Source: an uncultured Methanosarcinales archaeon (GTDB lineage: Archaea; Nanobdellota; Nanobdellia; Woesearchaeales; ARS49). Taken from it: a stretch of 64,000 nucleotides of DNA. Shown here one piece after another: positions 1 through 64,000 of the stretch. The first letter of the stretch is position 1, and each line of letters opens with the position of its first letter. The stretch spans positions 3,525-67,524 of the forward strand of contig CAZCCU010000002.1 in assembly GCA_964497645.1 (NCBI GenBank). Direction: 5' to 3'. The position numbers were made by a program, and so were the translations under genes. The notes below the pieces were generated by a model, which saw only the letters and a list, made by a program, of their open reading frames with translations, was not told where the DNA came from and did not search any database.

Positions 1-1
1 A

Positions 2-145
2 TTCAAACCTTTGGAAGAGCGCAACCACCTCACAGACATATTCCCAAAACTAGCAGCAGCTAAACGTGAAATTTCAGAAGGAGAAAAAACTGAAGTCCGC
101 AAAAGAGACGACACCACCAGAATAATGCCGGCAGGCATTCGGTAA
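2..145 (+). CDS. 3' end of an upstream gene (partial, unknown product)
   Basis: An open frame enters the window and stops at TAA 143-145. Its tail reads ...KREISEGEKTEVRKRDDTTRIMPAGIR and gives no functional clue. Confidence 0.25.
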   Translation, partial: FKPLEERNHLTDIFPKLAAAKREISEGEKTEVRKRDDTTRIMPAGIR

Positions 146-178
146 GATTTATAAACATCACAAATAGACCTTTCTACC

Positions 179-1552
179 ATGAAAAGAGGTACACTGATAT
201 TTTGTATAGTAACACTTCTTCTCCTTGCAGCCTGCGGGAAAGCAGAATGCAAAAAAGATCCAGACTGCGTAAGAGCTCATTTCACAGGAAAATGTGTTGA
301 AAAGAAATGCGTTTACACGCCCATTCCGAATGAATGCGGAAACAAAAAGTGCGAAGAATCAAACAAAGAAGACAAGTGCAACTGCCCGCTCGACTGCGGA
401 TTATGCGAAGGAAAAGTAGACGGAAGCCAATTCTTAATCCAGCAATGCGTACAAGACAAATGCATAGAAGACGTAGAAGAATCACAAGTCAAACCAATCT
501 TCAGCTCGGTAGACATAACCAACGCGGGAGACAAGTTCAAGATTGACACAGTATACAAGCAACCGTTCAACATGAAAAAAGACACCTTCAGCATAACAGT
601 CATGCTATCCGACCAAGGACCAAGCAACAGCGATGAACACATAATCAATGCAGAGCTCACAGCAACAACAAAGGATAAGCGAACAATAACACTCTCACGC
701 ATAGACATTGACAAATACCTATGGACAGAAGGAAGCGCAATCCAAGAAGGACTCATAATAGATTTCCCAACAGTAGAACTTGAAGGAGAACTCACCAATG
801 TCGTATTAAAGGTCCAATACGAATATGCAATAACACAATCCGGCAAGAAAACAGTAAAACAGGCAGTATTACAGAACCGGTACAAGGAAAAATTCATCTT
901 TGTAAGACCAGGCGCGAGCTATCCATGTCCGGCAAGCTGCGATGACAAGAACGCAGGAACAAAAGACACGTGCGGGCCGCAAACAAGTTTCTTCTGCAGT
1001 CATGAGCCAATACCAAACGCGTGCGGAAACTTCAAATGCGACGGCAGTGAAAACAGATGCACCTGTCCAACAGACTGCGGAGTATGCCCGGGAAGCGCAG
1101 GAAACTTCCTAGACTACGCTTGCCAGACGAACAAATGCATCACCAAACTCAAAGCAGGAGTTTCCGTGCAGTCAAAACCATTATTTGATGACAGAAGCCT
1201 CGGACCAGTGCAATTACACAACAACTACAAATTCAACAGCCCATTCAACATCAAAGAAGACTCATTCAACCTCGACTTCAAGATTTACAGGATAGATCCA
1301 AGCGTCACAGGGTTTACGATAGAGACTATCAGAATCCTTGAGGGCGCCCAGCAATTCGTAGAAGTCGCCGTTGACCAAGAACTCGGAGACACTCCAACAC
1401 CAGTCGTAGTAAAAATACCAAGCATCCAGCAACCAGAAGAAGAACATTCTCTGAACATAGGAGTCTGGTACAAGTACATGCAAGACGACAAGGAAAAAAC
1501 AGGCAACTTCCAAAAACCACTTGGAAAAATAACGCTGATTAACCCAGGATGA
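179..1552 (+). CDS. Cys-rich secreted lipoprotein with an internally duplicated ~230-aa module
   Basis: The N-terminus MKRGTLIFCIVTLLLLAACGK has an LAAC lipobox-like signal. A Cys-rich knot CGNKKCEESNKEDKCNCPLDCGLCEG near the start recurs as CGNFKCDGSENRCTCPTDCGVCPGS about 230 aa later. Each copy is followed by a beta-rich segment. Confidence 0.6.
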   Translation: MKRGTLIFCIVTLLLLAACGKAECKKDPDCVRAHFTGKCVEKKCVYTPIPNECGNKKCEESNKEDKCNCPLDCGLCEGKVDGSQFLIQQCVQDKCIEDVEESQVKPIFSSVDITNAGDKFKIDTVYKQPFNMKKDTFSITVMLSDQGPSNSDEHIINAELTATTKDKRTITLSRIDIDKYLWTEGSAIQEGLIIDFPTVELEGELTNVVLKVQYEYAITQSGKKTVKQAVLQNRYKEKFIFVRPGASYPCPASCDDKNAGTKDTCGPQTSFFCSHEPIPNACGNFKCDGSENRCTCPTDCGVCPGSAGNFLDYACQTNKCITKLKAGVSVQSKPLFDDRSLGPVQLHNNYKFNSPFNIKEDSFNLDFKIYRIDPSVTGFTIETIRILEGAQQFVEVAVDQELGDTPTPVVVKIPSIQQPEEEHSLNIGVWYKYMQDDKEKTGNFQKPLGKITLINPG

Positions 1553-2208
1553 TGAACAAAAAAAACAGTCTTTTTTTCCCGCGAGGAAAAAAAGGCATGG
1601 AATTCAGCATCGGAATGGTTGTAGGACTCATACTCTCAGTCCTCATCTTCTCAATGTCAGTATATCTCGTCTTCAAATGGTTCGGCTCGGCAGGAGACAT
1701 CAAAGCAGAAATAGACAGGCAAACCCACGACCAAATCATGGCAGCGCTGAAAACAGGAAACCAGCTGGTAGCCATACCGATCTCAATCCAAGAAGCAAAG
1801 AGAGGCAGTGCTGCCATTTTCGGAGTCGGAGTAAGAAACATCGCATCAGAAGATTCGTTCAGCATGGCAGTCTCATTCTCAGGAGCGTTCACGCCGGATG
1901 GAAAACCAATACCAGTCGACAGGCAGCACATCGACCAGAAATGGATAGGCACAACAGAAACAGTGGACACGTTTACCCTGAAAAAAAATGAAGAGAAACT
2001 GATACCATTACTTCTCAAAGTAGATGTCAACACTGCACCAGGAGCACAAACACAAAAAGGAGATTATGTTTTCAATTTCTGCGTGTACAAAAAGCCATTA
2101 ACCTCGGATGGTAAAGCGCCTGCGCCGTGCAGTAAAGAACAATTCCAACTAAGCGCAGACGCGTTCTACACCAAGAAGATATACCAGATAGTGATCAGAG
2201 TGATATGA
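1549..2208 (+). CDS. Membrane protein with a possible archaeal class-III (type IV pilin-like) signal peptide
   Basis: The N-terminus ...PRGKKGMEFSIGMVVGLILSVLIFSMSVYLVF has KKG followed by a hydrophobic helix with an early Glu, which resembles archaeal prepilin signals. Its ATGATGA start overlaps the stop of the upstream gene. Confidence 0.45.
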   Translation: MMNKKNSLFFPRGKKGMEFSIGMVVGLILSVLIFSMSVYLVFKWFGSAGDIKAEIDRQTHDQIMAALKTGNQLVAIPISIQEAKRGSAAIFGVGVRNIASEDSFSMAVSFSGAFTPDGKPIPVDRQHIDQKWIGTTETVDTFTLKKNEEKLIPLLLKVDVNTAPGAQTQKGDYVFNFCVYKKPLTSDGKAPAPCSKEQFQLSADAFYTKKIYQIVIRVI

Positions 2209-2834
2209 AATACGACGCTATAGTGCTCATTGGAGGAGGACTGAAGAAAAACGGCGCTTTTCCACTCTGGGTTAAAAGAAGAATAGCGAAAACGCTGGAA
2301 TTATTCAACGGCAAAGAATACATAATTGCGACGAGCAGAGCAACATCGCACAAAGCACCGCCACTTAAAAAAGGATTTCCCGTTGATGAATCAATAGCAG
2401 CTGCTAAATATCTCATACGAAAAGAAGTGCCTGCAAACAAAATATTGGCTGAGACAGTCTCGCTGGACACGATAGGCAACGCTTACTTTGCAAGAGTAAT
2501 ACATACAGAACCGCGAGGGCTAAAAAGACTGTGCGTGATAACTTCAGAATTCCACATGCCACGCACAAAAGCGATATTTGACTGGGTTTTCGGACTAAAA
2601 CCACTTCATAAATATAAGATAAATTATGTAGAAGTATCTGATAAAGGCATTGATGCAGAATTGATGAAAGTCCGATATGCAAGAGAAAGACAAAGCCTGA
2701 AAAAAGTTCTCGCAAACAAAAAAAGCATCACGACCTTGGCACAATTTCATGCATGGCTGTTCACAAAGCACGAGGCGTACGCGCCCGGACTCAAGCCCAA
2801 AAAAGTTAAAGGCAAAATATTAGAATCCTACTAG
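2205..2834 (+). CDS. DUF218 / YdcF-ElyC-SanA family protein
   Basis: It has AIVLIGGGLKKNG near the N-terminus and CVITSEFHMPRTKAIF later, which are typical DUF218 signatures. Confidence 0.6.
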   Translation: MKYDAIVLIGGGLKKNGAFPLWVKRRIAKTLELFNGKEYIIATSRATSHKAPPLKKGFPVDESIAAAKYLIRKEVPANKILAETVSLDTIGNAYFARVIHTEPRGLKRLCVITSEFHMPRTKAIFDWVFGLKPLHKYKINYVEVSDKGIDAELMKVRYARERQSLKKVLANKKSITTLAQFHAWLFTKHEAYAPGLKPKKVKGKILESY

Positions 2835-3097
2835 CACATCCTTCCCTTATGCGCAACAGGACGGTCACGGAAGGTTTTTCTCAGGTAAATCATATCAGCA
2901 GACGCCTTTTTCACAGTCTCCTGGTCTTTGGTCACGTTTCTTAATTGAAGAAGACGCCTTATAACGGGAGCGTAACCATCACGCTTGACCAACCTTTCAA
3001 GAAGCAACCTTCTTTGACTCTGAGGTAGTTTCTTGCTCCAGCCGCCAAGCTTCCCAGACTCGAAGTGCGCCCACTTGCGAATGTATTTCTTCGGCAT
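2831..3097 (-). CDS. Hypothetical small basic protein
   Basis: It is an 88-aa ORF with coherent basic, helix-like composition that fills the gap between two genes. No motif was recognised. Confidence 0.3.
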   Translation of the reverse strand: MPKKYIRKWAHFESGKLGGWSKKLPQSQRRLLLERLVKRDGYAPVIRRLLQLRNVTKDQETVKKASADMIYLRKTFRDRPVAHKGRMC

Positions 3098-3195
3098 AAT
3101 CTGCCATTATGCAGTCTAAAGATAAAATAGTTCATAGTCACGAAGGAGTGAGCAGAGATATCATGTTAAAATTAATAATTGAAAAAAATAAAAAA

Positions 3196-4809
3196 TTATT
3201 GTTTACGGTGCCCGTATGCTACAATCACGATCAAACTAACAATAGCCAGCAAAGCAATTATGAACGTCGACGTGCTGAAAGTACCTTCAGGCAAGTTCAT
3301 AACGCCAGTCGCTGCAGGGAACGTAACTCCCCCTGTGAATAGTGCCACAGGTGATGGCGATACAGACGTGAAAGTATAGGGGCAATCACAACGCACACAA
3401 TTCTTATTGTTGTTTGCATTGTCGTTAGCATTCTTGAGACACTCTTGGTATGCGCGCCAAATAGCGCCGGCAAATGCGGTCGGATGAATTGAAAGCTCAA
3501 CATTCTTTGCGGCTTCCAAGTCGGCAATACTAATGAAGTTGTTGCCAACGCCAGTATTGCCGCAACCAGGCGCATAGACCAAGGTAGTTCCGATCACAGA
3601 GCCATGTCGGACATTGAGTGTCATAGTTGCAAATTGTACTGACAGCATGTATGCCATGTTAGTGGCAGTACCGCCCAAAAGCCACTTCTTGAGGGCTGTC
3701 TTGCCAGCGCTTATTTGCGTAGCTGTCGGAGTAGGGCAGTTTGCAGTGGCAACAGGATCGAAGTCCGACCCATCCGCGTTTCTTAGGTTCAGAGCGGTCA
3801 GGGCGCAGAGGTCTGATCCTGTGATCAAGGCCTGGCCGTTCTTGTTGGACCAAAAGCCGAGTGTGAAGCCTCCGCACGCTCCGAGGCAGACATTACCAAA
3901 CTCAACGAGCGCAGGTGGAGGAAGCGTTACTTCTACACTTGTAGGTGTTGTATCAATCCAATTCATTTCCAGCGGCACTCCTTCTACTACAGTATAGGTG
4001 CCTGGTGGTAAAAATTGGCTGAAAGGCGTTGATTCTTCGTTGCCATTGATGAATATCTGCCAGCCTGGAAGGTCATTGAAGTCATCATTAACGCCATTCA
4101 CGTTCGCATCGCAGAATTTGATGACTGTCAATAGGAATGATTGTCCAGGACAATTTGTGAAGAAATCAGTTGGACAAGGTAAGCATGGCTCTGGACTCTC
4201 TACTGAGCTCGTAACAATCGAACAAGATGAGCATGAGCTCGTAAGACTGCCACTATCCAGCGCATTGTTGATGCTGTCGACAACACTGTTGAGGCCTGAT
4301 ACAGTCCCACCGCACGTTGCTGAAGCAAGCAGCGCTCCTCCTAAAACAGATTCAGCGTCTGCTAAAATGGCACCCACTGTATTTCCAGCGCAGGGTCCAA
4401 CACCGACAATAAGGCTTGCAAGCCCTGACGGAGTGTCTCCATCGTTGGACATATCTACTGAGATTGCAAGTGCTAATACTTGTCCCGCGAATACTCCTGC
4501 TTCAGTTGCCAAAGGATCAGTATGATCCATTGTGAGTACACCAGGCGTGCCAGACGCAGGCAGGAAGCTTGTAATATCGCCAGTGCCGGAAAATGCAATC
4601 GTAAATCCATCGCCAATAGTGAAAGGCGTTTCTGAGTTATCCTCAAGAAAGCAACCTGGCTGATCTGGCGGGTGTGAAGGCTCAGGGCAAGCACTTCCCC
4701 AACCACCTTGTGTACGTGTGCAGGGAATTGGAGTGTCTTGAGCACTCACCATCGCGACGCTCATCAATGCAATTGATAATATTGTTATTAAAGTTAGAAT
4801 TTGTTTCAT
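3196..4809 (-). CDS. Secreted surface protein with a C-terminal TM anchor
   Basis: The signal peptide reads MKQILTLITILSIALMSVAMVSAQD. The body is Gly/Thr/Ser/Cys-rich. The C-terminus ...LPEGTFSTSTFIIALLAIVSLIVIVAYGHRKQ has a motif, a TM helix and a basic tail, which is a sorting-signal-like layout. Confidence 0.6.
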   Translation of the reverse strand: MKQILTLITILSIALMSVAMVSAQDTPIPCTRTQGGWGSACPEPSHPPDQPGCFLEDNSETPFTIGDGFTIAFSGTGDITSFLPASGTPGVLTMDHTDPLATEAGVFAGQVLALAISVDMSNDGDTPSGLASLIVGVGPCAGNTVGAILADAESVLGGALLASATCGGTVSGLNSVVDSINNALDSGSLTSSCSSCSIVTSSVESPEPCLPCPTDFFTNCPGQSFLLTVIKFCDANVNGVNDDFNDLPGWQIFINGNEESTPFSQFLPPGTYTVVEGVPLEMNWIDTTPTSVEVTLPPPALVEFGNVCLGACGGFTLGFWSNKNGQALITGSDLCALTALNLRNADGSDFDPVATANCPTPTATQISAGKTALKKWLLGGTATNMAYMLSVQFATMTLNVRHGSVIGTTLVYAPGCGNTGVGNNFISIADLEAAKNVELSIHPTAFAGAIWRAYQECLKNANDNANNNKNCVRCDCPYTFTSVSPSPVALFTGGVTFPAATGVMNLPEGTFSTSTFIIALLAIVSLIVIVAYGHRKQ

Positions 4810-4857
4810 GTTACCACCCCTATTTTTACCAGTTGTTGCTGAATGATGTATTTAAGC

Positions 4858-5319
4858 TTATCTAAACGTCCCAACCATGATGCCTTTCACGTTCACAAAT
4901 GCCACCAGCCACGGGTCTGCAACAGGGTTCGCCGTTCCTTTTGTCCTGTAAAAACTGCTTCCATCCTGGTCAATAATCTCAATAACCATGTGAAGCACTG
5001 TTTTGTCAACAGAAGGCTCGTAAAACGAAATAACATCGCCAATATGGACTTCATCCGCAGACTCCGGAACCTTTTCAAACACGACAGAGTCATGAGTTAT
5101 CAAAGGAGCCATGCTGTCAGAGCTCACCCTGGCATACCTAAGGCCAGGATAAGCTATCTGCACCTCATCAGCATATACTTTGTAAGAATCAAAAGGAATC
5201 CGCTGCGTGCTCTCCACTACAACATCGGTTGTGGCACTTCTAAAACCAATAGGAAGAGGCACGTTCAGCGAGAAACCTAAGAACAAAAATACAACCGCAA
5301 TTAACACCCCTTTAAACAT
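4858..5319 (-). CDS. Signal peptidase I (S26B, Sec11/archaeal type)
   Basis: It has an N-terminal TM helix. VSSDSMAPLI carries the catalytic Ser box, GDVISF is box D, and YRTKGTANPVADPW is the TKGDNN-like box E. Confidence 0.75.
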   Translation of the reverse strand: MFKGVLIAVVFLFLGFSLNVPLPIGFRSATTDVVVESTQRIPFDSYKVYADEVQIAYPGLRYARVSSDSMAPLITHDSVVFEKVPESADEVHIGDVISFYEPSVDKTVLHMVIEIIDQDGSSFYRTKGTANPVADPWLVAFVNVKGIMVGTFR

Positions 5320-5471
5320 ACATTTACCCCCGCATAGTTAAGTCGTGGATCTGTTTAAAAAGTTTCGTTGTCACTTCTGAGTGGAGTGGGGAATAAATGC
5401 TCTACCAGTATACAAAAAAGTAAACTTTTTATACACAAAGCCTATTTTACTATCCTAAGAGGGAAAAAAGA

Positions 5472-7346
5472 GTGAAATCACCAGCAGGATTACTATTCGC
5501 AGCATTGCTCGCAATTGCAATCGTTTCTGCAGCAAACGTAACTATCTCGCCCACTGCCATCTATGAAACAACAACTGCCTGGGAGACAGTCGACATAAGC
5601 AATTACAAAGGAACTTCTGTCATAAATGAAGTAGAAGTCGAAACAACAACTTTACCAATCACTGACTCAGAATCATATTTGGGATGGACAAAAGTGCAGG
5701 ATGCAGACAGCGTACTCTGGAAAGACGGAAGCATAGAAACAAACGTCAAAAGCTCAGTATTCGAATTCAAAGTAACCGCGCCAAACGTCAGCGCGGACAC
5801 AACCGAAATCGTAAAAGTCTCTCTGAACTCAATAGCAAAAACATACAACATCACAATTCTCAACGACGCAAGCCCGCCAGACATCACAAACATAAAACCA
5901 GAAAACTACGCCAGAGCAAACAACCCGGCACAATCAGTCAGCGCGACAATCATAGATGAAGAAACAAGCGTCTCAACAACATCATATAAGTGGAGCGACT
6001 GCAGCGGCGAAGACACAACAATAATTCTGACAAAAAGCAACAACACGTACGCAGGCACAGCAGACTTCACAGGCTATGATGAAGGAGAAAAAGCATGCTA
6101 CACATTCACAGCAACAAACGCTCCAGGAGAAACAGCAACAAAAACAGGAGAACTATTATTTGACGGCACTCCGCCAAACGTGACAATAATCTCGCCAACA
6201 ACATTCGCAACAGAAAGCACAACATTCTCATTCACAGCATCAGACAACATAGCAACAGTATTAACTTGCGTGCTGAAGCTCGACAGCACAGAACTGGGAA
6301 CGTATAACGCAAACAACGGAAGCACAAAAACAGCAACCATAGACCTAAGCAACTTCAGCGAAGGCAGCTACACTTGGAGTGTAACGTGCGAAGATGGAGT
6401 AGGCCTGACAGCAACACACGCACAAGCAATACTATTAGACACGCAGCCTCCAGCAATAACTCTCGCCTACAACCCATTCCTTCTCAGAACACGAACAAAC
6501 AATTTCATAGCAACAATAATTGACGCGATAGGACTCGCGAGCGTCAATTCGACATTTGAAGGAAACGACGTTGCGCTATCCCAGTCAGGAAACGCGTACA
6601 CAGGAAGCATCAGCTCAAACACATTAGGAACAAAAACACTGGAAGTCAAAGCAGTAGACGGCGTAGGACACTCAACCACAGAAACAAAAACAATAACAGT
6701 CGTTCCAAACCACCAGATAACACTCACATTGAATCCGTCAACAACAACTGAAGGCACAGCAGTAATAGCATCAGGAACACTCACAACAGACGGAAACGTA
6801 ACAGAAGACGACGTCGCGGTAAAAACGCCAAGCGGAGACTTCACAGTAGAATTAGACGAGAACAACGCGTACAGCATACCATTCAGCGCGCCAAACCCAG
6901 GCACGTACACAGTAACAACAGAATACACAGAAGACGGCTACACGTACAAAGCAGAAGCAACATTACTAGTGCAATCACCAAACGCACAGCGGATAGAAGG
7001 AACCTCTGGCATAGGAGCGGAAGCATGGAGAACGAGCGGGTACGTCAAACCAGACGATCCACTGCCAACAACCAGCTCAGACAGCAATAACGCAGTAATA
7101 CCAGACGAGCCAATAGAACAGCCAACCGCGCCTCCACCAGCAGAATACGAGCCGCTGCCACCAGAAGCACCAAGAGACGCGCTCATACCAAAAACAACAG
7201 GAATATTCACGCTAAGCAAAGGCATCAAATGGCTCGCACTACTCTTAGCACTGGCACTTATCGCAGGCCTGGGAGTTTACGCTTACAAGAAACGACCAAA
7301 AGATGACTCAGGCATTGACTGGAACGGGTACTTCAAAGGAAAGTAA
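5472..7346 (+). CDS. Thr-rich cell-surface protein with Ig-like repeats and a C-terminal TM anchor
   Basis: The signal peptide reads MKSPAGLLFAALLAIAIVSAANVT. The body contains many N-x-S/T sequons. A Pro-rich stalk PTAPPPAEYEPLPPEAP precedes the TM helix WLALLLALALIAGLGVYAY and a KKRPK basic tail. Confidence 0.65.
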   Translation: MKSPAGLLFAALLAIAIVSAANVTISPTAIYETTTAWETVDISNYKGTSVINEVEVETTTLPITDSESYLGWTKVQDADSVLWKDGSIETNVKSSVFEFKVTAPNVSADTTEIVKVSLNSIAKTYNITILNDASPPDITNIKPENYARANNPAQSVSATIIDEETSVSTTSYKWSDCSGEDTTIILTKSNNTYAGTADFTGYDEGEKACYTFTATNAPGETATKTGELLFDGTPPNVTIISPTTFATESTTFSFTASDNIATVLTCVLKLDSTELGTYNANNGSTKTATIDLSNFSEGSYTWSVTCEDGVGLTATHAQAILLDTQPPAITLAYNPFLLRTRTNNFIATIIDAIGLASVNSTFEGNDVALSQSGNAYTGSISSNTLGTKTLEVKAVDGVGHSTTETKTITVVPNHQITLTLNPSTTTEGTAVIASGTLTTDGNVTEDDVAVKTPSGDFTVELDENNAYSIPFSAPNPGTYTVTTEYTEDGYTYKAEATLLVQSPNAQRIEGTSGIGAEAWRTSGYVKPDDPLPTTSSDSNNAVIPDEPIEQPTAPPPAEYEPLPPEAPRDALIPKTTGIFTLSKGIKWLALLLALALIAGLGVYAYKKRPKDDSGIDWNGYFKGK

Positions 7347-8156
7347 ATGGTGCTGGAACAATTCCTTGACAGAAAACTAGTCATAAAGCACTTTCCCTTT
7401 GTCTTCATTCTCAGCGCAATCTACGTATTCGTCGCATACGCAGTCCAAACACTGTTTTTTCCAGGCCAAAGCATAGCAACAGTTCTACTGCTGACAATAC
7501 TGCTTGTTCCCAGCCTGCACCATCTGATAGTAATCGAAGAAAAAATAGAAAGAACAGGAGCCTCGCACTTCTGGAAAAAACACCGCACGATAGTAAAGTG
7601 CTATGTAGGAGCGTTCTTCGGACTTCTAGCCGGATTTTTAGCGCTCGGATTTGTCAACTCGGAAACGCTCTCATTCCAAATAAGCCAGCTCGAACAAGAC
7701 CACCTGAAACCAACCGCAATCGAAAATTTTGCAGGCAGGCCCTACATTCCAGACGTCCAAACAGCAATCGCACTATTCTCGCACAACGTAAGGTACTTGC
7801 TTATCGGATTCATACTATCAATCTTTTACGGAGCAGGATCGGTTTTCCTAATAGCGTACAACGCATCATTCTTCGCAGCATTTGTAGTAGAGTTGTTTTC
7901 ACGATGGACAACAGCAATACAGATGGCATCAATATCACTGGTTCACCTGCTTCCAGAAAGCACGGGCTACATTCTGACCGCAATAGCGGGAGCGACACTA
8001 TCGCGCGCCATCATACACGAAAAATTAGCCAAAGCGCCATTCAGAAACGTGCTCAAAAACTGCTTCATCCTGCTCGTACTAAGCCTGATATCGCTCCTTT
8101 TAGCAGCATTTATAGAAACATACGTGACTGCAAGCGTGTTTCACAGAATGATCTAG
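7347..8156 (+). CDS. Polytopic membrane protein, SpoIIM/DUF95-like
   Basis: It has at least 6 TM helices. The segment HNVRYLLIGFILSIFYGAGSVFLIAYNASFFAAF resembles the SpoIIM/DUF95 core. Its start codon abuts the stop of the upstream surface-protein gene. Confidence 0.5.
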   Translation: MVLEQFLDRKLVIKHFPFVFILSAIYVFVAYAVQTLFFPGQSIATVLLLTILLVPSLHHLIVIEEKIERTGASHFWKKHRTIVKCYVGAFFGLLAGFLALGFVNSETLSFQISQLEQDHLKPTAIENFAGRPYIPDVQTAIALFSHNVRYLLIGFILSIFYGAGSVFLIAYNASFFAAFVVELFSRWTTAIQMASISLVHLLPESTGYILTAIAGATLSRAIIHEKLAKAPFRNVLKNCFILLVLSLISLLLAAFIETYVTASVFHRMI

Positions 8157-10111
8157 TTTTTCTCGAAAATGAGCTTCTTGAGACCGTTTAGAATCATTTC
8201 ATTGTTATCCAATGTTTCACCAGCATTCCTGTATTGAATGCCAATCTTATCTGCAGGGATGCCTGAAAGCATTGTCCTTGCAGATTTGATCTTATCAAAC
8301 AATCCATTAAACTCGGCTTCCTCAATTGGCTTTTTCTGCAGCTCTGTTTTGTCGTCATATCTTTTCTGAATTGAGTCAATGCCGTCAAGAATCGGTCTGA
8401 CGAATGAGCTTTGCACAGTGTTGAACATGTCAACAAATGGGCCATACGCTTCGAATTCTTTTTTCAACCCTGTATATTCCTCGACGAGAACAGGGTGTTT
8501 TTGCTTAACGTCATCATTTTGCACGGCTGTTTCTGCCCTTTTAAGACAGTCCCCAAACGCAACATAATCCTGAGAATCATTATATTTCTTTGCGCCCCTC
8601 AGCAATCCTGTGGCGCTCTTGTTGGACAATGCGACATTCACATCTCTTTCCAAAGTGCCGAGCCTGTCCTTAAGAGGGTCATACCTCACTGTTTTTGGAA
8701 GTTTTTCAAATAGTTCTTTGATACGTGCTCCGGCCTCAGTTAGCTCTCCAGTTTCATAGAGTCCGTTTATCTCAGCAATAGTTTGCTCAATAGTTTTGTA
8801 ATTCAGACGCGTATCCAGTTCCTGTTCTTTGTACCTGAGTTTTTTTCTTTGCCTTCGTGTTCTGTCAAGCTCTGCCTGGAGTTCAGCAGGTGTGAGCTGC
8901 TTTTGATCTCCCTGCTCGGCATGCTTTTGTTTTTTTATGATGTCTCCCAGTTCTGCCTTCATTTCACTCATTTTCCACCGGTCACCAGGCACTTTCGAAC
9001 GTGCGACTTCAATAGTTGTCGCGAATTCAGGCGAAATACCAGTTCCGTGCTCCCAGACATATGATGGATGAGGGACGTCAAGCTGTCCGAGCGAGTGAGC
9101 AAGAACTGTGAAGTCTGTGATTTCGTATGCCCTCTTTCCAGTAACTGCAGTGTAAAGAACGGTTCCTAACTGGAAAGTATCGGTTTCTTCAGTTATCTTT
9201 TCAGCACGAACCTGTTCAGGCGCCATGAAATGAGGCGTGCCAACGGGTTTGTTTTGAAGTGTGAGCCCCTCATCATCATCAACCCATTTGCCGATGCCAA
9301 AGTCTATAATTACAACACTGCCATCTTCTCGTATCTTTATATTTGCAGGTTTGAGATCGCGATGAATAACGCCTTGTCCGTGCGCGTACTGCAATGCGTC
9401 AGCGAGCTGATACCCGATCTTGGCAGCCTGATCCAACGGAACCTTTTGGCCCGGCAACTGCTTCTGCAACTCGTCAAGGGTTTTTCCCTCAATCCACTCG
9501 AATAGAAGGCAATATCCCATTTTGGGATCGTTCACGATTCCAAGGCGCTTGACGATGTTCTTGTGATGCAACTTTTGCAGTATGAGGTTTTCCTTTTGGA
9601 ATCTGCTTATGAATTCCTTTTGTACAGAAGCATCCAGTTCTTCGTTTTCTCTTGTGCGAGGCTTAAGCACCTTGACGGCAAGCTGGCTGCTTTCCAAGAA
9701 ATAAGGATCGATAAGCTCAAGGAGTGAATGGTAGTGCTCTTTTGCGGCTTTAGGATCTTTTTTATGAAGTTCGGCATACTCCTGCCACATCGCGTACGCG
9801 GCAGTATAGATTTGTTTGATGTGATCTTTGTCCGTGATAGGCTTTGGAACCCAATCATCGAGTTTTGTCGTTGGAGCTTCAAATGGAATGTCGTTCAGGC
9901 CAAAGAGCACAGGGTTTTCCTCTCCCCAGACCATACGTTCCGCGAGAATCGACATCGCGTTTCCCCTCTTGGCGCGCCAGACTTCGCCCATTCCGCCATA
10001 CGCAACGAGCTCTTCAAGAAAAGCAATATTATTCTTTAAAGCAATAGGCTGTGGAGAGACAAGTATGGTTTTATCGCCTAGTGGACCTCCACCTGCTCTC
10101 GTATCCGTCAT
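8153..10111 (-). CDS. Hanks-type Ser/Thr protein kinase with a ~330-aa C-terminal extension
   Basis: GGMGEVWRAK is the Gly loop, LAVKVLKP carries the VAIK-type Lys, and HRDLKPANIKI followed by DFGIGK is the catalytic loop plus DFG. APE-like TPHFMAPE follows. The C-terminal helical, charged region is unassigned. Confidence 0.8.
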   Translation of the reverse strand: MTDTRAGGGPLGDKTILVSPQPIALKNNIAFLEELVAYGGMGEVWRAKRGNAMSILAERMVWGEENPVLFGLNDIPFEAPTTKLDDWVPKPITDKDHIKQIYTAAYAMWQEYAELHKKDPKAAKEHYHSLLELIDPYFLESSQLAVKVLKPRTRENEELDASVQKEFISRFQKENLILQKLHHKNIVKRLGIVNDPKMGYCLLFEWIEGKTLDELQKQLPGQKVPLDQAAKIGYQLADALQYAHGQGVIHRDLKPANIKIREDGSVVIIDFGIGKWVDDDEGLTLQNKPVGTPHFMAPEQVRAEKITEETDTFQLGTVLYTAVTGKRAYEITDFTVLAHSLGQLDVPHPSYVWEHGTGISPEFATTIEVARSKVPGDRWKMSEMKAELGDIIKKQKHAEQGDQKQLTPAELQAELDRTRRQRKKLRYKEQELDTRLNYKTIEQTIAEINGLYETGELTEAGARIKELFEKLPKTVRYDPLKDRLGTLERDVNVALSNKSATGLLRGAKKYNDSQDYVAFGDCLKRAETAVQNDDVKQKHPVLVEEYTGLKKEFEAYGPFVDMFNTVQSSFVRPILDGIDSIQKRYDDKTELQKKPIEEAEFNGLFDKIKSARTMLSGIPADKIGIQYRNAGETLDNNEMILNGLKKLIFEKN

Positions 10112-10252
10112 TTCTTCACTCCTTCCTCGCCTGTGATTCTATGTCTGGCATACTGTGTCTTCACCGCCAATATGCAGAATTCCCCTTTTTCTACAATAAA
10201 AATAAGCAATGGCGGTGTTCTATATATAGTTTTTGACATACGGAATTTATAA

Positions 10253-10723
10253 ATGTTTCGGTATTTTTACTACTGGAAGGTTGTTAAAATGGGAAGATTT
10301 AAAAAAAGAGACGATATTCAGGAAGTTATGGCAACAGGCGGAAACTTAGAGCTCAGGATGCATAATACATCACTCTACGCCTCAACAACTCATGACGGAC
10401 AGAAAGTTTACAGGGCAATAAACGCATTTGCTTCGTTTCTCGATGTAATAAAAAATCCCGGTCCACAAGCCATCAAAGGCTTGTTCCACCTAGCATCAAA
10501 GCGACTGCTGCCATACAACCATGTAAATTCACTGCTTCTGAGCGATGAAAATCCATGCAAAACTCCGATGGACGTATGTGAAGTTGTCATAGACGTATAC
10601 CGCAAACTCGTATTGCATAATGCCAATCCGACCCATCGAAAACTTATTTCCAAAGGAGCAGTCAGGATATTGCACGCGAACAAATATGAGATTCTTAAAT
10701 TTAGAGATTACGCGCTGCGTTAG
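10253..10723 (+). CDS. Hypothetical protein
   Basis: It is a 156-aa ORF in an otherwise empty gap. No motif was recognised, and the true start may be the internal MGRFKKRDD. Confidence 0.4.
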   Translation: MFRYFYYWKVVKMGRFKKRDDIQEVMATGGNLELRMHNTSLYASTTHDGQKVYRAINAFASFLDVIKNPGPQAIKGLFHLASKRLLPYNHVNSLLLSDENPCKTPMDVCEVVIDVYRKLVLHNANPTHRKLISKGAVRILHANKYEILKFRDYALR

Positions 10724-11376
10724 TGACTGGTGAGCCCACGCACTAATTGCGTCAGCGCCTTCTCAGGGTCTTGCGCGTTTGTAACACCGGAAGCAACCAG
10801 AATACCCTTTGCACCCAGTTTTACTGCTTTCACAACATCGTCCTTTGTCTTGACACCGGCACCGCACAAAATAGGAATGTCTTTGATCTTACTGGTTGTT
10901 TGCGTGATAACTTCAGGCTTAGCCTGAGAAATAGCAATATTTCCGCCTATTAATTCAGGAGGCTCCACAGCAATAATGTCGGGATTAAACTTGGCAATTT
11001 CTGCAGCCTTAGCAGGAGTATCTGCGCAACAAACAGACAACATGCCGAGCTCTTTTAACCGCTTAACTGTTTCCTTAATCTGCGCAAGAGGAATCTGATG
11101 CTCAGAATGATTTATGAGACTGCCAACCGCGCCCATCTGCTGAACACTCTCGGGCAAAATCCAGCCAGTCTTCGCGCCAAACACAACAGCATCAACATGC
11201 TGAGCCATAACAGGAATTTTCACATTCCCAGCAACAGCCAGAATATCAGCAGGCTGAACCGCAACAACAATGTTCGCCCGCTCTTTCTTCGCGACCTTTT
11301 CACAGATTTTTGCCAACTTAATAGCATTCAAACCCGTAGAAGTCTGGTAAGCCTTGAAATTAATAATGGCGAGCAT
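10720..11376 (-). CDS. tpiA: Triosephosphate isomerase, short archaeal type
   Basis: It is about 218 aa long. IINFKAY, LINHSEH, AVEPPELIG, KPEVIT, LCGAGV and LVASGVT...DPEKA match archaeal TIM such as the Pyrococcus enzyme, nearly motif for motif. Confidence 0.9.
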   Translation of the reverse strand: MLAIINFKAYQTSTGLNAIKLAKICEKVAKKERANIVVAVQPADILAVAGNVKIPVMAQHVDAVVFGAKTGWILPESVQQMGAVGSLINHSEHQIPLAQIKETVKRLKELGMLSVCCADTPAKAAEIAKFNPDIIAVEPPELIGGNIAISQAKPEVITQTTSKIKDIPILCGAGVKTKDDVVKAVKLGAKGILVASGVTNAQDPEKALTQLVRGLTSH

Positions 11377-11687
11377 CAGCCCAAAATAGATGCCAGCTTC
11401 TTCTTCAGCGTAGCTTCGTCCTGAAAGCCGACAACACGGTCAACCTCTTCACCGTTCTTGTACACGATAATGCAAGGAATGCCCAGCACGCCGTTCTGCG
11501 ACGCAAGCGCACTGTTCTCGTCAACATTCACCTTAGTGAATTTGACATCCTTCAATTCATGCGACAATTTCTCAAAAACAGGAGCAATCATCTTGCACGG
11601 GCCGCACCACGGAGCCCAAAAATCAACCACGACTGGCTTATCACTCTTCAAGACTTCAGTTTCAAAATTATTTTCGTTTACTTCCAT
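11376..11687 (-). CDS. trx: Thioredoxin
   Basis: It is about 103 aa long and carries the WAPWCGPCK active site. Confidence 0.85.
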
Positions 11688-11780
11688 TTGTCGGAAACCG
11701 CTTACGCGGGCACCTCTTCCTTGATTACGGGGTAGGAAATCCAGCGGTTTCCGAGCACGCTCAAGAACCGCTTGACCATC

Positions 11781-12395
11781 CTATTGTCTTCTGACATTTT
11801 TCGCACCGTTTGATTTACTGGGCGGTTCTTGACGCTCAGCTCCCATATGATGCGTTTCAACTTCCTTGTTAACAGGAGTCAGCTTCTTAATCGGCTTGAT
11901 CAAGTACCGCTTGGTATCCTTATCCAAATCCAAAAAGTGGTCAGCAGCCTCAATTGACTTCGCGCTTGCACTCTTGCCAAAGGCAACAACTTCAACACGG
12001 CAGCCTAAGGCACGCTTTAAGTGTTCTATTAATGGTACGAAGTCACCGTCACCGCTGACTATGACAATAGTGTCTAATCTTGGAGCAAGCTCAATGCAGT
12101 CCATTGCAATGCCGATGTCCCAGTCGCCCTTCTTTGCTCCTCCATAAAAGATTTGCAAGTCTTTAGCGCGGATTTCAAAACCAATGTGGCCCAACGCATC
12201 AAAGAATTTCTCTTTGCTAAAATCCTCAGTCTTGATAACGTAAGCCAATGCGCGGACTAAAGTTCGTTCTTTGACAGCGTCCTGCAAAATCGTCTTGAAA
12301 TTAACGTGCGAATTATACACAAAACGCGCAGAATAATACAAGTTCTGAACGTCAACAAACACGCCAACCCTTTGCGCTCTATGAATTTCACTCAT
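11781..12395 (-). CDS. NYN (LabA-like) domain nuclease
   Basis: VGVFVDVQNLYY, SGDGDF and a central acidic cluster match the NYN/LabA fold. The track starts the ORF at a TTG at 12422, but the ATG at 12395 (MSEIHRAQRV) is the more likely start. Confidence 0.7.
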   Translation of the reverse strand: MSEIHRAQRVGVFVDVQNLYYSARFVYNSHVNFKTILQDAVKERTLVRALAYVIKTEDFSKEKFFDALGHIGFEIRAKDLQIFYGGAKKGDWDIGIAMDCIELAPRLDTIVIVSGDGDFVPLIEHLKRALGCRVEVVAFGKSASAKSIEAADHFLDLDKDTKRYLIKPIKKLTPVNKEVETHHMGAERQEPPSKSNGAKNVRRQ

Positions 12396-12532
12396 GTTTT
12401 CAACCTCACTTCGTAGCCGCAAGCGCTACACACCACGCGATTTGTCTCAGTGTCAAACGTTAATGACAATTTCCTGCACCGCGGACATCTTTGTGCCTGC
12501 GTCGGCGGAATTACCTCTTTTGGCAACGCCAT
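12392..12532 (-). CDS. Zinc-ribbon mini-protein (TFIIB-type Zn ribbon-like), 46 aa; not in the ORF track
   Basis: It translates as MALPKEVIPPTQAQRCPRCRKLSLTFDTETNRVVCSACGYEVRLKT. The C-P-x-C ... E-x-N-x-V-V-C-x-x-C-G pattern resembles TFB/TFIIB N-terminal ribbons. Its stop TGA overlaps the NYN ATG as ATGA. Confidence 0.45.
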   Translation of the reverse strand: MALPKEVIPPTQAQRCPRCRKLSLTFDTETNRVVCSACGYEVRLKT

Positions 12533-12577
12533 ACATGACTTGTATATTATTTGTTTAAATAAGTATCTGATTACCTC

Positions 12578-12994
12578 GTGGGAGTAAAGTATAAATACGA
12601 GTCAGAATCACGCAATTGCATGACTGATGGAAATCCGGTTGCAACAATACTTTGTTCTGTATACGATCGCAGCATAAGCGCACTGCTTGATATTCATATC
12701 AAGAATATGGGCTACCGCACTATATGTGTAAGCGACTCAACAGAAGCAATTCCCCATGTTCCGCGAGCAGATCTCGTAATAAGCGACATCAACAATGGCG
12801 GTTATGCAGTATACGTTTATGTAATGGGTAACCGTCATGGGGTAAACGTGATACTCATAAACGAAGCCGATAAATCTGTGAATATGGCAGCGCCAAAAGC
12901 AGCAATTCTCAGAAAGCCCTTCACGCCTCAAGAGCTTGAAGCGATCATCAAAGCAAACCTTCCGGAACATTTAAAACCTGTCAAAACGCGATAA
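12578..12994 (+). CDS. Stand-alone receiver (REC, CheY-like) domain protein, degenerate
   Basis: The alignment to CheY runs ATILCSVYD ... DLVISDINNGG (the Asp57 region) ... VNVILINEA ... ILRKPFTPQELEAIIKANL (the Lys109 region). The acid pocket is reduced to a single Asp and the conserved Thr is replaced by Asn. The true start may be the internal MTDGNP. Confidence 0.45.
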   Translation: MGVKYKYESESRNCMTDGNPVATILCSVYDRSISALLDIHIKNMGYRTICVSDSTEAIPHVPRADLVISDINNGGYAVYVYVMGNRHGVNVILINEADKSVNMAAPKAAILRKPFTPQELEAIIKANLPEHLKPVKTR

Positions 12995-12999
12995 TTCTT

Positions 13000-15408
13000 G
13001 TGGGCACAACATTTTATCCAACAGACATCGCATATACTGTAAGGAACGGCAAACCAATCATACAGCTATACGGCCGGACTGTTGAAGGCAGGCAGATCTG
13101 CGTTCTGGACGAGAATTTTGAGCCGTACTTCTACGTTGTCGGAGATACAGACGTAAAAGTTCTAGAAGCACTACGACAAGACGATTATTGCGTTGTGCGA
13201 GTTGAGAAGGTAAAAAAGAATCTCAACGAACACCCAACTGAAGCTCTCAAAGTATTCGTCAACATACCAAAAGGAGTGCCCGTTCTCAAAGACCTGGCAA
13301 AAGAACTGCCAGGCGTTATAGGAGTGTACGAGTATGACATCTTATACACGCGCAGATACCTGATAGACAAAGGAATCATTCCACTAACGCTGACAAAAGT
13401 AGAAGGAAAAGAATCACCATTCCAGTCAAAAGTGCCGTGCATAAAGGTGGATGAGATCATGCCTGCAGGAGAAGACACGCTCAAGCCCAAATTGTTAGCT
13501 GTTGATATCGAAACTTACAATCCAGAGAACAAAATAAACATGAAAAAGCACCCAATACTGATGATTGGGCTGTATGGAGAAAAGTTCTCACGCGTGATAA
13601 CTTGGAAAAAATTTGAAACTAATGAGAAATACATAGAATTCGTGCCAACAGAAGCTGAAATGCTCCAAAGATTTGTAGAATTAGTAAGCGATTACGGACC
13701 AGACATGCTGGTCGGATACTTCACAGACGGATTTGACCTGCCATACATTGTCGAACGAGCAAAAATGCACAAAATAAAATTAGACTTAGGGCTAGACTAC
13801 AGCCAGCTGGAAATAACCGGCAGAATGCAGGCAGAAGCCAAAATAACAGGCATAGCGCACATCGACATTTTCAAATTCATCAGAAAAGTCATCGCTCGAT
13901 CACTCAAAACTGACAGCTATAGTTTGGATGCTGTTGCGGGAGAGCTTATCGGTGAACATAAACATAAAGTCGACATGGACGCGTTCTTCAGAGCATGGGA
14001 CGAAGGAGGAAAACAAATAGAAGAATACTGCAAGTACAACCTCCAAGACTGCGCGCTGACTTACAAACTAACGGAAAAAGTACTGCCTAATCTTATAGAG
14101 TTTGTAAGGATAATAAGACTACCACCATATGACATCAACAGAATGACGTTCTCAACATACGTAGAATGGTTTTTGATGAACCAAGCAAGCGCGCGAAACG
14201 AAATATTGCTCAACAGGCCATACAAAAGAGACGAATTGAGCAGAATGTCAGACAGGATAAAAGGGGCATTCGTCTACGAACCAAAACCAGGATTTTACCA
14301 GAAAATAGCAGTGTTCGACTACCGCAGCTTGTATCCAAGCATCATCGCCTCGCACAACATAAGCAAAGGAACACTAAACTGCGACTGCTGCAAAGACACA
14401 CCCAAAGTGACGACCGAAAGAGGAACATTCTGGTACTGCGCGAAAAGAAAAGGACTATTCAGCACAGTAATTTCAGACTTGATTTTGAGAAGAGGAGAAA
14501 TTAAAAAACAGCTTAAGACGAGCAAAGACCCATTGCTTGCTGCAAGATCAGAAGCGCTCAAAGTCCTCGCCAACAGCTTCTACGGCTACATGGGATTCGC
14601 GCCAGCACGATACTACAGCATCGAATGCGCGGAAAGCACAACAGCCTGGGCAAGACACTACATACGCAAAGCGATAGAAACTGCGCAACAAGCAGGATTT
14701 ACTGTGCTTTATAGTGACACGGATTCCTGTTTTATTCTTTTGGACAAAAAAACAAAAGATGACGCGATGGCATGGATGGAAAAAGTAAACAAGGACCTCC
14801 CAGGGCTAATGGAGTTAGACTACGAAGGATTCTATCCAGCCGGCATTTTTGTTAGCTTGAAAACAGGAGAAGCGGGAGCCAAAAAGAAATACGCGCTGAT
14901 TGATGAAAAAGGAAGCATAAAAATCCGAGGCTTTGAAAGCGTAAGACGAAACTGGAGCTTCATCGCAAAAGACGTGCAGAAAAAAGTTCTTGAAATAATC
15001 CTGAAAGAGCACGATGCGGCAAAAGCAAAAGCGTATGTAAGAGAAGTTGTTGAGAAAATGAGGAAGAACGCAATTCCATTGGACAAAGTCGTAATCCATA
15101 CTGCGCTATCGAAAGCAACAACAGGCTATACCTCAATTGGCCCCCATGTGGCGGCAGCGCAACGCATGGAAGCAAAAGGACAAACTGTAGGAGCAGGAAG
15201 CGTAATCAAATACGTTGTTGTGAAAGGAAAAGGAAAAATACGCGACAAAGTCAAACTGCCAGATGAAGCAACACAAGAAGAGTACGATGGCGAGTATTAT
15301 ATACAAAACCAAATCATACCGGGAGTGGAAAGAATATTCGCAGTGCTTGGAATCAAGGTAGACGACCTTCTCAGCGCCACCAAACAAAGCTCGCTGGAAG
15401 GATTCTAA
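13000..15408 (+). CDS. polB: DNA polymerase, family B (archaeal PolB)
   Basis: It starts at a GTG. The exonuclease motifs are LAVDIETYNP (Exo I), GYFTDGFDLPYIVERA (Exo II) and YNLQDCALTY (Exo III). The polymerase motifs are KVLANSFYGYMG and YSDTDS. It is 802 aa with no intein. Confidence 0.92.
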   Translation: MGTTFYPTDIAYTVRNGKPIIQLYGRTVEGRQICVLDENFEPYFYVVGDTDVKVLEALRQDDYCVVRVEKVKKNLNEHPTEALKVFVNIPKGVPVLKDLAKELPGVIGVYEYDILYTRRYLIDKGIIPLTLTKVEGKESPFQSKVPCIKVDEIMPAGEDTLKPKLLAVDIETYNPENKINMKKHPILMIGLYGEKFSRVITWKKFETNEKYIEFVPTEAEMLQRFVELVSDYGPDMLVGYFTDGFDLPYIVERAKMHKIKLDLGLDYSQLEITGRMQAEAKITGIAHIDIFKFIRKVIARSLKTDSYSLDAVAGELIGEHKHKVDMDAFFRAWDEGGKQIEEYCKYNLQDCALTYKLTEKVLPNLIEFVRIIRLPPYDINRMTFSTYVEWFLMNQASARNEILLNRPYKRDELSRMSDRIKGAFVYEPKPGFYQKIAVFDYRSLYPSIIASHNISKGTLNCDCCKDTPKVTTERGTFWYCAKRKGLFSTVISDLILRRGEIKKQLKTSKDPLLAARSEALKVLANSFYGYMGFAPARYYSIECAESTTAWARHYIRKAIETAQQAGFTVLYSDTDSCFILLDKKTKDDAMAWMEKVNKDLPGLMELDYEGFYPAGIFVSLKTGEAGAKKKYALIDEKGSIKIRGFESVRRNWSFIAKDVQKKVLEIILKEHDAAKAKAYVREVVEKMRKNAIPLDKVVIHTALSKATTGYTSIGPHVAAAQRMEAKGQTVGAGSVIKYVVVKGKGKIRDKVKLPDEATQEEYDGEYYIQNQIIPGVERIFAVLGIKVDDLLSATKQSSLEGF

Positions 15409-15439
15409 TTGTTACTTAAGAGGAGTAAAAATAGTAACA

Positions 15440-15447
15440 TTTATATA
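15440..15447 (+). promoter_or_regulatory. Archaeal TATA-box-like element upstream of ndk
   Basis: TTTATATA lies about 80 nt upstream of the ndk ATG. It is followed by a CTAGGG/CCCTAG repeat cluster. Confidence 0.3.
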
Positions 15448-15524
15448 GCCTAAAATAATAATCAAAACTAGGGGGTAGAAAAGCCTAGGGAAAGCCCTAG
15501 ACTACTGCTTCCACAGAGACAACA

Positions 15525-16139
15525 ATGCCAAAAAAATTAATGAAACTGCCGCCTGAAGAATTAGAAGCGAGACTTAACGAGCGAACGCTTGTCATGTGCA
15601 AGCCTGAAGCAGTATTGCTCAGCAGGCACGGAGAAATTCTAAGCAGAATAGTCAATATTTGGCCCTTGAAAACACCTTTGATAAAAACTTTCAGCTTTAC
15701 AAAGGAAGCCATAGAAGAATTCTATGGACACGTCATAGAAGATTACGAGCCCAAAGAAGACATTCTTGCATCATTCCACAAAATGGTTGGATTGCCAACG
15801 CTGGCAATTGTCGTGCAAGGACCAAACAGCATTGCAACCATGAGAAAACTAGCAGGCGGGCTTCCAAAATACGCAATCGACGGAAGCGACGTGCGGTTCA
15901 GAGGCTACAGCGCACAATTCGATCCTACACTGGCGCCAATTGGAACAGTCAGAGGCGATATGTGTTCGGTTAGCACAGACTTTGCGAACTCAATCGGTAT
16001 GCCAGTTCCAAACTTCATGCACGCATCCGATAGTCCAGACAGCTATAAGAAAGAAATTGGATTGCTAAAGCACCACAAACTAATATCAGATGGTGACTTT
16101 GTCGATTACAAAAGACCTGATCAAGATATATACAAATAA
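15525..16139 (+). CDS. ndk: Nucleoside diphosphate kinase with an insertion
   Basis: ERTLVMCKPEAV marks the start of the NDK fold. The core is GTVRGDMCSVSTDFANSIGMPVPNFMHASDSPDSYKKEIGLL, with the His-Gly-Ser-Asp pattern replaced by HASDS. Confidence 0.8.
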   Translation: MPKKLMKLPPEELEARLNERTLVMCKPEAVLLSRHGEILSRIVNIWPLKTPLIKTFSFTKEAIEEFYGHVIEDYEPKEDILASFHKMVGLPTLAIVVQGPNSIATMRKLAGGLPKYAIDGSDVRFRGYSAQFDPTLAPIGTVRGDMCSVSTDFANSIGMPVPNFMHASDSPDSYKKEIGLLKHHKLISDGDFVDYKRPDQDIYK

Positions 16140-16154
16140 GAGCTTAAAAAAGGA

Positions 16155-16826
16155 GTGAAGAAAACGCCAAACTGGGACCTCGTAAGACGGATAGTAGCAG
16201 AAACTGGAGAATTAGATGAAGATGAAGTTGCAAAAGTTCTTGATTCGTCAGACAAAAACCAATTTTTGTTCCACGGCATAAGCTCAACCGAACTTTATAG
16301 AAGTGCGCAGCAAAAAGGTATAATGCCAAAGCCTGGAAGAACCCCAATCTGGTATCTCGGATCCAGAGCGTTTGGAAAAATTTCAGTGACTTCTACACCA
16401 AAGCAAGATGAAGGCTGTTTGTTTTTATCGGGTGAGGAAGAAAGGCCGATGACTCCGGAAGAGGAAACAAAAGAAGGAGAGCTGTTCGGTTACGACAGCG
16501 TTTTCTACAACGGCGCGCATGCACATGACCAGGACAAGAATGGCAAGTCGTATGGAACACTGGCAATAACAAGAATCGGAGACATCCAACCGCAAGGCGT
16601 ACTGGTGAACTTGACAGAAGAAGAAATACCGATAGTTCAACAGGTGCCACGCAGGCTTATCCATATAGTGCGCGTAGAGGTAGACCACAGCGACGCCCGA
16701 AAAGAATCAAGAGAAATCGGCAAGATTGTGGAACGCACTTTGTTCAAGCACATTTATGATGTTGTTGTAAACAACAACTATCTGCCAGGGGATACCAATC
16801 TGGACCAAATAAAACTGGAACGCTGA
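16155..16826 (+). CDS. Hypothetical protein
   Basis: It is a 223-aa ORF lying 15 bp downstream of ndk, so probably co-transcribed. No motif was recognised. Confidence 0.5.
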   Translation: MKKTPNWDLVRRIVAETGELDEDEVAKVLDSSDKNQFLFHGISSTELYRSAQQKGIMPKPGRTPIWYLGSRAFGKISVTSTPKQDEGCLFLSGEEERPMTPEEETKEGELFGYDSVFYNGAHAHDQDKNGKSYGTLAITRIGDIQPQGVLVNLTEEEIPIVQQVPRRLIHIVRVEVDHSDARKESREIGKIVERTLFKHIYDVVVNNNYLPGDTNLDQIKLER

Positions 16827-16932
16827 TTTCTTTAAATTTTATATAAAATTATAGGGCTAAATATAAAACGCTGAAAGTCAATCGTATTGCAACTACATCT
16901 TAAAAGAGGACGTATACTGGAGGGAGTCAGAC

Positions 16933-17079
16933 ATGGAACCAATAAAATACTTTGACACAGCAGACCTGGTAGAACCACATTGCAAAGGATGCCAGCACAT
17001 CATTCACTATGATAGAGACGGCGTGTTTGACAACAAAAAACAAATCCTTACTTGTTCATTCTGCGGAACAGCGCTATAG
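16933..17079 (+). CDS. Zinc-ribbon mini-protein, 48 aa; not in the ORF track
   Basis: It translates as MEPIKYFDTADLVEPHCKGCQHIIHYDRDGVFDNKKQILTCSFCGTAL, with C-x2-C ... C-x2-C. It lies just upstream of the L15e gene. Confidence 0.4.
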   Translation: MEPIKYFDTADLVEPHCKGCQHIIHYDRDGVFDNKKQILTCSFCGTAL

Positions 17080-17115
17080 AAATGTTTAAAAAGGGCTCAT
17101 TATAACCGCACACAC

Positions 17116-17682
17116 ATGGGACTCTATAAACACTTAGTCAACAGATGGCAGGAAGACGGCATGCCAGCCGATTTGAAACGAGCGCGCTTGATAGCATGGA
17201 GACGCGAATCTGCAACAACCCGTTTAGAGCACCCGACAAGACTTGACCGAGCACGCGCACTAGGCTACCGCGCAAAGCAAGGCATATTCATTGTCAGACA
17301 ACGCCTCACCAGAGGCTCGCACAGACGAGAAGACTGGAGCGGAGGCAGGCACTCGCACAACATGGGCGCGCGCTTAAACCTGCACAAAAACTACCAAGCA
17401 ATCGCAGAAGTAAGAGCCAACAAGGCATATCCAAATTGTGAAGTTCTTAATTCATACTACGTCACAGAAGACGGCAAAAACTACTGGTATGAGATAATAC
17501 TAGCAGACAGAGCACACCCAAGTGTTCTAGCAGACAAAAGAACAGCATGGATCGGCAAGATACACGGAAGAGCCTTCCGCGGAATCACCAGCGCAGGCAG
17601 AAAGCACCGCGGACTTCGACATAAGGGCAAGGGTGTAGAGAAAGCACGCCCATCGCGCAGAGCACACAAACGAAGCTTGTAA
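17116..17682 (+). CDS. rpl15e: Ribosomal protein L15e
   Basis: LGYRAKQG, HRREDWSGGRH, RVLNSYYV-like NCEVLNSYYV and TSAGRKHRGL match the L15e family throughout. Confidence 0.9.
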   Translation: MGLYKHLVNRWQEDGMPADLKRARLIAWRRESATTRLEHPTRLDRARALGYRAKQGIFIVRQRLTRGSHRREDWSGGRHSHNMGARLNLHKNYQAIAEVRANKAYPNCEVLNSYYVTEDGKNYWYEIILADRAHPSVLADKRTAWIGKIHGRAFRGITSAGRKHRGLRHKGKGVEKARPSRRAHKRSL

Positions 17683-17703
17683 TCACATAATGAGGTGGTT
17701 TAG

Positions 17704-17895
17704 TTGCCAAAAAAGAAAGAAGTCAAGACAGAAGAATACGACAAAGAAGAAGAAGAAGTAGTAGAAAAACCAGTAGAGGAAGACGATCCAGTTGTTGACA
17801 GCAACGAAGACGCAGAATACGAAGAAGACCTTGAAGTTTCTGATGGGAAAGAAGAAGACGTAGAAGAATCAGCAGAAAATTGGACAGACGAATAA
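17704..17895 (+). CDS. Small highly acidic protein
   Basis: It starts at a TTG with a GAGGTG Shine-Dalgarno sequence 6-8 nt upstream. The 63 residues are dominated by Glu/Asp after an MPKKKEVK head. Confidence 0.4.
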   Translation: MPKKKEVKTEEYDKEEEEVVEKPVEEDDPVVDSNEDAEYEEDLEVSDGKEEDVEESAENWTDE

Positions 17896-17938
17896 ATTTT
17901 TCTAAAATTATTTAAAGTGCGCCTGTTTTTTTGTCCAT

Positions 17939-18352
17939 ATGATTCGTCTTTACGGGAGCGATACGCTTTTCATAATCACAGGCTGGTTCTACAATGAACA
18001 AGATGGTCACAATAGCGGCAATTTTCCATTTGGCGGTCATTTTAATCTTGATTCTGAAAAACGTCTTGAAGGCAGGCTGTCTGACGACGGCGGCGCCTCG
18101 CGCATAAACGGCACGATGACACGCGGCGTACTTGAGTTTGAGAAAACATATGAGCCTAAAGGGATTCACAAAAAACGGACATATTATTACAAATTCGAGA
18201 AAAAAAGCGGAATCTGGGTGGGAGGCTGGTTCACTCGAAAGATAGAGACCACCTACCTTGACAATAATCCTTCCCTGCAGGCGCGCTGCCAGACACTGCG
18301 TGCTTGGGATGCTTACCGCGCGATGAATAAACTACGCCTTGATAAAAGATAA
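17939..18352 (+). CDS. Hypothetical protein
   Basis: It is a 137-aa ORF with no recognised motif. Confidence 0.35.
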   Translation: MIRLYGSDTLFIITGWFYNEQDGHNSGNFPFGGHFNLDSEKRLEGRLSDDGGASRINGTMTRGVLEFEKTYEPKGIHKKRTYYYKFEKKSGIWVGGWFTRKIETTYLDNNPSLQARCQTLRAWDAYRAMNKLRLDKR

Positions 18353-18440
18353 AACTGCTGCCCCATATTATTACGCTTCTATAATATAGTCTCTTCAAGT
18401 TGATTTGGTTACTACTGCCCAGTGCTAATTAATAGAAACC

Positions 18441-18448
18441 TTTATATA
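18441..18448 (+). promoter_or_regulatory. Archaeal TATA-box-like element upstream of the lipoprotein gene
   Basis: TTTATATA lies about 40 nt upstream of the ATG at 18487. Confidence 0.3.
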
Positions 18449-18486
18449 TTGGTATGTGTTTTACTCCTCTTCGGGGGTATCAAAAC

Positions 18487-19980
18487 ATGCTTAATGACAA
18501 CAACACCCAGTCAAAATCACCTTCAACACTCGAATCACTATTAGATTTCTTCAGACTTAAAGCAGTTCCAGTTGTCGCAGCAGTCGCAGCAATTACAGGA
18601 TGCAGTGCAACAGGCACAAACGAGGCATCAGATGAAGCCAAGGGCCGTCTCGACACAAGAATTCTTCCAAAAGAATACAGCGTTAAAGACGCAAATCAAG
18701 TTAATGAAGCACTTGACAAACAAATCAAGATCGACACAGATTCTGCAAAAAGCTTAAGCCAATTCGAAGATGCACGCCTAAAAAACCTGAAAAAAATCGT
18801 AGACAAACTTCCAGGAACAAGCGCAGACGTCAAAGCATTCAACGAGTTAGAAAGACAAAACGAATTATTGTATAATTTGTTCAAGACAACCGGAATCAAG
18901 CACGTACTTATCCGCGATTTGAAGCGCAACGTCGACGTTGGCTCACTTCAATTACCAGAACTTTCAAATGACCAGATTTCACAGGCAATGAGCTACCTTG
19001 CGCCACTGAAAGTATCACTTGACGCAAAAGACCTCAGCTATGATGCACGACAAAAGCTCAGCAAGCGATTTGGCAAAAATGCAGACTATATAAAAATGTC
19101 TGAGTACAACCAAATCCTGTTGACGCTGCTCGACCAAATGTCAGCAACCCAGGCAAAAATAAACCATCATGAATTCCAACTGAACCAAATCGCATCAGCA
19201 GAAGACCTTACGGTAAAGATCAACAAGTCAATTTCTGGCAGAAAAGTAAACGATGTAACGGTTGCCAATGACATGTACGAGCATGGCGAACAAGCGCTCG
19301 CAGCAATAAGACCTTTGCCGGTAACCGGGCGTATCTCAAAGGAAAGCCCACTGGGAGAAGAATACTCAGACTTCGGAAGCAAAACAATAGGCGCGTTGTA
19401 CGATGCTATAATGACCGCTGCAGAAAAAGAAGCAGCAGACTACGGCAGAGGCAGCAAGCACACAATCGGACAATTCCACTATTTCCACCTGAAATCAATC
19501 GGAGACCAACTGCACAAAGCAGGAATCTTGAGAGACGAAGACTGGATAGCACTTGAAAAAGTCATGACAAGAGACTTTGCCAGAAAAGTCGTTCACGCAC
19601 TTCCAGAAGAAGAAAGCGTCAAACTCCTGCCAACACTCGGCAAAGCAGTACCGCTCGTCGGATGGTACTTTGGCGGCAAGAGCTTAGTAAGACTATTGCA
19701 AAACACAACTTACTCCTCAGGATCAATCATGGGCATAGTCAAGGACGGCACGTACCAGCAATATGGAGCTGGCACAGGATACAACAGAAAGGACAACAAC
19801 GCACAAGACCTTGCTGATGTAATCTCAACCGGAACTTCAATGGTGATTTCTGGCATAGGAGCCTACTTAATCTATGATCATAACAGATCAAGCAGCAGCG
19901 ATAGTGGCAGCGGCGGAAGCTCATCCGGCCCTGCAGGACTCTTCGGCACAGAAATAGGAGGCCCGGGTACAGGACCATGA
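18487..19980 (+). CDS. Putative lipoprotein translationally coupled to the giant surface-protein gene
   Basis: AVPVVAAVAAITGCSATG is a lipobox-like signal. The tail is Gly/Ser-rich. Its stop overlaps the giant-gene ATG as ATGA. A TATA-like box at 18441-18448 favours the ATG at 18487 over the ATG at 18454. Confidence 0.55.
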   Translation: MLNDNNTQSKSPSTLESLLDFFRLKAVPVVAAVAAITGCSATGTNEASDEAKGRLDTRILPKEYSVKDANQVNEALDKQIKIDTDSAKSLSQFEDARLKNLKKIVDKLPGTSADVKAFNELERQNELLYNLFKTTGIKHVLIRDLKRNVDVGSLQLPELSNDQISQAMSYLAPLKVSLDAKDLSYDARQKLSKRFGKNADYIKMSEYNQILLTLLDQMSATQAKINHHEFQLNQIASAEDLTVKINKSISGRKVNDVTVANDMYEHGEQALAAIRPLPVTGRISKESPLGEEYSDFGSKTIGALYDAIMTAAEKEAADYGRGSKHTIGQFHYFHLKSIGDQLHKAGILRDEDWIALEKVMTRDFARKVVHALPEEESVKLLPTLGKAVPLVGWYFGGKSLVRLLQNTTYSSGSIMGIVKDGTYQQYGAGTGYNRKDNNAQDLADVISTGTSMVISGIGAYLIYDHNRSSSSDSGSGGSSSGPAGLFGTEIGGPGTGP

Positions 19981-22900
19981 TGAAAAAACTCTTACTAGCA
20001 TTACTTGTACTTTTAGCAATTCCAATAGTCCACGCAGCAGCTGACGTCACGTACAATTTCAACCAGAACAACGTCAACGCATCAGTTTACAACTGCCTTG
20101 ACTCAGCATGCAACCAAGTCGGCACGTTCGGCGGAAGCATAAGAGACGGTCCAAACGTCACAGACGGAACACTCACAATCAGATATCCAGATACTCTAAA
20201 CACGCACGGATACGGCGCATTCTTCGTAAGCAAAGGATACAGACCATTAGAAATCAGAGCAACTTGGCATACAAACGGAAACACCGGAATCGCCAGCACA
20301 TCAGTCAACTACGAATTCACCAAATACCCGATCACCTGCCGTGCAGTCGTATCACAATTAACATTCGTAAACGAATTACAACCGAACGTACCATTAGTGG
20401 TTAACATGTCTGCAAAACTTGACGCCCAGACAGCAAGCGCATTCCAATTAACCAACAACGAAGTCGGCTATGTGCCTCCAGAATTCAAGCAGGAATACTA
20501 CGGTGCTGACACCATTGTCAAAATGGAAGTGCTCCAAAGCGGCTCAGTCGTACACAGCCAGCAGCAGGAATTCAGCGCAGTCAAAGGCAACTCACTGATC
20601 GCAGACAGCACAGTACCAGTGCAATTCACATACCTGCCAACATCAACAGGAAATTTCGCAGTAAAAGTCACAGCACAAGTCGTTGACGACCAGTGCGCGG
20701 CAACAGAAGACGTAAACGCGCAAGGAGCGTTCACAGTATTACAAGCACTGCCAACAAGCCAATTCTACACAATATTGAACGGTTTAACGATCAACAACAC
20801 GCACCCGCGAATCGGACAACCAGTACTAGTTTCATACAACAAGATAACAAACCACGCAGACGGCGTACTAGGACCATTAACACCAGTCCAGACAGACGTA
20901 GATTATATCGTAAAGAACGGCGCAACAACAATATTCAGCCATACTACAACCCTGTTCGAAAACCCAGACGCAGTCAACCCAGTAACATACTCATTCACGT
21001 TCAATCCAACATCAGCAGGCGTATATAATATAACAGTCAAAGGCAGAGCAAACTCGGCAATCCCGACCACGAACCCAGAAATAACAGACGAAGAAAGCCT
21101 GCTCCTTACAGTAATCGGCTCAATGTCATACAAAGTAGCATTTAACGTAAGAAACGCAGACAACGGAACGCCAATAGAAAACGCAAGCGTTTCACTCTCA
21201 GGAATTGGAACAAACGCGACAAACGCAAATGGAACAATAAGCTTCTCACCAGTTCCAGAAGGAATGTACACTTACACGATAACAGCCCAAGGATTCGGAA
21301 CAAAGAACGACAAAGTAAGCGTCACCACAGACAAAACAATATCAGTTTCACTGCACTCAGGCGCAAACGAAAGCGACGCGAACACAGCACCATTCATGAA
21401 CCTTCCAAACCAGATTGAAGTAGAAACAGACTCATACGCACGATTCAACTACCACGACTACGTCCAAGACGACCAGGACTCAGACAGCTCACTCGTATTG
21501 AGCGTTGTCAGCGGAGACGACGACATTACAGTCAACATCAACCAATTAACAGGCGTTGTAACATTGACTCCAGAACCAAGCTTCAGCGGAAGCAACACAA
21601 TCCGGTTCAGAGTGACTGACACTCAAAACGCATCAGAAACAGACAGCATCACAGTCACTGTTGACGCGACCGCAGTCGCGCCAGTCTGGGCAACAGTCTC
21701 AGACATTGAAACAGATGAAGACACGGCAGCAGTACGCGTATTGAACTTAAGAGAATTTGTTTCAGACGCAGACACGCCAGTCGCAAACCTTGTCTTCAGC
21801 GTTGTCGGAGTTGTGCCAAGCACGCTAGCAACAGCACAAATCGACAACGGCCAATATTTGACAGTATATCCAAAGCCAGACGCAAACGACTTTGGAACAA
21901 TCAACGTCACAGTATCAGACGGCACAACAAGCGTTGAAACAAGCATAGACTTGGACGTAACACCAGTCAACGATGCGCCAGTAGTCATTGCTGTTCCAAG
22001 AATACCAAACATCAACGAAAGCACAAACTACACGCTGAACTTATCACAAGTATTCAGAGACGTAGACGGAGACCCATTATACTTCAACGTCACAGAAACA
22101 ATGAATGTAGGCTTTGCAATCAGCAACTCAGCACAACAGATGACAATACTTCCGGAATTCAACGTCACCGGCACAAGAACATTCAACGTCACAGCAACAG
22201 ACCCAAGCGGTCTGAACGCAACAGCAACATTCACACTCTACCTGAACTTTGTAGACGACTCACCATTCTTCACACAAGTCATACCAGGCATATTAACATT
22301 TGAAGAAACACCAAACTCAAGAGACCTGTCTCCATACGAAGATGACCCAGAAGACGGACCAGGCGCAAACGGAAACACACTCACATGGAAGATGCAACTG
22401 GCAAACCAGAGCAACGTCACACCTGTAACTTTCATCAGCCATCCAATATTCAACGCATCAATAAACACAACTACAGACTTCTTCCTAGTATTGCCAAAAG
22501 CAAACCAGACAGGAATCGTAGAAATGACACTGTACTTGTTCGACAGCACAGGAAAGAACGTATCACAAAACATAACAATCAACATCACAAACGTCAACGA
22601 CGCGCCAGTATTCGTAAACTTGAGCAACCAAGTCGTAGAAGCTGGAACAGCATTTGTCTATGACGTAAACGCAACAGACTCAGACCCAACAAATGATACA
22701 CTTGCGTTCAGCTTGAACAACGTCACGCCATCACTTTCAGGATTCAGCATCGACAGCGCAACAGGCATGATCAACTACACTCCAATGGTTAACGGAGCAT
22801 TCAACGTATCATTGCAAGTATGCGACAACTTCAGCGCGTGCACCAACGGAACGTTCGCTTTAACTGTTACAGACATCACAGCACCAGTACCAGACGGCCA

Positions 22901-25900
22901 GATAACGCCTCTAAACCCAAGCGTATACGCACCAAACGCAAGCTACACCTGGGGAATCAACTGGTCAGACAACGGAAACATAACAAACGTAACATTCCAG
23001 CTAGGAAACACGAACTTCACAAACGTAACACAAACCGGAAGCTTCTACCAGACAACACTACTTGACCTTGCCGCAGGAAATTACACATTCGCATGGTTCG
23101 CAAGAGACGGCGCAAACAACGTCAACATGAGCAATTCAAGCAATTTCACAATCCTGAAAGCAAACAGCACAATGGACCTATTGCTTAACGGAACAGCAGG
23201 AAACATAACAGTACCACAAACAAGCAATGTTACAGTGATGGCAAACATCACAAACACCACAGGAACTGTTTCAATATTCAGAGACGGCAACCTTGTAGGA
23301 ACAGGCGCAGCGCCATTGTCAATCAATCAATCATTCCCAGACCAAGGAACGTTCAATATCACCTCAAGCTTTGCAGGAGATCAGAATTACACAGGAACTT
23401 CAGCCACGCACTTCGTAATAGTGCCAGACACGACTCCGCCAGTATTTGGCACACAAACAGTAAGCCCAGCATCACCAGCAATGTTCACATCATTATACAA
23501 CTTTAAAGTAAGCGTGACAGACAACGTTGGAGTAGCAAACGTCACACTTGAATTAGACAATGCAACAAACAGCACAGCTTCACAGATAGGCAACACCAGC
23601 ACATGGGAAGCAAACCTGACATTCATATCGGTTGGCAACCACAGCTTCAAATGGTTCGCAAACGACTCAGCAGGCAACCAGAATTCAACTGCCATAAGCA
23701 ACTACACAGTCACACCAGGAATCGCAGCACTCACATTGACGATAAACGGAGTAGCAGGCAACACGAACGCGCAAGTAAGCGATTCAGTCACATTTGTCGC
23801 AAACGTAACAAACCCAGCAGGCGGACCAGTACAATTGTACATCAATGGAACGCTTGCATCAAGCGGAGCCTCACCTTTAACACACGTCACAAGCTTCGCA
23901 AGCACCGGAACAATGCCGATATTGGCACTATTCCCAGGCGATGCAAACGTAGCAACTGGAAACATCACAAGAACCCTCACGATAACACCAATTGTAACAT
24001 CAGCAAACATAACGCCAGCAAGCGGAGCATCATTGAACTACAGCACATTCCTCATCGCGCTTGACACAAATGGCGCGACAACCTGCAAGTGGAGTTTCAC
24101 AGACGTAGCACAAGGAAGCATGACAAACAGCTTCACCACAGCAAACGGTCTGCAACACACAGCAAACGTCACAGGCTACTTGCTAGGACCATTCAGCGTC
24201 TCAGTAGCATGCAACGGGCAGAGCGCAATCACAAACACAGACTTGAGCTACACAGCACAGAACTTCCTAGACGGAAGCACACTAAACGGCCTGAACAACA
24301 TAAACAACAGCATATTCACACAAGGAATATCAAACGTCTCAACAGTACTGAACAGCAACATAACCACGAGCGAGTCAACAAACAGCGCACTTACGAACGT
24401 TACAGCAATAAACTCAGAATTCATTGATTCAACCCTGACAAACTGCGTCGTGACAAACAGCATAGTCAAAGACATCATAGCAACAGGATGCACGTTCACA
24501 GACAGCTTTGTAGACCCAAGCAACCTGACAGGAAGCACTATAATATCAAGCAACACTATTGACAGCAACGTAACATTCTCAAACGTAACAGACAGCACGA
24601 TAGTGAACGCAAACGTCAACAACAGCAACGTAATGGACAATTCGGTAATACATGTTGGAATCAACAATGTTGAAAGCAGCAACCTTTCAAACGTTCACAT
24701 GCACAATTCAAATGTCACAAATTCAGCACTTACAGACGTATTTATGGATTTGACAGTTGTTACAAACTCAGTCATCGACTCCGCAGATTTCATATACAAT
24801 TCAACAATAACCGACTCAACGCTAGTAGATGTCCTTACGATAAGAAACTCAATCATCACAAACTCTTATGTTGAAGATTCAAGCCTATTCGATGTCACAG
24901 TAATAGACGCGAACATCACCAGCGGAGTCATATACAGTGGTGTAATAATCTCTCACTTGATTAACCTGACATACAACGCAACTCAAGACGGACCATCAAA
25001 CCTGACCAATTTTGTAAACTATGCGCCTTTTGTTTTAATGACGATAAGCCCAACCAGCGGAATCAGAGTTGGAACAACTGTAACTTTCACAGCAAACGCG
25101 TCAGACGTAAACATTGGCACACTGCTTAACGATTCAATCGTAAGATACGAATTTTACTTGATTGACGATAACACTCCTACAATAACTGTCAATACCTCAA
25201 ACACATCTGTAAGCGTCACACACGCATACAATGCAACAGGAACATACTTCCCATTCGTATTAGTTTATGATTCATTCGGAGAAGTCGGAGGCTTTGGTGA
25301 TACGGTAAACGTCTCAGCAGCACCAAGTTCAGGAGGCGGCGGAGGCGGTGGCGGTGGAGGCGGTGGAGGAGGCGGTGGTGGAGGCGGCGGAAGCAACATA
25401 CCACGCATAGCACTCACAGACACACCTGTCACAAGAATAGTCTACCAAGGACAGCCATTGCAGTTCAGCATCGAAGGCAAATTACAGCCATTGAGCGTCA
25501 CACTGCGAAGAGTGGTTATCAGCGGAAACGGTTCAACAGAATGGATGTCAAACGGAGCCCAATCAACAGTAATGACAGGCGAGCACATGCTCTTCGACCT
25601 TACAAGAGATAATATTCCAGAACTAGACCTAGAAGTTTTGAGCGTCAGCAGAGGCAGCACAACAATAAGCATGAAACTAGCAAGCGCACCAAGCGTTACA
25701 ACAATGCCTCCATTGCCAGTATTCAACTTCACACCAGTACGAGAGCAGCAACCGCCAGTGGTTCCACCACCAGCAGTTGTTCCAGTAGTACCAGTAGTAG
25801 AAGAGGAAGAAGTTGAAGTCAAAGCAGAAGTCAAGCAAGGCTTCTGGCAGAAACTCAAGGACATGTTCACAATCAAGCTCTCAGCAAAATCAGCAGCTGT

Positions 25901-25979
25901 GCGAATAGGCATAGTTATTGCAGTTGTTGTAATCGGCTTGATAGCGTACGCATTCTTCGTGCGCTGGGAATCATTTTAG
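19977..25979 (+). CDS. Giant (2000 aa) type-I membrane-anchored surface protein or adhesin
   Basis: The signal peptide reads MMKKLLLALLVLLAIPIVHAAADV. Repeated Ig/cadherin-like modules end in VNDAPV. A pentapeptide-like periodic segment follows, then a run of about 20 Gly, a Pro/Val linker PPVVPPPAVVPVVPVVEEEE, and a C-terminal TM helix IGIVIAVVVIGLIAYAFFV. Sequons are extremely frequent. Confidence 0.8.
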   Translation: MMKKLLLALLVLLAIPIVHAAADVTYNFNQNNVNASVYNCLDSACNQVGTFGGSIRDGPNVTDGTLTIRYPDTLNTHGYGAFFVSKGYRPLEIRATWHTNGNTGIASTSVNYEFTKYPITCRAVVSQLTFVNELQPNVPLVVNMSAKLDAQTASAFQLTNNEVGYVPPEFKQEYYGADTIVKMEVLQSGSVVHSQQQEFSAVKGNSLIADSTVPVQFTYLPTSTGNFAVKVTAQVVDDQCAATEDVNAQGAFTVLQALPTSQFYTILNGLTINNTHPRIGQPVLVSYNKITNHADGVLGPLTPVQTDVDYIVKNGATTIFSHTTTLFENPDAVNPVTYSFTFNPTSAGVYNITVKGRANSAIPTTNPEITDEESLLLTVIGSMSYKVAFNVRNADNGTPIENASVSLSGIGTNATNANGTISFSPVPEGMYTYTITAQGFGTKNDKVSVTTDKTISVSLHSGANESDANTAPFMNLPNQIEVETDSYARFNYHDYVQDDQDSDSSLVLSVVSGDDDITVNINQLTGVVTLTPEPSFSGSNTIRFRVTDTQNASETDSITVTVDATAVAPVWATVSDIETDEDTAAVRVLNLREFVSDADTPVANLVFSVVGVVPSTLATAQIDNGQYLTVYPKPDANDFGTINVTVSDGTTSVETSIDLDVTPVNDAPVVIAVPRIPNINESTNYTLNLSQVFRDVDGDPLYFNVTETMNVGFAISNSAQQMTILPEFNVTGTRTFNVTATDPSGLNATATFTLYLNFVDDSPFFTQVIPGILTFEETPNSRDLSPYEDDPEDGPGANGNTLTWKMQLANQSNVTPVTFISHPIFNASINTTTDFFLVLPKANQTGIVEMTLYLFDSTGKNVSQNITINITNVNDAPVFVNLSNQVVEAGTAFVYDVNATDSDPTNDTLAFSLNNVTPSLSGFSIDSATGMINYTPMVNGAFNVSLQVCDNFSACTNGTFALTVTDITAPVPDGQITPLNPSVYAPNASYTWGINWSDNGNITNVTFQLGNTNFTNVTQTGSFYQTTLLDLAAGNYTFAWFARDGANNVNMSNSSNFTILKANSTMDLLLNGTAGNITVPQTSNVTVMANITNTTGTVSIFRDGNLVGTGAAPLSINQSFPDQGTFNITSSFAGDQNYTGTSATHFVIVPDTTPPVFGTQTVSPASPAMFTSLYNFKVSVTDNVGVANVTLELDNATNSTASQIGNTSTWEANLTFISVGNHSFKWFANDSAGNQNSTAISNYTVTPGIAALTLTINGVAGNTNAQVSDSVTFVANVTNPAGGPVQLYINGTLASSGASPLTHVTSFASTGTMPILALFPGDANVATGNITRTLTITPIVTSANITPASGASLNYSTFLIALDTNGATTCKWSFTDVAQGSMTNSFTTANGLQHTANVTGYLLGPFSVSVACNGQSAITNTDLSYTAQNFLDGSTLNGLNNINNSIFTQGISNVSTVLNSNITTSESTNSALTNVTAINSEFIDSTLTNCVVTNSIVKDIIATGCTFTDSFVDPSNLTGSTIISSNTIDSNVTFSNVTDSTIVNANVNNSNVMDNSVIHVGINNVESSNLSNVHMHNSNVTNSALTDVFMDLTVVTNSVIDSADFIYNSTITDSTLVDVLTIRNSIITNSYVEDSSLFDVTVIDANITSGVIYSGVIISHLINLTYNATQDGPSNLTNFVNYAPFVLMTISPTSGIRVGTTVTFTANASDVNIGTLLNDSIVRYEFYLIDDNTPTITVNTSNTSVSVTHAYNATGTYFPFVLVYDSFGEVGGFGDTVNVSAAPSSGGGGGGGGGGGGGGGGGGGGSNIPRIALTDTPVTRIVYQGQPLQFSIEGKLQPLSVTLRRVVISGNGSTEWMSNGAQSTVMTGEHMLFDLTRDNIPELDLEVLSVSRGSTTISMKLASAPSVTTMPPLPVFNFTPVREQQPPVVPPPAVVPVVPVVEEEEVEVKAEVKQGFWQKLKDMFTIKLSAKSAAVRIGIVIAVVVIGLIAYAFFVRWESF
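25332..25391 (+). repeat. (GGN)20 triplet tract encoding a run of about 20 glycines inside the giant surface-protein gene
   Basis: The sequence is ggaggcggcggaggcggtggcggtggaggcggtggaggaggcggtggtggaggcggcgga. Confidence 0.9.
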
Positions 25980-26032
25980 TTTTTCTTCTTAGAATTGCAA
26001 TTTATCTGTAGCTCTACGGCTTTATTTTTAGC

Positions 26033-26233
26033 TTATTCAGCAGTCTTGCGCAGCCAAATTGCCATCGCTGCTGATATCACTATGGCAACCCAACTCGGCC
26101 ATATAGCAATAGACCAGTTTCCAAACGTCACAGGCATATTGCCAATCACGCGCACCAAGTGCGCCAGAGCGACCAGCGCAAAAATAACTGCTGCCACGAT
26201 ATGAACTGTTGAATGATTGTTCTTCTTTGCCAT
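26033..26233 (-). CDS. Small two-helix membrane protein
   Basis: MAKKNNHSTVHIVAAVIFALVALAHLV...IAIWPSWVAIVISAAMAIWL is far more protein-like than the overlapping plus-strand ORF. Confidence 0.35.
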   Translation of the reverse strand: MAKKNNHSTVHIVAAVIFALVALAHLVRVIGNMPVTFGNWSIAIWPSWVAIVISAAMAIWLRKTAE

Positions 26234-26318
26234 AGAACGCATATTGATTTACTTATATAAATAAATATTGTATTAAATAGAACGAAAAGGTGAGTATTCT
26301 CTGCTGGTTGCTTTGTAT

Positions 26319-26828
26319 TTAGCTGACAGGAAAAAGCTCAACACCACTAGATTTTGCTATTGCTTTCAAATCTTTCCGTATTCGTTCATTTGCTTGGCGA
26401 GGGTCTCCTGGAACAACCCTTAAATCCGGGTTATCTGGCGCATAAAGTAATTTTGTTCTTGGTGTTACAACCATGCCAATAAAATCAGGATAGTGTCTCA
26501 ATTGGTCTTGATAACTTTTTATGTCTGCATCTGAAAAATGAGTTTCATAATAACTGCCGTGTTGACTGATAGTGCCTTGGCTGTGAGTGTGAAACTTCAC
26601 ATACTGGTAGTCTGGATTTTTCCTAAAGAATTCATTGGCTACTTTCATTTGTGAATCTTCCGCCACCACATGAGAAGTAGTTCCTATTCCTGTCGTAAGA
26701 ATAGCTTCGATCGGGCAATAATCCCCTTGACGTCTATACAGTAAGATGCCGTTTACTTCGTTAGTAAGTTGTGCCATTCTATCTAACGCACTGTTAAACC
26801 TTTTTGCTAGTAATACTTGTCTAGACAT
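26319..26828 (-). CDS. Possible MPN/JAB (JAMM or RadC-like) domain protein
   Basis: KFHTHSQG resembles the HNHPSG motif of RadC/JAB proteins. SDAD lies downstream and AED/EAIL Glu residues upstream. The HxH-to-SxxD spacing is longer than canonical, so the call is tentative. Confidence 0.45.
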   Translation of the reverse strand: MSRQVLLAKRFNSALDRMAQLTNEVNGILLYRRQGDYCPIEAILTTGIGTTSHVVAEDSQMKVANEFFRKNPDYQYVKFHTHSQGTISQHGSYYETHFSDADIKSYQDQLRHYPDFIGMVVTPRTKLLYAPDNPDLRVVPGDPRQANERIRKDLKAIAKSSGVELFPVS

Positions 26829-27001
26829 AAAGAATCAAACAATAATCCATTATTTAAATCTTTCCATTTTTACCACTCTTGAGTGTCTAAAGTTGCAGCA
26901 ATCTATCCAAGTCTTCCGCGGATTGTTCGCTTCTTTTTATTACTTCTTATCAGTGGTAAACTATGGGAAGCTTTTTATAAGTGAGTTCTTTACGTCTGTA
27001 T

Positions 27002-28096
27002 ATGAGTGGCGCGACTGAATTCGGACGACGCAAGTTTCTCATAATGAGCGGAGCAGCACTTGGCGCAGGCTGCAGAGTAGTCTATGAAGACGGCGTTCCT
27101 GTCGCGCGCGCCACAGACGGAAAGATTGATCCTGGCGTCACTGAATATTATAAAAACACGCCACGCGTACAAGAATATGATGCCGAGATAGCAGATGTCG
27201 TGAACGAAACATGGGTGAAAGAGTTCGGGAGAAGCATTGATGACCGTATCACAATCAGATTTGTTGACAACGCCAGCGCAGTCTGCGGGCATTTCAGCGC
27301 ATGCTATGACGCAGGCCACGACGTTGAATGGAAAGAGCTTAAAGATGTACATTGGAAACGCATCTGGATGCAACGCGGACTTCCACCAATAATAACAACA
27401 AACGTAATAGCACACGAGCTGGGCCACCAGTTTGACCGTTCTGAGAGCATTCCAGAGCTGATGAGCTTCCGTCACGGAGTAAAGTCAAGCGTCCACTTTC
27501 CAGAGTTCAGCAAAAATACGGAATATGGTCTTCTGAACCGCGCGTATTATTCCATAGCAGAAGCGCACAGCGCGATCTGGACGTCATACGAACCTCCCTT
27601 AGGCAAAACACCGCACAACATGGGCAAACTTTCAGCACTATTCGCGCTGAACCAAAACAATGGCGCCTTTGAGGCTGCTCATCAAGCCCTTTTAACAAAT
27701 GGACACGCGTATGCAGACCTCACTGACCGCTTTATCGAACACGCTGCAGCACAACCTGAAGTAACTGTCATACACACACTACCAGACAAAACACAATATG
27801 CAAGCAACGGAGTGTATTTCTTCCTCGCATTCGCAGACCTTATGAACGTGGTCACGCATCAACTAATAGAAAAATACGTCAGAACAAACAACGTACTCGG
27901 TGCTGAAACTAAAGTGTCGCTGGAATACGAACTCCAAAAAGCGTCATTCAACCATCTTGGAAGCATTTACAATCCAGACATTCAAAACCCATTTATTTTC
28001 TATCCTTCAGATTACGACTACAGCATTCCTATGGGAAAATGGATGCCCGAGCCGGAAAATACCCATCCAGGACACCCGCATCCACACACAAAATAG
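27002..28096 (+). CDS. Tat-signal lipoprotein with an HExxH zinc-metalloprotease motif
   Basis: GRRKFLIMSGAALGAGC combines a twin-arginine RRxFL motif with a lipobox Cys. NVIAHELGHQFD is the zinc-protease motif. The C-terminus has a His-rich GHPHPH tail. Confidence 0.6.
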   Translation: MSGATEFGRRKFLIMSGAALGAGCRVVYEDGVPVARATDGKIDPGVTEYYKNTPRVQEYDAEIADVVNETWVKEFGRSIDDRITIRFVDNASAVCGHFSACYDAGHDVEWKELKDVHWKRIWMQRGLPPIITTNVIAHELGHQFDRSESIPELMSFRHGVKSSVHFPEFSKNTEYGLLNRAYYSIAEAHSAIWTSYEPPLGKTPHNMGKLSALFALNQNNGAFEAAHQALLTNGHAYADLTDRFIEHAAAQPEVTVIHTLPDKTQYASNGVYFFLAFADLMNVVTHQLIEKYVRTNNVLGAETKVSLEYELQKASFNHLGSIYNPDIQNPFIFYPSDYDYSIPMGKWMPEPENTHPGHPHPHTK

Positions 28097-28210
28097 CTTT
28101 TTTGCCTACAAATGCAGCAACCTATCCAATTAAGGCCGTAAAAAAGCAAACGCTTAAAAACCATTGCGCATGTTTATGAGAATAAACAGTACTTATGGAG
28201 GCAGTAGAAA

Positions 28211-28411
28211 ATGAAAGGGAAAGTAAAATTTTTTAATACGCAAAAGAAATTCGGCTTCATCGCAGGTGAAGACGGAAAAGAATATTTCGTCCACGAAACC
28301 GGACTTGAGTCAGGTGTTGTATTGAACGAAAATGACGAAGTCACCTTTGAGATTGAGCAAGGAGAAGGAGGCAAAGGTCCGAAAGCAGTCAAAGTCGCGA
28401 AAGCGGCATAA
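28211..28411 (+). CDS. csp: Cold-shock protein (CspA family)
   Basis: KGKVKFFNTQKKFGFI carries the RNP1 motif and VHETGL is the FVHF-like RNP2 motif. A GGAGG Shine-Dalgarno sequence sits 8 nt upstream and an oligo-T run downstream. Confidence 0.9.
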   Translation: MKGKVKFFNTQKKFGFIAGEDGKEYFVHETGLESGVVLNENDEVTFEIEQGEGGKGPKAVKVAKAA

Positions 28412-28440
28412 TTTTTTTAAATTTTCTTTTAAGTTTTTAT
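28412..28440 (+). terminator. Oligo-T tract downstream of csp (archaeal-type intrinsic terminator candidate)
   Basis: TTTTTTTAAATTTTCTTTTAAGTTTTT follows immediately after the csp stop codon. Confidence 0.3.
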
Positions 28441-28462
28441 AATTGCAATAATCTATCTGTCA

Positions 28463-28882
28463 TTACTTCGACATTTTGTTCTGCAATGAAAACCAGTAGA
28501 ACATATGCTCTGGGTCAAACTTGAAGAATTTCTTCACACTTCCAACCTTCTTAAAACCGTTCTTTTCATAGAATTTCCGAGCCCAAACAGTTTTGCTTCC
28601 AGTATTCACGCTGATACCCCGCATTCCTTGGTCGTGCGCATACTTTTTCACGAAATCGAGAAGCTCAGTCCCTATCTTCTTTTCTCTGTAATTTTCCAAC
28701 ACAAATATGAAGTCAAGAAGAATGCGATCCTTGGATGGCTGCAAAATCACCCATCCCAACGCTTTTTCATCTTTAACAAATAAAAACTTCTTAAAGAAAG
28801 ATGCTTGGAACATTTCCTTATTTTCTTTATCCAAGTGAGGCCATACTTGAGTTCTATATTTATTCTTGAATTCGACAATCAT
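28463..28882 (-). CDS. GNAT N-acetyltransferase
   Basis: YREKKIGTELLDFVKKYAHDQG is motif A (R/Q-x-x-G-x-G/A), and FYEKNGFK is the C-terminal GNAT motif. Confidence 0.75.
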   Translation of the reverse strand: MIVEFKNKYRTQVWPHLDKENKEMFQASFFKKFLFVKDEKALGWVILQPSKDRILLDFIFVLENYREKKIGTELLDFVKKYAHDQGMRGISVNTGSKTVWARKFYEKNGFKKVGSVKKFFKFDPEHMFYWFSLQNKMSK

Positions 28883-28883
28883 A

Positions 28884-29285
28884 TCACAACCTCAGCATCT
28901 TGTCCAATTCTTCAGCAGCCTGTTTCATCTCTTCCATCGCTCTCTGCATGTCACGCTGCAAATCGTCGACTAACAAAGACAGGTTGTCTCCGCGCATGAC
29001 ATAACGATTGCCTTCGTGGCGGACAATACCGCGCTCCATCAAAGCATTTAGATGATGAATGACGGTCGCTCTGGTAAGACCAAGCCTATCGGACAATTCA
29101 TCACTAGACAAGCCGCCGGTAGCTTTAATGGCTTTTATTAGTTCTAGAAAAATGCGGTAACAAGACTTGTCCTTGTCACGCTCGCCAAATAAGCCAAGCG
29201 AAGACCCAAACCACTGAAGTTCATCATTTACCGACAACTGCCTGGGCCTTCGCACATTAACAATGGTGATTCTGCGGACGAACAT
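28884..29285 (-). CDS. Winged-helix transcriptional regulator (ArsR/MarR-like); candidate heat-shock regulator
   Basis: The helix-turn-helix SSDELSDRLGLTRATVIHHLNALMERGIV is followed by a wing and a C-terminal coiled coil. The gene is divergent from grpE-dnaK-dnaJ. Confidence 0.6.
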   Translation of the reverse strand: MFVRRITIVNVRRPRQLSVNDELQWFGSSLGLFGERDKDKSCYRIFLELIKAIKATGGLSSDELSDRLGLTRATVIHHLNALMERGIVRHEGNRYVMRGDNLSLLVDDLQRDMQRAMEEMKQAAEELDKMLRL

Positions 29286-29287
29286 GC

Positions 29288-29689
29288 TCAGCCCAGATAC
29301 GTGGGCACGTCAGTCGTTTGTTCAGCCTTCTTCATCATCTCTTTCTGCTTCTTTTCTGCTTTTTCCAATGCCTTAGGCTTCTGAATCTTGCCGAACTCCT
29401 GCTCATACTTCTGGATAACGCTTGTCAGAACATTAAGCAAAGTCTTGGCATGCCACGGGTCAAGCATGATAACATTATGTTTTAACTGAAAACTCGGCTT
29501 CTTGCTCCTCGGATCACTCCTGGGAGTGATGCACTTGTAATCCATGGTCAGCTGCGTGGGAGTAAAATTTACCGTGACCTCGTGCGCGAAAAAAGGCTCT
29601 CCCTCATTGATGTTTATGTTAATCTGTTCTTGTGGCATATGATTCACCTCAACAGCCGGAAGATGGCTGAAGTATATAAATTTTGCCAT
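29288..29689 (-). CDS. DUF3467-like protein
   Basis: INININEGEPFFAHEVTVNFTPTQLTMDY resembles the DUF3467 core. It lies 2 bp from the regulator gene on the same strand, which suggests an operon. Confidence 0.45.
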   Translation of the reverse strand: MAKFIYFSHLPAVEVNHMPQEQINININEGEPFFAHEVTVNFTPTQLTMDYKCITPRSDPRSKKPSFQLKHNVIMLDPWHAKTLLNVLTSVIQKYEQEFGKIQKPKALEKAEKKQKEMMKKAEQTTDVPTYLG

Positions 29690-29715
29690 AATTAAGGAAA
29701 GATTTATATATTAGT

Positions 29716-29789
29716 TATGTCTACTGTCAACTTCGTTGACTTAAAGTCAACCAAATGTGGGTAGGGAATTATCGACAACTTCGTTGTCG
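29716..29789. promoter_or_regulatory. Operator-like palindrome cluster in the divergent promoter region between the DUF3467/wHTH operon and grpE-dnaK-dnaJ
   Basis: GTCAACttcgTTGAC lies at 29716-29730, GTTGACTTaAAGTCAAC at 29725-29741, and CGACAACttcGTTGTCG at 29773-29789. Two copies of the core CAACTTCGTTG are about 57 bp apart. Confidence 0.4.
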
Positions 29790-29814
29790 GAACTTCCTCG
29801 GAGACCTCGGAAGC

Positions 29815-30312
29815 ATGGACGAAAAGGACAAGAAAGAACCAGTGGAGCACGAACAGTTCAAGCAAGAACTGGCAAAGAAAGAAGCGCTGATCGCAGACTA
29901 CACTGACCATTTGAAAAGACTGCAGGCAGAATTCGAAAACTACTGCAAACGCGTTGAAAAAGAACGCAAAGACTTTGCAGGCGTTGCATCAGAAAAACTC
30001 ATTGTCAAGCTATTGCTTGTAATCGATGACTTTGAACGCGCCCTGGCGACGCTCAAAAGCGTGCCGGAAGAAGCGCGAAAAGGAATCGAGATGATTTTCA
30101 AGAATTTACACAAGATTTTGCATGAAGAAAGAGTCGAGCAGATAAAAGCAGTAGGACAAAAATTAGACCCGTACAAGCACGAAGTCCTGCTGCAAACACA
30201 AAGCGACCAGCCAGACGACATCATACTCGAAGAATTACAAAAAGGATACACGATGAATGGAAAAGTCATCAGGTATGCTAAAGTAAAAATCAGCAAACAC
30301 GGAGGAAAATAA
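29815..30312 (+). CDS. grpE: Nucleotide exchange factor GrpE
   Basis: [29 protein letters not shown] and [12 protein letters not shown] match GrpE. The ATG at 29815 is preferred over the upstream ATG at 29755 used by the track. Confidence 0.85.
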
Positions 30313-30313
30313 A

Positions 30314-32137
30314 ATGGGTAAAGAAAAAATCATAGGCATAGATCTCGGCACATCGAACAGTGCAGCATCAGTTTTAGAAGCAGGCAGGCCAAAAATAATC
30401 CCGTCAGCAGAAGGAGTATCGCTATACGGAAAAGCATTCCCGTCATTCGTCGCGTTTACGAAGGATGGACAGCTTCTTGTTGGCGAGCCGGCAAGACGAC
30501 AAGCAGTCTCAAACCCGCACGGAACAATCTACGCTGCAAAAAGAAAGATGGGCACTAATTTCAAATACCAAATCCACGGCAAAGAATACACTCCTCAGCA
30601 AATTTCTGCGTTTATCCTGCAGAAGATCAAGCGAGATGCTGAATCATTCTTAGGAGAGCCAATAACGAAAGCAGTGATTACAGTTCCTGCCTACTTTGAT
30701 GATAATCAGAGACAAGCAACCAAAGACGCAGGAACAATCGCAGGATTGGAAGTTGTACGCATTGTAAATGAGCCAACATCAGCAGCACTCGCATACGGTC
30801 TTGACAAAGCAGGCCAGGAACAAAAGATTCTCGTGTTTGACCTTGGCGGCGGAACATTAGACGTCACAATCATGGACTTCTCAGAAGGAGTCTTTGAAGT
30901 CGTAAGCACATCAGGAGACACGCAGCTAGGTGGCACAGATATGGATAATGTGTTGATTAGCTACATTGTCAAGGACTTCCAGAAAGAATCTGGAGTTGAT
31001 TTGAGCACAGACGCAGTAGCAATGCAGAGAATCAGAGAATCAGCAGAAAAAGCAAAAATAGAATTGAGCACAGTACTTGAGACTGAAATCAACCTGCCAT
31101 TCGTCACGGCAACACAGCAAGGACCAAAACACTTGCAGATGAAGCTCACACGAGCCAAATTAGACGAGTTGATTGATCCGATAGTTAAAAAATGCAAGAA
31201 ATCAGTCGACCAAGCAATAAGCGACTCAAAATTAGCAGTCAAGGACCTACACAGAGTCGTCCTTGTAGGCGGACCAACAAGAATGCCACTAGTCCAGAAG
31301 TATCTGGAACAATGGTTCGGCAACAAGGTTGAAAGAAGCATCGACCCGATGGAATGCGTCGCAATGGGAGCAGCAATCCAAGCAGGAGTGCTCGCAGGAG
31401 AAGTAAAAGACATACTGTTGCTGGACGTCACACCATTAAGCTTAGGAATTGAGACACTCGGAGGCGTGTTCACCAAATTAATTGAAAGAAACACAACAAT
31501 TCCAGTAAAAAGAAGCCAAAACTTCAGCACTGCGGCAGACGACCAGTCAGCTGTCACAATAAGAATCTCGCAAGGAGAACGACCAATGTTTACTGATAAT
31601 AAACTGCTCGGACAATTCGACCTTGTAGGAATCCCGTCAGCTCCCCGCGGAATCCCGCAGATTGAAGTTACGTTCGATATTGACGCGAACGGAATACTCA
31701 ATGTTTCTGCAAAAGACCTTGGCACCGAAAAAGAACAGAGCATGAGAATAACAGCTCCAAACAAGCTGGACACGGCAGAAGTCGAAAAAATGCGCAAACA
31801 AGCAGAAGAGTTCGCAGAAGTTGACAAGAAAAAGAAAGACGAAATAGAAACAATCAACCAAGCAGACACGCTGGTCTACACTGCAGAAAAACAGATGAAA
31901 GACTTTGAAGGCAAAATAAGCGAAAAAGAAATAAAGGACGTCAAAGACAAGATAAACGAGCTCAAGAAATTATTGGCAGAGAGTCCACGAGACCCTGCAA
32001 AGATAAAGAAAAACCTTGACGAGTGCAACCACGTCCTGCACGCGGCAGCCACTGCTTTGTACCAAAAAGCAGGCGCAAAAGCGCAAAAGCCAGGCAAGGG
32101 CAAAGAAGAAGATGTCGTAGACGCGGAAAAAGCATAA
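30314..32137 (+). CDS. dnaK: Chaperone DnaK (Hsp70)
   Basis: [29 protein letters not shown] and the substrate-binding domain give full-length Hsp70 homology. Confidence 0.97.
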
Positions 32138-32155
32138 GTTCAAGAGACTGAACCA

Positions 32156-32314
32156 ATGGAATACAAACTATATGCGTACATCGCATTTGCACTCTTAGCA
32201 GTCTATTTCTTAGTGCGAATGGCAGAGCAATGGGCGATAAAAAAGCTCATAAGAGCAGAATTCGAACACGTTATTCATAGTGAGGAACACAAGGTCAAAG
32301 GACGATATCAATGA
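32156..32314 (+). CDS. Small one-helix membrane peptide; not in the ORF track
   Basis: It translates as MEYKLYAYIAFALLAVYFLVRMAEQWAIKKLIRAEFEHVIHSEEHKVKGRYQ (52 aa). Its stop overlaps the dnaJ ATG as ATGA. Confidence 0.3.
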   Translation: MEYKLYAYIAFALLAVYFLVRMAEQWAIKKLIRAEFEHVIHSEEHKVKGRYQ

Positions 32315-33375
32315 CCAAGGATTATTACAAGATTCTCGGAATAGAAAAAGGAGTGTCAACAGAAGACATCAAAAAGGCCTACAAGAAACTAGCCAAAAAA
32401 TACCATCCAGACATCAACAAAGAAGCCGGTGCATCTGACAAGTTCAAAGAAATAAACGAAGCAGCAGCGGTATTAGGTGACCCTGACAAAAGAGCGCAAT
32501 ACGACCAGTTCGGCACAGCAGACTCCGGACAACAATTCTCAGGATTCGACTTTAGAGACTTCGCTGGCAGTGTTAATTTTGATGACATATTCGACCAATT
32601 CTTCTCAGGATTCGGCTTCAAAAAAGGCAGAAGCGGAAGACCAGGCAGAGATTTAGTAGCAGAAGTCGATATTACACTAGAAGACGTAGCTAAGGGCGCT
32701 ACGCGAGAAATCGACGTGCAAAGAATGGTGCAGTGCGCAGAATGCCGAGGCAAAGGCGGAAGCAATTTCACACAATGCAACACCTGCCAAGGACAAGGCG
32801 TGGTAAGACACGCAAAAAGAACACCATTCGGAATGTTCGCAACGACAACATCCTGCAATAACTGCCGCGGCAGCGGAGAAGTCGCTGAAAACATCTGCAA
32901 AGAATGCGACGGAGAAGGAAGATTGGTAAGCAGAGAGCCAGTAAAAGTCAAAATACCAGCAGGAATACATGATGGAATGCGATTGCGCGTCAGCGGAGAA
33001 GGAGAAGCAGGAGAGCACGGAGCGCCAGCAGGAGACCTTTATGTTCTAGTACACGTCCCTGAAGACAAAAGATTCACCCGAGATGGAGAAGATTTGATCA
33101 TCGAACAGCCAATCAGCTTTTCAACAGCATGCATGGGTGGTGAGCTGACAGTTGAAACACTTGAAGGCAAGAAAAAAATCGATGTAAAGCCAGGAACGCA
33201 GAATAATTCTGAGATAAGGCTTGACGGAGAAGGACTTCCAGAGCTAAGAAGCGGAAGACAAGGAGACTTTGTAATAAAAATATCAGTTGAAGTCCCAAAG
33301 AAAATAAGCAAAAAACAGGCAGAGTTACTGAAAGAATTCGAGAAAGAAGGCAAAAAGAAATGGGGATTGTTCTGA
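32311..33375 (+). CDS. dnaJ: Chaperone DnaJ (type I)
   Basis: The J domain carries HPD in YHPDINKE. A G/F region follows, then four CxxCxGxG zinc-finger repeats and the C-terminal domains. Confidence 0.95.
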   Translation: MTKDYYKILGIEKGVSTEDIKKAYKKLAKKYHPDINKEAGASDKFKEINEAAAVLGDPDKRAQYDQFGTADSGQQFSGFDFRDFAGSVNFDDIFDQFFSGFGFKKGRSGRPGRDLVAEVDITLEDVAKGATREIDVQRMVQCAECRGKGGSNFTQCNTCQGQGVVRHAKRTPFGMFATTTSCNNCRGSGEVAENICKECDGEGRLVSREPVKVKIPAGIHDGMRLRVSGEGEAGEHGAPAGDLYVLVHVPEDKRFTRDGEDLIIEQPISFSTACMGGELTVETLEGKKKIDVKPGTQNNSEIRLDGEGLPELRSGRQGDFVIKISVEVPKKISKKQAELLKEFEKEGKKKWGLF

Positions 33376-34266
33376 TTATTTCTTAATATTTTTAACGTAA
33401 AAAGTTGACTCGTCCCCGTCAAATTTCAGCGCACGAGCGCTGTCATCATATATTTTCTTGAAATCATCAATAAGTCTTGCTCTCTTTGCCGGCTCTTTTC
33501 TGAACAAAGGATGTTTTTGTGCAGGATAAAGCCACACTTGATTAATATTGCCTATGCGGGCAACTTCGCAAGCAACTTTGAGGCCGAGAACACTGGTAGG
33601 GTCCGCCTTTGGATAATCAGTGCGGGTATCTTGTATTTGGTCAACAACAATAACATCGTCAGCTGCCATTTTCCTATACCAAAAGCCAACCGTGCTCAAA
33701 TGCTGGTATGGTTCCTCTGAGCCAGCTGGATGATGCAGAATTTCAATGTTGAATGGAGCATCAGAAACAACCGCTTCACCAGGCCTGTTACCAATGCCGA
33801 AATTCGTCCTGACTTTATAACGAGAACTGAAATCTTCGCCCAACCTGACGCGGTCGGTAAGTTCAGCACGCGTGTTGAATTGCCGAAGATAATCGATAAC
33901 GCCATTGCTGACAGTTGGTTCTGTGCCAATTAGATATGCCTCGAGAAGAAAATCAGGAACTGCCATTTTTCTTGCCAAAAGAGGGACAAGCGCTGCAGGC
34001 ATCACTCTAGGCGACGGTCTTAATTGATCGCCTGCAGTGTCAAAATAATTGTCAGCACCATCTAAATTACTTAAATCATCCTTGAGTAACTCAAAAGCAT
34101 CAGATAAGTCTTTGTCCGAAAGGGGCTCTTGTGTATTTAGAATGGTTCCAAGATTGCACCGCAACTCAGAAAACCTACCTTCGCAAGTGACCTCTCTCTT
34201 ACGTCTAGAGTCCCCCATAACCACCGGCGAGTGATTAATATATAAAAATCTACCGTTTTTAAGCAT
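33376..34266 (-). CDS. Unknown-function protein, paralog B of a tandem pair
   Basis: It shares CEGRF(S/N)EL, R(T)(N/K)FGIG, VV(S/P)DAP(F/Y)(N/S)IE, VGFWY, QIQ, KHP(L/M)F and Y(D/Y)DS(A)(R/K)ALxF with the upstream gene. Confidence 0.6.
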   Translation of the reverse strand: MLKNGRFLYINHSPVVMGDSRRKREVTCEGRFSELRCNLGTILNTQEPLSDKDLSDAFELLKDDLSNLDGADNYFDTAGDQLRPSPRVMPAALVPLLARKMAVPDFLLEAYLIGTEPTVSNGVIDYLRQFNTRAELTDRVRLGEDFSSRYKVRTNFGIGNRPGEAVVSDAPFNIEILHHPAGSEEPYQHLSTVGFWYRKMAADDVIVVDQIQDTRTDYPKADPTSVLGLKVACEVARIGNINQVWLYPAQKHPLFRKEPAKRARLIDDFKKIYDDSARALKFDGDESTFYVKNIKK

Positions 34267-34268
34267 AC

Positions 34269-35213
34269 TTATAACACCTTCTTATAATAAGTACTTCTGG
34301 TTCCTGTAAAACCTAGAGCTTTAGCACTAGAGTCGTAGTACCCAGTAAATTCACCTTTCATTCTTGGCTTTCTATCCGGAAATTGCATAAACATAGGGTG
34401 CTTGTCTGCGGAATAGGTCTCTATTGCTCCGAAGCCCAGTTGTCTGGCTACCAGCTCGGCAATCTCCATGCCAACGATTCCCATTTGGGAGTCATTGCCA
34501 GGAAGCTGAGCCTTCTGGGGCTGCTGAATCTGGCTAATAACCATGACATCTTTCTTTTCCATAGGATCGTGTTTATACCAGAAACCAACAAGCAAAGACG
34601 GCTTTTTATCAGGGTTGAAAAGCTCAATACTGTACGGAGCGTCTGGAACAACAGCATCAGCTTCAGTGCGGCCAATGCCAAACTTGGTTCTTAATGAAAA
34701 TCCTCTTAAAGGAGCTCTATCAGGAGCTAAGCGAATAGGCTGTTCATAGCCCTTTTTAGCCTTCTCGTGATCCTTAACGGTCTCTTTTCGGATAGCTATC
34801 CGCCTTGAATCCAGGTCAAGATCAAGCTCTTCTTCAAGGTCCAGACCTTTGTGCCATTTTCCAAGGAGGCCGGCCATCCTGCTTCCGCAATTCTGGCGTT
34901 CTAAATAGCCTCGTGGTAAGCTTTCTTCCATCACGAATGCTCTGGAAATAAGCGGGACGAGATCTATGTGGGCATCAGCATCTGCATGTAATGAGTTAGG
35001 CCTAATAATATCCATATTTGACTGGAAATATGGGTCCAGTGGGTCAATAGTTTCCAGCCGATTAGCAATTAGGAAATAGGCATCCCTTAGCTCTTTAGGA
35101 GTCACACTCCTACTAAGACCTGGGGGCAATAGCAGTTCAAGAGCTTCAGTCAATTCGCCAGTAAGCTCGTTGAACCTTCCTTCACATTTTATAGTTCTTA
35201 CCTCGTTTTCCAT
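34269..35213 (-). CDS. Unknown-function protein, paralog A of a tandem pair
   Basis: It shows the same motif set as 33376-34266 at about 35-40% identity over the full length (estimated by eye). The two genes are 2 bp apart on the same strand. Confidence 0.6.
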   Translation of the reverse strand: MENEVRTIKCEGRFNELTGELTEALELLLPPGLSRSVTPKELRDAYFLIANRLETIDPLDPYFQSNMDIIRPNSLHADADAHIDLVPLISRAFVMEESLPRGYLERQNCGSRMAGLLGKWHKGLDLEEELDLDLDSRRIAIRKETVKDHEKAKKGYEQPIRLAPDRAPLRGFSLRTKFGIGRTEADAVVPDAPYSIELFNPDKKPSLLVGFWYKHDPMEKKDVMVISQIQQPQKAQLPGNDSQMGIVGMEIAELVARQLGFGAIETYSADKHPMFMQFPDRKPRMKGEFTGYYDSSAKALGFTGTRSTYYKKVL

Positions 35214-35351
35214 AGTACTACTATGTAGTGGTTAAAGTATATAAATCTTACTGTTTTTACCACTTTTAAGTGACTAAATAAGAGAGGTTTAAATAGCGAA
35301 GACAATATCACTTACTTCTTTAAAGCAGGTGAAAACAGAATTTGTAATGCT

Positions 35352-35888
35352 CTAGGCACACAGTTCTCTCAATCTCTTCAAAGCGCGAGCCTTGAAAGTG
35401 CGGACTTTTGACGCCGGTACTTTCAGCATAGCCCCAATTTCAACAAAAGTATGCGGTTTTTGGTCGTACAAACCATAATGGGAAGTAATCACGTACCGCT
35501 CATGCAGAGGCAAAGACTTCACTTCCCTGCAAAGCCTGTTAATAGCCGACCGGTCCTCTCTATTAATGATGTCATCCAGCGGAGTCCGCCCATGCGCAGC
35601 ATCATGATCAAGAGAGTCAAACGGCTCAAAGTGCCTCGACCGGCGCTTTTCAGTCTTAGTGATGTCCATAATCTTACGGCCCATGCACGTACAGACATAC
35701 GTTGAAAAAGATCCTTTTTTAGGATCATACTTCTGGGCAACTTCCCACATCCTGAACGCTGCTTCCTGCGCAGCATCATCACGCAGATAAAGAGGGCTAC
35801 GATTTTTTGCCATCGCATACGCCAAGCGCATATGAGAAGCAACCAAAGAGTCAACCGGCTTATTACTTCCCTGATAGTCCCCACTCAT
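35352..35888 (-). CDS. Sigma-70-family protein (regions 2 and 4; ECF-sized, 178 aa)
   Basis: Region 2 reads DDAAQEAAFRMWEVAQKYDPKKGSFSTYVCTCMGRKIMDITKTEKRR, against the consensus D-L-V-Q-E ... F-S-T-W-L ... Rxxxd. Region 4.2 reads LPLHERYVITSHYGLYDQKPHTFVEIGAMLKVPASKVRTFKARALKRLRE, against RFGL..TLEEIG....VTRERIRQIE.KALRKLR. Confidence 0.65.
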   Translation of the reverse strand: MSGDYQGSNKPVDSLVASHMRLAYAMAKNRSPLYLRDDAAQEAAFRMWEVAQKYDPKKGSFSTYVCTCMGRKIMDITKTEKRRSRHFEPFDSLDHDAAHGRTPLDDIINREDRSAINRLCREVKSLPLHERYVITSHYGLYDQKPHTFVEIGAMLKVPASKVRTFKARALKRLRELCA

Positions 35889-35975
35889 GTAAATCAGGAA
35901 TTTGGAGAGCTATAAAAAGATATCGCGATGATTTAAGTCACAATCTTTATAATAGCAAAAAACTTTTGCAAGATC

Positions 35976-36632
35976 ATGGGGGAATTAGCTATAGCAGTTC
36001 TAATGCGCGAACTAATATGCAGATTGAGCCCTTCATATGGTGATGTCGCGCGGAGATTTAAAGACGAACAAGACAAAAAACCCCACAAGCCATACGACGA
36101 GGCAAACATCCTTGGAAAAGTATCCAAACACTACCTCAGATGCATCATCGAAAGCGCACCACGACTGTTCAAAAGCGTCCATGAAATCGAAGGAAGAGAT
36201 TCCTACTATTCAACAGACAACGGCTGCCAAATGCTTGTCGAAACAGCAGCCCTTGACCCAAACAGGAAAGACGTGTGCACTATTGACACTCTGACAGAAT
36301 TCAACGGCCGCACAGCCTTAATCGACATAAGAGCCAGCGATTGGGCAAACATACGAGAGAACTATTTCACAAAAAGAAAAGGATACGTGCCAATACTTGA
36401 TGCCATCTTTGGACAAGATGCATATGACAGAATCCTATTATTATGCAGCGACGTCCCGCCAACACGCGATGAAATCGGAAGGCGGATAGACAAAAGATTC
36501 CACAGAGGAGTCCACATCGTAAAACTGCAACTTGAGCTTGCACAGCTGGAAAGAATGGCATCCAACATCGGACGCCAATACAAACTGCTCAGACCAGTCA
36601 GCCCTATCACGCCAAAGACTACAAGTCCATAA
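35976..36632 (+). CDS. Hypothetical cytoplasmic protein
   Basis: It is a 218-aa ORF divergent from the sigma-like gene. No motif was recognised. Confidence 0.5.
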   Translation: MGELAIAVLMRELICRLSPSYGDVARRFKDEQDKKPHKPYDEANILGKVSKHYLRCIIESAPRLFKSVHEIEGRDSYYSTDNGCQMLVETAALDPNRKDVCTIDTLTEFNGRTALIDIRASDWANIRENYFTKRKGYVPILDAIFGQDAYDRILLLCSDVPPTRDEIGRRIDKRFHRGVHIVKLQLELAQLERMASNIGRQYKLLRPVSPITPKTTSP

Positions 36633-36664
36633 AGCTTAAAAGCAGGAAAAAAGACATTTCTCAC

Positions 36665-37315
36665 ATGGTCAGCGTATATCTTCAAGGCCCAAAATGGTTC
36701 TTCGGAGCAGATGCCAGTTTAGAAGCTTTTGCAGCAGTGATTGCTTTATGCGTTGCGTTCGCGTCATTTCGCGTCTACAGGATGACGCGCGAGAAAAAAT
36801 ACGGCTATTTCACAGCAAGCATGATGTTGTTAACGCTCAGCTTCCTATCACGCGCAATAGCTGACACGCTGCTTGAAGAGTTGCTATTCACACTGCCCAG
36901 CAACGTGACAGGGTTAATCTTCTTCATAGGATACGTCGCGCACATTCTACTCGCATTGATCGCATACCTGATCCTAGTAATTGTTACATACAAAATAACT
37001 GACAAGCGCATCATAACATTGCTGTTCATTCTCACACTGCCAAGCCTGCTGATCAGCGGCAGCTATTTCCTAAGCTTCTACGGGCTAAGCGCCATATTGC
37101 TCGCATTCATCGCGTTTTCATATTACCAAAACTACCGCAAAGTGTGCAAAGCATCAGCGTGCATGGTATTTGTATCATTTCTGCTTTTGACGCTCGCGCA
37201 AGTCCTGTTCCTGTTCGAAGCAATCCATGACCCGCTCTACGTCGCAGCACACGTCACACAAGCAGCAGGATATCTCGTATTACTTTCCGCACTGGTTAAA
37301 ACCCTACTCAAATGA
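36665..37315 (+). CDS. Polytopic membrane protein (about 6 TM helices)
   Basis: It is strongly hydrophobic with regularly spaced helices. It overlaps the next gene by 4 bp. Confidence 0.5.
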   Translation: MVSVYLQGPKWFFGADASLEAFAAVIALCVAFASFRVYRMTREKKYGYFTASMMLLTLSFLSRAIADTLLEELLFTLPSNVTGLIFFIGYVAHILLALIAYLILVIVTYKITDKRIITLLFILTLPSLLISGSYFLSFYGLSAILLAFIAFSYYQNYRKVCKASACMVFVSFLLLTLAQVLFLFEAIHDPLYVAAHVTQAAGYLVLLSALVKTLLK

Positions 37316-37578
37316 AAAGGTCAAAACTCGACATTGTGTACGACATGCTTCGAGCAATCGAAGACAAGGGAGGAAAGATTATTCCCACACACTTACTTTA
37401 CAAGTCAAACCTTTCACACCAACGAATGAAATTGTATCTAGAAGAGTTGAAGCAAAGAAACCTGATTGCTGAAACACGTTTCAAAGAAAAATTACACTAT
37501 ATGTTAACAGACGAAGGCAGAAAATTCGTGCAAAACTACAAACAGATGAAACAGTTCACTGAGGCGTTCGGACTTTAG
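37312..37578 (+). CDS. Small archaeal winged-helix DNA-binding protein
   Basis: KLDIVYDMLRAIEDKGGKIIPTHLLYKSNLSHQRMKLYLEELKQRNLI is a typical about-90-aa wHTH protein. Confidence 0.5.
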   Translation: MKRSKLDIVYDMLRAIEDKGGKIIPTHLLYKSNLSHQRMKLYLEELKQRNLIAETRFKEKLHYMLTDEGRKFVQNYKQMKQFTEAFGL

Positions 37579-38113
37579 GCTTAACTAGAGCGTATACTTG
37601 GCCGTTCCATAGATATCCAGCGGCTTTTTCTTTCACAACATCAGGAAAGTCTAGAAGCTCGTGGAAAGCCTCAATATTGTTTGGCAGGCCAGAAACATAA
37701 GCCGTGCTTTTCGCCACCTGTTTTTTAGTATCCCGCACTAAAGCAGTAGCGAGAAGAAGAGCATATCGGTCTTCCTCAGCCATGCTGTTCTTCCATGCGA
37801 TTTCAACAGTCTTCCTGCGCAGAGCTTTATGGTCCTTGCGACCAACACCAGCAGTGTAGTTCTCAAATGTTGCGCGGATTCTATCTATAGTGTAGCCATC
37901 AACTGGATTTTTTGCGGGTTTTAATGACTGGAACAAATGCTGAGGCAAACGCCGGTTAGAAACTCTCCTAATCGCTTTGACAAATCCATCGAGCCCATCG
38001 TAATAGGAATATGTGATTTGCTGACCCGCAAAAGGAACAAACAAAGCAGAAAAGTCAAAAACAACTAAATCATGAGCCTTACAGATACCTTCCAAGCCAA
38101 AATCTCCACCCAT
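37556..38113 (-). CDS. Hypothetical protein
   Basis: It is a 185-aa ORF with no recognised motif. Confidence 0.45.
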   Translation of the reverse strand: MGGDFGLEGICKAHDLVVFDFSALFVPFAGQQITYSYYDGLDGFVKAIRRVSNRRLPQHLFQSLKPAKNPVDGYTIDRIRATFENYTAGVGRKDHKALRRKTVEIAWKNSMAEEDRYALLLATALVRDTKKQVAKSTAYVSGLPNNIEAFHELLDFPDVVKEKAAGYLWNGQVYALVKPKVRTPQ

Positions 38114-38429
38114 TAAGACGAGAAAAGCACTGTTCTATAAAAAGTTTTAGCCCTCAACGCGCTCTTTTTTACGCTCAATACGCTCAGAAGGAGAGGGCTC
38201 TTCGTCAGAAACCTTGGACGCTGGAGCCACCTTCAGACGAATATTCATCTCAAAAGAATATATACTCTTTCTTAGTATTTAAATCTTATCTGTGAAACGC
38301 ACCGAGGCCACACTGAAAACCTTGGGAGTCTGGGACAATCGTCCTCCCTGTAATTGTAGTCACTGTTTAGTAGGTACTAATACAAAGTTTTATATATCTT
38401 TCGGCTTTCATCATCTTTGAGGCAATCTC

Positions 38430-39449
38430 ATGGAAACCAAATACGGAATCATTTCCGATATTCACCGCGTAGACCCACGTGTGGTCTTTTTGGCAATCGA
38501 TTACTTTAAACAGAAAGGGACTAATGGAATCATTCTGAACGGCGACATTGTTGGAGATCAATATGCCGAGCTTAGCCCGAAAGATTACCTTGCGCTCGTA
38601 CTTGACCATGCAGGGAAGTCAAACATCGAGACTTTTGTCCAGCCAGGAAGCCACGAAGAAGTTGCTGAGACAGAGCCAGTGATTGAAGCGCTCCAGAACC
38701 GATATCCTAATCTCATCTACACCATAGAGCAATCGAAAAATGAAAAGCCAGACCATCACCTCGTATTCTTACCAGGTTCTGACTGGCGCTTCGCAAATGC
38801 ATTGCATACGGGTTATGCATTAGAACGCGGAGAACACCAAACGGGATTGTACAAAACACCTGCGGGCCATCTTCGTCTCACGAACATGGAAGACTTGAGG
38901 AAGCTCGTCACCGACCCAGATAAGACTATCCTCGTATGCCATATCCCGAGGAAATTCTCAAATGTTGAAACAGCAGTCGATTACGCACATTACCTTGATA
39001 TCATGCATGTTAATCTCTCAGGAGAACCACGCCTCAAACCAGAGGGCATACTCCCTGCGGTAATGCGCCCTCAGTTTGAAGCAGCAGGAAATCCGGTACT
39101 GCGATTCGATTCTACTCCGCAAACAGAAGAGAAAATTATCCAGTTTGCCCGCAAATATTCACCTAAGAAAAGCATCAGTATAGCTGTCGAACGGAAAGAA
39201 GACAGAGGAAACGCTGATCTCGAAGAACTAACCACTGAACTTGGAATAAAGAAATACATAACGGGCCATTTCCATGAGGCTACCCACCGCGCACACGATA
39301 GAATGGGTGCGCCTCGCAGACAAGGAGAATTAGGCGATGAGTTATTCTGGATGGCCAGCCATGCGGACAGCGGTAAGATAGGAATCCTCACAGTCAAAGA
39401 TAACAAAGTCGCATACGAAAACATAGACTTGACAGAATATCTTCGCTAA
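38430..39449 (+). CDS. Calcineurin-like metallophosphoesterase
   Basis: GIISDIH matches motif I (GDxHG-like). LNGDIVGD is motif II, QPGSHEE is motif III (GNHE), and later His residues complete the metal site. Confidence 0.75.
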   Translation: METKYGIISDIHRVDPRVVFLAIDYFKQKGTNGIILNGDIVGDQYAELSPKDYLALVLDHAGKSNIETFVQPGSHEEVAETEPVIEALQNRYPNLIYTIEQSKNEKPDHHLVFLPGSDWRFANALHTGYALERGEHQTGLYKTPAGHLRLTNMEDLRKLVTDPDKTILVCHIPRKFSNVETAVDYAHYLDIMHVNLSGEPRLKPEGILPAVMRPQFEAAGNPVLRFDSTPQTEEKIIQFARKYSPKKSISIAVERKEDRGNADLEELTTELGIKKYITGHFHEATHRAHDRMGAPRRQGELGDELFWMASHADSGKIGILTVKDNKVAYENIDLTEYLR

Positions 39450-39558
39450 ACCTCACCTTTTGCTACAATCCTAAAAACTCTTTTTATAGTCGACCTTTTC
39501 TAACCGTTAAAGAAGGTGAAAGATTTTGGAATAATTTTTATAGGACACACGGGTTTCC

Positions 39559-39771
39559 ATGCGCATGCACGAGAGCTGGCACGTTGTATGGGAGTTGATG
39601 TTGATCTTAGGTTCTGTGCTGATTTTCAGAAGCGTATGGCTGTTGCTTGACATCAATCTTGGCAACCGCGCGTTGGGATTGTTGCTGGTGCTTGGCTTTG
39701 TTCTGGTTATTCCTGCGTTATACATCCTGAACAGCCATCTGGAAAGATATTATAAAAAGAAGACGCGTTAA
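39559..39771 (+). CDS. Small two-helix membrane protein
   Basis: It is a hydrophobic 70-aa ORF in an intergenic gap. Confidence 0.3.
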   Translation: MRMHESWHVVWELMLILGSVLIFRSVWLLLDINLGNRALGLLLVLGFVLVIPALYILNSHLERYYKKKTR

Positions 39772-39856
39772 TCATAATCCTCTCAAATTCCCTACTTTTT
39801 CTCACCGTTCGAAAAGGGCGAGAAATTCTGACGATGAGAACTGGTGGGCGAATTTG

Positions 39857-40435
39857 TTAAAGTTGGTCTTCTATGTATACAACTTCTTTTAACAATCCCT
39901 CTTTTAACGGCAGTTCATCAATTTTTTTAAGTTGCTGGTCTTTAATGTACGTAAGACTCTTGTACTTATGATCCACATATAACTTTTTGGCAGAATTCAA
40001 ATCTCGTGCCAAAAAAATCATATCTACTATCCCGCCACCAAGAGTGTGACACCCATCATCTGACCCTAAATGAGAAAATACATAAGCTCTCAATTCACCT
40101 TCTGGAATTTCATGAGCAGAAGGATTAAAGCGAGTTTCCTTTGGGAGATAATCATCTATAGTCACAGGTTTTCGGTAAACGCCCTGAAAGCTCTCATCCA
40201 TGCAATTACCAGCGCTTCGCTCTTGATGGATGTCGAATACAAAGACTATTGTCCGATCGGATCCGGGTATGCGTACCTCCTCACCACTCTCGCCTTTAGG
40301 AAGGGGCTGAAGTTGGTCTATACCTGAATACAGTATTTCTTTTGTGGCGTCGACATCAGGGCAGAAATCAGGCGTCCGGCAGTGATACTTCACACGCACA
40401 CGATCATCAAGAAATTCAACATGTTCGATGCCCAT
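39857..40435 (-). CDS. Hypothetical protein
   Basis: It is a 192-aa ORF with no recognised motif. Confidence 0.45.
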   Translation of the reverse strand: MGIEHVEFLDDRVRVKYHCRTPDFCPDVDATKEILYSGIDQLQPLPKGESGEEVRIPGSDRTIVFVFDIHQERSAGNCMDESFQGVYRKPVTIDDYLPKETRFNPSAHEIPEGELRAYVFSHLGSDDGCHTLGGGIVDMIFLARDLNSAKKLYVDHKYKSLTYIKDQQLKKIDELPLKEGLLKEVVYIEDQL

Positions 40436-40617
40436 AGACCCACGAAAGTAGAAGGAATATTTAAAGATTTACCCGATTGCCGGCAGTGAAGAGGTGAAAA
40501 GAAACCTCTGTAAATAAACCTCATTATGTACCCATGACTGCCTATTGCCAATATTCATTTCAAGCTTTAACATTGCGTAAGAAGGCAGGGTTTTTCTATC
40601 GGTTCTAAAATGAAGCA

Positions 40618-40992
40618 TTACTTGTTTTTTCGTGCGGTGTGCTTCAGAAGCCATACTGAACAGGCAAGGTTCGTTGCTGCCGCTATTAAGAGAATCGCCC
40701 AGAAAGTGCTGAAGTTGAATAGCATTCGTCCATAGATTGCGAGTATTGCTACGGAAATAATGATGTTCGCAACAAAAGCCAGTTTTTTGTCAAGTATTGT
40801 TCCAATAATAGTTGCAATCATGATGATTCCGAAAGCCAGAGCTATTCCTGTATATTTATCACAATTAAAAATTTCTCCACGGAATCCCTGAACAGCATTG
40901 CAGGAGTACGCCGCAGCACCATTGAGTAAGAGCATTAATATTGCAAGTATTATCAACGAAATGCTTGCAAGAACTTTGCACAATTCTTTCAT
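40618..40992 (-). CDS. Small membrane protein (4 TM helices)
   Basis: It is a hydrophobic 124-aa ORF upstream of the ABC-2 operon. Confidence 0.4.
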   Translation of the reverse strand: MKELCKVLASISLIILAILMLLLNGAAAYSCNAVQGFRGEIFNCDKYTGIALAFGIIMIATIIGTILDKKLAFVANIIISVAILAIYGRMLFNFSTFWAILLIAAATNLACSVWLLKHTARKNK

Positions 40993-41073
40993 TTGACGTT
41001 TAAAAACTCACTTTATTTATATAATTAACGTCTATCACCTTCTTGAACGATTTATTGATTGTTCGCCCTAAAA

Positions 41074-41856
41074 TCAGCCGCCCGCGCTCGTATATTTCTT
41101 CATCGCGGAATTCCACAACAGCAATGAGCAGCCAAAATAAAGAACCACTGGAATAAGATATAACAACATCTTTGGCGTAAAGCCCTCGATAAGTATTTGC
41201 GCAGGAACATAACTGCTAACCGCCACCGGAAACAGGAAAATCAGGAAAAACTTGATGCCGACCCCATAAACGTTCAACGGGTAACGAGCAAAGTCAGTCA
41301 GCTTGGAATGCAAATGCAATAACGCCTCGCTCTTAACAGCAATAAAACCCAGTGAAGCAATAAAGATCTGCGAAGCGACAATCACTGAAGTGCCGGCAAG
41401 CACGAAAAACAAGTACATCAGCATGGCAAGGCTAAACACCGCAATCCCCAGCTCGCCCATGGAATAAATCACGATAATCAAGCCAGCCAACACTTCAACA
41501 AGACCATACTGGTCAACAGTCAAAGCCATAATGTACAACAAAGCAGAATAAGGCTTCAGCAAATACTGGTCAAAATTACCCCAGTTAATCGCGTCAAGAA
41601 CCCACCACGAAAAAGCATAAGAAATCGTGCGAGCCAAGCCGAAAATCATGATCAACGTGCCCTGGAATAACAACAACTGCGGCAAAGACCAGCCAGGAAT
41701 ACCCTTAGACGAAGTATAAATGAAGATAGACGTCAAAGGCATCAACAAATCAGAAAAGGCAGTGGAAAGAGCCTTGATGAAAAAATCACCCTTGTACGCA
41801 AAATCACGAAGCAACCAAATCTTCATACATCTCCATAGCAGCTTAAGATATTTCAT
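41074..41856 (-). CDS. ABC-2 family transporter permease
   Basis: It has 6 TM helices. It overlaps the upstream permease by 4 bp, which indicates an operon. Confidence 0.6.
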   Translation of the reverse strand: MKYLKLLWRCMKIWLLRDFAYKGDFFIKALSTAFSDLLMPLTSIFIYTSSKGIPGWSLPQLLLFQGTLIMIFGLARTISYAFSWWVLDAINWGNFDQYLLKPYSALLYIMALTVDQYGLVEVLAGLIIVIYSMGELGIAVFSLAMLMYLFFVLAGTSVIVASQIFIASLGFIAVKSEALLHLHSKLTDFARYPLNVYGVGIKFFLIFLFPVAVSSYVPAQILIEGFTPKMLLYLIPVVLYFGCSLLLWNSAMKKYTSAGG

Positions 41857-42656
41857 ACGCCCACACTCGAGTACAACTTATACGCCCGCTTCCATACTAT
41901 GTAAATAAGTCCGTATAAAGCAGCAATCCAGAACAATTGAACTCCAAGCGCTCTCAACACTTCCGCATTCGAAATAGTGCCGAGATAAATCGTAATCGGC
42001 ACGAACCTCGTGCTTTCAAAAGGCAAATAATGGAGCGCAGACTGCGCCCATTCAGGAAACAAAGTCAGCGGGATAAAACTGCCACCAAGAAAACCAAGCA
42101 CAACCCTGCGAACTCTCCTCAAACCAGTAATCTTCTTCAGCCAGAACGCAGACAATCCCAAAAGGAAAGTCATGCCGTAATAAATGAAAAATGCCAAAAG
42201 CAAAGAGATAAGGAACGCGATGAAGTTAAAGGCAGGAGCGATACCAAGACCGAAGAACACAAAACCAATAATGAAAACAGGAATCATCTGCCAGATGATG
42301 TTCATAATGTTGATCCCAATCTCAAAAAACATGTACCACGATATAAAAGAGACAGGCCTCAACAAGCCCGAAATAGTACTGCCGTGAAGCAAATCCATCT
42401 CAACCCACTTATCGACCTCAGACCAGGTGAAAAAACCAACAATCATGCTCAGCACATAATAGTTAATCATCTGCTGAAGAGTAAAACCACGAATGACTTC
42501 CTGCCCGGTATAAGAGTAGACCGACGTCCACAGAAAATAATAGATGATTAGCGAGATGGGAACACTCAGCAAGCCCACAACAAATTCAAACCTATACGTA
42601 CTCCAAATCTTTATGCCCTTCTTTGCAATAGCCCAATGCGCATAAATACCGCTCAT
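41853..42656 (-). CDS. ABC-2 family transporter permease
   Basis: It has 6 TM helices. It overlaps the ATPase gene by 4 bp. Confidence 0.6.
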   Translation of the reverse strand: MSGIYAHWAIAKKGIKIWSTYRFEFVVGLLSVPISLIIYYFLWTSVYSYTGQEVIRGFTLQQMINYYVLSMIVGFFTWSEVDKWVEMDLLHGSTISGLLRPVSFISWYMFFEIGINIMNIIWQMIPVFIIGFVFFGLGIAPAFNFIAFLISLLLAFFIYYGMTFLLGLSAFWLKKITGLRRVRRVVLGFLGGSFIPLTLFPEWAQSALHYLPFESTRFVPITIYLGTISNAEVLRALGVQLFWIAALYGLIYIVWKRAYKLYSSVGV

Positions 42657-43636
42657 TCTCTGTAAATCTTCCTGATTATTTCCTCAATAGGAGGATCGGC
42701 AACAGTGATGTCAGCAACATCAAAATTCTTGAGCAGGTAGTTAATCAAGTCCTGGACTGGCGCTTTTTTCGTGTTAAGCTCTATCTTAATCTGGTAATCT
42801 TGCTTGTCAATAACCTTGCAGCCTTTGAACTTGAACGTGCGGATTTTATCACCGAACTTCACCTCGATATGCTTGTCAGTGAAGTACTTCTTTTTGATGT
42901 CCTCCAACGGGCCGTCGTAAATAATCCTGCCATGATTAATGATGATAATTCTCTTGCACAACTTCTCAATATCCTGCATGTCATGCGTGGTGATAATGAA
43001 CGTTGTTTTTTGCTCCCTGTTGATTTTTAAGATAAAATCTCTTAGTTTGTCTTTGGCAATGACATCCAAGCCAATGCTCGGCTCGTCAAGAAAAACAAGC
43101 CTAGGATAATGAAGCAAGGCATTAATCACTTCACAACGCATGCGCTCTCCTAATGAAAGCTCTCGCACTGGAGACTTCATGATTTCCTGCACTTCCAACA
43201 TCTTAACCATAAAGTTCAACCGCTTAGAAAAATCAGGCTCTGGAACATCATACAAGTCTTTATTTATGTAGAATGAGTCAATTGGAGGAAGGTCCCAAAT
43301 CATCTGAGACTTCTGACCAAACACTACTCCGATATTCGCCACGTACTTGATCCTATTCTCCCACGGAACCATTCCCAATACATTGGCTTCACCGCCATCA
43401 GGCCATAAAAGACCAGAAAGAATCTTGATCAAAGTAGACTTGCCAGCACCATTCGGACCAATAAGGCCAACAATCTCGCCTTCCTGCACTTCCAAGCTGA
43501 CTTTCTTCAAAGCGTCCTTTATAGTATACTCTCTGCTAAAAAGAGACTTAACAGCTTCAAGCACTCCCTGACCGCGCTTGTAAACCTTGAAAGTCTTGCG
43601 CAAGTCCTTAACACTAATAGCCGGCATACTCACCAC
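42653..43636 (-). CDS. ABC transporter ATP-binding protein
   Basis: GPNGAGKST is Walker A, the Q-loop is present, LSLGERMRCEV is the signature motif, LVFLDEPSIGLD is Walker B, and TTHDMQ carries the H-loop. Confidence 0.9.
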   Translation of the reverse strand: MVSMPAISVKDLRKTFKVYKRGQGVLEAVKSLFSREYTIKDALKKVSLEVQEGEIVGLIGPNGAGKSTLIKILSGLLWPDGGEANVLGMVPWENRIKYVANIGVVFGQKSQMIWDLPPIDSFYINKDLYDVPEPDFSKRLNFMVKMLEVQEIMKSPVRELSLGERMRCEVINALLHYPRLVFLDEPSIGLDVIAKDKLRDFILKINREQKTTFIITTHDMQDIEKLCKRIIIINHGRIIYDGPLEDIKKKYFTDKHIEVKFGDKIRTFKFKGCKVIDKQDYQIKIELNTKKAPVQDLINYLLKNFDVADITVADPPIEEIIRKIYRE

Positions 43637-43653
43637 TTTTTTCCTTCTGCCTA

Positions 43654-44634
43654 TTAAGAACTACTTAAAGGTTGTGGGCGCTTTTTAATACCGACGGCAA
43701 CATCACGCAAGTTAATCAATAATTCGTAAGCAAACCCGATCTTTGCAATCGAAGCAGAATCCAAACCATTGCCTTTGAACGACCGCTTCTCAATCTCATA
43801 AAACTTTTCGCGCAGCCTAATAATTTCCATGTAATCCTCCTCTTTTCCATGAATAAAGAACTGGCTGCACGCGTCAACCGCTTTCTTAATATCATTAAGA
43901 AGAATAAAAACATCATTGCTTACCTTCTTAGCGCCTGTCTTCGCCAAAATCATAGGAATCATGTAAATCTGGTCTCCCACCAATTCCAACTGCACCAATG
44001 CAGCGTACAACTCGTTCCCAACCTTAACGTCCTTATGCCCTTTCTTGTTCAAAATGCGCATGCAAAAATTGCAAAACTTGTTAACACCGCGGTCATACAG
44101 CCAAACATCCTTCAACTGGTCCGGCTTCATCGTTCGCAAAGCTTCCAGCGCCTGCTCAACCTGGTCCTGCAATCTGAAAAATATTTTTCTAAAAGCAGCA
44201 TCAAACTCCTCCTCAAGGCCCTCACTAAACTGCTTAATTATGAACAAGTTCGGAGAAGACTTCTCAATCTCCATGCCAAACAATTCTGTTGTGACAAGAT
44301 TCTCAATCTCCTCTTTCATGCTCACCTTGCGCTGAGTGCGTGAATGAACCAGCATCACATTTTCATACTCAACCTCGATTGTTTCAGCACCCATACGATA
44401 CGCTTCTGCAATATTACGGCGCAATTGAGTGATAGTGAGCCCGCGCGCGTCAATAAGCACAACTTTCTGAGAAACAGGGCCTTTCTTCGCGTTTAGAACA
44501 ATAGTGCTGCCATTCTCATCAACATCAAGCTCGTCCCCAGCCTTCAAGCCATACTGCTTAATCCATGATGCAGGAAGCGTGACGGTAAAAGAACCATGTT
44601 CTCTGTCCCCCTGCCGTATCAATTTACGCTTCAT
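43654..44634 (-). CDS. AbrB/SpoVT-like N-terminal domain fused to a PhoU-like helical domain (putative regulator)
   Basis: The N-terminus GSFTVTLPASWIKQYGLKAGDELDV is a swapped-hairpin AbrB-like domain. The rest is helical and resembles archaeal PhoU-domain proteins. Confidence 0.5.
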   Translation of the reverse strand: MKRKLIRQGDREHGSFTVTLPASWIKQYGLKAGDELDVDENGSTIVLNAKKGPVSQKVVLIDARGLTITQLRRNIAEAYRMGAETIEVEYENVMLVHSRTQRKVSMKEEIENLVTTELFGMEIEKSSPNLFIIKQFSEGLEEEFDAAFRKIFFRLQDQVEQALEALRTMKPDQLKDVWLYDRGVNKFCNFCMRILNKKGHKDVKVGNELYAALVQLELVGDQIYMIPMILAKTGAKKVSNDVFILLNDIKKAVDACSQFFIHGKEEDYMEIIRLREKFYEIEKRSFKGNGLDSASIAKIGFAYELLINLRDVAVGIKKRPQPLSSS

Positions 44635-44769
44635 ACAGTACGAAATAACTGTTCGAATATATAAATTTTTATATTAGTAATATAATTAATATCGGTTAGA
44701 TATAAATATGCAGCTTCTTATACCTTACTAACGGGTACGGGTGGTAGTTGAACATCCGCACTTGGTACA

Positions 44770-47700
44770 TTGGAGGTCGGTTTGACAAAAGCACGCATTC
44801 CATTGTTACCAATAAAAGGGGGACTTGGGGTTCTTACGCTATTTTTGATACTTCTAATAGCATGCACACAAGCAGACATAATAGCAAAGCCAACAAAACT
44901 CGCAGAACAGATACCTCCAGTACAGGAATTGAGCCAAGAGTCTGAACTGGAGAAAGCAACAGCAGTATCTCCTGTAACTGCGGCAATATCACTAGACGAG
45001 CCAAAACCCAAAATAGATCCAAAACTCGTCGAAGAGCTAAAAGAGCTCAAAAGGCAGAAAAAACACCAACGAGTCAGAGTACTTCTAGAAGCAACAGATG
45101 AAGAATCACTGGAAAGAGTAAGAGAAGCAGTCAAACGAGCAGGAGGAACAGTATATGAAAGCTTCAGCATAGGCGACATTGCAGTAGCAGAACTGCATTC
45201 AGACAAAATAGAGGAAGTCGTCCAAGCAGCAGGCGTGGAACAAATATCAGCAGAAAAAGAATATGTTGCTTTACTGCAAGACAGAATACCAGCGTTTTCT
45301 ATAGATACAGCATGGTCGAATAATATAACCGGAAAAAACGTCAAAATAGCGATACTCGACACAGGAATAGGACCTCACGACGACATTATCGTAGCAGCGG
45401 GACAATCATTCGTATCCGGAGAAGACACAGCAGACCAAAGCGGGCACGGAACACACGTAGCAGGAATAGCGCAAGGCATAGCCAAAGACGCGGTAATTTA
45501 CAATGCAAAAGTATTGAACAAGAACGGCGCTGGAACAACATCACAAATTCTCGCGGGAATAAACTGGGCAGTAGAACAGGACGTTGACATCATTTCTATG
45601 AGCTTTGGAGGAATGTTCACTGAATTAGACGGGCCACTTTCTTCTGCAGTCAAAGAAGCAATACAGAACGGAGTAATATTTGTTGTAGCGTCAGGAAACT
45701 GCAAACAAGGCTGCGGAGGATTTTATGGAGTTACAACACCAGGCAATGTAAAGGAAGTAATAACGGTTGGAGCGGTGGACGATAATAACGTTGTAGCTAG
45801 CTTCTCTTCAGGAGATACCTTTGATGGATACATCAAGCCGGATTTAGTAGCACCAGGAATAGACATCACCTCTGCCTGGCTGAACAACGGAGAAAAAACA
45901 GTCAGCGGAACCTCAATGAGCACGCCGTTCGTAGCAGGAGTAACCGCATTATTACTCGAGAAAGAGCCAGGATTGACGCACGAACAGGTAAAGCAGAGAC
46001 TGGAAAGCACGGCGACGGATCTGGGGGACGCGGGGAAGGATGAGAGGTACGGGGTAGGGCTAATAAGTGTGCCAAAATTAATTCAACCAGACCTAATTGT
46101 CAATCAGACCATTCAAAATTACACTGAAGTCTCCAGGACCAGAAACCTAAGCGAAATGCTCCCTTACGTGCTTACCAATTATACTGTATTGTATGAAGAA
46201 GGTAATCGCGGCAGCTATCAGTACACTACAATAGAGGGAGATAATGTTACTGTAAGCTTTTCTATCAGCAAACCAGAAAATTCAACAGAACTTGCCACAC
46301 AAATGCAATTGCCTTCTCAAGTTGAACCAAGCGACTCTGTGCCAGCCATTTTGGAATTCCTGGCAGGAGACAGGCCACCGCAAAGCACACCGCCTACATA
46401 TTTGACATTTGAAATAAGAGATACAGCTGGCGCTTTAGAAGGAATCCCACCGAGCTATACCATAACGCAATTCTTCAGAGACTTGCTTTATTCTGCAGAT
46501 CCAAGTGATATTGTCACGATTGGAATAATATTCACCGCGCCGAGCAGCTATGAAACATTCACAGCATATGCGTATATGTGGAACTTTCTTGTGGCTGATC
46601 CTGTCATGATTGATATCGATTCAGGAGGAAAAAGCTTTGACGTGGTATCAAATGCTAATCCATTTGATGAATGCGACAGAGATAGCGAATGTCCAGACGA
46701 CAGGTGGCGCGGCGGAACATACTGCCAAGATGGAGACATATATCAAGATTACAGAGACTGGTATTGCCTTGGAGCGTCAACAAGATATTCAAGCTGTGAA
46801 GTTGATACCTATCCCCGAAAGAAAGAGGAATGCGGAAGCAACGAATGCTGGAATGATCAATGTATTCCTCCATGCCAAGATGCAGACAAAGATGGCATCG
46901 GCTTGGCTTTCCCCTGCCCGATATTCGGTGACTGCGACGACAATGATGCAACTGTTTATGGCGGAGCTCCAGAACTGTGCGATGGCAAAGATAATGATTG
47001 TGATGCGTCAATTGACGAGGGCCTAGCAGACCTACCAGAGCTCTGCGACAATAACTTAGACGACAATTGTGACGGCCACATCAATGAAAACTGTCCATGC
47101 GGGAAAAACAGTGACTGCTTTCCTGGAATGGCGTGCGAGTTTGAATGGTACTCGGGAACCTGCCAGCCACTATCATGCACAAACAGATGCACGCCAGGAA
47201 CTTACACGTGTTCTTCAGGCTCGATATATGAATGCAAGGACAGCAACGGAGACGGCTGTACAGAACAGGTTTACAGAACATTCTGCGGATCAGGCAGATG
47301 CCAAAACGGACAATCAAATTGCCTGACAACATCATCTGTTGTTGTAAGAATAGAGGAATCAGAGGGCTCCATATACGTTCAACCAGGAGATGCAATCACT
47401 GTAAGCTTATATCCATCAGGAACTCAGACAGTCCAGCTCGAATATTCCTCAATATTCAGTCTGAACACGAGCACTTGTTCAAATAGCGCGTTCTCAATCA
47501 GCTCAAAAAAAGAGTGCAGATTCCAAGTAAGCCCGACAGCAGCGCGCGGAAGATATCATATTGGGGTAAACAGTGGAGACCGCAAATATATACTCGTGCG
47601 CACCAATCCAAACATGCTTATTCTGACAAACAAGGACAAACTGCGCGAGCTATACAAGGACACCAGCGGTGTAAACTCACTTCTTAGACAGACATATGCT

Positions 47701-49809
47701 TACGCAAACGAACACGTGGCAGTTGTATACGACCTGATGGACTACATTTCCAACCATCCATGGGCGTCCTTCGATGAGTATAAGGAAACATACACCGATC
47801 AGGAGCATGAAGACAACACATACGCGCTTGAGGCATCAGAATTCGTACAGGACAAGTGCAATGGTTGCTCGGACACGCTCGTATTAGGAGACGATTTTGT
47901 AGTACCACATTACAGACGCAAAATAGACATAAGCACGTGGTTCGGACTTTCAGAAACCACCCAAGAACTTTATTCCGATATAGCATACGTAAAAAGGACA
48001 ACCAAGGACTTCGCAGAATTTGAAGAATTGTTCTACCAATCTGACAATTTCGATGGAAAAAATGTGCTGATAATACTGCCGGACAATGTTGACAGCGCAA
48101 AAAGGGAGCAAATTAACAAGCTCAAAAATTTCCTCGAGAATCACCCAGAAATCCAAGCAGATGTGAGCCAGCGTGATGGAAATGATGCAGAGTGCAACTC
48201 GCATCTTGCGTTCTCATACTATGACGGGCACACCGTGATAGTCATAGGCTCTGAAGAAACAAACAAAGCACTGCAGTGCTTCCCATTTGTAATTGAAAAC
48301 ACCCTTGAAACATTAACAATCGAGCGAAACCCATGGGACGGTAGAGGGTATGCGGTTGTAGTGAACAGCGACAACACGGATGTTTTGACGCTTTTTAATG
48401 ATATATTAGAAAAAGAGACTTACAAAAATCTGACCTCCTCAGGCTGGCTCGTGGCCAGAACAGCCGCAAATGTAGGAGCTGGAGTGGCGATAGGCTCTGT
48501 AGTCATTGCATCAGGAGGAACGGCTTCAATTGCTTTGCTTGCAGTAGGCACTGGCGCAAGCATTGCAACAGATGCTATCGATGGCGCGGAGTGTCTGAAA
48601 TTTGCCGGAGGGCAATGCACAGAATTCGCAGTAGGATTGCTTCTTCCATTCGGAGTGGACAAAATAGGAAAACCATTCTTGAAAGGCGCAATCGACATTT
48701 TCGGCCCAAAACTCAGGTATGCGTACACTGCGCTTGGGGAGAACATAATCGGCTTTCTCAAAAAAATGGGGAAGAGAGGACACTTGAAGTTCGGCAGCGG
48801 CTATCATTCAGTTCTAAAACTAATTAATGATCGCGTGGACGACCCCATTTCAGGCCCTCTTGTTGAATACTTGGCTAAATCTGGAGACGAGTTCACCACT
48901 TTCATCTCAAAGACTGGGGAAACAAACCCAACCCGCGCCTTGAGCATCCTAAAGACAGCGCACACTATGAAATTGGATTCTGCACAACTCAAAATCATAG
49001 CTGAACAAAGAGGCATTTCACAAAAAACGCTATTGAAGTATGTTGACGGACTTGATGATGTCATCAAACTTGCGTATCACGAACAAACTCATTATGCGTC
49101 AGGCCAACTGAGGCCGCTGATGAGAGGAATTTCTGATATAACAGGCACTACAGACGAAATATTGAACGCGGTTGAGGGAGGGTTTGCCAAAACCGGCGCA
49201 AAAACCGGCGGTTTTGATTTTGCGAGGCACATCGGCTCGGGCGGAGACACTGAGCAAGCTGTAACAAGCTTCGCGCATGATTTGGGAGTTGCATATCATT
49301 TCGCAGCAGAGAAAGGTAAAGGAGCCGGCATTATTCTGGTGTATGATCCGAGAATGGCAACCATGGTGGATTCTCAGGCATCACTCAAAGCACTCGATGG
49401 AGCCGTGCCAGGCGCAGAAGTCAAGATGTATAAGTCAACAACGTCAAAGACGGTGGAGGAAGTATACACGGATGCATTGGGCAACAATGAAGCAAATCTA
49501 CTCGGAAGGCCAAATATTGAGCACGTGGTTGGCTGGTATGAAGTCTGGAAAAATTCAGATGGGGCATTTGCAAAGAAGTTTGTTCCAAATCCAAAATATG
49601 TAGGAATTCAAAGCGAATGGGATCACATCAAGAGCATTGATAGTGTTAAGCAGTTGTATTTGGACAACGGAATCAGCAATTATAACACTCTAGTGGAGCG
49701 TACGAAAGAACTTGCCCGCAGACATGGAAATGAACTGGATCCTGCGGACCTCCCCATCTTTAATGAAATGAACGGCAATACTGATTTATGGCCTAGAGAG
49801 GTGGGCTAA
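44770..49809 (+). CDS. Giant (1679 aa) subtilisin-like serine protease (S8) fused to MopE-like Cys repeats, a TM segment and a C-terminal HExxH domain
   Basis: It starts at a TTG with a signal/lipobox-like LILLIACTQ. The S8 triad is DTGIGPHDD, HGTHVAG and GTSMSTPFVAG. Cys repeats of the CDGKDNDCDASIDEG type follow. A Gly/Ala-rich TM segment WLVARTAANVGAGVAIGSVVIASGGTASIALLAVG comes next, then a 450-aa domain containing AYHEQTHY. Confidence 0.85.
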   Translation: MEVGLTKARIPLLPIKGGLGVLTLFLILLIACTQADIIAKPTKLAEQIPPVQELSQESELEKATAVSPVTAAISLDEPKPKIDPKLVEELKELKRQKKHQRVRVLLEATDEESLERVREAVKRAGGTVYESFSIGDIAVAELHSDKIEEVVQAAGVEQISAEKEYVALLQDRIPAFSIDTAWSNNITGKNVKIAILDTGIGPHDDIIVAAGQSFVSGEDTADQSGHGTHVAGIAQGIAKDAVIYNAKVLNKNGAGTTSQILAGINWAVEQDVDIISMSFGGMFTELDGPLSSAVKEAIQNGVIFVVASGNCKQGCGGFYGVTTPGNVKEVITVGAVDDNNVVASFSSGDTFDGYIKPDLVAPGIDITSAWLNNGEKTVSGTSMSTPFVAGVTALLLEKEPGLTHEQVKQRLESTATDLGDAGKDERYGVGLISVPKLIQPDLIVNQTIQNYTEVSRTRNLSEMLPYVLTNYTVLYEEGNRGSYQYTTIEGDNVTVSFSISKPENSTELATQMQLPSQVEPSDSVPAILEFLAGDRPPQSTPPTYLTFEIRDTAGALEGIPPSYTITQFFRDLLYSADPSDIVTIGIIFTAPSSYETFTAYAYMWNFLVADPVMIDIDSGGKSFDVVSNANPFDECDRDSECPDDRWRGGTYCQDGDIYQDYRDWYCLGASTRYSSCEVDTYPRKKEECGSNECWNDQCIPPCQDADKDGIGLAFPCPIFGDCDDNDATVYGGAPELCDGKDNDCDASIDEGLADLPELCDNNLDDNCDGHINENCPCGKNSDCFPGMACEFEWYSGTCQPLSCTNRCTPGTYTCSSGSIYECKDSNGDGCTEQVYRTFCGSGRCQNGQSNCLTTSSVVVRIEESEGSIYVQPGDAITVSLYPSGTQTVQLEYSSIFSLNTSTCSNSAFSISSKKECRFQVSPTAARGRYHIGVNSGDRKYILVRTNPNMLILTNKDKLRELYKDTSGVNSLLRQTYAYANEHVAVVYDLMDYISNHPWASFDEYKETYTDQEHEDNTYALEASEFVQDKCNGCSDTLVLGDDFVVPHYRRKIDISTWFGLSETTQELYSDIAYVKRTTKDFAEFEELFYQSDNFDGKNVLIILPDNVDSAKREQINKLKNFLENHPEIQADVSQRDGNDAECNSHLAFSYYDGHTVIVIGSEETNKALQCFPFVIENTLETLTIERNPWDGRGYAVVVNSDNTDVLTLFNDILEKETYKNLTSSGWLVARTAANVGAGVAIGSVVIASGGTASIALLAVGTGASIATDAIDGAECLKFAGGQCTEFAVGLLLPFGVDKIGKPFLKGAIDIFGPKLRYAYTALGENIIGFLKKMGKRGHLKFGSGYHSVLKLINDRVDDPISGPLVEYLAKSGDEFTTFISKTGETNPTRALSILKTAHTMKLDSAQLKIIAEQRGISQKTLLKYVDGLDDVIKLAYHEQTHYASGQLRPLMRGISDITGTTDEILNAVEGGFAKTGAKTGGFDFARHIGSGGDTEQAVTSFAHDLGVAYHFAAEKGKGAGIILVYDPRMATMVDSQASLKALDGAVPGAEVKMYKSTTSKTVEEVYTDALGNNEANLLGRPNIEHVVGWYEVWKNSDGAFAKKFVPNPKYVGIQSEWDHIKSIDSVKQLYLDNGISNYNTLVERTKELARRHGNELDPADLPIFNEMNGNTDLWPREVG

Positions 49810-50721
49810 ATGGAGATACATCTTGGTTCATTAAATGCAGGTGCTCCGAGACCAAAAGTCAATCAGACAGACGAACTAAAGCGAGCTCCAAGCGAAATAC
49901 TCTCGTGGCCACAGTCACATGGGTATATCAAAGGTCCAATAGAATTCAACATTCTCTGTGATCTAGTCCTAAAGGACATGCGTGCTGGCAGCTATCAGGA
50001 ACTTCTTCATAGATGCATAAAGGAAGGTCACTTGCCTTCTGAAGAGAAACCAACCTATATTCTGCTAACTAACGGGACATTCAAATTTACTACTTCTGCC
50101 ACAAGATTTTCAATTTCTATCATAGATTATACCCAGTACGAAGCTGCCTGCGAGGGAATTTTCGATATTCTAAAAGTCCTTACTGAACATGATTTGATCA
50201 GCAAGTTCCAGATTAGTCCTACCTATTTCCCGATCTACGATCATGGAAAACTCATATACTATGTAATACGCCATATTATTCCGCATTATGATACATACAG
50301 TGCATTTGACAAGAATTTCGACAAGTTTGAAAATTGTTTCAAACATCGCGCCAAGAACGGCCAGCTTATTTTCATGTTCAGATACGAAGATCCAATAAAA
50401 CTTTCAAACATTCCAAAAAAATACCTCGACACCATCGATCTCAAAATTGAAAATGTCCCATACCCAGAGCCAGTATATATTGCACAATTCAGGCAGGACA
50501 AACTTTACAAATACTTAGTACACGTTGGCGAAATGGGTGATCATCTAGGAAGGCACTGGCAACGTGATACAAAAATCATTCTGACTGTTGACAATGTTGA
50601 AGACGTTGCCAGCGCAATTGAGCACAAACTCGCCTTGTTCGGATTCAAAATTGAGAACTTTGAACAATTCAAACAAAAAATACATGAAGCTGGAAAAAAG
50701 GTGCTTATCAGTGAAGCATAA
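49810..50721 (+). CDS. Hypothetical cytoplasmic protein immediately abutting the giant protease gene
   Basis: Its ATG directly follows the TAA at 49807-49809. It is 303 aa with no signal peptide or TM helix. No motif was recognised. Confidence 0.55.
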   Translation: MEIHLGSLNAGAPRPKVNQTDELKRAPSEILSWPQSHGYIKGPIEFNILCDLVLKDMRAGSYQELLHRCIKEGHLPSEEKPTYILLTNGTFKFTTSATRFSISIIDYTQYEAACEGIFDILKVLTEHDLISKFQISPTYFPIYDHGKLIYYVIRHIIPHYDTYSAFDKNFDKFENCFKHRAKNGQLIFMFRYEDPIKLSNIPKKYLDTIDLKIENVPYPEPVYIAQFRQDKLYKYLVHVGEMGDHLGRHWQRDTKIILTVDNVEDVASAIEHKLALFGFKIENFEQFKQKIHEAGKKVLISEA

Positions 50722-53700
50722 GCCTGTTACCTGGATTTTCGCATTCATTCTTGTAATCACTATAGCGGCAGCTGTGCCCGTGAACCACGAAACCACATCT
50801 GTCTCAAGAATAGTTGCTGACAGTCCCGGACAAATGCGCAGGCAACTGTTTACAAGCGGGTTTACACTGCAAGATGCAGAACTGTTCACACAGCGCACAT
50901 TTGAAACAAGATATGATGTCAATAGTATCATGACTAGCCAGTTCCAATCAATGAGTTCAATGCCGCAATTCAGCGGATGGAGATTTGCAGACGTGGAAGA
51001 CCAACTCTCCAACGGGCAAAACAATTACTTAGTGCTTAATTCAAGAACGTCCAGCACACCATATAGCACAAGCCAAGGAACAATTGATGATATCAATGAT
51101 TGGGAATTAACTGAAAAAAATCTGTTCGTATTTGATTCGAAATACGCAGGACTGCACATGCCTGCAAGAACATCCTTCACCAGCAAACTCAGCGCCAAAG
51201 CACCATATATCGCGCCATTATCCTATCCGAGCGCACAATTCGTAAAATCACTCGTATGCAATCTCGGAAAACATCCACGCTTGGGAGAAGCGTTCAGGCA
51301 AGCACGCAATAACTACTACATTAACACCAATCTGCGCTCGGAATTTCTAGGACTCACGCTGCTATCATACGCGTTATATGGCTCGCCAAGAACAAACGTT
51401 CTAATCCCAACCTGGAACACCCAAGCACGACAAAGACTGTGCGGTGAATACGATAACACATACGGAACACAGGCAGCAGATATCCTTGAGATACAACAAC
51501 ACCAACTTGTGAAACAGGTCACAGCAAACATGGGAGAGCCAACGACCGCAGCATACGATGAATTCACCATAATAGAAACACCCAACACGCAGTCAAAATT
51601 CGCAGAAGACGAACTCATAACACCCTTCAAGACAGAAATCACAAAATTCCCACTAAATACGTTAATCACAAACGTCACTTTCATCGGATTTGAGGATCCT
51701 GTTGAGCTAACAGTGGACGATACGCCAATGTGGAACGGAGACTCAATGCAGGAAAAAACATGCTACACAGAAACGGACAGCCCAACAGCAGAATTCTCAT
51801 ATGCAGTTTCAGAAGAAGAACTCGTGGTTGTAGCGCACATAAATCCAGTGGAAGTCATAAGCTGCAGCCAAGGCAGATTCAAAATTTACAAAACAGCCAG
51901 ATATCAAATCGAGTACACTCCAAACTCACCTATCCTGATAGAAGAGGTGATCCATCCTGCAACAATGACTCCAAACCAAACCACCAACATCCAAGTAGAG
52001 ATAGAGAATATACAGTCAGAACCTGTAACTGGCATACTTGCACTTGTAGGAGAAGAGGGCGTAATATCAACAGTGGAAGTAACCAGCACACAAACATCAT
52101 ACTACCTGGAACTCATAGCTCCTGAAGAAGGACTGCACAATTACAGAATAGAATTCGTCCAGGAAAACGAATCAAAAACATTTTCTGAATTTGAGATAAA
52201 TGTAGCGGTTTTAGAAGCACAGCTGATAATACCCGAAATTGTAGGCCAAAGCGCAACTGTCACACTGGAAATAACAAATATGCTGTCAGAGACAATCAAT
52301 GCCACGATCAATGACATTCTAACCCACGATGAACAAACAATAACGAGCAATGACCAGGAAATGCAACTTCCTCCTGGAACAACCACCATTAATTTGGAAT
52401 ATGACAATCTTGAAAAAGAGGCTATCAGCTATGACTTATTGGTAAATATCGCTTACCTGGAAACAAACAAACTACTATGGGGCACAATAATAACAAACCA
52501 CGCACCAACAATACTCCAAGGAAATGTAGTCCTGAAAGAAGGCGACACGGTACAAATAACTCCAGAAGTAACTGACCTGGACGAAGATGATGTAAGCATG
52601 ACAATCGATTCGCCACTCCCGCTTGATGGAAGCTATACTCTGGCGTATGAAGACTCTGGCGTGTACATAATATCAATAGAAGCATCAGACGGAATAATCA
52701 CAATTGAAAAAACAATCTCTCTAACGGTGGAAAACGTCAACAGGCCGCCAACACTGACAGTGCCAGAAACAATCACGGTCAGCGAAGGCCAAGAAGCATC
52801 GATTGGCGCTTCTGCGAGCGATCCTGACAACCAAAACAGCGTAAACAATGACGACAATGCGTTAACAATCACGTATAGTGCGCCATTTGACTCAAATGGA
52901 AAGTACACGCCAAGCTATGACGCATCAGGAGAATTCACAACACTGGTCAGCGTAAGCGACGGGGAATTCACTGACACAAAAATTGTGACAGTCACAGTCC
53001 TAAACGTCAACAGGCCACCGCACCTGAATGATTTGACTGATATCACAATCAATGAAGGAGAAACAGTCTACGCACAAGTTGGAAGAGATCCAGACAACGA
53101 GAACATAGATCCAAGCGATGACAACAACATCACACACCGCTACTTCAACGTTCCACTCGACCACGAAGGCAAATGGAAAACCAACCACGAGAACAGCGGC
53201 AATTATACTGTTGGCGTGGAAGTTTCTGATGGAACGCTTGGAGTGAGAAAAAATGTCAGGCTAACAATATTGAACGTCAACAGGCCGCCAGTAATCTCCG
53301 CGCCGGAAGTAATCTACGCGAATGGCTCTGCTGACCTGTCAGTCTATATTTCAGACCCTGACAATATGAACTCTGTCACAAACGATGACAACGTGCTTAC
53401 CATAAATTACGGAGGCAGCCCATTCGACGCAAACGGAGTATGGTCGCCAACAATACCAGACAGCACAGCATACACTACAATCACCGTATCAGACGGCGAA
53501 TTCACAGTCAGCAAATATGTGGCAGTCCACGTAGCACAAGTAAATGTTCCACCAGCGCAAACACCGCCAGCACCACAAACACTGCCATCTGAATCAACAC
53601 AGCCAACTGAAACAATCACGCCTGTGACAACCACGCCTCCTGTGGAAACAATTCCGCCGGCGCCAGCGCCACAACCAACAACCGAGCCTGAAGGAACAGC

Positions 53701-54772
53701 TGAACCAAATCCAGAAACAACTCCAACAGAAGAAACAACAACAGAAGAGAATATCACAGCTTCGCCAGCGCCAGTGGTAGTAATTGTACCACCAGCCACA
53801 GACTCAACTTCAACAGCACCAGCAGTGCAACCAGCGCCAGCTCCTGCACTGACTGAAACACCAGCAGTACCAGCACCCGCACTGACAGAAACCCAGCCGA
53901 CACAACAAACAGCAACACAAAATACGGCGGCAGCACAAATTGACGAACTCAGCATTCAAGTGAAAGTCGGCAGCAAAAAAGTAGAAGACGGAGACTCAGT
54001 CAAAGTAAAACCAGACAAAGAACTCAAAATAGAAATAGACATAAAGAACAATGCCGCGGAAGAAAAAGAAATAGAAATAGAAGCGAGCATAGACGACCTA
54101 GACCAAGACGAAGAAGACAGCGTAACACTAGATCCAAACGAACAAGAAGAGTTCAAATACACATTTGACATTCCAAGACTCACAGAAGACGACGAATACG
54201 ACCTGGACATATTCGTACGAGATTCAAAACAAACCAGAGAATGGAATATTCTACTAAAAATAGACAAACCATCACACGAAGTAAACATCAAACAGTTCAG
54301 CATAACACCTGAAATCGTTCAATGCGAGCAGACAAGCGCAGAATTACAGCTCAAGTTAGAAAACACAGGCAAAAACGACGAAGAAGGCACCATACTCTTT
54401 GAAAGCGCCACGCTTGACATTTTGGAGACCATGCCATTTGATCTGGCCGAAGGAGAATCAAAACTGTACAAGAAAACAATCAGCGCGCTAAAAACAGGAA
54501 CACACGACATCAAAGCAAAAGCAGACTATGGCAAAACAGAAGAGCAAACCAAGACGCTCACTGTTCAGCCATGCATCGCAGAAGAAGCAACCGTCACGCA
54601 CGCAGAGCCTGAAACTCCACGAGTAGGCATCAGCAGCGGACAACAAATGGCAAAAACAGTAACAAACGCGGACACAATGCCAGCGAAAGACATAGCCAGC
54701 ATAGCATTTGTGATACTATCAGGATTATTCGCGGTCACGCTGATCATTTTCGCGATGCGATTTAGAAACTAG
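50684..54772 (+). CDS. Giant (about 1360 aa) type-I surface protein with cadherin-like VNRPP repeats
   Basis: The signal peptide is KHKPVTWIFAFILVITIAAAVPVNHE. The start could be the ATG at 50684 or the GTG at 50711, and both overlap the upstream gene. Repeats ending VENVNRPPTL, VLNVNRPPHL and ILNVNRPPVI follow. A Pro/Thr linker contains a tandem PAVPAPALTET pair. A CARDB-like acidic domain comes next, then the C-terminal TM helix IASIAFVILSGLFAVTLIIFA and RFRN. Confidence 0.75.
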   Translation: MKLEKRCLSVKHKPVTWIFAFILVITIAAAVPVNHETTSVSRIVADSPGQMRRQLFTSGFTLQDAELFTQRTFETRYDVNSIMTSQFQSMSSMPQFSGWRFADVEDQLSNGQNNYLVLNSRTSSTPYSTSQGTIDDINDWELTEKNLFVFDSKYAGLHMPARTSFTSKLSAKAPYIAPLSYPSAQFVKSLVCNLGKHPRLGEAFRQARNNYYINTNLRSEFLGLTLLSYALYGSPRTNVLIPTWNTQARQRLCGEYDNTYGTQAADILEIQQHQLVKQVTANMGEPTTAAYDEFTIIETPNTQSKFAEDELITPFKTEITKFPLNTLITNVTFIGFEDPVELTVDDTPMWNGDSMQEKTCYTETDSPTAEFSYAVSEEELVVVAHINPVEVISCSQGRFKIYKTARYQIEYTPNSPILIEEVIHPATMTPNQTTNIQVEIENIQSEPVTGILALVGEEGVISTVEVTSTQTSYYLELIAPEEGLHNYRIEFVQENESKTFSEFEINVAVLEAQLIIPEIVGQSATVTLEITNMLSETINATINDILTHDEQTITSNDQEMQLPPGTTTINLEYDNLEKEAISYDLLVNIAYLETNKLLWGTIITNHAPTILQGNVVLKEGDTVQITPEVTDLDEDDVSMTIDSPLPLDGSYTLAYEDSGVYIISIEASDGIITIEKTISLTVENVNRPPTLTVPETITVSEGQEASIGASASDPDNQNSVNNDDNALTITYSAPFDSNGKYTPSYDASGEFTTLVSVSDGEFTDTKIVTVTVLNVNRPPHLNDLTDITINEGETVYAQVGRDPDNENIDPSDDNNITHRYFNVPLDHEGKWKTNHENSGNYTVGVEVSDGTLGVRKNVRLTILNVNRPPVISAPEVIYANGSADLSVYISDPDNMNSVTNDDNVLTINYGGSPFDANGVWSPTIPDSTAYTTITVSDGEFTVSKYVAVHVAQVNVPPAQTPPAPQTLPSESTQPTETITPVTTTPPVETIPPAPAPQPTTEPEGTAEPNPETTPTEETTTEENITASPAPVVVIVPPATDSTSTAPAVQPAPAPALTETPAVPAPALTETQPTQQTATQNTAAAQIDELSIQVKVGSKKVEDGDSVKVKPDKELKIEIDIKNNAAEEKEIEIEASIDDLDQDEEDSVTLDPNEQEEFKYTFDIPRLTEDDEYDLDIFVRDSKQTREWNILLKIDKPSHEVNIKQFSITPEIVQCEQTSAELQLKLENTGKNDEEGTILFESATLDILETMPFDLAEGESKLYKKTISALKTGTHDIKAKADYGKTEEQTKTLTVQPCIAEEATVTHAEPETPRVGISSGQQMAKTVTNADTMPAKDIASIAFVILSGLFAVTLIIFAMRFRN
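53826..53894 (+). repeat. Tandem duplicated about-33-bp unit encoding PAVPAPALTET x2 in the Pro/Thr linker
   Basis: ccagcgccagctcctgcactgactgaaaca is followed by ccagcagtaccagcacccgcactgacagaaacc. Confidence 0.6.
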
Positions 54773-55656
54773 CCGTGAGCACTCAATAAATGCAGACCTT
54801 TCGCAGCATTCTGCAGATCATTCTTTCTGATAATCTTCTGAGACCACCTTTCTGGAATATTCTTAAAACCATAATGCGCTCCAGCTATCGCTCCAGCAAT
54901 CGCACCAGTAGTATCAGCGTCCCCACCAAGATTCACAACAGCAACAAGCGTGTCCTCAAACGAATTTCGAGAAAAAACCGCATAAAACACTGCTTTGAGC
55001 GTGTCAATAATATAACCAGAAGGCCTGTGCACTGGAGACTTTTGATAAAGACAAGATGTCAGTCTGCCGTCGATAGGAAGCCGTGCCGCGATCTCCAGTG
55101 CCTCTGTCAACGAACTGCCAGCCAACAATTTGGCTATGATTTCATTCACAAGCACGCACGCGGATATGCACAGAGGATTAGCATGAGTTATAGAAGAATC
55201 CTCCCTGCTGTAATGCGCCCTTTTTTCAGAATTGTTCCAATAGGCGATTCCAATAGGAGCGCAACGCATTGCGCTGCCATTAGCAGCTGCTGGTGCAGGT
55301 ACACCTGAAGAAACAGGACTAACACCTTTCTTAATAGCAGTAAGCGCTGTTCTGGTAGTCACTCCCATGTCAACAGGACCGCTCTCCAGCCATTCAACAT
55401 ACTTCTTAGCAGCGCCAAAAAGATCATAACCACCGCACTCAATAATTGAGTTGGCAAGACAAAGAGCCATGTCAGTATCATCGCTAACCTCGCCAGCATC
55501 CACAGACAACCAGCCACCGCCTATGATCTCCTTATGGACTTTATGCTGGCGCCAAATTTCATCAGGACTCATGCGCTCAACAGTCAAGCCTAGAGCATCA
55601 CCTACAGCCAACCCGAACATACAGCCTAACATCTTATCAAAATCAATGCCGCCCAT
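54769..55656 (-). CDS. ADP-ribosylglycohydrolase (DraG/ARH family)
   Basis: GLAVGDALG, SDDTDMAL, GSAMR and the C-terminal NLGGDADTTGAIAGAIAGAHYG are all family hallmarks. Confidence 0.9.
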   Translation of the reverse strand: MGGIDFDKMLGCMFGLAVGDALGLTVERMSPDEIWRQHKVHKEIIGGGWLSVDAGEVSDDTDMALCLANSIIECGGYDLFGAAKKYVEWLESGPVDMGVTTRTALTAIKKGVSPVSSGVPAPAAANGSAMRCAPIGIAYWNNSEKRAHYSREDSSITHANPLCISACVLVNEIIAKLLAGSSLTEALEIAARLPIDGRLTSCLYQKSPVHRPSGYIIDTLKAVFYAVFSRNSFEDTLVAVVNLGGDADTTGAIAGAIAGAHYGFKNIPERWSQKIIRKNDLQNAAKGLHLLSAHG

Positions 55657-55720
55657 TAGCTCTCCAGAATGTCATAATAAATACAGGTATGTGGAGTATA
55701 AAAGATTTGCGCAACCGCGC

Positions 55721-55963
55721 TTAATCGTGCGTGTCCAGATTAAACACGGCACCAGAATCCTTCAAAGCATTCGCAACATTGTCGCCTAACGCCAGAACTT
55801 CAGATTTTGACGGGTTTTTGCCCTTCCAGTCAAACACAAAATCAAACGGGCCAAACTCAGTAGTGAAGCCAAGAGATTCCAAGCGTTTAGAAGTTTCTGA
55901 TGCTGAAACTCCTTTTGTCCCAAAATACATCACCAAATATGTTTTAAAACCCATATCAATCAC
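55721..55963 (-). CDS. Small hypothetical protein upstream of the glycohydrolase
   Basis: It is an 80-aa ORF with protein-like composition, 65 bp upstream on the same strand as the ADP-ribosylglycohydrolase gene. It conflicts with the 5' part of track ORF 55731-56786, which looks spurious. Confidence 0.35.
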   Translation of the reverse strand: MIDMGFKTYLVMYFGTKGVSASETSKRLESLGFTTEFGPFDFVFDWKGKNPSKSEVLALGDNVANALKDSGAVFNLDTHD

Positions 55964-56156
55964 AACCGCGGCTTTCTTATATAAAATTATCTGTCAAGAA
56001 CACTTGGGTGTTCTTGAGCATGCGTCAGAAATCCACATAAATAATCATAAATTGTGCGGATTTCTGATCGCACTCGGAAAGCTGTGCTTTCCGATGCTCG
56101 GAAACCAAGGTTTCCAACATGTAAGGTTTTTAAAGAAACGCGGGCTTCCATGCGTT

Positions 56157-56786
56157 ATGAAAAAAGAGCTGCTGATGATACTATTCATCCTTGGACTGCC
56201 AACAGTTTTCATAATGAGCTTAGGACCACAATCAACAGGAGCGCTAGTCAATGGCATTGCACAGGTACGCGTTGACCAAATAAATCTCGCTATGAACTTT
56301 CCAATAGTGCTAGAACTGCCATACAAAGTAATAACTTACAGGGTAAGACAACATCTGAGAAACATGGCAAACGAAGGCTACTATTATCCAGACGGGCTCG
56401 GAAATGGAGATGGATATTACCTGGAAATGCTCAACCTGTTTCCAGACTTGCTGAGGCTGGCATGCCTGCGCCCGTACGAAGACCACTACATCAGCGCGAG
56501 CGGAAGAGCAATACTAATCCCGTGGAACAGATGGGCTGATGGAGAGTTCACAGACATCGGACAAATACCTTGTAATCCAGAACTAGCGCAAAAATCAGAA
56601 GAAACACTAGATGGACTTGTGGAATTGAACAACAAACTTCTGGAAATAACGATGCAAAACAGCAAATGCCCGGAGCTTGCTGCAGACAGCATGACATTAG
56701 CGCAAGAAAATGTTGAGAAAGGCAATTACGAAGCGGCAATCACCAACTGGAGAAGCGCCTGGAGCAAGGCAAAGAGCTGCGCATGA
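56157..56786 (+). CDS. Secreted hypothetical protein
   Basis: The track ORF is trimmed to the internal ATG that precedes a clear signal peptide, MKKELLMILFILGLPTVFIMSLGPQS. Confidence 0.5.
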   Translation: MKKELLMILFILGLPTVFIMSLGPQSTGALVNGIAQVRVDQINLAMNFPIVLELPYKVITYRVRQHLRNMANEGYYYPDGLGNGDGYYLEMLNLFPDLLRLACLRPYEDHYISASGRAILIPWNRWADGEFTDIGQIPCNPELAQKSEETLDGLVELNNKLLEITMQNSKCPELAADSMTLAQENVEKGNYEAAITNWRSAWSKAKSCA

Positions 56787-57349
56787 GATTCTCTAACTTT
56801 GAAATAAAGGAGATTGCAAAAGCATGGATAGCTGTCTCGCTCATGTTCGCCATAGCAATAACAGGAATCAGCTCAAAACTAATCATCGCGCTGCCATTAA
56901 CATTCTTAACTGCAGGAATAGGATTCCTACTTCACGAACTAGCCCACAAATACGTCGCACAAAGATACAAGTGCTGGGCAGAATTCAGAGCGAACAATCA
57001 AGCGCTAATAATTGGAGTATTGCTGAGCTTCACCGGACTTGTGCTTGCAGCACCAGGAGGAGTATTCATCCGAGGAGCAAACGCCAAACAACACGGCAGG
57101 ATAGCATTAGCAGGGCCGATGACAAATGTAATTATTGCACTTGCCTTTTATGGCATGACAAAAATAACAGCCGGACAAATGTTCGCAGCCTTTGCAGGAT
57201 ACGGACTTCAAATCAACGCGCTCCTGGCAGTGTTCAACATGATCCCATTCCCGCCATTCGACGGGTATTCAGTCTGGCAGTGGAACAAAATAGTTTATCT
57301 CATTGGAACTGCGGCAGCAGGCTCTCTATTCCTGCTGACCTCTCTCTGA
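56783..57349 (+). CDS. M50 (site-2 protease/SpoIVFB-like) zinc metalloprotease
   Basis: HELAH lies in a TM helix and FNMIPFPPFDG is the LDG-type motif. The protein is polytopic. Confidence 0.7.
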   Translation: MRFSNFEIKEIAKAWIAVSLMFAIAITGISSKLIIALPLTFLTAGIGFLLHELAHKYVAQRYKCWAEFRANNQALIIGVLLSFTGLVLAAPGGVFIRGANAKQHGRIALAGPMTNVIIALAFYGMTKITAGQMFAAFAGYGLQINALLAVFNMIPFPPFDGYSVWQWNKIVYLIGTAAAGSLFLLTSL

Positions 57350-57720
57350 GGAAAATAATGAGTGTACATTGTAGTAAATGAAGGATCACTGAGCAATTCA
57401 GTCCAATGCTTAACCGGCGAGTTCGTCAAGACAATATACGAAAGCACATCATAATCAGGTTTTTTTGAGCGAATAGATTCTTCTACTTTTTGAAGAGATA
57501 AGATTCCTTTGATGACTTCTTCATACGGCCACCTGCCCCTGAAATCAACAACAGTGTATAATTCCAAAGAATTCCTGTTTTCCGCAAACCCAACAACTGG
57601 CGGAAAACCCTCGTGGAGTTCATTCTCCACAATTAAGAATTTTCCACCATTCAGCACGCATTCTGCCACTGCGTTTTCAATACCAGGATTGTCAATAATA
57701 CTTCGTCGCTTCACTGTCAC
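57295..57720 (-). CDS. Hypothetical protein
   Basis: It is a 141-aa ORF whose 3' end overlaps the M50 gene by 55 bp in convergent orientation. No motif was recognised. Confidence 0.35.
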   Translation of the reverse strand: MTVKRRSIIDNPGIENAVAECVLNGGKFLIVENELHEGFPPVVGFAENRNSLELYTVVDFRGRWPYEEVIKGILSLQKVEESIRSKKPDYDVLSYIVLTNSPVKHWTELLSDPSFTTMYTHYFPQREVSRNREPAAAVPMR

Positions 57721-57729
57721 ATCTCTGCT

Positions 57730-59070
57730 TTAATCGTAAGCCTTTTTCAACAATTTGTCAACTTTCGGCTGCATATAATCACGCAAAGATTTGCCCTCAT
57801 ATTTCCTGTCAAATTGCTTCTTGGAGAGCATCTTGATTTGATCTGCCGTCAACAAGCGAAATTGCTTATATATCAAGATATCATTCTTCTTATCATAACC
57901 GCTCACGTCAATATTTTTGAAAGTTTCCCTGTCCTTGACGATTTCATCCAAAAACTCAGAAAGGATTGTTTCACCCATTATTTCACCAACCACTGTTTCC
58001 TTGCTCAAGTGGTTGCCGGCAATCTTGAAAGTATCGCCGAGCATCAGAAGAGGATTTCTGTGATACATTTTCGTAAGAATACCGCGATTTTCCCTTTCGC
58101 TCACGGTATCAATGATCAAAGCCCTCCGATCTGCAGTGCTCAACTTGTCCAAAATTTCCTTTCCGTAAATAAAATCATCAATCAAGCCCAGGACTGAACG
58201 CACTTCGCCGTCCTGCTCAAATTGCGATGTGAGCTTTTTAACAAAATCTGCCTCATCTTTCGAGGACTTATAGAGATCTCTCACGGCCATGTGATGAAGC
58301 AAAGACCCCATGCGATCGAAGAGTTTTAATTTATCTTCATACTTATCAAGAAGCTTTGGATCGGCCAATTCAGCATCAAAACCCGCTCCTTTGGTCTTTT
58401 CACCATCATAATAATTCTTTGCCGTTGCTTCAAGAACATTAACACGAATCTCAATCATATCCGTGCCTATCCAATGCACGTTTGATATGCCGGTTGAGAC
58501 AAGATTTCGTTTTTGAGCCCGATATGTAAAGGAATTGGAGATCAATTCAGGCTCAACAACGCGAAGTTTGACATATTCTTTGGTTATCCCGAACAGTTCC
58601 ATCTTCTTTTTTTCAGTGGAATCAATCTTGACAAGCTCATAATTAAAGGCAGTAGATTGATTAAAAATACGCAAGAACTTGAAGCGCAGACCCTGCTCAT
58701 CAAAGAATTTTTCAAGCTCCTTGCAGTCCTTTCCCTGTTTGATGTTTGCTATCCCTTCTTCAGGAATACCCGCTGATTTTAACGCAACTTCAAGTTTTTG
58801 CTCAAGCTCGCCTAGATCCCTGCGTCTCACTCCCATGTCCTTATCATAATTGGCATAGATAAAGTCGCGCAAAGGCGCAATGACGTCCTGACGCACAGGT
58901 TTTTTGACAGCATCTTGAACTTCAATCGGCGCAGGCCTTTCAGAAGCAGAATTATCATTACCTAGAGCTAGAACCCCTGCAATCACCAATGCTTGTAATG
59001 TCCCCACAAATTTCACCTGTTCTAATCTGGAATGTGACCTCTTTTTAAAGGTTACGACACAATTTGTCAC
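57730..59070 (-). CDS. Secreted hypothetical protein
   Basis: The start is a GTG or other non-ATG codon. An N-terminal signal-like VKFVGTLQALVIAGVLALG is followed by a 400-aa charged, helical body. Confidence 0.5.
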   Translation of the reverse strand: MTNCVVTFKKRSHSRLEQVKFVGTLQALVIAGVLALGNDNSASERPAPIEVQDAVKKPVRQDVIAPLRDFIYANYDKDMGVRRRDLGELEQKLEVALKSAGIPEEGIANIKQGKDCKELEKFFDEQGLRFKFLRIFNQSTAFNYELVKIDSTEKKKMELFGITKEYVKLRVVEPELISNSFTYRAQKRNLVSTGISNVHWIGTDMIEIRVNVLEATAKNYYDGEKTKGAGFDAELADPKLLDKYEDKLKLFDRMGSLLHHMAVRDLYKSSKDEADFVKKLTSQFEQDGEVRSVLGLIDDFIYGKEILDKLSTADRRALIIDTVSERENRGILTKMYHRNPLLMLGDTFKIAGNHLSKETVVGEIMGETILSEFLDEIVKDRETFKNIDVSGYDKKNDILIYKQFRLLTADQIKMLSKKQFDRKYEGKSLRDYMQPKVDKLLKKAYD

Positions 59071-59113
59071 AAGATATTAATAGAGGTGAGGGCGAGTGCT
59101 CTAAGGGGTTGAA

Positions 59114-59572
59114 GTGACATACTACTGGTTTCCTCTTCCACGGAAAACCGCACAAAGCGAGGAATTTGAAAAGCTCCGCAAGCAAGGAGAAATATTTGTT
59201 CTCTACCGTACTGTTTTGAAAGTTATTTCAAAAGGCTGTGATTTGCCTGCTGTTTTTGACCCGGCTACAAAGGCACTCACAATGCTATTGCGAGGCGAAA
59301 GCAAGAAAAATCTTTATCTTTCAACAGAACCACGCGAGCTTGATGCATTAGTGAAGCTTGAGTTAAAAGACGGCAAAAAAATAAGCCATTCAGCGTACAT
59401 GAGCGCGTTAAGACCAGTCATACTAGAAAGGTTCACTGCACGCGGGCTCACATATCGTGATATCCTTGCTGCTTCTTCAGACAGAGTCCCCAAAATTTAT
59501 CGCGAGACTTTTAATCGTTCAATTGCAGACATTATTGAGAAGTATATAATTGAACCACGGGATTTCACTTAA
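59114..59572 (+). CDS. Hypothetical protein
   Basis: It is a 152-aa ORF with no recognised motif. Confidence 0.45.
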   Translation: MTYYWFPLPRKTAQSEEFEKLRKQGEIFVLYRTVLKVISKGCDLPAVFDPATKALTMLLRGESKKNLYLSTEPRELDALVKLELKDGKKISHSAYMSALRPVILERFTARGLTYRDILAASSDRVPKIYRETFNRSIADIIEKYIIEPRDFT

Positions 59573-59691
59573 ACCCATGCACTCACCCTATACGGCGGAA
59601 CAAATACCTATTTTTAACGGTTTTGACTGATTTCTACCATAAAATATATAAGAAAAAGGATGAAAGATAGCCCAGTGGGGCTCAATCTGAT

Positions 59692-60489
59692 ATGAGATAT
59701 AGCGATCCGAAAAAACGAGAAAAAATGCTCAAGACTGAGCTACGGAACGGGCTGATATGGGTGCTCTATAAAGAACTTCAGCGGTCTCAGAAATGGATTG
59801 CATATGTTATGGGCACAAACAAAGACGTTATCAGCTCTGCTGTTTATCACGTTCGTGATTTTGACAAGCTATTCAAAGAATGGCTGGCCCGAGAAGTCTA
59901 TCTCTCAGCTCACAACATTACTGACAGGAGGAGCTATAAAACAGAAATCGAACAACTCTGCATGCAAAATCAACATGTCCTCCATGAGCAGGCAAAACTT
60001 CAAGACGAGAAAACAAGAATTGCCTATAGGACGATGTATGCCACTTACATGGCACTCATATGGAAACGCCTGCAACAAAACAAGCCAGCAGATATTTATC
60101 AATACCAGGGCACTATAGTTTCGCCTAAAACAAACCTTGATGGACATTTCATACTGGTGCCAAGAAAAGAATTGCCTTGCTTAGTTGTTTCGAGTAATTC
60201 AAGCAGCATAGAATTATGCGATGAAAATGGATACGAGTTAAATGTGCAGATTAATGGAATAGGCAAAACTGACCCTGCAAAGGATAAAGTTATGCCACTC
60301 CAAAGTATTGCTAATGGTGAAGTATACAACACTTGTCTATCATATTTCCAGAGAAATAAATATGACTCAAGGAATGGCCTGCTCTGCCAAATAGAACAAC
60401 GGGCACGCAAAGAACTTGCTCCGGTTCACATGCGGCTAGAGCACCTTTTCCTTGCAGAGCCGCAATACGCTTCTAATGGGAGAGAGTAA
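59692..60489 (+). CDS. Hypothetical protein
   Basis: It is a 265-aa ORF with no recognised motif. Confidence 0.45.
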   Translation: MRYSDPKKREKMLKTELRNGLIWVLYKELQRSQKWIAYVMGTNKDVISSAVYHVRDFDKLFKEWLAREVYLSAHNITDRRSYKTEIEQLCMQNQHVLHEQAKLQDEKTRIAYRTMYATYMALIWKRLQQNKPADIYQYQGTIVSPKTNLDGHFILVPRKELPCLVVSSNSSSIELCDENGYELNVQINGIGKTDPAKDKVMPLQSIANGEVYNTCLSYFQRNKYDSRNGLLCQIEQRARKELAPVHMRLEHLFLAEPQYASNGRE

Positions 60490-60608
60490 GCATCACACGA
60501 CCGGATAGCTTTGCATACCGCTTATTTTCACTGGACATTCTCGCATAAGCTTTTTATAGCGATGATTTAGCTATTGTGGTAGAATAATATGCAATAATTA
60601 TTTTCAAT

Positions 60609-63600
60609 ATGGAAGATAAAGATTTATTGACGTGGAAGGAAAAGCCCAACACCGAGACAGAAGTAGATGCAATACTCAACCCAACCATCAAAAAATGGTT
60701 CAACAGCCGATTCCCAAGCTTTTCACTGCCACAACTCTTTGGAGTGCTAGAAATACACTCACGCAACAACATACTTGTCTCAGCGCCAACAGGAGCAACA
60801 AAAACACTGACAGGATTCTTATCAATCCTAAATGAACTCGTTGATTCAGCTGAAAAAGGAATCCTTCAAGACAAGGTCTACTGTGTTTACATCTCCCCTT
60901 TGAAAGCACTATCAAATGACATTTCAAAAAATCTGAAAGAACCACTAGAACAAATCGAGCAGATTGCCGGCAAAAGTTTAGGCATTCGAGTTGGCGTACG
61001 AACAGGCGATACAACCGCAACTGAAAAAAGCAAAATGCTCAAGAAACCGCCACACATCCTGATCACGACACCAGAAAGCCTCGCAATCATGCTCGCCTCT
61101 ATGAAATTCAGAGACCACTTGAAAAATGTCGAATGGTGCATAGTAGACGAAATCCACGCACTCGCAGAAAATAAACGCGGAACGCACTTATCTTTATTAT
61201 TAGAAGGACTCCAAAATATCTCAGGACACATGTGCAGAGTAGGTCTTTCTGCAACAGTTGCGCCAATAGACCAGATCGCCCACTTCCTTGTTGGAAATGA
61301 AAGACCGTGCAAGATAATAGACATCCAATTCTTGAAAGACTTAGACTTGAAAGTACTTTCTCCAGTTGACAATTTAATTGACACTCCTCACGGAGTTGCA
61401 CACCACGCCATGTACACGTTAATTGACGAATTAATCCAACAGCACAAAACAACACTCGTGTTCACCAACACCCGTGCGGCAACAGAACGAGTAGTAGACC
61501 ACTTGAAAACACGCTTCCCACAAAAATATATCGGCAACATCGGCGCCCACCACGGCAGCATGAGCAAGCGGATGAGGCTCGAGATAGAGGATAAATTGCG
61601 AAAAGGAGAGCTGAAAGCAGTAGTTTGCTCAACATCGCTTGAACTGGGCATCGACATCGGCTACATTGACCTCGTCGTATGCCTCGGCTCGCCAAAATCA
61701 GCCGCAAGATTCCTCCAAAGAGCAGGAAGAAGCGGGCACAAACTCCACGAAACTGTCAAAGCAAGAATTATCGTCATGGACCGCGATGACTTGGTAGAAT
61801 GCGCAGTCATATTGAAAAGCGCAATCGAGAAAAAAATCGACAAAGTGCACATACCAACCAACGCCCTTGACGTCCTCGCACAACAAATCATCGGAATGGC
61901 ACTAGAACAAGTCTGGGAAGAAAATGAGCTCTACAAGACAATCAAAAAAAGCTACTGCTACAAAGACCTAAAACGAGACCAGTTCAACCAAATACTAAGT
62001 TATCTTGCCGGCGAATTCGCAGAACTAGAAGACCGGCATATTTACGCAAAAATCTGGCGCGAAGACGGAAAAATGGGCAAGAGAGGCAAGATGACCAGAG
62101 TCATCTACATGATGAATATCGGCACAATCCCAGACGAATCATTCATCACAGTAAAAATCGGAACTGAAACAGTCGGAATGCTCGACGAAGGATTCGTAGA
62201 AAAAATGAAACCAGGAGACGTGTTTGTCTTAGGTGGAGAAACTTACATGTTCAAATTCACCAGAGGAATGGTGGCGCAAGTCTCAGCATCTGTTAACAGA
62301 CCGCCAACAGTCCCGCGCTGGGCATCAGAAATGCTTCCACTAAGCTTTGACTTAGCGAACGAGATAGGACGCTTCAGAAGACTGATGCTGGAAAAATTCA
62401 ACGCTGGCGAGAATAAAGCAACAATCATCAAATTCATCAATGAACACCTGTACGTCGATGAAAAAGCAGCCAACGCAATCCACGAATACCTCAAAGAACA
62501 ATATGACTACTGCAAAAAACTGCCTTCAGACAAGACAATATTGATAGAATATTATGCAGATGAACGCGACCAAAAAATCATCTTCCACTCACTCTTCGGA
62601 CGACGCGTGAACGATTGTTTAAGCCGAGCAATAGCCTTCGCGCTCAGCAGAACAGAGCACAAAGACGTCGAACTAGGCATGAACGACAACGGATTCTACA
62701 TCAACGGAAACAAAAAACTCAATCCGATAAAGGCGATCAAACTGCTCAAAGCAGACAAACTGAATTTAATCATGAACAATGCAATTGAGAAAAGCGAAGT
62801 CTTCAAAAGACGCTTCAGACACTGTGCAACTAGGTCGTTCATGATATTGCGCAACTACATGGGACGCCAAAAGCGCGTTGGAAGACAACAAGTCAGCTCA
62901 ATGATACTAATGAGCGCTTTAAAACAACTAGACAACAACTTCACAATACTCCAAGAAGCACGGCGCGAATGCCTTGAAGACTTAATGGACATTGAAAACA
63001 CAAAAAAAGTGCTTCAAGGCATCGAGAATGGGACCATTAAACTTGTTGAGATCGAAACAACCATACCATCACCTTTTGCGCTGAATTTAGCACTGCAAGG
63101 CTACATGGACGTATTGCGCATAGAAGACAAATACGAGTTTTTGCGAAGAATGCACGAACAAATCCTCGCAAAAATAGCAGGAAAAGAAGCAAAAGCAATC
63201 AGCGGAACAGCTTTTGTGGAAAAGTCGCGCGGAGAGAGAAACGAATTCAAAGAAATGCTCAAAAAAGACGCCTGGAACCTAAAACACGTGCCAAAATTCG
63301 CAAAAGCGGAATTAGTTCGCATAATTGACGGCGAAAGAAGCAATATTGATGCGCGATTCATCGAAGGATGCAAGAAATACGAAAAAGAAATCAACGCTAA
63401 CTGGCCGGACGAGCTCAAAAAGTTCCTGTTCACAGTACTCGAAGACCTGAAAACAGGAGATTTCAGCTACGAAGACTTCTGGACAGAAGAAACAGCAAAA
63501 GAAGAAGGAAAAGTCGAAGAAGAGAAGCAGAAGCTGTTTGAACAATTCAACACGGCAGCCAAGAAAGCAAGATTAGACCCGCAAATACGCTACGACGTCT

Positions 63601-63743
63601 ACAAAATGATTGCTGGCGACAAAGAAGGATTCAGAGATGATACCCTGAAATGGATGAAACAGCTCTTCAGCAAGACAGTTCCTAAAGCATGGGAAGATGA
63701 AATAGCCAAGTTTTTACAGAAAAAATTAAAAGAGCTGGCATAA
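60609..63743 (+). CDS. lhr: Lhr-like large ATP-dependent helicase (superfamily 2)
   Basis: SAPTGATKTL is motif I, VDEIHAL is the DEIH box, LSATV is motif III, and the helicase-C arginine finger is QRAGRSGH. The long C-terminal Lhr-core extension is present. Confidence 0.85.
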   Translation: MEDKDLLTWKEKPNTETEVDAILNPTIKKWFNSRFPSFSLPQLFGVLEIHSRNNILVSAPTGATKTLTGFLSILNELVDSAEKGILQDKVYCVYISPLKALSNDISKNLKEPLEQIEQIAGKSLGIRVGVRTGDTTATEKSKMLKKPPHILITTPESLAIMLASMKFRDHLKNVEWCIVDEIHALAENKRGTHLSLLLEGLQNISGHMCRVGLSATVAPIDQIAHFLVGNERPCKIIDIQFLKDLDLKVLSPVDNLIDTPHGVAHHAMYTLIDELIQQHKTTLVFTNTRAATERVVDHLKTRFPQKYIGNIGAHHGSMSKRMRLEIEDKLRKGELKAVVCSTSLELGIDIGYIDLVVCLGSPKSAARFLQRAGRSGHKLHETVKARIIVMDRDDLVECAVILKSAIEKKIDKVHIPTNALDVLAQQIIGMALEQVWEENELYKTIKKSYCYKDLKRDQFNQILSYLAGEFAELEDRHIYAKIWREDGKMGKRGKMTRVIYMMNIGTIPDESFITVKIGTETVGMLDEGFVEKMKPGDVFVLGGETYMFKFTRGMVAQVSASVNRPPTVPRWASEMLPLSFDLANEIGRFRRLMLEKFNAGENKATIIKFINEHLYVDEKAANAIHEYLKEQYDYCKKLPSDKTILIEYYADERDQKIIFHSLFGRRVNDCLSRAIAFALSRTEHKDVELGMNDNGFYINGNKKLNPIKAIKLLKADKLNLIMNNAIEKSEVFKRRFRHCATRSFMILRNYMGRQKRVGRQQVSSMILMSALKQLDNNFTILQEARRECLEDLMDIENTKKVLQGIENGTIKLVEIETTIPSPFALNLALQGYMDVLRIEDKYEFLRRMHEQILAKIAGKEAKAISGTAFVEKSRGERNEFKEMLKKDAWNLKHVPKFAKAELVRIIDGERSNIDARFIEGCKKYEKEINANWPDELKKFLFTVLEDLKTGDFSYEDFWTEETAKEEGKVEEEKQKLFEQFNTAAKKARLDPQIRYDVYKMIAGDKEGFRDDTLKWMKQLFSKTVPKAWEDEIAKFLQKKLKELA

Positions 63744-63753
63744 TACCACTCAT

Positions 63754-64000
63754 ATGATCGTTATTGTGGGCGCGGGCAAGTTCGGACAAGCAATCTCCAA
63801 GCTACTGGGAAGCAATAAAAACCAGCTCGTAGACATCGAATCAGATGGCACTTATTCTGCAGATACAGTTGAGAAAATCAAGAAAGCAGACAAACTGATC
63901 ATCTGCGTTCCCTCACCAGTATTCTCTGACTGCATAAACATGATATCGCTCATCGTAAACCCAGACGCGCCAATACTCAGCACCACAAAAGGGCTTTATG
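63754..64000 (+). CDS. NAD(P)-binding Rossmann-fold oxidoreductase (GpsA/ApbA-like), 5' partial
   Basis: MIVIVGAGKFGQAISKLLG is a GxGxxG dinucleotide fold. ADKLIICVPSPVFSDCIN resembles the glycerol-3-P dehydrogenase or ketopantoate reductase family. The gene is truncated by the window end. Confidence 0.45.
   Translation, partial: MIVIVGAGKFGQAISKLLGSNKNQLVDIESDGTYSADTVEKIKKADKLIICVPSPVFSDCINMISLIVNPDAPILSTTKGLY

Follow-up and report, generated by a model that had tools for sequence, protein, structure and literature searches.

A giant, sequon-rich surface protein as a candidate main cell-coat protein in a Woesearchaeota lineage

Background

The locus described here raises the question of what a tiny-genome archaeon does with a 2,000-residue surface protein crowded with N-glycosylation sequons, and whether such a protein builds the cell's own coat or reaches for something outside it. 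The locus lies in a window of 64,000 nucleotides, which is the whole stretch of DNA analysed. To our knowledge, no envelope protein has been reported so far for the Woesearchaeota lineage. An earlier reading, made from the sequence alone, had described a heavily N-glycosylated S-layer or adhesin-type protein of a small-genome archaeon.

The locus and its host

The giant is encoded by one ORF, exactly where the sequence-only reading had placed it (Table 1), and its start overlaps the stop codon of the preceding partner gene by 4 nt (ATGA). The true start of the partner gene is likely ATG 18487, giving a protein of 497 aa. This protein begins with a hydrophobic segment ending in a lipobox-like ITGC, continues through a helical middle to a C-terminal hydrophobic segment, and closes with a Ser/Gly tail with a GGPGTGP end; Pfam, NCBIfam and PDB searches returned no match for it. 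A positional ortholog of the partner lies 0-10 nt from the head gene in every giant locus examined. The TATA-like box TTTATATA, about 40 nt 5' of ATG 18487, may be the promoter of the two-gene unit, and the oligo-T tract TTTTTCTTCTT is a candidate archaeal terminator.

The source organism is a Woesearchaeota (DPANN) archaeon of the tiny-genome kind. Neighbouring genes encode a family B DNA polymerase and ribosomal protein L15e, and all orthologs with a credible organism name belong to Woesearchaeota, Nanoarchaeia or Nanobdellota, which supports the small-genome archaeal host first suggested. Full-length orthologs were found in more than 25 genomes, and giant-bearing lineages have been sampled from groundwater and lake sediment. 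The order of the locus is invariant (PolB-L15e-partner-giant...HTH-GrpE-DnaK), with one giant locus detected per genome in a scan of genomes. Between relatives the giant protein retains 57% identity, as against 77-91% for its housekeeping neighbours, and is thus diverging faster than they are.

Table 1. Features of the two-gene unit, in window coordinates
Feature	Position	Strand	Basis or remark
TATA-like box TTTATATA	18441..18448	+	Upstream of the two-gene unit; read directly
Partner gene	18454..19980	+	508 aa as listed
Giant surface protein ORF	19977..25979	+	2,000 aa, stop codon included; orthologs known
Sec-type signal peptide, aa 1-21	19977..20039	+	Predicted cleavage after VHA-A/AA; ortholog conservation
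Head, aa 22-385	20040..21131	+	Family-defining; three beta-sandwich subdomains, two conserved Cys pairs
CarboxypepD_reg-like beta-sandwich, aa 386-470	21132..21386	+	Pfam PF13620, E 1.7e-8, above curated cut-off
Five ~95-100-aa cadherin-like / Big_9 / 'tandem-95' repeats, aa 471-965	21387..22871	+	Pfam and NCBIfam
Four Ig-like domains as two pairs, aa 966-1325	22872..23951	+	Big_3_5, Big_7 sub-threshold; densest in sequons
Ig-like domain with conserved Cys pair, aa 1326-1412	23952..24212	+	AF2 model residues 24-107
Pentapeptide-repeat-type beta-solenoid, aa ~1430-1665	24264..24971	+	~47 pentapeptides; AF2, periodicity, Foldseek
PKD domain, aa 1686-1782	25032..25322	+	Diverged in this genome; Pfam sub-threshold, AF2 and Foldseek
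20-Gly run, aa 1786-1805	25332..25391	+	pLDDT <50, predicted disordered
Membrane-proximal small beta-sandwich, aa 1813-1905	25413..25691	+	AF2 pLDDT 82-90
Pro/Val/Glu-rich extended stalk, aa 1911-1954, then juxtamembrane, aa 1955-1972	25707..25892	+	Conserved in orthologs
C-terminal TM helix, aa 1973-1995, and 5-residue tail ...VRWESF	25893..25976	+	Hydropathy scan
Oligo-T tract TTTTTCTTCTT	25980..25990	+	Immediately 3' of the giant's stop codon; read directly

Architecture of the giant protein

The outline given by the sequence-only reading (a signal peptide, a beta-rich N-terminal region, cadherin-like modules with VNDAPV ends, a glycine run, a Pro/Val/Glu stalk and a single C-terminal TM helix) was recovered with the boundaries listed in Table 1, the beta-rich region as the three predicted beta-sandwiches of the head. 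Signal peptide and TM helix were assigned from hydropathy and conservation. The signal peptide, MMKKLLLALLVLLAIPIVHAA (followed by AD), has a KK n-region, a 14-residue hydrophobic core and small residues at -3/-1; it is kept in all orthologs and family members, and the conserved mature sequence begins directly behind the cleavage. At the other end, C-terminal hydropathy reaches 1.9-3.0 or more in all giant orthologs and the 23-residue helix is conserved. NCBIfam models for PGF-CTERM and other sorting signals gave no match to the giant, so that the anchor is read as a TM helix and not a lipid. This sequence predicts a protein that is exported and held in the membrane by its C-terminal helix, with five residues inside the cell. 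Its net charge is -101, the ectodomain being strongly acidic.

The head (364 aa) is modelled by AF2 with a pLDDT of 86.4; sequence searches of Pfam and PDB gave no match, and its fold matches are generic MG/FnIII-like only. The repeats of aa 471-965 are joined by VNDAP-type linkers (ANTAPF, TAVAPVW, VNDAPV, FVDDSPFF and VNDAPVF) and are matched in Pfam by Big_9 (1.9e-16; 61 bits against a cut-off of 23.6, in 4 stretches), Cadherin_5, Cadherin_4 and He_PIG. The two VNDAPV strings quoted earlier, DVTPVNDAPVVIAV (aa 660-673) and NITNVNDAPVFVN (aa 869-881), fall within these domains. NCBIfam tand_rpt_95 matches 5 stretches (E 2.7e-18) with 65.7 bits, below its whole-protein cut-off of 90, so the domain is contained in the giant but the giant is not a tandem-95 'repeat protein' under the NCBI rule. 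Tandem repeats cover this region only, about 25% of the chain, and are not the main bulk of the protein. The Ig-like pairs that follow include NGTAGNITVPQTSNVTVMANITNTTGTVS (aa 1071-1099), quoted earlier as an example of a sequon-rich string, and the Cys-pair Ig-like domain behind them is also present in the 615-aa mini-form P0048.

The block first described as Cys-poor, periodic and beta-helix-like proved to be a real solenoid of period 5, with the qualification that it has one conserved Cys pair; the whole protein holds 10 Cys, as five intradomain pairs. Hydrophobic autocorrelation peaks at lags 5, 10, 15 and 20, and the AF2 model places 3-residue strands every 5 residues at pLDDT 80-91. Foldseek matches include HetL, Qnr, MfpA and AlbG (E 4e-5 to 1e-3) as well as tailspikes; their TM-scores are kept low by the several domains of the model. 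The Pfam Pentapeptide models gave no significant match to the solenoid (Pentapeptide_4 E=0.95, 10 bits against a cut-off of 38). Gaps in the ortholog alignment indicate that the solenoid is longer here than in most orthologs. The PKD domain scores 17.5 bits with PKD_4 against a threshold of 27; orthologs carry PF18911/PF00801 PKD matches and a WDFGDG motif, and by Foldseek the domain modelled with AF2 resembles the PKD domain of ColH (TMt 0.72). A Gly-rich run is found in all orthologs and is a predicted flexible hinge. Beyond it, the membrane-proximal domain is near-neutral in charge and the juxtamembrane segment is Lys-rich and amphipathic.

Selection for sequons

The giant holds 92 N-x-S/T sequons (4.6 per 100 aa), as compared with 41.5 +/- 5.4 under global shuffling and 45.2 +/- 5.5 when residues are shuffled inside 50-aa windows (z about 9); 0 of 2,000 shuffles reached 92. 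The excess over a composition-matched shuffle is real, as the sequence-only reading had proposed, and sequons every few residues are indeed a property of the middle part: density is 5.1 per 100 aa at aa 471-965 (25 vs 9.4 expected) and 8.5 per 100 aa at aa 966-1320 (30 vs 9.9, z 7.5). The claim does not extend to the head (5 vs 5.7) or to aa 1813-1915 (1 vs 0.8), both at expectation. The word 'extreme' also needs qualifying. Density is far above composition and, for the whole protein, about twice that of Sulfolobus acidocaldarius SlaA (31 sequons in 1,424 aa, 2.2 per 100 aa), with about 2-4 times as the range, but it is similar to that of Nanobdella aerobiophila surface proteins (36-52 sites in 908-1,320 aa).

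Enrichment is family-wide, being present in 15/15 database orthologs and in all full-length giant genes of species-representative genomes (z 6.6-17). Across the family the ratio of observed to expected sequons is 2.63 in the stalk, 1.87 in PKD and 1.70 in the solenoid, with 1.08 in the head and 1.05 in the membrane-proximal basal domain. Sites kept in at least 12 of 15 orthologs number 24 of the 92, and 236 of 456 sequon columns in the ortholog alignment are singletons, so density is maintained through turnover. The remaining secreted proteins of the window have fewer sequons than expected (31 vs 49.6, P=0.003) and cytoplasmic ones are neutral (33 vs 35.9), so that sequons appear to matter in the source organism. 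A density so far over composition, kept in every full-length ortholog, argues for selection for N-glycosylation. Selection for sequons in the stalk is established at the level of sequence, and the attachment of glycans probably goes with it. The oligosaccharyltransferase is encoded in the lineage: STT3 (AglB) genes occur in four Woesearchaeota loci (L008, L026, L028 and L030), and AglB/STT3 homologs number 316 at E<=1e-30.

The excess could also be unconnected with glycosylation and come from the chemistry of beta-strands, the pentapeptide consensus A-[DN]-[LF]-[ST]-x or the amplification of repeats, with the protein un- or sparsely glycosylated. In most sequons V, A, I or L fills the middle position, which matches the exposed/buried alternation of beta-strands, the consensus itself includes a sequon in an Asn/Ser/Thr-rich solenoid, and AglB was not found in the 64-kb window nor on any contig known to bear a giant ortholog. 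Such an origin is nevertheless very improbable. The mirror motif [ST]-x-N, of equal alternation and composition, occurs 43 times (about 41 expected), and when all 20 residues were tested in X-x-[ST], Asn alone was enriched (z 8.5). The solenoid of this protein is not significantly enriched (15 vs 11.8), and the cadherin, Ig and CarboxypepD_reg modules together hold 60/92 sites. The beta-rich head is neutral, homologous heads of short family members are almost sequon-free, the other secreted proteins are depleted as above, and the internal repeats differ too much from one another to have been amplified recently.

Codon usage and a probable envelope role

The giant gene has the lowest Nc among 46 window ORFs (35.2), and its codon shift correlates with that of the L15e, DnaK, GrpE, NDK and DnaJ set (r=0.93) and is more extreme. 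The result repeats in genome L001, where none of 24 genes has a lower Nc (r=0.90), and is lost in L003, a genome further removed (r=0.16). A second surface ORF in the window, at 5472-7346, shows nearly equal bias (Nc 36.4) and could be the real main coat protein. In situ, S-layer genes rank among the top-expressed genes of Woesearchaeota (PMC11606122).

The codon bias, the single detected copy, the fixed synteny and the conservation of the head, which exceeds that of any other part (column identity 56-60% vs 24-46% in the C-terminal third), together speak more for a major envelope protein made constitutively than for a variable adhesin specific to a host. The best reading, held with slightly more confidence than doubt, is that 18487-19980 and 19977-25979 form a translationally coupled unit in Woesearchaeota, in which the giant is a type I membrane glycoprotein, constitutive and probably an abundant envelope component (S-layer-like coat or glycocalyx). 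On its sequence the giant is a good candidate for the main cell-coat protein of its lineage. From the earlier 'S-layer or adhesin', what stands is an exported, anchored and sequon-selected protein, with the S-layer-like option favoured by codon bias and synteny; against that option, no characterised S-layer family (SlaA/SlaB, haloarchaeal csg, Methanococcales S_layer_N/C, etc.) was matched in Pfam, NCBIfam or PDB, by sequence or by fold.

An alternative is that the giant attaches an episymbiotic DPANN cell to its host, a role that the sequence-only reading had suggested for such proteins. The long stalk would then lift the head clear of the coat, either the head or the cadherin-like repeats would bind the host surface, and the glycans would do no more than protect the stalk. 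This is unlikely. Cadherin-like, tandem-95, He_PIG and PKD modules are typical of adhesins, the best non-family database matches are giant bacterial repeat proteins of tandem-95 type, and a sugar-free distal head has the look expected of a binding tip. Stalk length varies among orthologs through module duplication, the Ig-like pair module being multiplied in P0008 (2,842 aa), and P0014 carries a subtilase insert. Giant C-terminally anchored DPANN proteins have been proposed as host-interaction factors (SPEARE, PMC6642349; N. aerobiophila). Against this, the most conserved part is the head, which sits on very different stalks in at least 524 clusters, the opposite of an arms-race host-specific tip. 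Single detected copies in fixed synteny with housekeeping genes, and codon usage that equals or exceeds chaperone/ribosomal gene bias, also argue for the coat. No lectin, LamG or toxin domain was detected among Pfam and NCBIfam matches, and the reading itself assumes a host-dependent source organism.

The five tandem-95 repeats with VNDAP linkers, together with the acidic ectodomain, also recall bacterial Ca2+-dependent giant repeat adhesins, in which case the giant would be of low to moderate abundance and would tether the cell to particles or conspecific neighbours. The fold of the head resembles RbmA, a biofilm scaffold of V. cholerae, only weakly (TMq 0.27), and RbmA stands among 152 matches to generic beta-sandwiches. 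A role of this kind is improbable: there are just five repeats, in a quarter of the chain, the giant has a Sec signal peptide and a TM anchor where such adhesins would have an RTX or T1SS signal, and codon bias points to high expression.

For the coat reading, the following arrangement is proposed. The Sec signal peptide would export the chain and the C-terminal helix hold it in the membrane. About 16 predicted beta-sandwich domains and the pentapeptide-type solenoid would form a rod, perhaps 60-80 nm long when fully extended, meeting the membrane through the poly-Gly hinge, the small basal domain and the Pro-rich linker. Judging from the cadherin DxNDNxP motif, the VNDAP-type linkers are probably Ca2+-binding and make the rod stiffer. 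AglB would N-glycosylate the stalk, where sites are densest roughly once every 12 residues, and the glycans would give a hydrated, protease-resistant, non-sticky sugar coat. Head and basal domain may be sugar-free because of protein-protein contacts, the head touching other heads or an outside ligand and the base touching the membrane or the co-encoded lipobox partner.

With a length of about 70 nm and tandem-95 repeats, such a rod resembles a fibrillar adhesin more than a canonical 2-D lattice protein. Other points that run counter to a coat are the faster divergence than neighbours, the lack of S-layer homology, the codon result in L003 and the failure to find AglB on giant-bearing contigs.

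Relation to known surface proteins

The surface proteins of N. aerobiophila, from the same GTDB phylum as the giant's host, share a signal peptide, many predicted N-glycosylation sites (14-52) and several Ig-like folds; some have a parallel beta-helix, many bear a C-terminal TM helix, and they show no similarity to classical S-layer families. They differ in length (900-1,320 aa against 2,000 aa) and in coming from a thermoacidophile rather than groundwater and lake-sediment lineages, and the giant has in addition its family-specific head, cadherin-like repeats, a pentapeptide-type (not pectin-lyase-type) solenoid and the poly-Gly hinge. No sequence relationship between the giant and these proteins was detected.

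With the pentapeptide-repeat proteins (HetL, Qnr, MfpA, AlbG; Rfr fold) the solenoid shares the 5-residue period, a predicted four-sided shape and the Foldseek matches. Known members are cytoplasmic and often DNA mimics, whereas the solenoid of the giant is predicted to be an extracellular, probably glycosylated spacer.

SlaA and SlaB of Sulfolobales are heavily N-glycosylated Ig-like beta-sandwich proteins of two adjacent genes, whose glycans shield the surface (eLife 2024, PMC10903991). Two adjacent genes, with one component carried by a C-terminal TM anchor on a stalk, are found here too, without homology. Canopy (SlaA) and anchor (SlaB) are separate in Sulfolobus, whereas the giant has head and anchor in one chain, and its partner is a lipobox protein, not a coiled-coil stalk. 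Likeness to the tandem-95 / Big_9 / cadherin-like giants (NF012211; PF17963, PF17892, PF17803) is confined to aa 471-965 and spans only about 20% of the archaeal giant; those proteins are bacterial, have tens of repeats and are without its head, solenoid, TM anchor and sequon enrichment. SPEARE proteins of Nanohaloarchaeota combine a serine protease and LamG domains with a large restriction-endonuclease region in the cytoplasm (PNAS 2019, PMC6642349). Like the giant, they are DPANN surface proteins of very large size that lie mostly outside the cytoplasm, bear adhesion-type domains and have a TM helix close to the C-terminus. The cytoplasmic tail of the giant is 5 residues, SPEARE-type protease, LamG and nuclease domains gave no match in it (Pfam, NCBIfam), and only ortholog P0014 has the inserted subtilase.

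Two forms of the head family

The head is carried by at least 524 cluster representatives, in two forms. Giant members are self-anchored through the TM helix and sequon-rich, with 4-7 stalk sequons per 100 aa. Short members have no anchor and are nearly sequon-free, with 0-1 sequons against 4-15 expected. A tentative and somewhat doubtful proposal is that the head is the contact or lattice module of the main Woesearchaeota envelope protein, built in two designs under opposite selection on N-glycosylation. If so, sequon content would be a tunable, lineage-specific design parameter of the archaeal cell coat, and a single domain would be enough to recognise the coat protein in hundreds of DPANN lineages that are uncultivated. 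The short-form gene lies in a five-gene secreted-protein cluster, repeatedly adjoining aglB, and in both designs a gene for a lipobox protein precedes the head gene.

Architecture of the giant protein

A single open reading frame encodes the giant 2,000-aa surface protein, and all of the elements that the sequence-only reading had listed for it were found, at the positions tabulated below. The composition is marked by T 12.8%, V 10.4%, N 9.8% and S 9.2%, and by D+E at 8.2% vs K+R at 3.2%, giving a net charge of -101. The 10 Cys residues form five intradomain pairs.

Features of the giant protein (aa) and of the partner-giant gene pair (nt of the window); sequons are observed / expected
Feature	Position	Sequons	Remark
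TATA-like box	nt 18441-18448		ahead of the partner-giant pair
Partner ORF	nt 18454-19980 (+)		likely true start 18487, agreeing with ortholog N-termini
Giant ORF	nt 19977..25979 (+)
Oligo-T tract	nt 25980-25990		after the partner-giant pair
Signal-peptide-like N-terminus			MMKKLLLALLVLLAIPIVHAA followed by AD
N-terminal head	aa 22-385	5 / 5.7
CarboxypepD_reg	aa 391-457		Pfam
Cadherin-like region	aa 471-965	25 / 9.4
Big_9, Cadherin_5, Cadherin_4, He_PIG	aa ~480-965		Pfam
VNDAP-type string	aa 660-673		DVTPVNDAPVVIAV
VNDAP-type string	aa 869-881		NITNVNDAPVFVN
Ig pairs	aa 966-1320	30 / 9.9	8.5 sequons per 100 aa
Sequon-dense stretch	aa 1071-1099		quoted in the sequence-only reading
Big_3_5 + Big_7	aa 1078-1224		Pfam, sub-threshold
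Periodic block (solenoid)		15 / 11.8
PKD, Pfam match	aa 1690-1776		sub-threshold
PKD, sequon count		6 / 2.0
20-Gly run	aa 1786-1805
Membrane-proximal domain		1 / 0.8
Pro/Val/Glu stalk segment	aa 1911-1954
Single C-terminal hydrophobic helix	aa 1973-1995		then just five residues

Within NCBIfam, five 'tandem-95 repeat' stretches were the sole result for the giant, with no match to an S-layer family or a PGF-CTERM-type sorting signal. Nine units of about 95-100 aa fill aa 471-1325, split by the linker motifs ANTAPF, TAVAPVW, VNDAPV, FVDDSPFF, VNDAPVF, DITAPVP and DTTPPVF; the VNDAP linkers may bind Ca2+. An AlphaFold2 model of aa 1321-1925 (pLDDT 73) resolved five elements, beginning with an Ig-like domain. 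The solenoid is modelled with a 3-residue strand per 5 residues (pLDDT 80-91), its hydrophobic autocorrelation peaks at lags 5, 10, 15 and 20, and Foldseek matches it to pentapeptide-repeat proteins (HetL, Qnr, MfpA and AlbG) and to the beta-helices of tailspikes. The modelled PKD domain matches that of ColH (TMt 0.72, Foldseek). The Gly run is predicted to be disordered and lies between PKD and a small membrane-adjacent beta-sandwich, which AlphaFold2 modelled confidently (pLDDT 82-90). The giant holds tandem-95/cadherin-like, PKD and pentapeptide-type modules but is not a whole-protein member of any of those families. As modelled, it consists of sixteen beta-sandwiches and about 12 solenoid coils and, judging from typical domain lengths, would span roughly 60-80 nm when fully extended.

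The head, comprising the first 364 mature residues, has no Pfam match and no PDB match by sequence, and PDB sequence-profile searches with the head and with the partner were both empty. AlphaFold2, using a 15-sequence alignment, gave a confident, all-beta head of three sandwich subdomains (pLDDT 86.4, pTM 0.71). Its Foldseek matches are generic tandem beta-sandwiches only (TMq 0.2-0.3, about 10% identity), among them complement C3/C5 MG domains, transglutaminase C-terminal barrels, RbmA and alpha-2-macroglobulins, and the viral structure library returned only Big/FN3 (phage) proteins. No specific head function could be read from fold matches of so generic a kind.

Sequon selection in the stalk

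The sequon excess claimed from sequence withstood comparison with shuffles. Counting N-x(not P)-S/T, 92 sequons are observed (NxT : NxS = 60 : 32) vs 41.5 +/- 5.4 expected from a global shuffle and 45.2 +/- 5.5 from a shuffle inside 50-aa windows, and 0 of 2,000 shuffles reach 92. Beta-strand alternation could have produced such an excess and was rejected: the mirror motif [ST]-x-N, of equal composition and i/i+2 alternation, occurs 43 times, equal to expectation, and across all 20 residues at X in X-x-[ST] Asn alone is enriched (z 8.5), with Asp, Gln, Ser and the others at expectation.

Sequons 'every few residues' is a fair description of the middle of the giant and not of the protein as a whole, as the regional counts in the table make plain. 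Over 16 proteins of the family, the ratio of observed to expected sequons is 1.08 in the head, 2.63 in aa 386-1410, 1.70 in the solenoid, 1.87 in PKD and 1.05 in the basal, membrane-proximal domain. A pentapeptide consensus as the source of the sequons was likewise set aside, the solenoid of the query holding 15 of the 92 sites at a frequency not significantly above expectation; family-wide the solenoid does add sequons, at a lower ratio than the Ig/cadherin stalk.

Enrichment extends to all 15 orthologs (4.0-7.0 sequons per 100 aa, z 6.6-14.6), in every one of which the reverse motifs are at expectation, and to every full-length giant gene in a scan of species-representative genomes (z 8-17). 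Of the query's 92 sites, 24 are common to at least 12 of the 15 orthologs and 20 to at most 3, and the family has 456 sequon columns, 236 of them singletons; the density is thus upheld by a conserved core together with turnover. These data strongly imply that the stalk, and neither end, has been selected to carry N-glycosylation sequons. Judged from sequon placement, both ends of the ectodomain would be kept sugar-free with a loaded stalk between them. The stalk itself is a modular spacer of variable length, since ortholog P0014 (2,432 aa) has a complete Peptidase_S8 (subtilase) domain inserted among its cadherin-like repeats and P0008 (2,842 aa; loci L003/L004) carries about five additional copies of the sequon-rich Ig-pair module.

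Orthologs and locus

Fifteen full-length orthologs of 1,866-2,842 aa share 40-66% identity with the giant, the named ones being from Candidatus Woesearchaeota; below them, matches drop abruptly to bacterial Big_9/cadherin repeat proteins spanning about 20% of the query. A JGI metagenome holds a 523-aa fragment 100% identical to the giant. The genome scan found 25 loci, one per genome, under the titles Woesearchaeota, Nanoarchaeia or Nanobdellota. Third-party MAG records (L009, L010, L011, L013, L017, L022, L025, L026 and L029) are titled 'uncultured Methanosarcinales archaeon'. These carry the typical Woesearchaeota locus, with PolB 59-92% identical to that of the window, and the titles are probably a taxonomic mislabel.

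The neighbours of the giant gene are archaeal, namely family B DNA polymerase, NDK and ribosomal protein L15e, with an HTH regulator and GrpE-DnaK-DnaJ downstream, and the order PolB ... L15e - partner - giant ... HTH - GrpE - DnaK is fixed across loci. Identity to genome L001 is 57% for the giant, 78% for PolB, 91% for DnaK and 69% for L15e; the giant outpaces its neighbours in divergence yet stays collinear over its whole length. Vertical inheritance of the gene at a fixed locus is strongly implied. Between L15e and the partner, the window also has a 137-aa ORF without a Pfam match (17939-18352, +). L013 (134 aa) and L014 (138 aa) each carry a recognisable counterpart in that place; L001 and L003 have a 50-60-aa extremely acidic ORF there instead.

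Giants and short forms of the head family

An exhaustive head-profile HMM search returned at least 524 cluster representatives, 241 of them at E<=1e-30, in proteins of about 550 to 3,193 aa that invariably carry the head directly after the signal peptide. Among the 162 sequences compared for sequons and anchors, the median sequon density per 100 aa is 4.4 (z 8.7) in the 21 giants (>=1,800 aa) that possess a C-terminal TM helix and 0.32 (z -2.35) in the 117 head proteins lacking that helix. In species-representative genomes the short forms, comprising the head and CarboxypepD_reg domains with no anchor, have 0-1 sequons vs 4-15 expected; their C-terminal domain is putatively CARDB-like. P0048 (615 aa) is a miniature giant, with head, Asn/Thr linker, Cys-pair Ig domain, G/S run, stalk and TM helix.

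Short forms were rejected as positional orthologs of the giant, for their place is a separate conserved cluster, made up of five secreted-protein genes in the vicinity of DNA polymerase X; in four genomes aglB lies a few kb away. An hmmsearch of all six-frame ORFs found no second head-bearing paralog in the window; the genome scan found one head locus per genome, and a 969-kb contig with a short form only. Exclusivity of giant or short form per genome is suggestive, and only that because the scan patterns were tuned to giants. No prior description of the head family was found in the literature searched. New here are this unannotated family, the conserved pairing of head and lipobox-partner genes, and the opposite sequon regimes of giants and short forms, which offer a natural experiment on why N-glycan sites pile up or are excluded in homologs. 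The head could also serve as an envelope-annotation marker across hundreds of MAGs, whose present label for the protein is 'hypothetical' or 'PKD domain-containing protein'.

The partner gene

The partner, a lipobox-type gene, overlaps the ATG of the giant by 4 nt, and in all giant loci examined its stop lies within 0-10 nt of the start of the head gene. Searches of Pfam, NCBIfam and PDB gave no match to it, and its evolution is very rapid, most orthologs sharing 16-35% identity with it. What is kept is a hydrophobic stretch at the N-terminus that closes with a lipobox-like Cys, and a C-terminal hydrophobic segment followed by a Gly/Ser or Pro/Ser/Thr tail, with a recurrent end GG-x-x-G-P-G-T-G-P/N (window 19900-19980 and the equivalents in L001-L031). 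This motif follows the hydrophobic segment and closes the protein, an order unlike that of known archaeosortase signals. That it merely reflects a ribosome-binding site of the giant is unsupported, SD-like strings lying at variable positions from -20 to -37.

Genes just upstream of short-form heads share the partner layout, with an N-terminal Cys after a hydrophobic stretch and a later hydrophobic segment with a Gly-rich tail. Homology between the two sets found no support: an HMM of 14 giant-locus partners matched no short-form partner at E<=1 (control, 0 of 400 shuffled sequences). The TATA-like box and oligo-T tract may act as promoter and terminator of the pair. Scans of the window for tRNAs and against Rfam were both empty.

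Glycosylation context

Other window proteins with a signal peptide or a large external part (179-1552, 3196-4809 (-), 44770-49809 and 50588-54772) are sequon-depleted (pooled 31 vs 49.6 expected, Poisson P=0.003), 3196-4809 having 0 vs 5.8 expected, and cytoplasmic proteins are neutral (33 vs 35.9). Such a pattern would follow from an active oligosaccharyltransferase whose glycosylation has consequences for the protein. Two of the depleted proteins are a 1,679-aa subtilase with a MopE-like motif (44770-49809) and a 1,394-aa orphan with a hydrophobic segment at each end (50588-54772).

The oligosaccharyltransferase AglB/STT3 is absent from the window and present in Woesearchaeota loci L008 (2514-5576, -), L026, L028 and L030, as a protein of about 1,000-1,140 aa, usually with a fused FKBP-type prolyl isomerase domain. 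The L008 enzyme is itself sequon-enriched (10 vs 4.4 expected). AglB has 316 close homologs; among the 120 listed (P0198-P0317), none is on the 875,259- or 784,236-nt contigs, which carry giant orthologs, and these data gave no link between AglB and a giant-bearing genome. AglB would use the stalk sequons.

Codon usage and possible roles

The giant has the lowest Nc of the 46 window ORFs (35.2; DnaK 42.0). Its shift in codon preference relative to ordinary genes tracks that of L15e, DnaK, GrpE, NDK and DnaJ (r=0.93, p ~1e-25) and exceeds it; the RSCU of AAC, for example, is 1.72 in the giant, 1.26 in this highly-expressed-type set and 1.04 in the remaining genes. L001 replicates the signal, its giant having the lowest Nc of 24 genes (r=0.90), and the more distant L003 does not (r=0.16). 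Window positions 20001-24000, within the giant gene, show an AT skew of about +0.34 and a GC skew of -0.16 to -0.21, because codons ending in A or C are strongly preferred (ACA, GCA, AAC, AGC, TCA). Next in codon bias among the window ORFs (Nc 36.4) is 5472-7346 (+), whose 624-aa product combines a signal peptide, Ig-like modules rich in Thr (weak Big_13), a Pro-rich stalk and a C-terminal TM helix; it is sequon-neutral (9 vs 8.7 expected) and competes with the giant as a candidate main coat protein.

The evidence strongly implies that the giant is an acidic surface protein with many Ig modules, exported and anchored at its C-terminus, from a Woesearchaeota clade. The sequence-only reading is confirmed in what it observed and supported in part in how it interpreted this. 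That reading left S-layer and adhesin roles side by side; computationally, the balance leans modestly toward a constitutive, S-layer-like envelope protein, because conservation is highest in the head, which hundreds of clusters share, the locus is housekeeping-like, one copy per genome was detected in the scan, and codons are used as in highly expressed genes. The same features argue against a dedicated host adhesin, which seems rather unlikely. Three observations count against the envelope role, namely that the rod-like length and the cadherin-type repeats resemble those of adhesins, that the codon signal is not universal and that a rival coat candidate lies in the same window. As an envelope protein the giant may be abundant in the cell, its glycan-coated stalks forming a protective hydrated layer, with the head making protein contacts and the partner lipoprotein aiding anchoring or assembly. 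Conserved, probably highly expressed and with a recognisable head, it is a target for metaproteomics, glycoproteomics and cryo-tomography; should it prove to be a host-contact organelle, it would give a handle on attachment by these episymbionts.

Known systems and other genes of the window

Sequon-rich, Ig-rich, TM-anchored DPANN surface proteins are a class already described: those of N. aerobiophila have 14-52 sequons, Ig folds, beta-helices and C-terminal TM helices. The same paper states that the S-layer protein has not yet been determined for any DPANN member, and Woesearchaeota S-layer genes rank among the most expressed in situ (PMC11606122). The giant is, from its sequence, a concrete candidate for a DPANN envelope protein, a lead rather than a discovery. 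The best-understood analogue is Sulfolobus SlaA/SlaB, encoded by two neighbouring genes, shielded by glycans and held on a stalk with a TM anchor (PMC10903991). SPEARE proteins (PMC6642349) are similar in size and topology, but only they have a cytoplasmic nuclease. The giant is not homologous to the N. aerobiophila surface proteins, SlaA/SlaB or SPEARE.

Elsewhere in the window, 35352-35888 (-) encodes a 178-aa protein with Sigma70_r2 (1.2e-10) and Sigma70_r4 (2.9e-8), by its domains a bacterial-type sigma-factor-like gene in an archaeal chromosome; such genes are prevalent in Woesearchaeota and already published (PMC8204110). The product of 8153-10111 (-) is a Ser/Thr protein kinase of eukaryotic type (652 aa; Pkinase, 1.5e-38).

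What the first reader, a model, noticed from the sequence alone, without database searches (positions are those of the whole stretch)
33376..35975. Sigma-70-family protein in an archaeal chromosome, heading a three-gene cassette
ORF 35352-35888 (minus strand) has a clear sigma-70 region 2 (DDAAQEAAFRMWEV...GSFSTYV...KRR) and region 4.2 helix-turn-helix (ERYVITSHYGL...TFVEIGAMLKVPASKVRTFKARALKRLRE). Archaea transcribe with TBP/TFB and are not expected to encode sigma factors. The surrounding contig is nonetheless unambiguously archaeal: L15e, family-B Pol, archaeal TIM, Sec11-type signal peptidase. The sigma-like gene lies 138 bp upstream, on the same strand, of two paralogous genes of unknown function, and is divergent from a hypothetical/membrane/wHTH operon. 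This could be a horizontally acquired bacterial or viral regulatory module, or a repurposed DNA-binding protein.
Basis: partly seen in the sequence, partly recalled or inferred. Interest (0 to 1): 0.8.

Follow-up and report, generated by a model that had tools for sequence, protein, structure and literature searches.

The report
Sigma-70 homolog domesticated in an archaeon
An uncultured archaeon really does carry a bacterial-type sigma-70 family gene, long resident in its chromosome and driven by a normal archaeal promoter. It is not part of a three-gene cassette, such genes have been reported in archaea before, and what it does there is still unknown.

Summary
ORF 35352-35888(-) passes the curated cut-offs for Sigma70_r2, Sigma70_r4 and TIGR02937. 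The contig is archaeal (L15e, PolB, archaeal TIM and signal peptidase).

- **No cassette.** The two downstream paralogs are a separate GNAT-fold gene pair with their own TATA box. They occur without a sigma in other archaea, and they are absent beside the sigma in close relatives.
- **The real partners.** In all six lineages recovered, the sigma is divergent from a 7-TM membrane protein plus wHTH (HTH_45) operon. In four of them it also sits next to a co-inherited protein with a tentative HTH plus nuclease-like fold (35976-36632).
- **Not ECF.** The protein descends from RpoD/RpoS-type sigmas and has lost region 3. It keeps the region 2.2 core-binding triad and the FSTY motif, but lacks the W-dyad and the -10-reading residues.
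- **Expression and selection.** It has a conserved archaeal BRE/TATA promoter and a leaderless start. dN/dS is about 0.15-0.26, with dN four to five times that of its neighbours.
- **Prior art.** Sigma-70 genes in DPANN archaea were reported by Castelle et al. 2021.

My best reading is a domesticated sigma-derived regulator. The mechanism is inferred, not shown.

The parts
35352..35888 (-). Sigma-70 family gene, 178 aa. Region 2 spans residues 15-82 and region 4 spans 125-175, joined by a ~42-aa linker. There is no region 1.1 or region 3. The N-terminus has an invariant MSxD motif.
   Evidence: Pfam r2 41.4 bits and r4 33.5 bits; TIGR02937 65.9 bits. A PDB profile search is best against SigA/RpoS. 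The family is small: 9 clusters, and 7 representatives at E <= 1e-30 out of 1.84 billion. dN/dS is 0.15-0.26.
35909..35925 (-). Archaeal BRE/TATA promoter of the sigma gene (CGATATCTTTTTATAGC). The TATA centre lies about 26 nt before the ATG, which implies a leaderless mRNA.
   Evidence: A near-identical element precedes every sigma gene in the family, including the second copy in L013, while the rest of each spacer has diverged. It occurs once in the window.
35976..36632 (+). hyp218, the co-inherited partner gene. It has an N-terminal helical (HTH-like) region and a C-terminal domain with a PD-(D/E)xK nuclease-like fold. D104, D117 and R119 are invariant.
36665..37315 (+). Polytopic membrane protein (about 7 hydrophobic segments by eye) with weak MASE3/DUF7521 similarity. 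It forms an operon with the wHTH gene.
   Evidence: Pfam MASE3 E 4e-5, below the cut-off. It is divergent from a sigma-family gene in all six lineages, at 59-90% identity.
37312..37578 (+). Small winged-helix protein (HTH_45 / Sso10a-like). Its start overlaps the stop of the membrane-protein gene.
   Evidence: PF14947 62.7 bits. NF053610 57.3 bits, just below its cut-off of 60. It is conserved at 80-95% identity in every locus where it is complete.
34269..35213 (-). Paralog A: an N-terminal helical region plus a C-terminal GNAT (acyl-CoA N-acyltransferase) fold. It is the first gene of an independent two-gene unit and is not functionally tied to the sigma.
33376..34266 (-). Paralog B: a divergent copy of A (30% identity), starting 2 nt after A's stop codon.
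   Evidence: BLASTP E 2e-35. The A+B order is conserved in L008, L010 and L011.
35238..35245 (-). TATA box (TTTATATA) of the GNAT pair, about 28 nt before paralog A's ATG.
   Evidence: Read directly from the sequence. Equivalent TATA boxes precede paralog A homologs in the sigma-less loci L008, L010 and L011.
29755..33375 (+). Bacterial-type grpE-dnaK-(52-aa ORF)-dnaJ operon. It is the conserved neighbour on the other side of the variable spot. The true grpE start is probably 29815.
   Evidence: Pfam GrpE. tblastn synteny in L001/L020, L007 and L013.
29726..29751 (+). Candidate operator at the grpE promoter: GTCAAC-N3-GTTGAC-N5-GTCAAC, just downstream of the TATA box. Any link to the sigma is hypothetical.
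   Evidence: Conserved in L001/L020 and L007. It is the only cluster of these hexamers in the window and in each of those loci. As an RNA fold it is not significant, z = -1.29.

Best explanation
ORF 35352-35888(-) is a true sigma-70 family gene. It descends from the RpoD/RpoS-type branch and has been reduced to region 2 plus region 4. It has long been resident and vertically inherited in a narrow, uncultured archaeal lineage.

**Shown**
- It is transcribed on its own from a conserved archaeal BRE/TATA promoter, apparently as a leaderless mRNA.
- It is under purifying selection but evolves faster than its neighbours.
- It is not operonic or co-inherited with the downstream GNAT-fold pair.
- Its conserved genomic partners are a divergently transcribed 7-TM membrane protein plus wHTH operon and, in most lineages, a co-distributed protein with a tentative nuclease-like fold.

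**Inferred**
- It no longer works as a canonical promoter-melting sigma. It acts as a domesticated auxiliary transcription regulator alongside TBP/TFB.
- It would use its region 4 HTH to bind DNA, and possibly its intact region 2.2 surface to contact the RNA polymerase clamp or another partner.
- The membrane protein/wHTH pair may supply the signal input that anti-sigma factors supply in bacteria.
- Candidate targets are its own locus and the adjacent bacterial-type grpE-dnaK-dnaJ operon, whose promoter carries three conserved TTGAC-type half-sites.
For: **Identity.** r2, r4 and TIGR02937 all score above their curated cut-offs. The best PDB matches are SigA/RpoS r2 and r4. The nearest library relatives are RpoD/RpoS/SigK types.

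**Residence in the archaeal chromosome**
- No GC, tetranucleotide or codon-usage break.
- The identical protein was read on 12 contigs, and the four places shown come from four samples with the same gene order.
- The gene sits at the same locus in relatives with 45-64% identical sigmas.
- The archaeal BRE/TATA element CGATATCTTTTTATAGC is conserved about 26 nt before the ATG in every family member.

**Selection.** dN/dS is 0.15-0.26. dN is 0.265, against 0.02-0.07 for dnaK, dnaJ, the membrane protein and the wHTH over the same genome pair.

**Residue pattern**
- Invariant across both subfamilies: D38/Q41/E42, F61, and LPLxxRxV in region 4.1 (LPLxERxVIT within the window's own subfamily). D38/Q41/E42 align with D403/Q406/E407 of E. 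coli sigma-70 region 2.2 (numbering from my own knowledge).
- The W433/W434 positions are Thr/Cys. A 4-residue gap removes Q437-T440.
- The -35-reading positions of region 4.2 vary among orthologs.

**Partners.** The membrane protein and wHTH are divergent from a sigma-family gene in 6 of 6 lineages. The hyp218 family has the same narrow distribution and shares contigs with the sigma family.

**No cassette.**
Against: - No biochemical or expression data exist, so the mechanism is inference from conservation and neighbourhood.
- All recovered loci come from one fairly narrow lineage. Shared gene order may therefore reflect descent rather than functional coupling.
- The TTGAC-type operator is found only at grpE, not at the sigma promoter. 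As a palindrome it suits a dimeric wHTH at least as well as a monomeric region 4.
- The most conserved surfaces (2.2 and 4.1) are, in bacteria, polymerase-binding rather than DNA-reading. That points as much towards the polymerase-binding rival as towards a plain DNA-binding regulator.
- Those same segments are also the structural cores of the two domains.
Confidence: 0.55

Rival explanations
1. The protein still behaves like a sigma towards a polymerase. Its region 2.2 docks on the clamp coiled-coil of the archaeal RNA polymerase (Rpo1N, homologous to bacterial beta-prime clamp helices and the site used by TFE and Spt4/5). There it acts as an alternative initiation or anti-initiation factor.
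For: The region 2.2 triad D38/Q41/E42, the FSTY motif and region 4.1 are invariant or nearly so, while the DNA-reading residues are lost or variable. No anti-sigma domain and no bacterial polymerase gene lie nearby. Homology of the clamp coiled-coil across domains is established knowledge.
Against: The W-dyad and the region 2.4 residues needed for -10 recognition and melting are missing. The flap-tip helix that region 4 docks on in bacteria is, as far as I know, not conserved in archaeal polymerase. There is no direct evidence of binding. Regions 2.2 and 4.1 are also the fold cores, so their conservation does not discriminate.
Confidence: 0.13
2. The sigma-like protein and hyp218 form a fast-evolving conflict or mobile-type module. 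An HTH regulator or targeting subunit is paired with a PD-(D/E)xK nuclease-fold effector at a variable hot spot between conserved genes.
For: Between the window and L007, sigma is 62% and hyp218 29-33% identical, while the flanking genes are 89-97% identical. hyp218 changes side of the sigma between lineages. The spot also accepts other cargo: the GNAT pair here, and a second sigma plus a 337-aa ORF in L013. The fold resembles Can2/Card1, McrC, HamA, SduA and restriction enzymes.
Confidence: 0.15
3. The protein is a dedicated regulator of the adjacent bacterial-derived grpE-dnaK-dnaJ operon, perhaps co-acquired with it. It would read the TTGAC-type half-sites at the grpE promoter, as a remnant of sigma-dependent heat-shock control.
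For: The sigma is immediately next to dnaJ in L001/L020 and L013/L014, and separated from it only by variable-spot genes in the window and L007. A conserved, unique GTCAAC-N3-GTTGAC-N5-GTCAAC element lies at the grpE promoter. TTGAC is the core of the -35 element read by region 4.2 in bacteria (own knowledge).
Against: In L016 the sigma is not next to dnaJ. The R584/E585-equivalent residues that read TTGACA are not conserved. The element is palindromic and overlaps the expected transcription start, which is typical of a dimeric repressor such as the neighbouring wHTH. Many DPANN carry the DnaK-DnaJ-GrpE system, and no such link has been reported.
Confidence: 0.1
4. The segment is a bacterial contaminant or a chimeric join in a metagenomic assembly.
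For: The gene family is otherwise bacterial, and it lies beside another bacterial-type operon (dnaK).
Against: There is no compositional break. The four places shown reproduce the junctions in four samples. The locus is syntenic on 107-, 115- and 137-kb archaeal contigs. The gene has an archaeal BRE/TATA promoter. No close bacterial homolog exists among 1.84 billion representatives.
Confidence: 0.02

Closest known systems
Sigma-70 homologs in DPANN archaea (fam00359 of Castelle et al. 2021, Front Microbiol, PMC8204110)
   Same: A sigma-70-annotated gene on contigs with archaeal marker genes. No anti-sigma factor is found. [quoted passage not shown] The function is unknown.
   Different: That paper reports presence only. 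It does not describe the promoter, the residue pattern, the conserved membrane/wHTH and nuclease-like neighbours, or the adjacency to the dnaK operon. I could not test whether this family belongs to fam00359. The only named relative here is a MAG labelled Methanosarcinales, not Woesearchaeota.
Bacterial group 1/2 sigma factors (RpoD/SigA, RpoS)
   Same: These are the best sequence matches for both region 2 and region 4. They share the DxxQE core-binding motif, the FSTY motif, and a region 4.1/4.2 HTH with a 'GL...P.T..EIG' pattern.
   Different: This protein has no region 1.1, 1.2 or 3. It lacks the W-dyad and has a 4-residue deletion in region 2.3/2.4. The -35-reading residues are variable. 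It is 178 aa rather than 280-620 aa. The host has an archaeal polymerase and archaeal promoters.
ECF (group 4) sigma factors
   Same: The two-domain r2-linker-r4 architecture and the size. It also matches the generic TIGR02937 model.
   Different: Region 4 matches PF04545, not the ECF-type PF08281. There is no co-transcribed anti-sigma gene and no ECF-type autoregulated promoter. The nearest relatives are not ECF sigmas.
Phage-encoded sigma factors (PHROG 351 / 1740)
   Same: phrog_351 gives the highest single profile score, 86 bits. Phage sigmas are also small, divergent sigma factors.
   Different: There is no close viral relative: the best IMG/VR hit is 27% identical. The locus is chromosomal and syntenic, with no viral genes.
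N-terminal acetyltransferases of the GNAT superfamily (NatD/Naa40 and others), for the paralog pair
   Different: No GNAT HMM match. The acetyl-CoA loop motif is not clearly present, and in paralog B the corresponding loop carries a deletion. There is a long N-terminal helical extension. The genes occur as a tandem paralog pair.

Membership tests
Sigma-70 family (PF04542 + PF04545; TIGR02937) | Region 2 domain detected above the curated cut-off | tested here: met
   PF04542 41.4 bits against 24, residues 15-82, profile positions 1-70 of 71.
Sigma-70 family (PF04542 + PF04545; TIGR02937) | Region 4 HTH domain detected above the curated cut-off | tested here: met
   PF04545 33.5 bits against 24.1, residues 125-175. 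TIGR02937 full length 65.9 bits against 42.9.
Sigma-70 family (PF04542 + PF04545; TIGR02937) | Region 2.2 core-polymerase-binding residues (E. coli D403/Q406/E407; numbering from my own knowledge) | tested here: met
   D38, Q41 and E42 align to these positions. They are invariant in all 15 family sequences.
Sigma-70 family (PF04542 + PF04545; TIGR02937) | Region 2.3/2.4 promoter-melting and -10-reading residues (Y425, Y430, W433, W434, Q437, T440) | tested here: not met
   F427 and Y430 equivalents are kept in the window's own subfamily (F61 and Y64, the FSTY motif), though Y64 becomes Leu in the second subfamily. The W433/W434 positions are Thr/Cys in the window protein. Y425 and Q437-T440 fall in alignment gaps.
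Sigma-70 family (PF04542 + PF04545; TIGR02937) | Works with a bacterial-type core RNA polymerase encoded in the same genome | not testable with these tools
   Only 64 kb is in hand, and the markers present are archaeal. No polymerase subunit gene was identified among the window ORFs I scanned.
ECF (group 4) sigma factors | ECF-type region 4 (PF08281) and nearest relatives among ECF sigmas | tested here: not met
   PF08281 12.3 bits against 25.7. The nearest relatives are RpoD/RpoS/SigK types.
ECF (group 4) sigma factors | Co-transcribed anti-sigma factor | tested here: not met
   The downstream genes have a GNAT fold and their own promoter. No neighbour has an anti-sigma domain in Pfam or NCBIfam.
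Archaeal sigma-70 homologs (fam00359, Castelle 2021) | Sigma-70 gene on a contig whose other genes are phylogenetically archaeal | tested here: met
   L15e, PolB, archaeal TIM and archaeal signal peptidase lie on the same contig. It has archaeal promoters.
Archaeal sigma-70 homologs (fam00359, Castelle 2021) | Sequence membership in fam00359 and a DPANN host | not testable with these tools
   The family's sequences are not held. The only organism label available is 'uncultured Methanosarcinales archaeon' for L007, and I could not verify it.
GNAT acyl-CoA N-acyltransferases (paralogs A and B) | GNAT fold | tested here: met
GNAT acyl-CoA N-acyltransferases (paralogs A and B) | Acetyl-CoA pyrophosphate-binding motif (Q/R-x-x-G-x-G/A) and an HMM match | tested here: inconclusive
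   No Pfam or NCBIfam hit at E <= 1. The loop after beta-4 reads SQMGIVG in A, and the corresponding segment in B carries a deletion.
PD-(D/E)xK nucleases (hyp218) | Restriction-endonuclease-like fold with a D...(D/E)-x-K catalytic motif | tested here: inconclusive
MZA anti-phage system sigma (MzaA) and other known defence systems | Match to a PADLOC or NCBIfam system model | tested here: not met
   PADLOC MzaA 15.3 bits, E 1e-3, region 4 only. No hits for hyp218, the paralogs or the membrane protein.

The most novel reading that the evidence does not exclude
A bacterial sigma has been re-wired to the archaeal transcription machinery. Its invariant region 2.2 surface docks on the clamp coiled-coil of the archaeal RNA polymerase, the site used by TFE and Spt4/5. 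The protein then acts as an alternative initiation or anti-initiation factor, controlled by the conserved 7-TM/wHTH pair. This would be a working hybrid of the bacterial and archaeal initiation systems.
Probability: 0.13. Interest if true: 0.9.

Novelty: new member of a known kind. Interest (0 to 1): 0.5.

Why it matters
Sigma factors and TBP/TFB are the textbook divide between bacterial and archaeal/eukaryotic transcription initiation. A sigma-70 homolog kept under purifying selection in an archaeon, with its polymerase-binding motif intact and its DNA-melting residues gone, is a natural experiment in moving a sigma across that divide.

This analysis turns a bare annotation, already noted for DPANN in 2021, into a defined and testable system:
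- a specific protein family;
- its archaeal promoter;
- its true conserved partners (a membrane protein, a wHTH and a nuclease-like protein);
- a candidate target operator at the neighbouring dnaK operon.

It also removes a misleading lead, the 'three-gene cassette'. If the protein binds the archaeal polymerase clamp, that would bear on the proposed functional equivalence of sigma region 2 and TFE. If it is merely an HTH regulator, the finding is of modest interest.

Tried and rejected
- **Chimera or contamination.** Rejected: GC, tetranucleotide and codon usage are all unremarkable, the junctions are reproduced in independent assemblies, and the locus is syntenic on long archaeal contigs.
- **ECF sigma.** Rejected.
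- **Viral origin.** The IMG/VR scan gave only a 27% generic hit. PHROG matches are generic sigma families.
- **Known defence system.** PADLOC was negative.
- **Sigma plus GNAT pair as an operon or mobile cassette.** Rejected: the pair has a separate TATA box, it is not co-inherited with the sigma, and it has no flanking repeats above chance.
- **Bacterial-type promoters nearby.** Sigma-70 consensus sites are not enriched (9 against 15.8 +/- 4.4 expected), and none lies in the spacers flanking the sigma.
- **Sigma promoter element as a regulon motif.** It occurs only once in the window.
- **The grpE element as an RNA thermometer or switch.** The fold z-score is -1.29, not significant.
- **Rfam and tRNA scans of the window.** Nothing found.
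- **Organism name.** Two exact-cluster look-ups gave only 'uncultured archaeon' for a DnaK cluster mate.
- **Other dead ends.** The supplement search for fam00359 found nothing. The AFDB fold library was unavailable. The metagenome scan added only three family loci (L019, L020, L021); the rest were generic bacterial sigmas.


Full report

Yes.
- the sigma-like gene at 35352-35888(-), 178 aa;
- a 138-bp spacer;
- two same-strand genes at 34269-35213 and 33376-34266;
- on the other side, a divergent set at 35976-36632, 36665-37315 and 37312-37578.

The 178-aa protein passes the curated thresholds of Pfam Sigma70_r2 (41.4 bits against 24) and Sigma70_r4 (33.5 against 24.1). It also passes NCBIfam TIGR02937 (65.9 against 42.9). 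The two downstream proteins are paralogs, at 30% identity and E 2e-35.

The contig is archaeal. It carries ribosomal protein L15e, which is closest to archaeal ribosome structures (189 bits against 124 or less for eukaryotes). It also carries a family-B polymerase, an archaeal-type TIM and an archaeal signal peptidase I, the last two above their curated cut-offs.

**2. Is it an assembly artefact or a recent import?**

No.
- GC is flat.
- The tetranucleotide profile of 33376-35975 lies at z = 0.29 from the contig mean. Sigma codon usage is at the low end of the native range but within it.
- The identical protein was read on 12 contigs. The four places shown come from four different samples and have the same gene order.
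- Relatives with 45-64% identical sigmas have the gene at the same locus. These include 107-, 115- and 137-kb contigs.
- An exhaustive HMMER search of 1.84 billion representatives found only 7 proteins at E <= 1e-30. Scores then drop to generic bacterial sigmas: 102 bits or less, against 274 within the family. So there is no close bacterial donor.
- There is no close viral relative either. The best IMG/VR hit is 27% identical.

**3. What kind of sigma is it?**

It is not an ECF sigma. The ECF-type region 4 model fails (12.3 bits against 25.7). A profile of the family matches SigA and RpoS structures best, in both region 2 and region 4. Its nearest non-family relatives in the big library are RpoD/RpoS/SigK types.

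The architecture is minimal: region 2, a ~42-aa linker and region 4, with no region 1.1 or region 3.

A second subfamily appeared in L013/L014, L021 and in P0026, P0027 and P0031. It retains an N-terminal 'GDxxAR' segment of the kind I associate (own knowledge) with group 1-3 sigmas, and may be closer to the ancestral form.

The residue pattern is informative. The E. coli numbering below is from my own knowledge.

| Feature in E. coli sigma-70 | State in this family |
|---|---|
| Region 2.2 core-binding positions D403/Q406/E407 | D38, Q41, E42; invariant in both subfamilies |
| F427 (part of the FSTY motif) | F61; invariant in both subfamilies |
| S428, Y430 (rest of FSTY) | Conserved in the window's own subfamily; Y becomes Leu in the second subfamily |
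| Region 4.1 | LPLxERxVIT in the window's subfamily; LPLxxRxV invariant in both |
| W433/W434 melting dyad | Thr/Cys in the window protein |
| Y425 and Q437-T440 (-10 reading) | Fall in alignment gaps |
| Region 4.2 residues that read the -35 element | Vary among orthologs |

So the surfaces that hold a sigma on polymerase are the best conserved, and the surfaces that read and melt a bacterial promoter are not. This is suggestive only, because regions 2.2 and 4.1 are also the fold cores of the two domains.

**4. How is it expressed and how is it evolving?**

Every sigma gene of the family is preceded by a near-identical CG(C)ATATCTTTTTATAGC element. This includes the second copy in L013. The TATA centre is about 26 nt before the ATG, while the rest of each spacer has diverged. 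That is a canonical archaeal BRE/TATA promoter for a leaderless mRNA, so the gene is read by the host's own machinery.

Bacterial-type -35/-10 matches are not enriched in 29-40 kb (9 against 15.8 +/- 4.4 expected). None lies in the spacers flanking the sigma.

dN/dS is 0.15-0.26, which means purifying selection. Between the window and L007, however, dN is 0.265 for the sigma against 0.02-0.07 for dnaK, dnaJ, the membrane protein and the wHTH. The sigma is 62% identical where DnaK is 97%.

**5. The 'three-gene cassette' does not hold.**

- The 138-bp spacer contains a TTTATATA box about 28 nt before paralog A's ATG. Equivalent boxes precede paralog A homologs elsewhere.
- The A+B pair is a conserved two-gene unit in other archaeal contexts, with no sigma beside it. 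Its neighbours there include Rpr2, CarS, RIO1, a Lon-related protease, SRP54 and a SUF operon.
- Conversely, the sigma has no pair beside it in L001/L020, L007, L016 and L013.
- No GNAT HMM matches, and the acetyl-CoA loop motif is unclear.
- No flanking repeats mark an insertion.

The pair is best seen as unrelated cargo in a variable spot.

**6. The true conserved neighbourhood.**

A polytopic membrane protein (weak MASE3/DUF7521 similarity) and an overlapping HTH_45 winged-helix gene are divergent from a sigma-family gene in all six lineages recovered. Those lineages are the window, L001/L020, L007, L016, L013/L014 and L021.

The 218-aa protein at 35976-36632 belongs to a family of only 8 clusters, found on the same contigs as the sigma family. 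It is adjacent to the sigma in four lineages but on either side. It is extremely divergent, at 29-36% identity between genomes whose DnaK is 97% identical.

Its model is tentative, because only one of five was confident at pLDDT 80. It shows an N-terminal helical region and a PD-(D/E)xK nuclease-like domain:
- Foldseek E 2e-4 to VC1899 and Can2;
- invariant D104...D117-I-R119, with Arg where Lys is canonical.

No PADLOC system matches.

On the other side lies the bacterial-type grpE-dnaK-dnaJ operon. It is adjacent to the variable spot in the window, L001/L020, L007 and L013/L014, but not in L016.

**7. A candidate target.**

Just downstream of the grpE TATA box is GTCAAC-N3-GTTGAC-N5-GTCAAC (29726-29751). 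It is conserved in L001/L020 and L007, even though synonymous divergence between these genomes is high and in several comparisons saturated. It is the only cluster of these hexamers in the window and in each of those loci. A degenerate extra copy lies at 29774-29788.

As RNA it is not significantly structured (z = -1.29), so a DNA operator is more likely. TTGAC is the core read by region 4.2 in bacteria (own knowledge). However, the element is palindromic and overlaps the expected start site, which would suit a dimeric repressor such as the neighbouring wHTH at least as well. I treat the link to the sigma as a hypothesis to test, not a finding.

**8. Most likely mechanism.**

The following are shown:
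- a sigma-70-family gene of group 1-3 ancestry;
- long residence in an archaeal chromosome;
- expression from an archaeal promoter;
- purifying selection;
- conserved linkage to a membrane/wHTH pair and a nuclease-like partner.

The rest is inferred. I think it acts as a domesticated auxiliary transcription regulator rather than a promoter-melting sigma. It would use the region 4 HTH for DNA, and possibly region 2.2 for a protein partner (the polymerase clamp or hyp218). The membrane/wHTH pair may provide signal input.

The rivals are a true polymerase-binding factor (0.13), a conflict or mobile module with the nuclease-like protein (0.15), a dedicated dnaK-operon regulator (0.10) and an artefact (0.02).

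**9. Comparison with what is known, and novelty.**

Castelle et al. 2021 (PMC8204110) already reported sigma-70 genes, especially in Woesearchaeota. They ruled out mis-binning and found no anti-sigma factors. [quoted passage not shown] This window matches that description.

The only organism label I could obtain for a close relative is 'uncultured Methanosarcinales archaeon'. I could not verify it.

The finding is therefore a new, better-characterised member of a known but unexplained kind. The surprise value of 'sigma in an archaeon' is reduced by the prior report. The value added here is the correct gene neighbourhood, the residue-level diagnosis, the archaeal promoter and concrete experiments. 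I score interest at 0.5.

Noticed in passing
window 29700-29790 (+): The grpE-dnaK-dnaJ promoter has a TATA box followed by a conserved triple half-site element, GTCAAC-N3-GTTGAC-N5-GTCAAC (29726-29751). A degenerate extra copy, GACAACTTCGTTGTC, lies at 29774-29788. The cluster is unique in the window and conserved in L001/L020 and L007. It is probably the heat-shock operator of this lineage.
   Followed up: partly
window 29755-29815 (+): The longest grpE ORF starts at 29755. The orthologous loci have stop codons in this stretch and start at the equivalent of M21 ([12 protein letters not shown] at 29815). The true start is therefore probably 29815, and 29755-29814 is 5' UTR carrying the operator copies.
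   Followed up: partly
window 32156-32314 (+): A 52-aa ORF with a hydrophobic segment lies between dnaK and dnaJ. It is conserved at 51-77% identity in L001, L007 and L013. To my knowledge such a gene is not a standard part of bacterial dnaK operons.
   Followed up: no
L013 1031-3270; L014 2237-4476; L021 3358-3600: Some relatives carry two sigma-family genes at this locus, flanking a 337-aa ORF with no Pfam match. The extra copy belongs to a second subfamily (MSEDYVGxRGY..., with a GDxxAR segment). It has the same BRE/TATA element and a shared CTTGAT motif upstream.
   Followed up: partly
window 35877-35888 (-), and all family loci: The N-terminus MS(G/E)D(Y) is invariant across both subfamilies. 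The first codons, ATGAGTG(G/A)(G/A)GAC, are nearly identical at the nucleotide level. This could be a constraint on a leaderless start, or an N-terminal modification or recognition motif. After Met removal the end would be Ser-Gly. That recalls, from my own knowledge, the substrate of NatD, the top fold match of the neighbouring GNAT protein. This last point is pure speculation.
   Followed up: no
P0028 (721 aa), P0024 (1692 aa), P0029, P0032: Metagenomic proteins made of many tandem Sigma70_r4 modules score among the closest relatives of this family's region 4. P0028 has 6 or more PF04545 repeats at 225 bits. P0024 has 12 matched stretches. They look like poly-HTH arrays built from sigma region 4. 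Their origin and context are unknown.
   Followed up: partly
L009 (GCA_035626895.1, DASPMU010000073.1) and L008: An NCBI MAG labelled 'Alphaproteobacteria bacterium' carries the GNAT paralog pair in a clearly archaeal context: a CarS-like CDP-archaeol synthase, the RNase P subunit Rpr2, deoxyhypusine synthase and RIO1. The taxonomic label is probably wrong.
   Followed up: partly
window 37556-38113 (-); L001 7264-8414: A 185-aa ORF with no family match, convergent with the wHTH gene, is conserved in all the longer loci (41-75% identity). It is tandemly duplicated in L001.
   Followed up: no
window 19977-25979, 44770-49809, 50588-54772 (+): The window holds three giant ORFs. One is 2000 aa with Big_9, cadherin-like and CarboxypepD_reg domains. 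One is 1679 aa with a subtilase domain and a MopE-type metal-binding motif. One is 1394 aa with no Pfam match. Many other ORFs of 200-620 aa also have no family match.
   Followed up: partly
window 43654-44634 (-) and 41074-43636 (-): A 326-aa protein with an N-terminal MazE/AbrB-type domain sits immediately upstream of an ABC-2 transporter operon (one ATPase and two permeases). The block is conserved in L007 and L016.
   Followed up: no

Follow-up and report, generated by a model that had tools for sequence, protein, structure and literature searches.

Two adjacent genes on the minus strand of a 64-kb stretch of DNA (the window) from an archaeal host of the Woesearchaeota encode proteins with a shared set of motifs and, according to the initial annotation, no known family. 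The locus raises three questions: what kind of protein the two genes encode, how old their duplication is, and whether they belong to one transcription unit with the sigma-like gene next to them.

Two paralogues from a rare protein family

Both open reading frames are present on the minus strand. Gene A (34269–35213) encodes 314 amino acids and gene B (33376–34266) has a longest reading frame of 296 amino acids. The proteins are true paralogues, as first proposed: their formal pairwise alignment by BLASTP spans the full length and is significant (E = 2e-35), with 30% of positions identical and 46% positive. Each has an N-terminal helical domain and a C-terminal domain of a different kind, which are encoded in A by nucleotides 34704–35213 (residues 1–170, family-specific) and 34272–34703 (residues 171–314), and in B by nucleotides 33820–34218 (residues 17–149) and 33379–33819 (residues 150–296). 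The alignment of homologues also reveals an insertion at about residues 131–172 of A (KKGxEQPIxL) that is confined to the A clade. The N-domain has a pI of about 5, no hydrophobic stretch of the membrane-span type was seen in either protein, and the GC content of the A-B region is the same as that of the remainder of the window. The best explanation is that A and B are soluble two-domain proteins.

Sequence searches did not place either protein. Pfam and NCBIfam gave no match for A or B at E-values up to 1, PADLOC and PHROGs gave none, and sequence searches of the PDB, whether by phmmer with single sequences or with a family profile, returned nothing relevant, the only matches being noise (ribosomal protein S24 and the GluRS anticodon-binding domain, E = 0.17–0.36). 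We found no description of the family in the literature, and scans for tRNAs and Rfam families had no match anywhere in the 64-kb window. The family is very rare: in a set of 1.84 billion proteins, its members make up 64 clusters at 50% identity. Twelve homologues were found for A; family members occur in only three species representatives in the genome scan and at only two loci in the metagenome scan, and a search of the IMG/VR viral contigs for relatives of clades A/B and E found none. The family, which is unnamed, is found mainly in Woesearchaeota-type DPANN archaea. The GNAT marker of a 2026 Nanobdellota preprint is not a member, because that marker is universal and single-copy whereas the A/B family is rare.

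Predicted structures point to a divergent GNAT fold

AlphaFold2 models of A (pLDDT 89.2, pTM 0.89) and B (pLDDT 92.1, pTM 0.88) were compared with solved structures by Foldseek, a check that had been proposed along with the initial annotation. The best 50 PDB matches of each model are all of the GNAT type and cover the C-terminal 130–145 residues; they include NatD, the GNAT-like domain of ICL2, Naa50, and Elp3. The ICL2 domain is the best match for A (E = 1.7e-3, 144 columns), and the top matches for B are NatD, KKT23, and ICL2 (best E = 2.8e-3). These fold matches are weak, with none in the PDB at E ≤1e-3, TM-scores of about 0.35–0.4 on the target, and rmsd values of 6–8 Å. Among the BFVD models, most of the compact matches that bear a name are acetyltransferases; the top match there, G9I9G9 (E = 2e-4), was discarded as meaningless because its rmsd is 22 Å over 362 columns. 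The N-terminal helical domain found no fold match.

In the models, the elements of the C-domain run in the order β1, β2, β3, β4, α3, β5, α4, β6, which fits the GNAT core without the usual α1-α2 helices between β1 and β2. Judged by core topology (β1-α1-α2-β2-β3-β4-α3-β5-α4-β6) and by similarity to solved GNATs, the domain falls within the GNAT fold superfamily. Curated sequence models (the Pfam Acetyltransf_* clan and NCBIfam) do not assign it to that group: when 44 family members were scanned with Pfam, none matched an acetyltransferase model and the only matches were scattered, single, and noise, and an hhalign comparison of the family profile with Escherichia coli RimI (a sequence 100% identical to PDB 5isv_A) detected no similarity (probability 0.1%). 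We conclude from the models and these weak matches that the C-terminal half of both proteins adopts the GNAT acyltransferase fold in a highly divergent form. The earlier statement that the proteins could not be assigned to any known family therefore holds for every sequence method run, including the lack of any clear sequence match to a common housekeeping enzyme family, but not for the fold of the C-terminal half as seen by Foldseek. GNAT is among the commonest enzyme folds, and our findings contradict nothing in current understanding; they are useful rather than surprising. A very rare family missed by sequence methods now has an assigned fold, an outline of its domains, and a short list of candidate catalytic residues.

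The closest structural relatives show how far the family has diverged. NatD/Naa40, the histone H4/H2A N-alpha-acetyltransferase (4u9w, 7kpu, 7kd7), is the best or near-best match of both C-domains, with about 127–142 aligned columns, a Foldseek probability of 0.97–1.0, and a common core of β2–β4, α3, β5, and α4. NatD likewise has an N-terminal segment, which is wrapped around its core and contacts a basic peptide. Nonetheless, the identity is only 11–15% (E of about 2e-3 to 4e-3, rmsd 6–7 Å) and there is no sequence-profile link. Unlike NatD, A and B have an N-terminal helical domain of 150–170 amino acids and no α1-α2 between β1 and β2, and their conserved QxQ, HPxF, and YDxS residues differ from those of NatD. 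The GNAT-like domain of ICL2 acts as an allosteric acetyl-CoA sensor and is not known to be a transferase. This divergent C-terminal domain of Mycobacterium tuberculosis isocitrate lyase 2 (ICL2/Rv1916), which binds acetyl-CoA according to PDB entry titles, belongs to an isocitrate lyase of 730–750 amino acids and is 9–13% identical to A and B; no counterpart in ICL2 was matched to the A/B N-terminal domain.

Conserved residues and a candidate acyl-transfer site

The motifs listed in the initial annotation (CEGRFxEL, RT(K/N)FGIG, VV(P/S)DAP(Y/F)xIE, VGFWY(K/R), QIQ, and KHP(M/L)F) are present, with two small corrections: the final motif of the 314-aa protein reads YDSSAKALGF rather than YDDSA, and an A precedes (D/Q)KHP in both proteins. 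They are mostly invariant in 15 homologues and largely kept in 60 family members. The polar residues common to both paralogues are C10, R13, D57, D60, Y62, D68, R71, D191, Q228, Q230, H272, and D294, and the N-domain carries conserved CxGRF and DxxDPYF...D..R motifs. Because the same polar residues are kept in both clades, neither paralogue looks like a decayed copy.

Canonical GNAT signatures are altered. At the start of helix α3, A has Q243-M-G245-I-V-G248, a G-x-x-G/A spacing and not the canonical G-x-G/A. Of 15 close homologues, 14 keep G245, as do clades A, C, D, E, and F, and position 248 is G or A. B lacks the Gln of the Q/R-x-x-G-x-G/A motif (motif A, the pyrophosphate-binding loop at the β4-α3 junction), the family having only the G-x-x-G/A variant, and the usual catalytic Tyr of the GNAT "Y-x-K-x-G-F" motif is replaced by Ala in the A/B family.

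Our favored reading, which we hold tentatively, is that A and B are co-regulated, divergent GNAT-fold acyl-transfer enzymes, possibly forming a heteromer, and that they constitute an ancient, rare two-gene module with its own promoters. The N-domain would presumably replace the missing α1-α2 helices of the GNAT core. An acyl donor, most likely acyl-CoA, would sit in the β4/α3/β5 cleft of each subunit, where the G-x-x-(G/A) turn opens α3 and where the invariant Q228 and Q230 (at the end of β4) and H272-P273 (just after β5) are predicted to occupy GNAT active-site positions. The acyl group could then be passed to the amine of a cationic acceptor held in an acidic N-domain pocket (D57, D60, D68, D191, and D294).

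The same residues leave some room for other chemistry on a GNAT fold, either aminoacyl-tRNA-dependent transfer, as in FemX, L/F-transferase, and MprF, or decarboxylation of an acyl-thioester by a His and Ser/Thr pair, as in malonyl-CoA decarboxylase and the CurA loading-module GNAT. In both of the latter, a helical N-domain accompanies the GNAT domain, and the catalytic His follows β5, with a polar residue on β4. In the A/B family, the invariant His directly after β5, the Q-x-Q on β4, the five conserved Asp residues, and the conserved Cys and Arg of the N-terminal motif are atypical for acetyltransferases; moreover, the canonical motifs are altered, all Pfam GNAT models lie beyond sequence reach, and the layout of helical N-domain plus GNAT domain resembles that of malonyl-CoA decarboxylase. 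However, we consider this reading unlikely: FemX, L/F-transferase, MprF, malonyl-CoA decarboxylase, and CurA are absent from the top 50 Foldseek matches, where N-alpha-acetyltransferases and the GNAT-like domain of ICL2 rank highest; A and B have no Pfam match of any kind; and no tRNA, ACP, or PKS genes recur near A-B loci.

Putative promoters of A and B and the neighboring sigma gene

The gene next to A is a sigma-70-family gene (35352–35888, minus strand) that lies outside the A-B module. It encodes 178 amino acids with regions 2 and 4 (Pfam Sigma70_r2, 1.2e-10; r4, 2.9e-8; TIGR02937, 3.2e-18). The proposal that the three genes form an operon is contradicted by a BRE/TATA promoter of gene A, AAGATTTATATA (35238–35249, minus strand), within the 138 bp that separate A from the sigma gene. 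This sequence is the organism's promoter consensus, with nine matches (≤1 mismatch) in the window versus 0.38 expected, and the matches that were checked all lie just upstream of an ORF start. The same box occurs upstream of A at six other loci (L006, L007, L008, L010, L011, and L012). Because it lies only about 25 nt upstream of the ATG, the A mRNA is probably leaderless. Eleven nucleotides further upstream is a palindrome, CACTTAAAAGTG (CACT-N4-AGTG; 35261–35272, no strand assigned), which is a candidate transcription-factor site and has three exact matches in 64 kb versus 0.89 expected. L007, L008, L012, and L013 each have an exact copy ≤150 bp upstream of A; in L006, L010, and L011, the copy is degenerate. 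A second, degenerate palindrome, CACTACATAGTA (35219–35230, minus strand), falls between the TATA box of A and its ATG, a position that would be typical of a repressor site and that also holds a palindrome copy in L006, L011, and L012.

Gene B appears to have a promoter of its own. A TATA-like box, AGATTTTTATATA (34239–34251, minus strand), is found within the annotated first 16 codons of B and is its probable promoter; the L006 counterpart, GTATTTAAAGGAT, has the same position. A conserved block, TAATCACTCGCCGGTGGTTATG (34216–34237, minus strand), holds the palindrome CACTCGCCGGTG (34222–34233) and, at its end, the probable start codon of B. It differs from its counterpart in the orthologous locus L006 at only one of 22 positions (position 16, G/A), whereas the B proteins are only 53% identical. 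Since codons 1–16 span the TATA-like box and the palindrome, the 22-nt block matches L006, and residues 4–15 of the B model have a pLDDT <50, translation of B probably starts at M17 (ATG, 34218–34216), giving a protein of 280 amino acids and an A-B spacer of about 50 bp. The 2-bp spacing reported at first is correct for the longest reading frames but, like the length of 296 amino acids, is probably an artefact of that choice.

Both promoters thus carry a conserved palindrome of the CACT-N4-AGTG type; for DPANN archaea, this is a rare example of a cis-regulatory element that can be tested. With putative leaderless BRE/TATA promoters and such palindromes at each gene, expression would probably be set by an archaeal transcription factor and not by read-through from the sigma gene.

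A sigma gene is found near A-B in only three of nine lineages and is adjacent in the window alone. In L006, it is one opposite-strand gene from A, in L012 it is about 4 kb from the pair, and in the other six lineages no sigma gene was found in the 9–21 kb covered. Moreover, the sigma proteins of the window and L006 are only 23% identical, versus 61% for A and 53% for B, so sigma and A-B do not track each other. A sigma/anti-sigma (or sigma-dependent) operon, with its conserved adjacency and co-transcription, does not fit these loci. As judged from these sequences, the A-B pair is a unit with its own promoters that is independent of the nearby sigma-factor gene.

This independence bears on a second alternative, in which A and B are non-catalytic, GNAT-like ligand sensors or regulators, perhaps an anti-sigma analogue acting on the neighboring sigma. 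Castelle et al. 2021 (PMC8204110) reported that Woesearchaeota carry sigma-70 genes but detected no anti-sigma factors, the pair has a sigma gene close by in the window, L006, and L012, and the ICL2 GNAT-like domain (6edz, 6ee1, 8g8k) is a top or near-top structural match. We nevertheless find this reading doubtful, given the six lineages without a sigma gene, the discordant identities of sigma and A-B, and a dozen polar residues, invariant in distant clades, that resemble an active site more than a binding surface. A more far-reaching proposal is likewise a long shot: A and B would be the subunits of a hitherto undescribed heteromeric enzyme that joins a new helical domain to a stripped-down GNAT core and performs non-canonical chemistry. 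Its His, Gln-x-Gln, Cys-x-Gly-Arg, and multiple Asp residues might act on a substrate that matters to DPANN symbiosis, such as an aminoacyl compound, a nucleotide, or a polyamine. Or else the pair could be the regulator still missing for the bacterial-type sigma factors of Woesearchaeota, which have no known anti-sigma factors.

An ancient duplication and a stable gene pair

Gene A is followed by gene B in nine distinct archaeal lineages (the window, L006, L007, L008, L010, L011, L012, L013, and L020), whose neighboring genes are otherwise unrelated. A neighbor-joining tree of 60 family members separates the A and B clades, each a single group with one gene per locus, and A orthologues are 44–73% identical versus 30% for A versus B. 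Because every locus has a single gene of each clade, with A always first, the sequences place the duplication before the divergence of all carriers; it is ancient.

The accessory or diversifying function that had been suggested for the tandem pair is consistent with these data in its first part, since a rare, patchy family fits an accessory role, but not in its second, as the duplication is old and both copies keep their residues. A recent tandem duplication that is co-transcribed with the sigma-like gene and serves such a function is very improbable. Although the three genes lie close together on one strand, and the pair evolves faster than its chaperone neighbors (61% identity for A and 53% for B versus 86% for DnaK between the window and L006), the tree contradicts a recent origin. 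The two copies are not closest mutual relatives and vary neither in number nor in order, each has a separate putative promoter, the linkage to sigma is not conserved, and the motifs are invariant, with no repeats, variable cassettes, or hypervariable segments.

Least credible of all is a GNAT toxin-antitoxin pair or other mobile defence module, as suggested by weak fold matches to the toxins AtaT, TacT, KacT, and GmvT and by the integrase-, VapBC-, and methylase-rich surroundings of a distant solo relative (P0046, clade E): A and B are two paralogues of about 300 amino acids, not a toxin of about 170 (160–180 in TacAT, AtaRT, and KacAT) with a small RHH or DUF1778 antitoxin; they have no PADLOC or PHROGs match and no relatives in IMG/VR; the neighbors at Woesearchaeota loci are housekeeping genes (DnaJ/K, SRP54, Rpr2, and the SUF system) and the GC content equals that of the rest of the window; and the AtaT, TacT, and KacT matches (E = 0.03–0.1) are weaker than those to Nat enzymes. 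The toxin-antitoxin, anti-sigma, and recent-duplication readings were therefore rejected on size, sigma linkage, the tree, and the promoters.

Under the acyl-transfer reading that we favor, the constant adjacency and order of A and B, together with their common operator, make it probable that the two cooperate, perhaps in a heteromer in which both sites are active. Solo members do exist (P0017 of the A clade at L015, P0030 of clade C, P0025 of clade D, and P0046), so the family in general does not depend on a heteromer. We know of few enzymes and no cultures from Woesearchaeota, and a stably linked, co-regulated pair from this group is a candidate lineage-specific modification enzyme. MshD, Eis, FemX, and N-myristoyltransferase also bring two GNAT units together by duplication, but there a single chain contains both units, of which often only one is catalytic. 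None of these four is among the top 50 fold matches of A and B, which are encoded by separate genes and both keep all of the conserved residues.

A rare family in a fixed two-gene arrangement

The window encodes two adjacent paralogous ORFs on the minus strand, A (34269-35213; 314 aa) and B (33376-34266; 296 aa), which lie downstream of a minus-strand sigma-70-family gene (35352-35888; 178 aa) and are convergent with the GrpE-DnaK-DnaJ cluster at 29755-33375. The products are 30% identical over their full length (BLASTP, E 2e-35), in agreement with the initial annotation, whose listed motifs are also present, albeit with small transcription errors (A, for example, reads YDSSAKALGF). Zero spacer separates the stop codons of DnaJ (plus strand, end 33375) and B (minus strand, end 33376), leaving no space for separate terminators.

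A word-indexed search of 5.8 billion proteins produced 3 B-type and 12 A-type clusters, and an exhaustive HMM search of 1.84 billion cluster representatives produced 64 proteins at E ≤ 1e-3, with 36 at E ≤ 1e-30. The family was present in 3 species representatives in one genome scan and at 2 loci in one metagenome scan; the PolB of the window, by contrast, has >1300 relatives at E < 1e-50. Viral-contig searches returned zero relatives, and neither A, B, nor any of 44 family members matched Pfam, NCBIfam, PADLOC or PHROG models, or PDB sequences.

When the retrieved loci were all scanned by HMM, an A-type gene was followed directly by a B-type gene in nine distinct lineages (the window and loci L006, L007, L008, L010, L011, L012, L013 and L020; L009, L014 and L021 are the same as L008). 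A neighbour-joining tree (60 members) resolves A and B into distinct clades, each with one gene from each locus, and A orthologues are 44-73% identical, versus 30% for A against B. The flanking genes vary by lineage, including DnaJ/DnaK, SRP54 with a VTT-domain protein, Rpr2, the SUF operon and an ABC transporter. Thus, fixed order, separate clades and varying flanks together identify A-B as a self-contained, old two-gene module rather than a duplicate of recent or diversifying type.

Solo members also occur. Clade C adjoins Archease-RtcB, L015 has one basal A-type gene, and the distant clade D lies amid purine-biosynthesis genes, as in L018 (P0025, 4656-5642), where the family gene is two genes away from a NUDIX gene. 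Clade E, likewise distant and present on at least 25 contigs, carries the substitutions H272 to N and D191 to S (A numbering); its member P0046 (L022, 6001-7158) directly follows a NUDIX gene, and its surroundings include an integrase, VapBC, an N6/N4 methylase and an SLT lytic transglycosylase.

Promoters and a shared palindrome

The 138-bp gap 5' of A contains an exact BRE/TATA box, AAGATTTATATA (35238-35249), ca. 25 nt before the ATG. This is the BRE/TATA consensus of the organism, with nine matches at ≤ 1 mismatch in the window (144, 15436, 26851, 29673, 29699, 35238, 38276, 38385 and 44658) versus 0.38 expected. Those copies that were compared with the ORF list, one 5' of GrpE among them, lie 25-90 nt ahead of an ORF start, a spacing that suggests that many mRNAs are leaderless or have a very short leader. 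This same box is also present ahead of A in six other loci.

The promoter of A is flanked by an exact CACT-N4-AGTG palindrome (35261-35272), and a degenerate copy lies between the TATA box and the ATG (35219-35230). The 150 bp 5' of A contain an exact copy in each of L007, L008, L012 and L013, and degenerate copies in L006, L010 and L011. Because only 0.89 exact copies are expected by chance per 64 kb, the five found in ca. 1.35 kb of A-upstream sequence, where we estimate ca. 0.02 from that rate, are far beyond chance.

Within the 296-aa ORF of B, codons 1-16 span both a TATA-like box (34239-34251) and, directly 5' of the M17 ATG (34218-34216), the palindrome CACTCGCCGGTG (34222-34233). A 22-nt block in this region is identical to L006 at 21 of 22 positions, the B proteins being 53% identical, and residues 4-15 have pLDDT < 50 in the AF2 model. 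On these grounds, M17 is the most likely start of B (280 aa), and B most likely has its own promoter and an A-like operator.

Only two other exact palindromes occur in the window, both closely upstream of minus-strand promoters. That at 5372-5383 precedes an ORF with a signal-peptidase-like SDSMAP motif (4858-5319; 153 aa); that at 26874-26885 precedes a possibly JAB/MPN-like ORF (26319-26828; 169 aa; HTHS...HFSDAD) with zero Pfam matches. Together with A-B, these ORFs may form a small regulon.

Relation to the sigma gene

Among the nine A-B lineages, a sigma gene adjoins the pair in the window only. An opposite-strand gene separates sigma from A in the syntenic relative L006, a 488-aa sigma is encoded ca. 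4 kb upstream in L012, and none was found in the other six lineages within the stretch of each locus examined. The proposed operon of A-B with the sigma gene is not supported, given this window-only adjacency and the promoters that A and, most likely, B have of their own. Between the window and L006, identities are 23% for sigma, 86% for DnaK, 88% for HTH_45, 73% for DnaJ, 61% for A and 53% for B.

The window sigma scores better against the phage sigma family phrog_351 (4.5e-24) than against TIGR02937 (3.2e-18). It adjoins a plus-strand gene for a 218-aa protein (35976-36632); L006 has the same two genes at 3990-4655 and 4764-5372 in a different arrangement. Sigma and this 218/202-aa protein (25%) are far more diverged than the genes around them, which include a 216-aa membrane protein (69%) as well as HTH_45 and DnaK. 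One possibility is that the 218/202-aa protein is a partner of sigma; anti-sigma factors were not found in DPANN archaea (Castelle et al. 2021, PMC8204110). The L012 protein (4217-5683), on an archaeal contig next to eIF-1A, is of the sigma-70 family, with regions 2 and 4 at the C terminus and a long, unassigned N-terminal extension.

Predicted fold and possible function

AF2 models built with the family alignment (A: pLDDT 89.2, pTM 0.89; B: pLDDT 92.1, pTM 0.88) show an N-terminal helical region of ca. 150-170 residues, followed by a domain ordered b1, b2, b3, b4, a3, b5, short helix, long a4, b6. The best 50 Foldseek matches of each model in the PDB are all GNAT-type, spanning 110-145 residues in the C-terminal half; they include NatD/Naa40, Naa50, the Elp3 acetyltransferase domain, KKT23, GNAT toxins and the acetyl-CoA-binding GNAT-like domain of M. 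tuberculosis ICL2/Rv1916. BFVD matches are mostly small proteins, with acetyltransferases the majority of named compact ones. Based on these matches, the C-terminal half of A and B very probably adopts a GNAT fold; the N-terminal domain could not be matched to a known fold. A/B is a new, very rare family inside a very common fold superfamily; its N-terminal domain is new, its two-paralogue arrangement fixed and its operator conserved. The results overturn no expectations; they help to annotate the dark matter of DPANN genomes and provide a testable regulon.

Family alignments reveal conserved residues common to A and B, and largely shared by clades C, D and F: C10, G12, R13 and F14 in an N-terminal motif; D57, D60, Y62, D68 and R71 in a structured loop, and P87 and Y103 in helices, of the N-domain; F178-G-x-G181 at the b1 end; D191-x-P193 in the b1-b2 loop; G210-F-W212 in b3; Q228-x-Q230 at the b4 end; G245 and G/A248 at the a3 start; Y267 in b5; H272-P273-x-F275 directly after b5; and Y293-D294-x-S296 and A-x-A-L-G-F in a4. 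In GNAT proteins, the acyl-CoA/catalytic cleft is built from the b4 end, the b4-a3 loop and the stretch after b5, and the positions of the conserved residues would fit an active site. Since the set is intact in each paralogue, both are probably active. The a1-a2 helices, which normally build the GNAT acceptor site, are absent between b1 and b2; the acidic N-domain (pI ~5) probably replaces them and binds a cationic acceptor.

We tentatively favor a pair of divergent acyl-transfer enzymes of the GNAT fold, regulated together and with acyl-CoA as the probable donor, that would act on a cationic acceptor, possibly as a heteromer. Use of the fold for aminoacyl-tRNA-dependent transfer or thioester decarboxylation is favored by the unusual combination of His, Gln and Asp residues but not by the fold matches, and seems unlikely. 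Less likely still are non-catalytic sensors of the acetyl-CoA type, possibly sigma-linked. The operon and diversification reading is highly improbable given the promoters and separate clades, and a toxin-antitoxin or defence module even more so.

Host assignment

Judged by its genes, the window DNA is from a DPANN archaeon. Named relatives of its family-B DNA polymerase are 54-80% identical and almost all labelled Candidatus Woesearchaeota, and related loci encode the archaeal markers CDP-archaeol synthase, Rpr2, RIO1, deoxyhypusine synthase, eIF-1A, Cdc6 and the PolD small subunit. Earlier work had described both bacterial-type sigma-70 genes and a DnaK-DnaJ-GrpE system from Woesearchaeota (Castelle et al. 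2021, PMC8204110).

Some public MAG labels look wrong. The L008/L014 contig, DASPMU010000073.1, is labelled "Alphaproteobacteria bacterium" and has CDP-archaeol synthase, Rpr2, RIO1, deoxyhypusine synthase and an archaeal Lon protease; those of L013 and L015, labelled "uncultured Methanosarcinales archaeon", contain the A/B family, otherwise met in Woesearchaeota-type contigs. Large surface proteins are typical of DPANN genomes, and three very large window ORFs, at 19977-25979 (2000 aa), 44770-49809 (1679 aa) and 50588-54772 (1394 aa), may encode proteins of this type.
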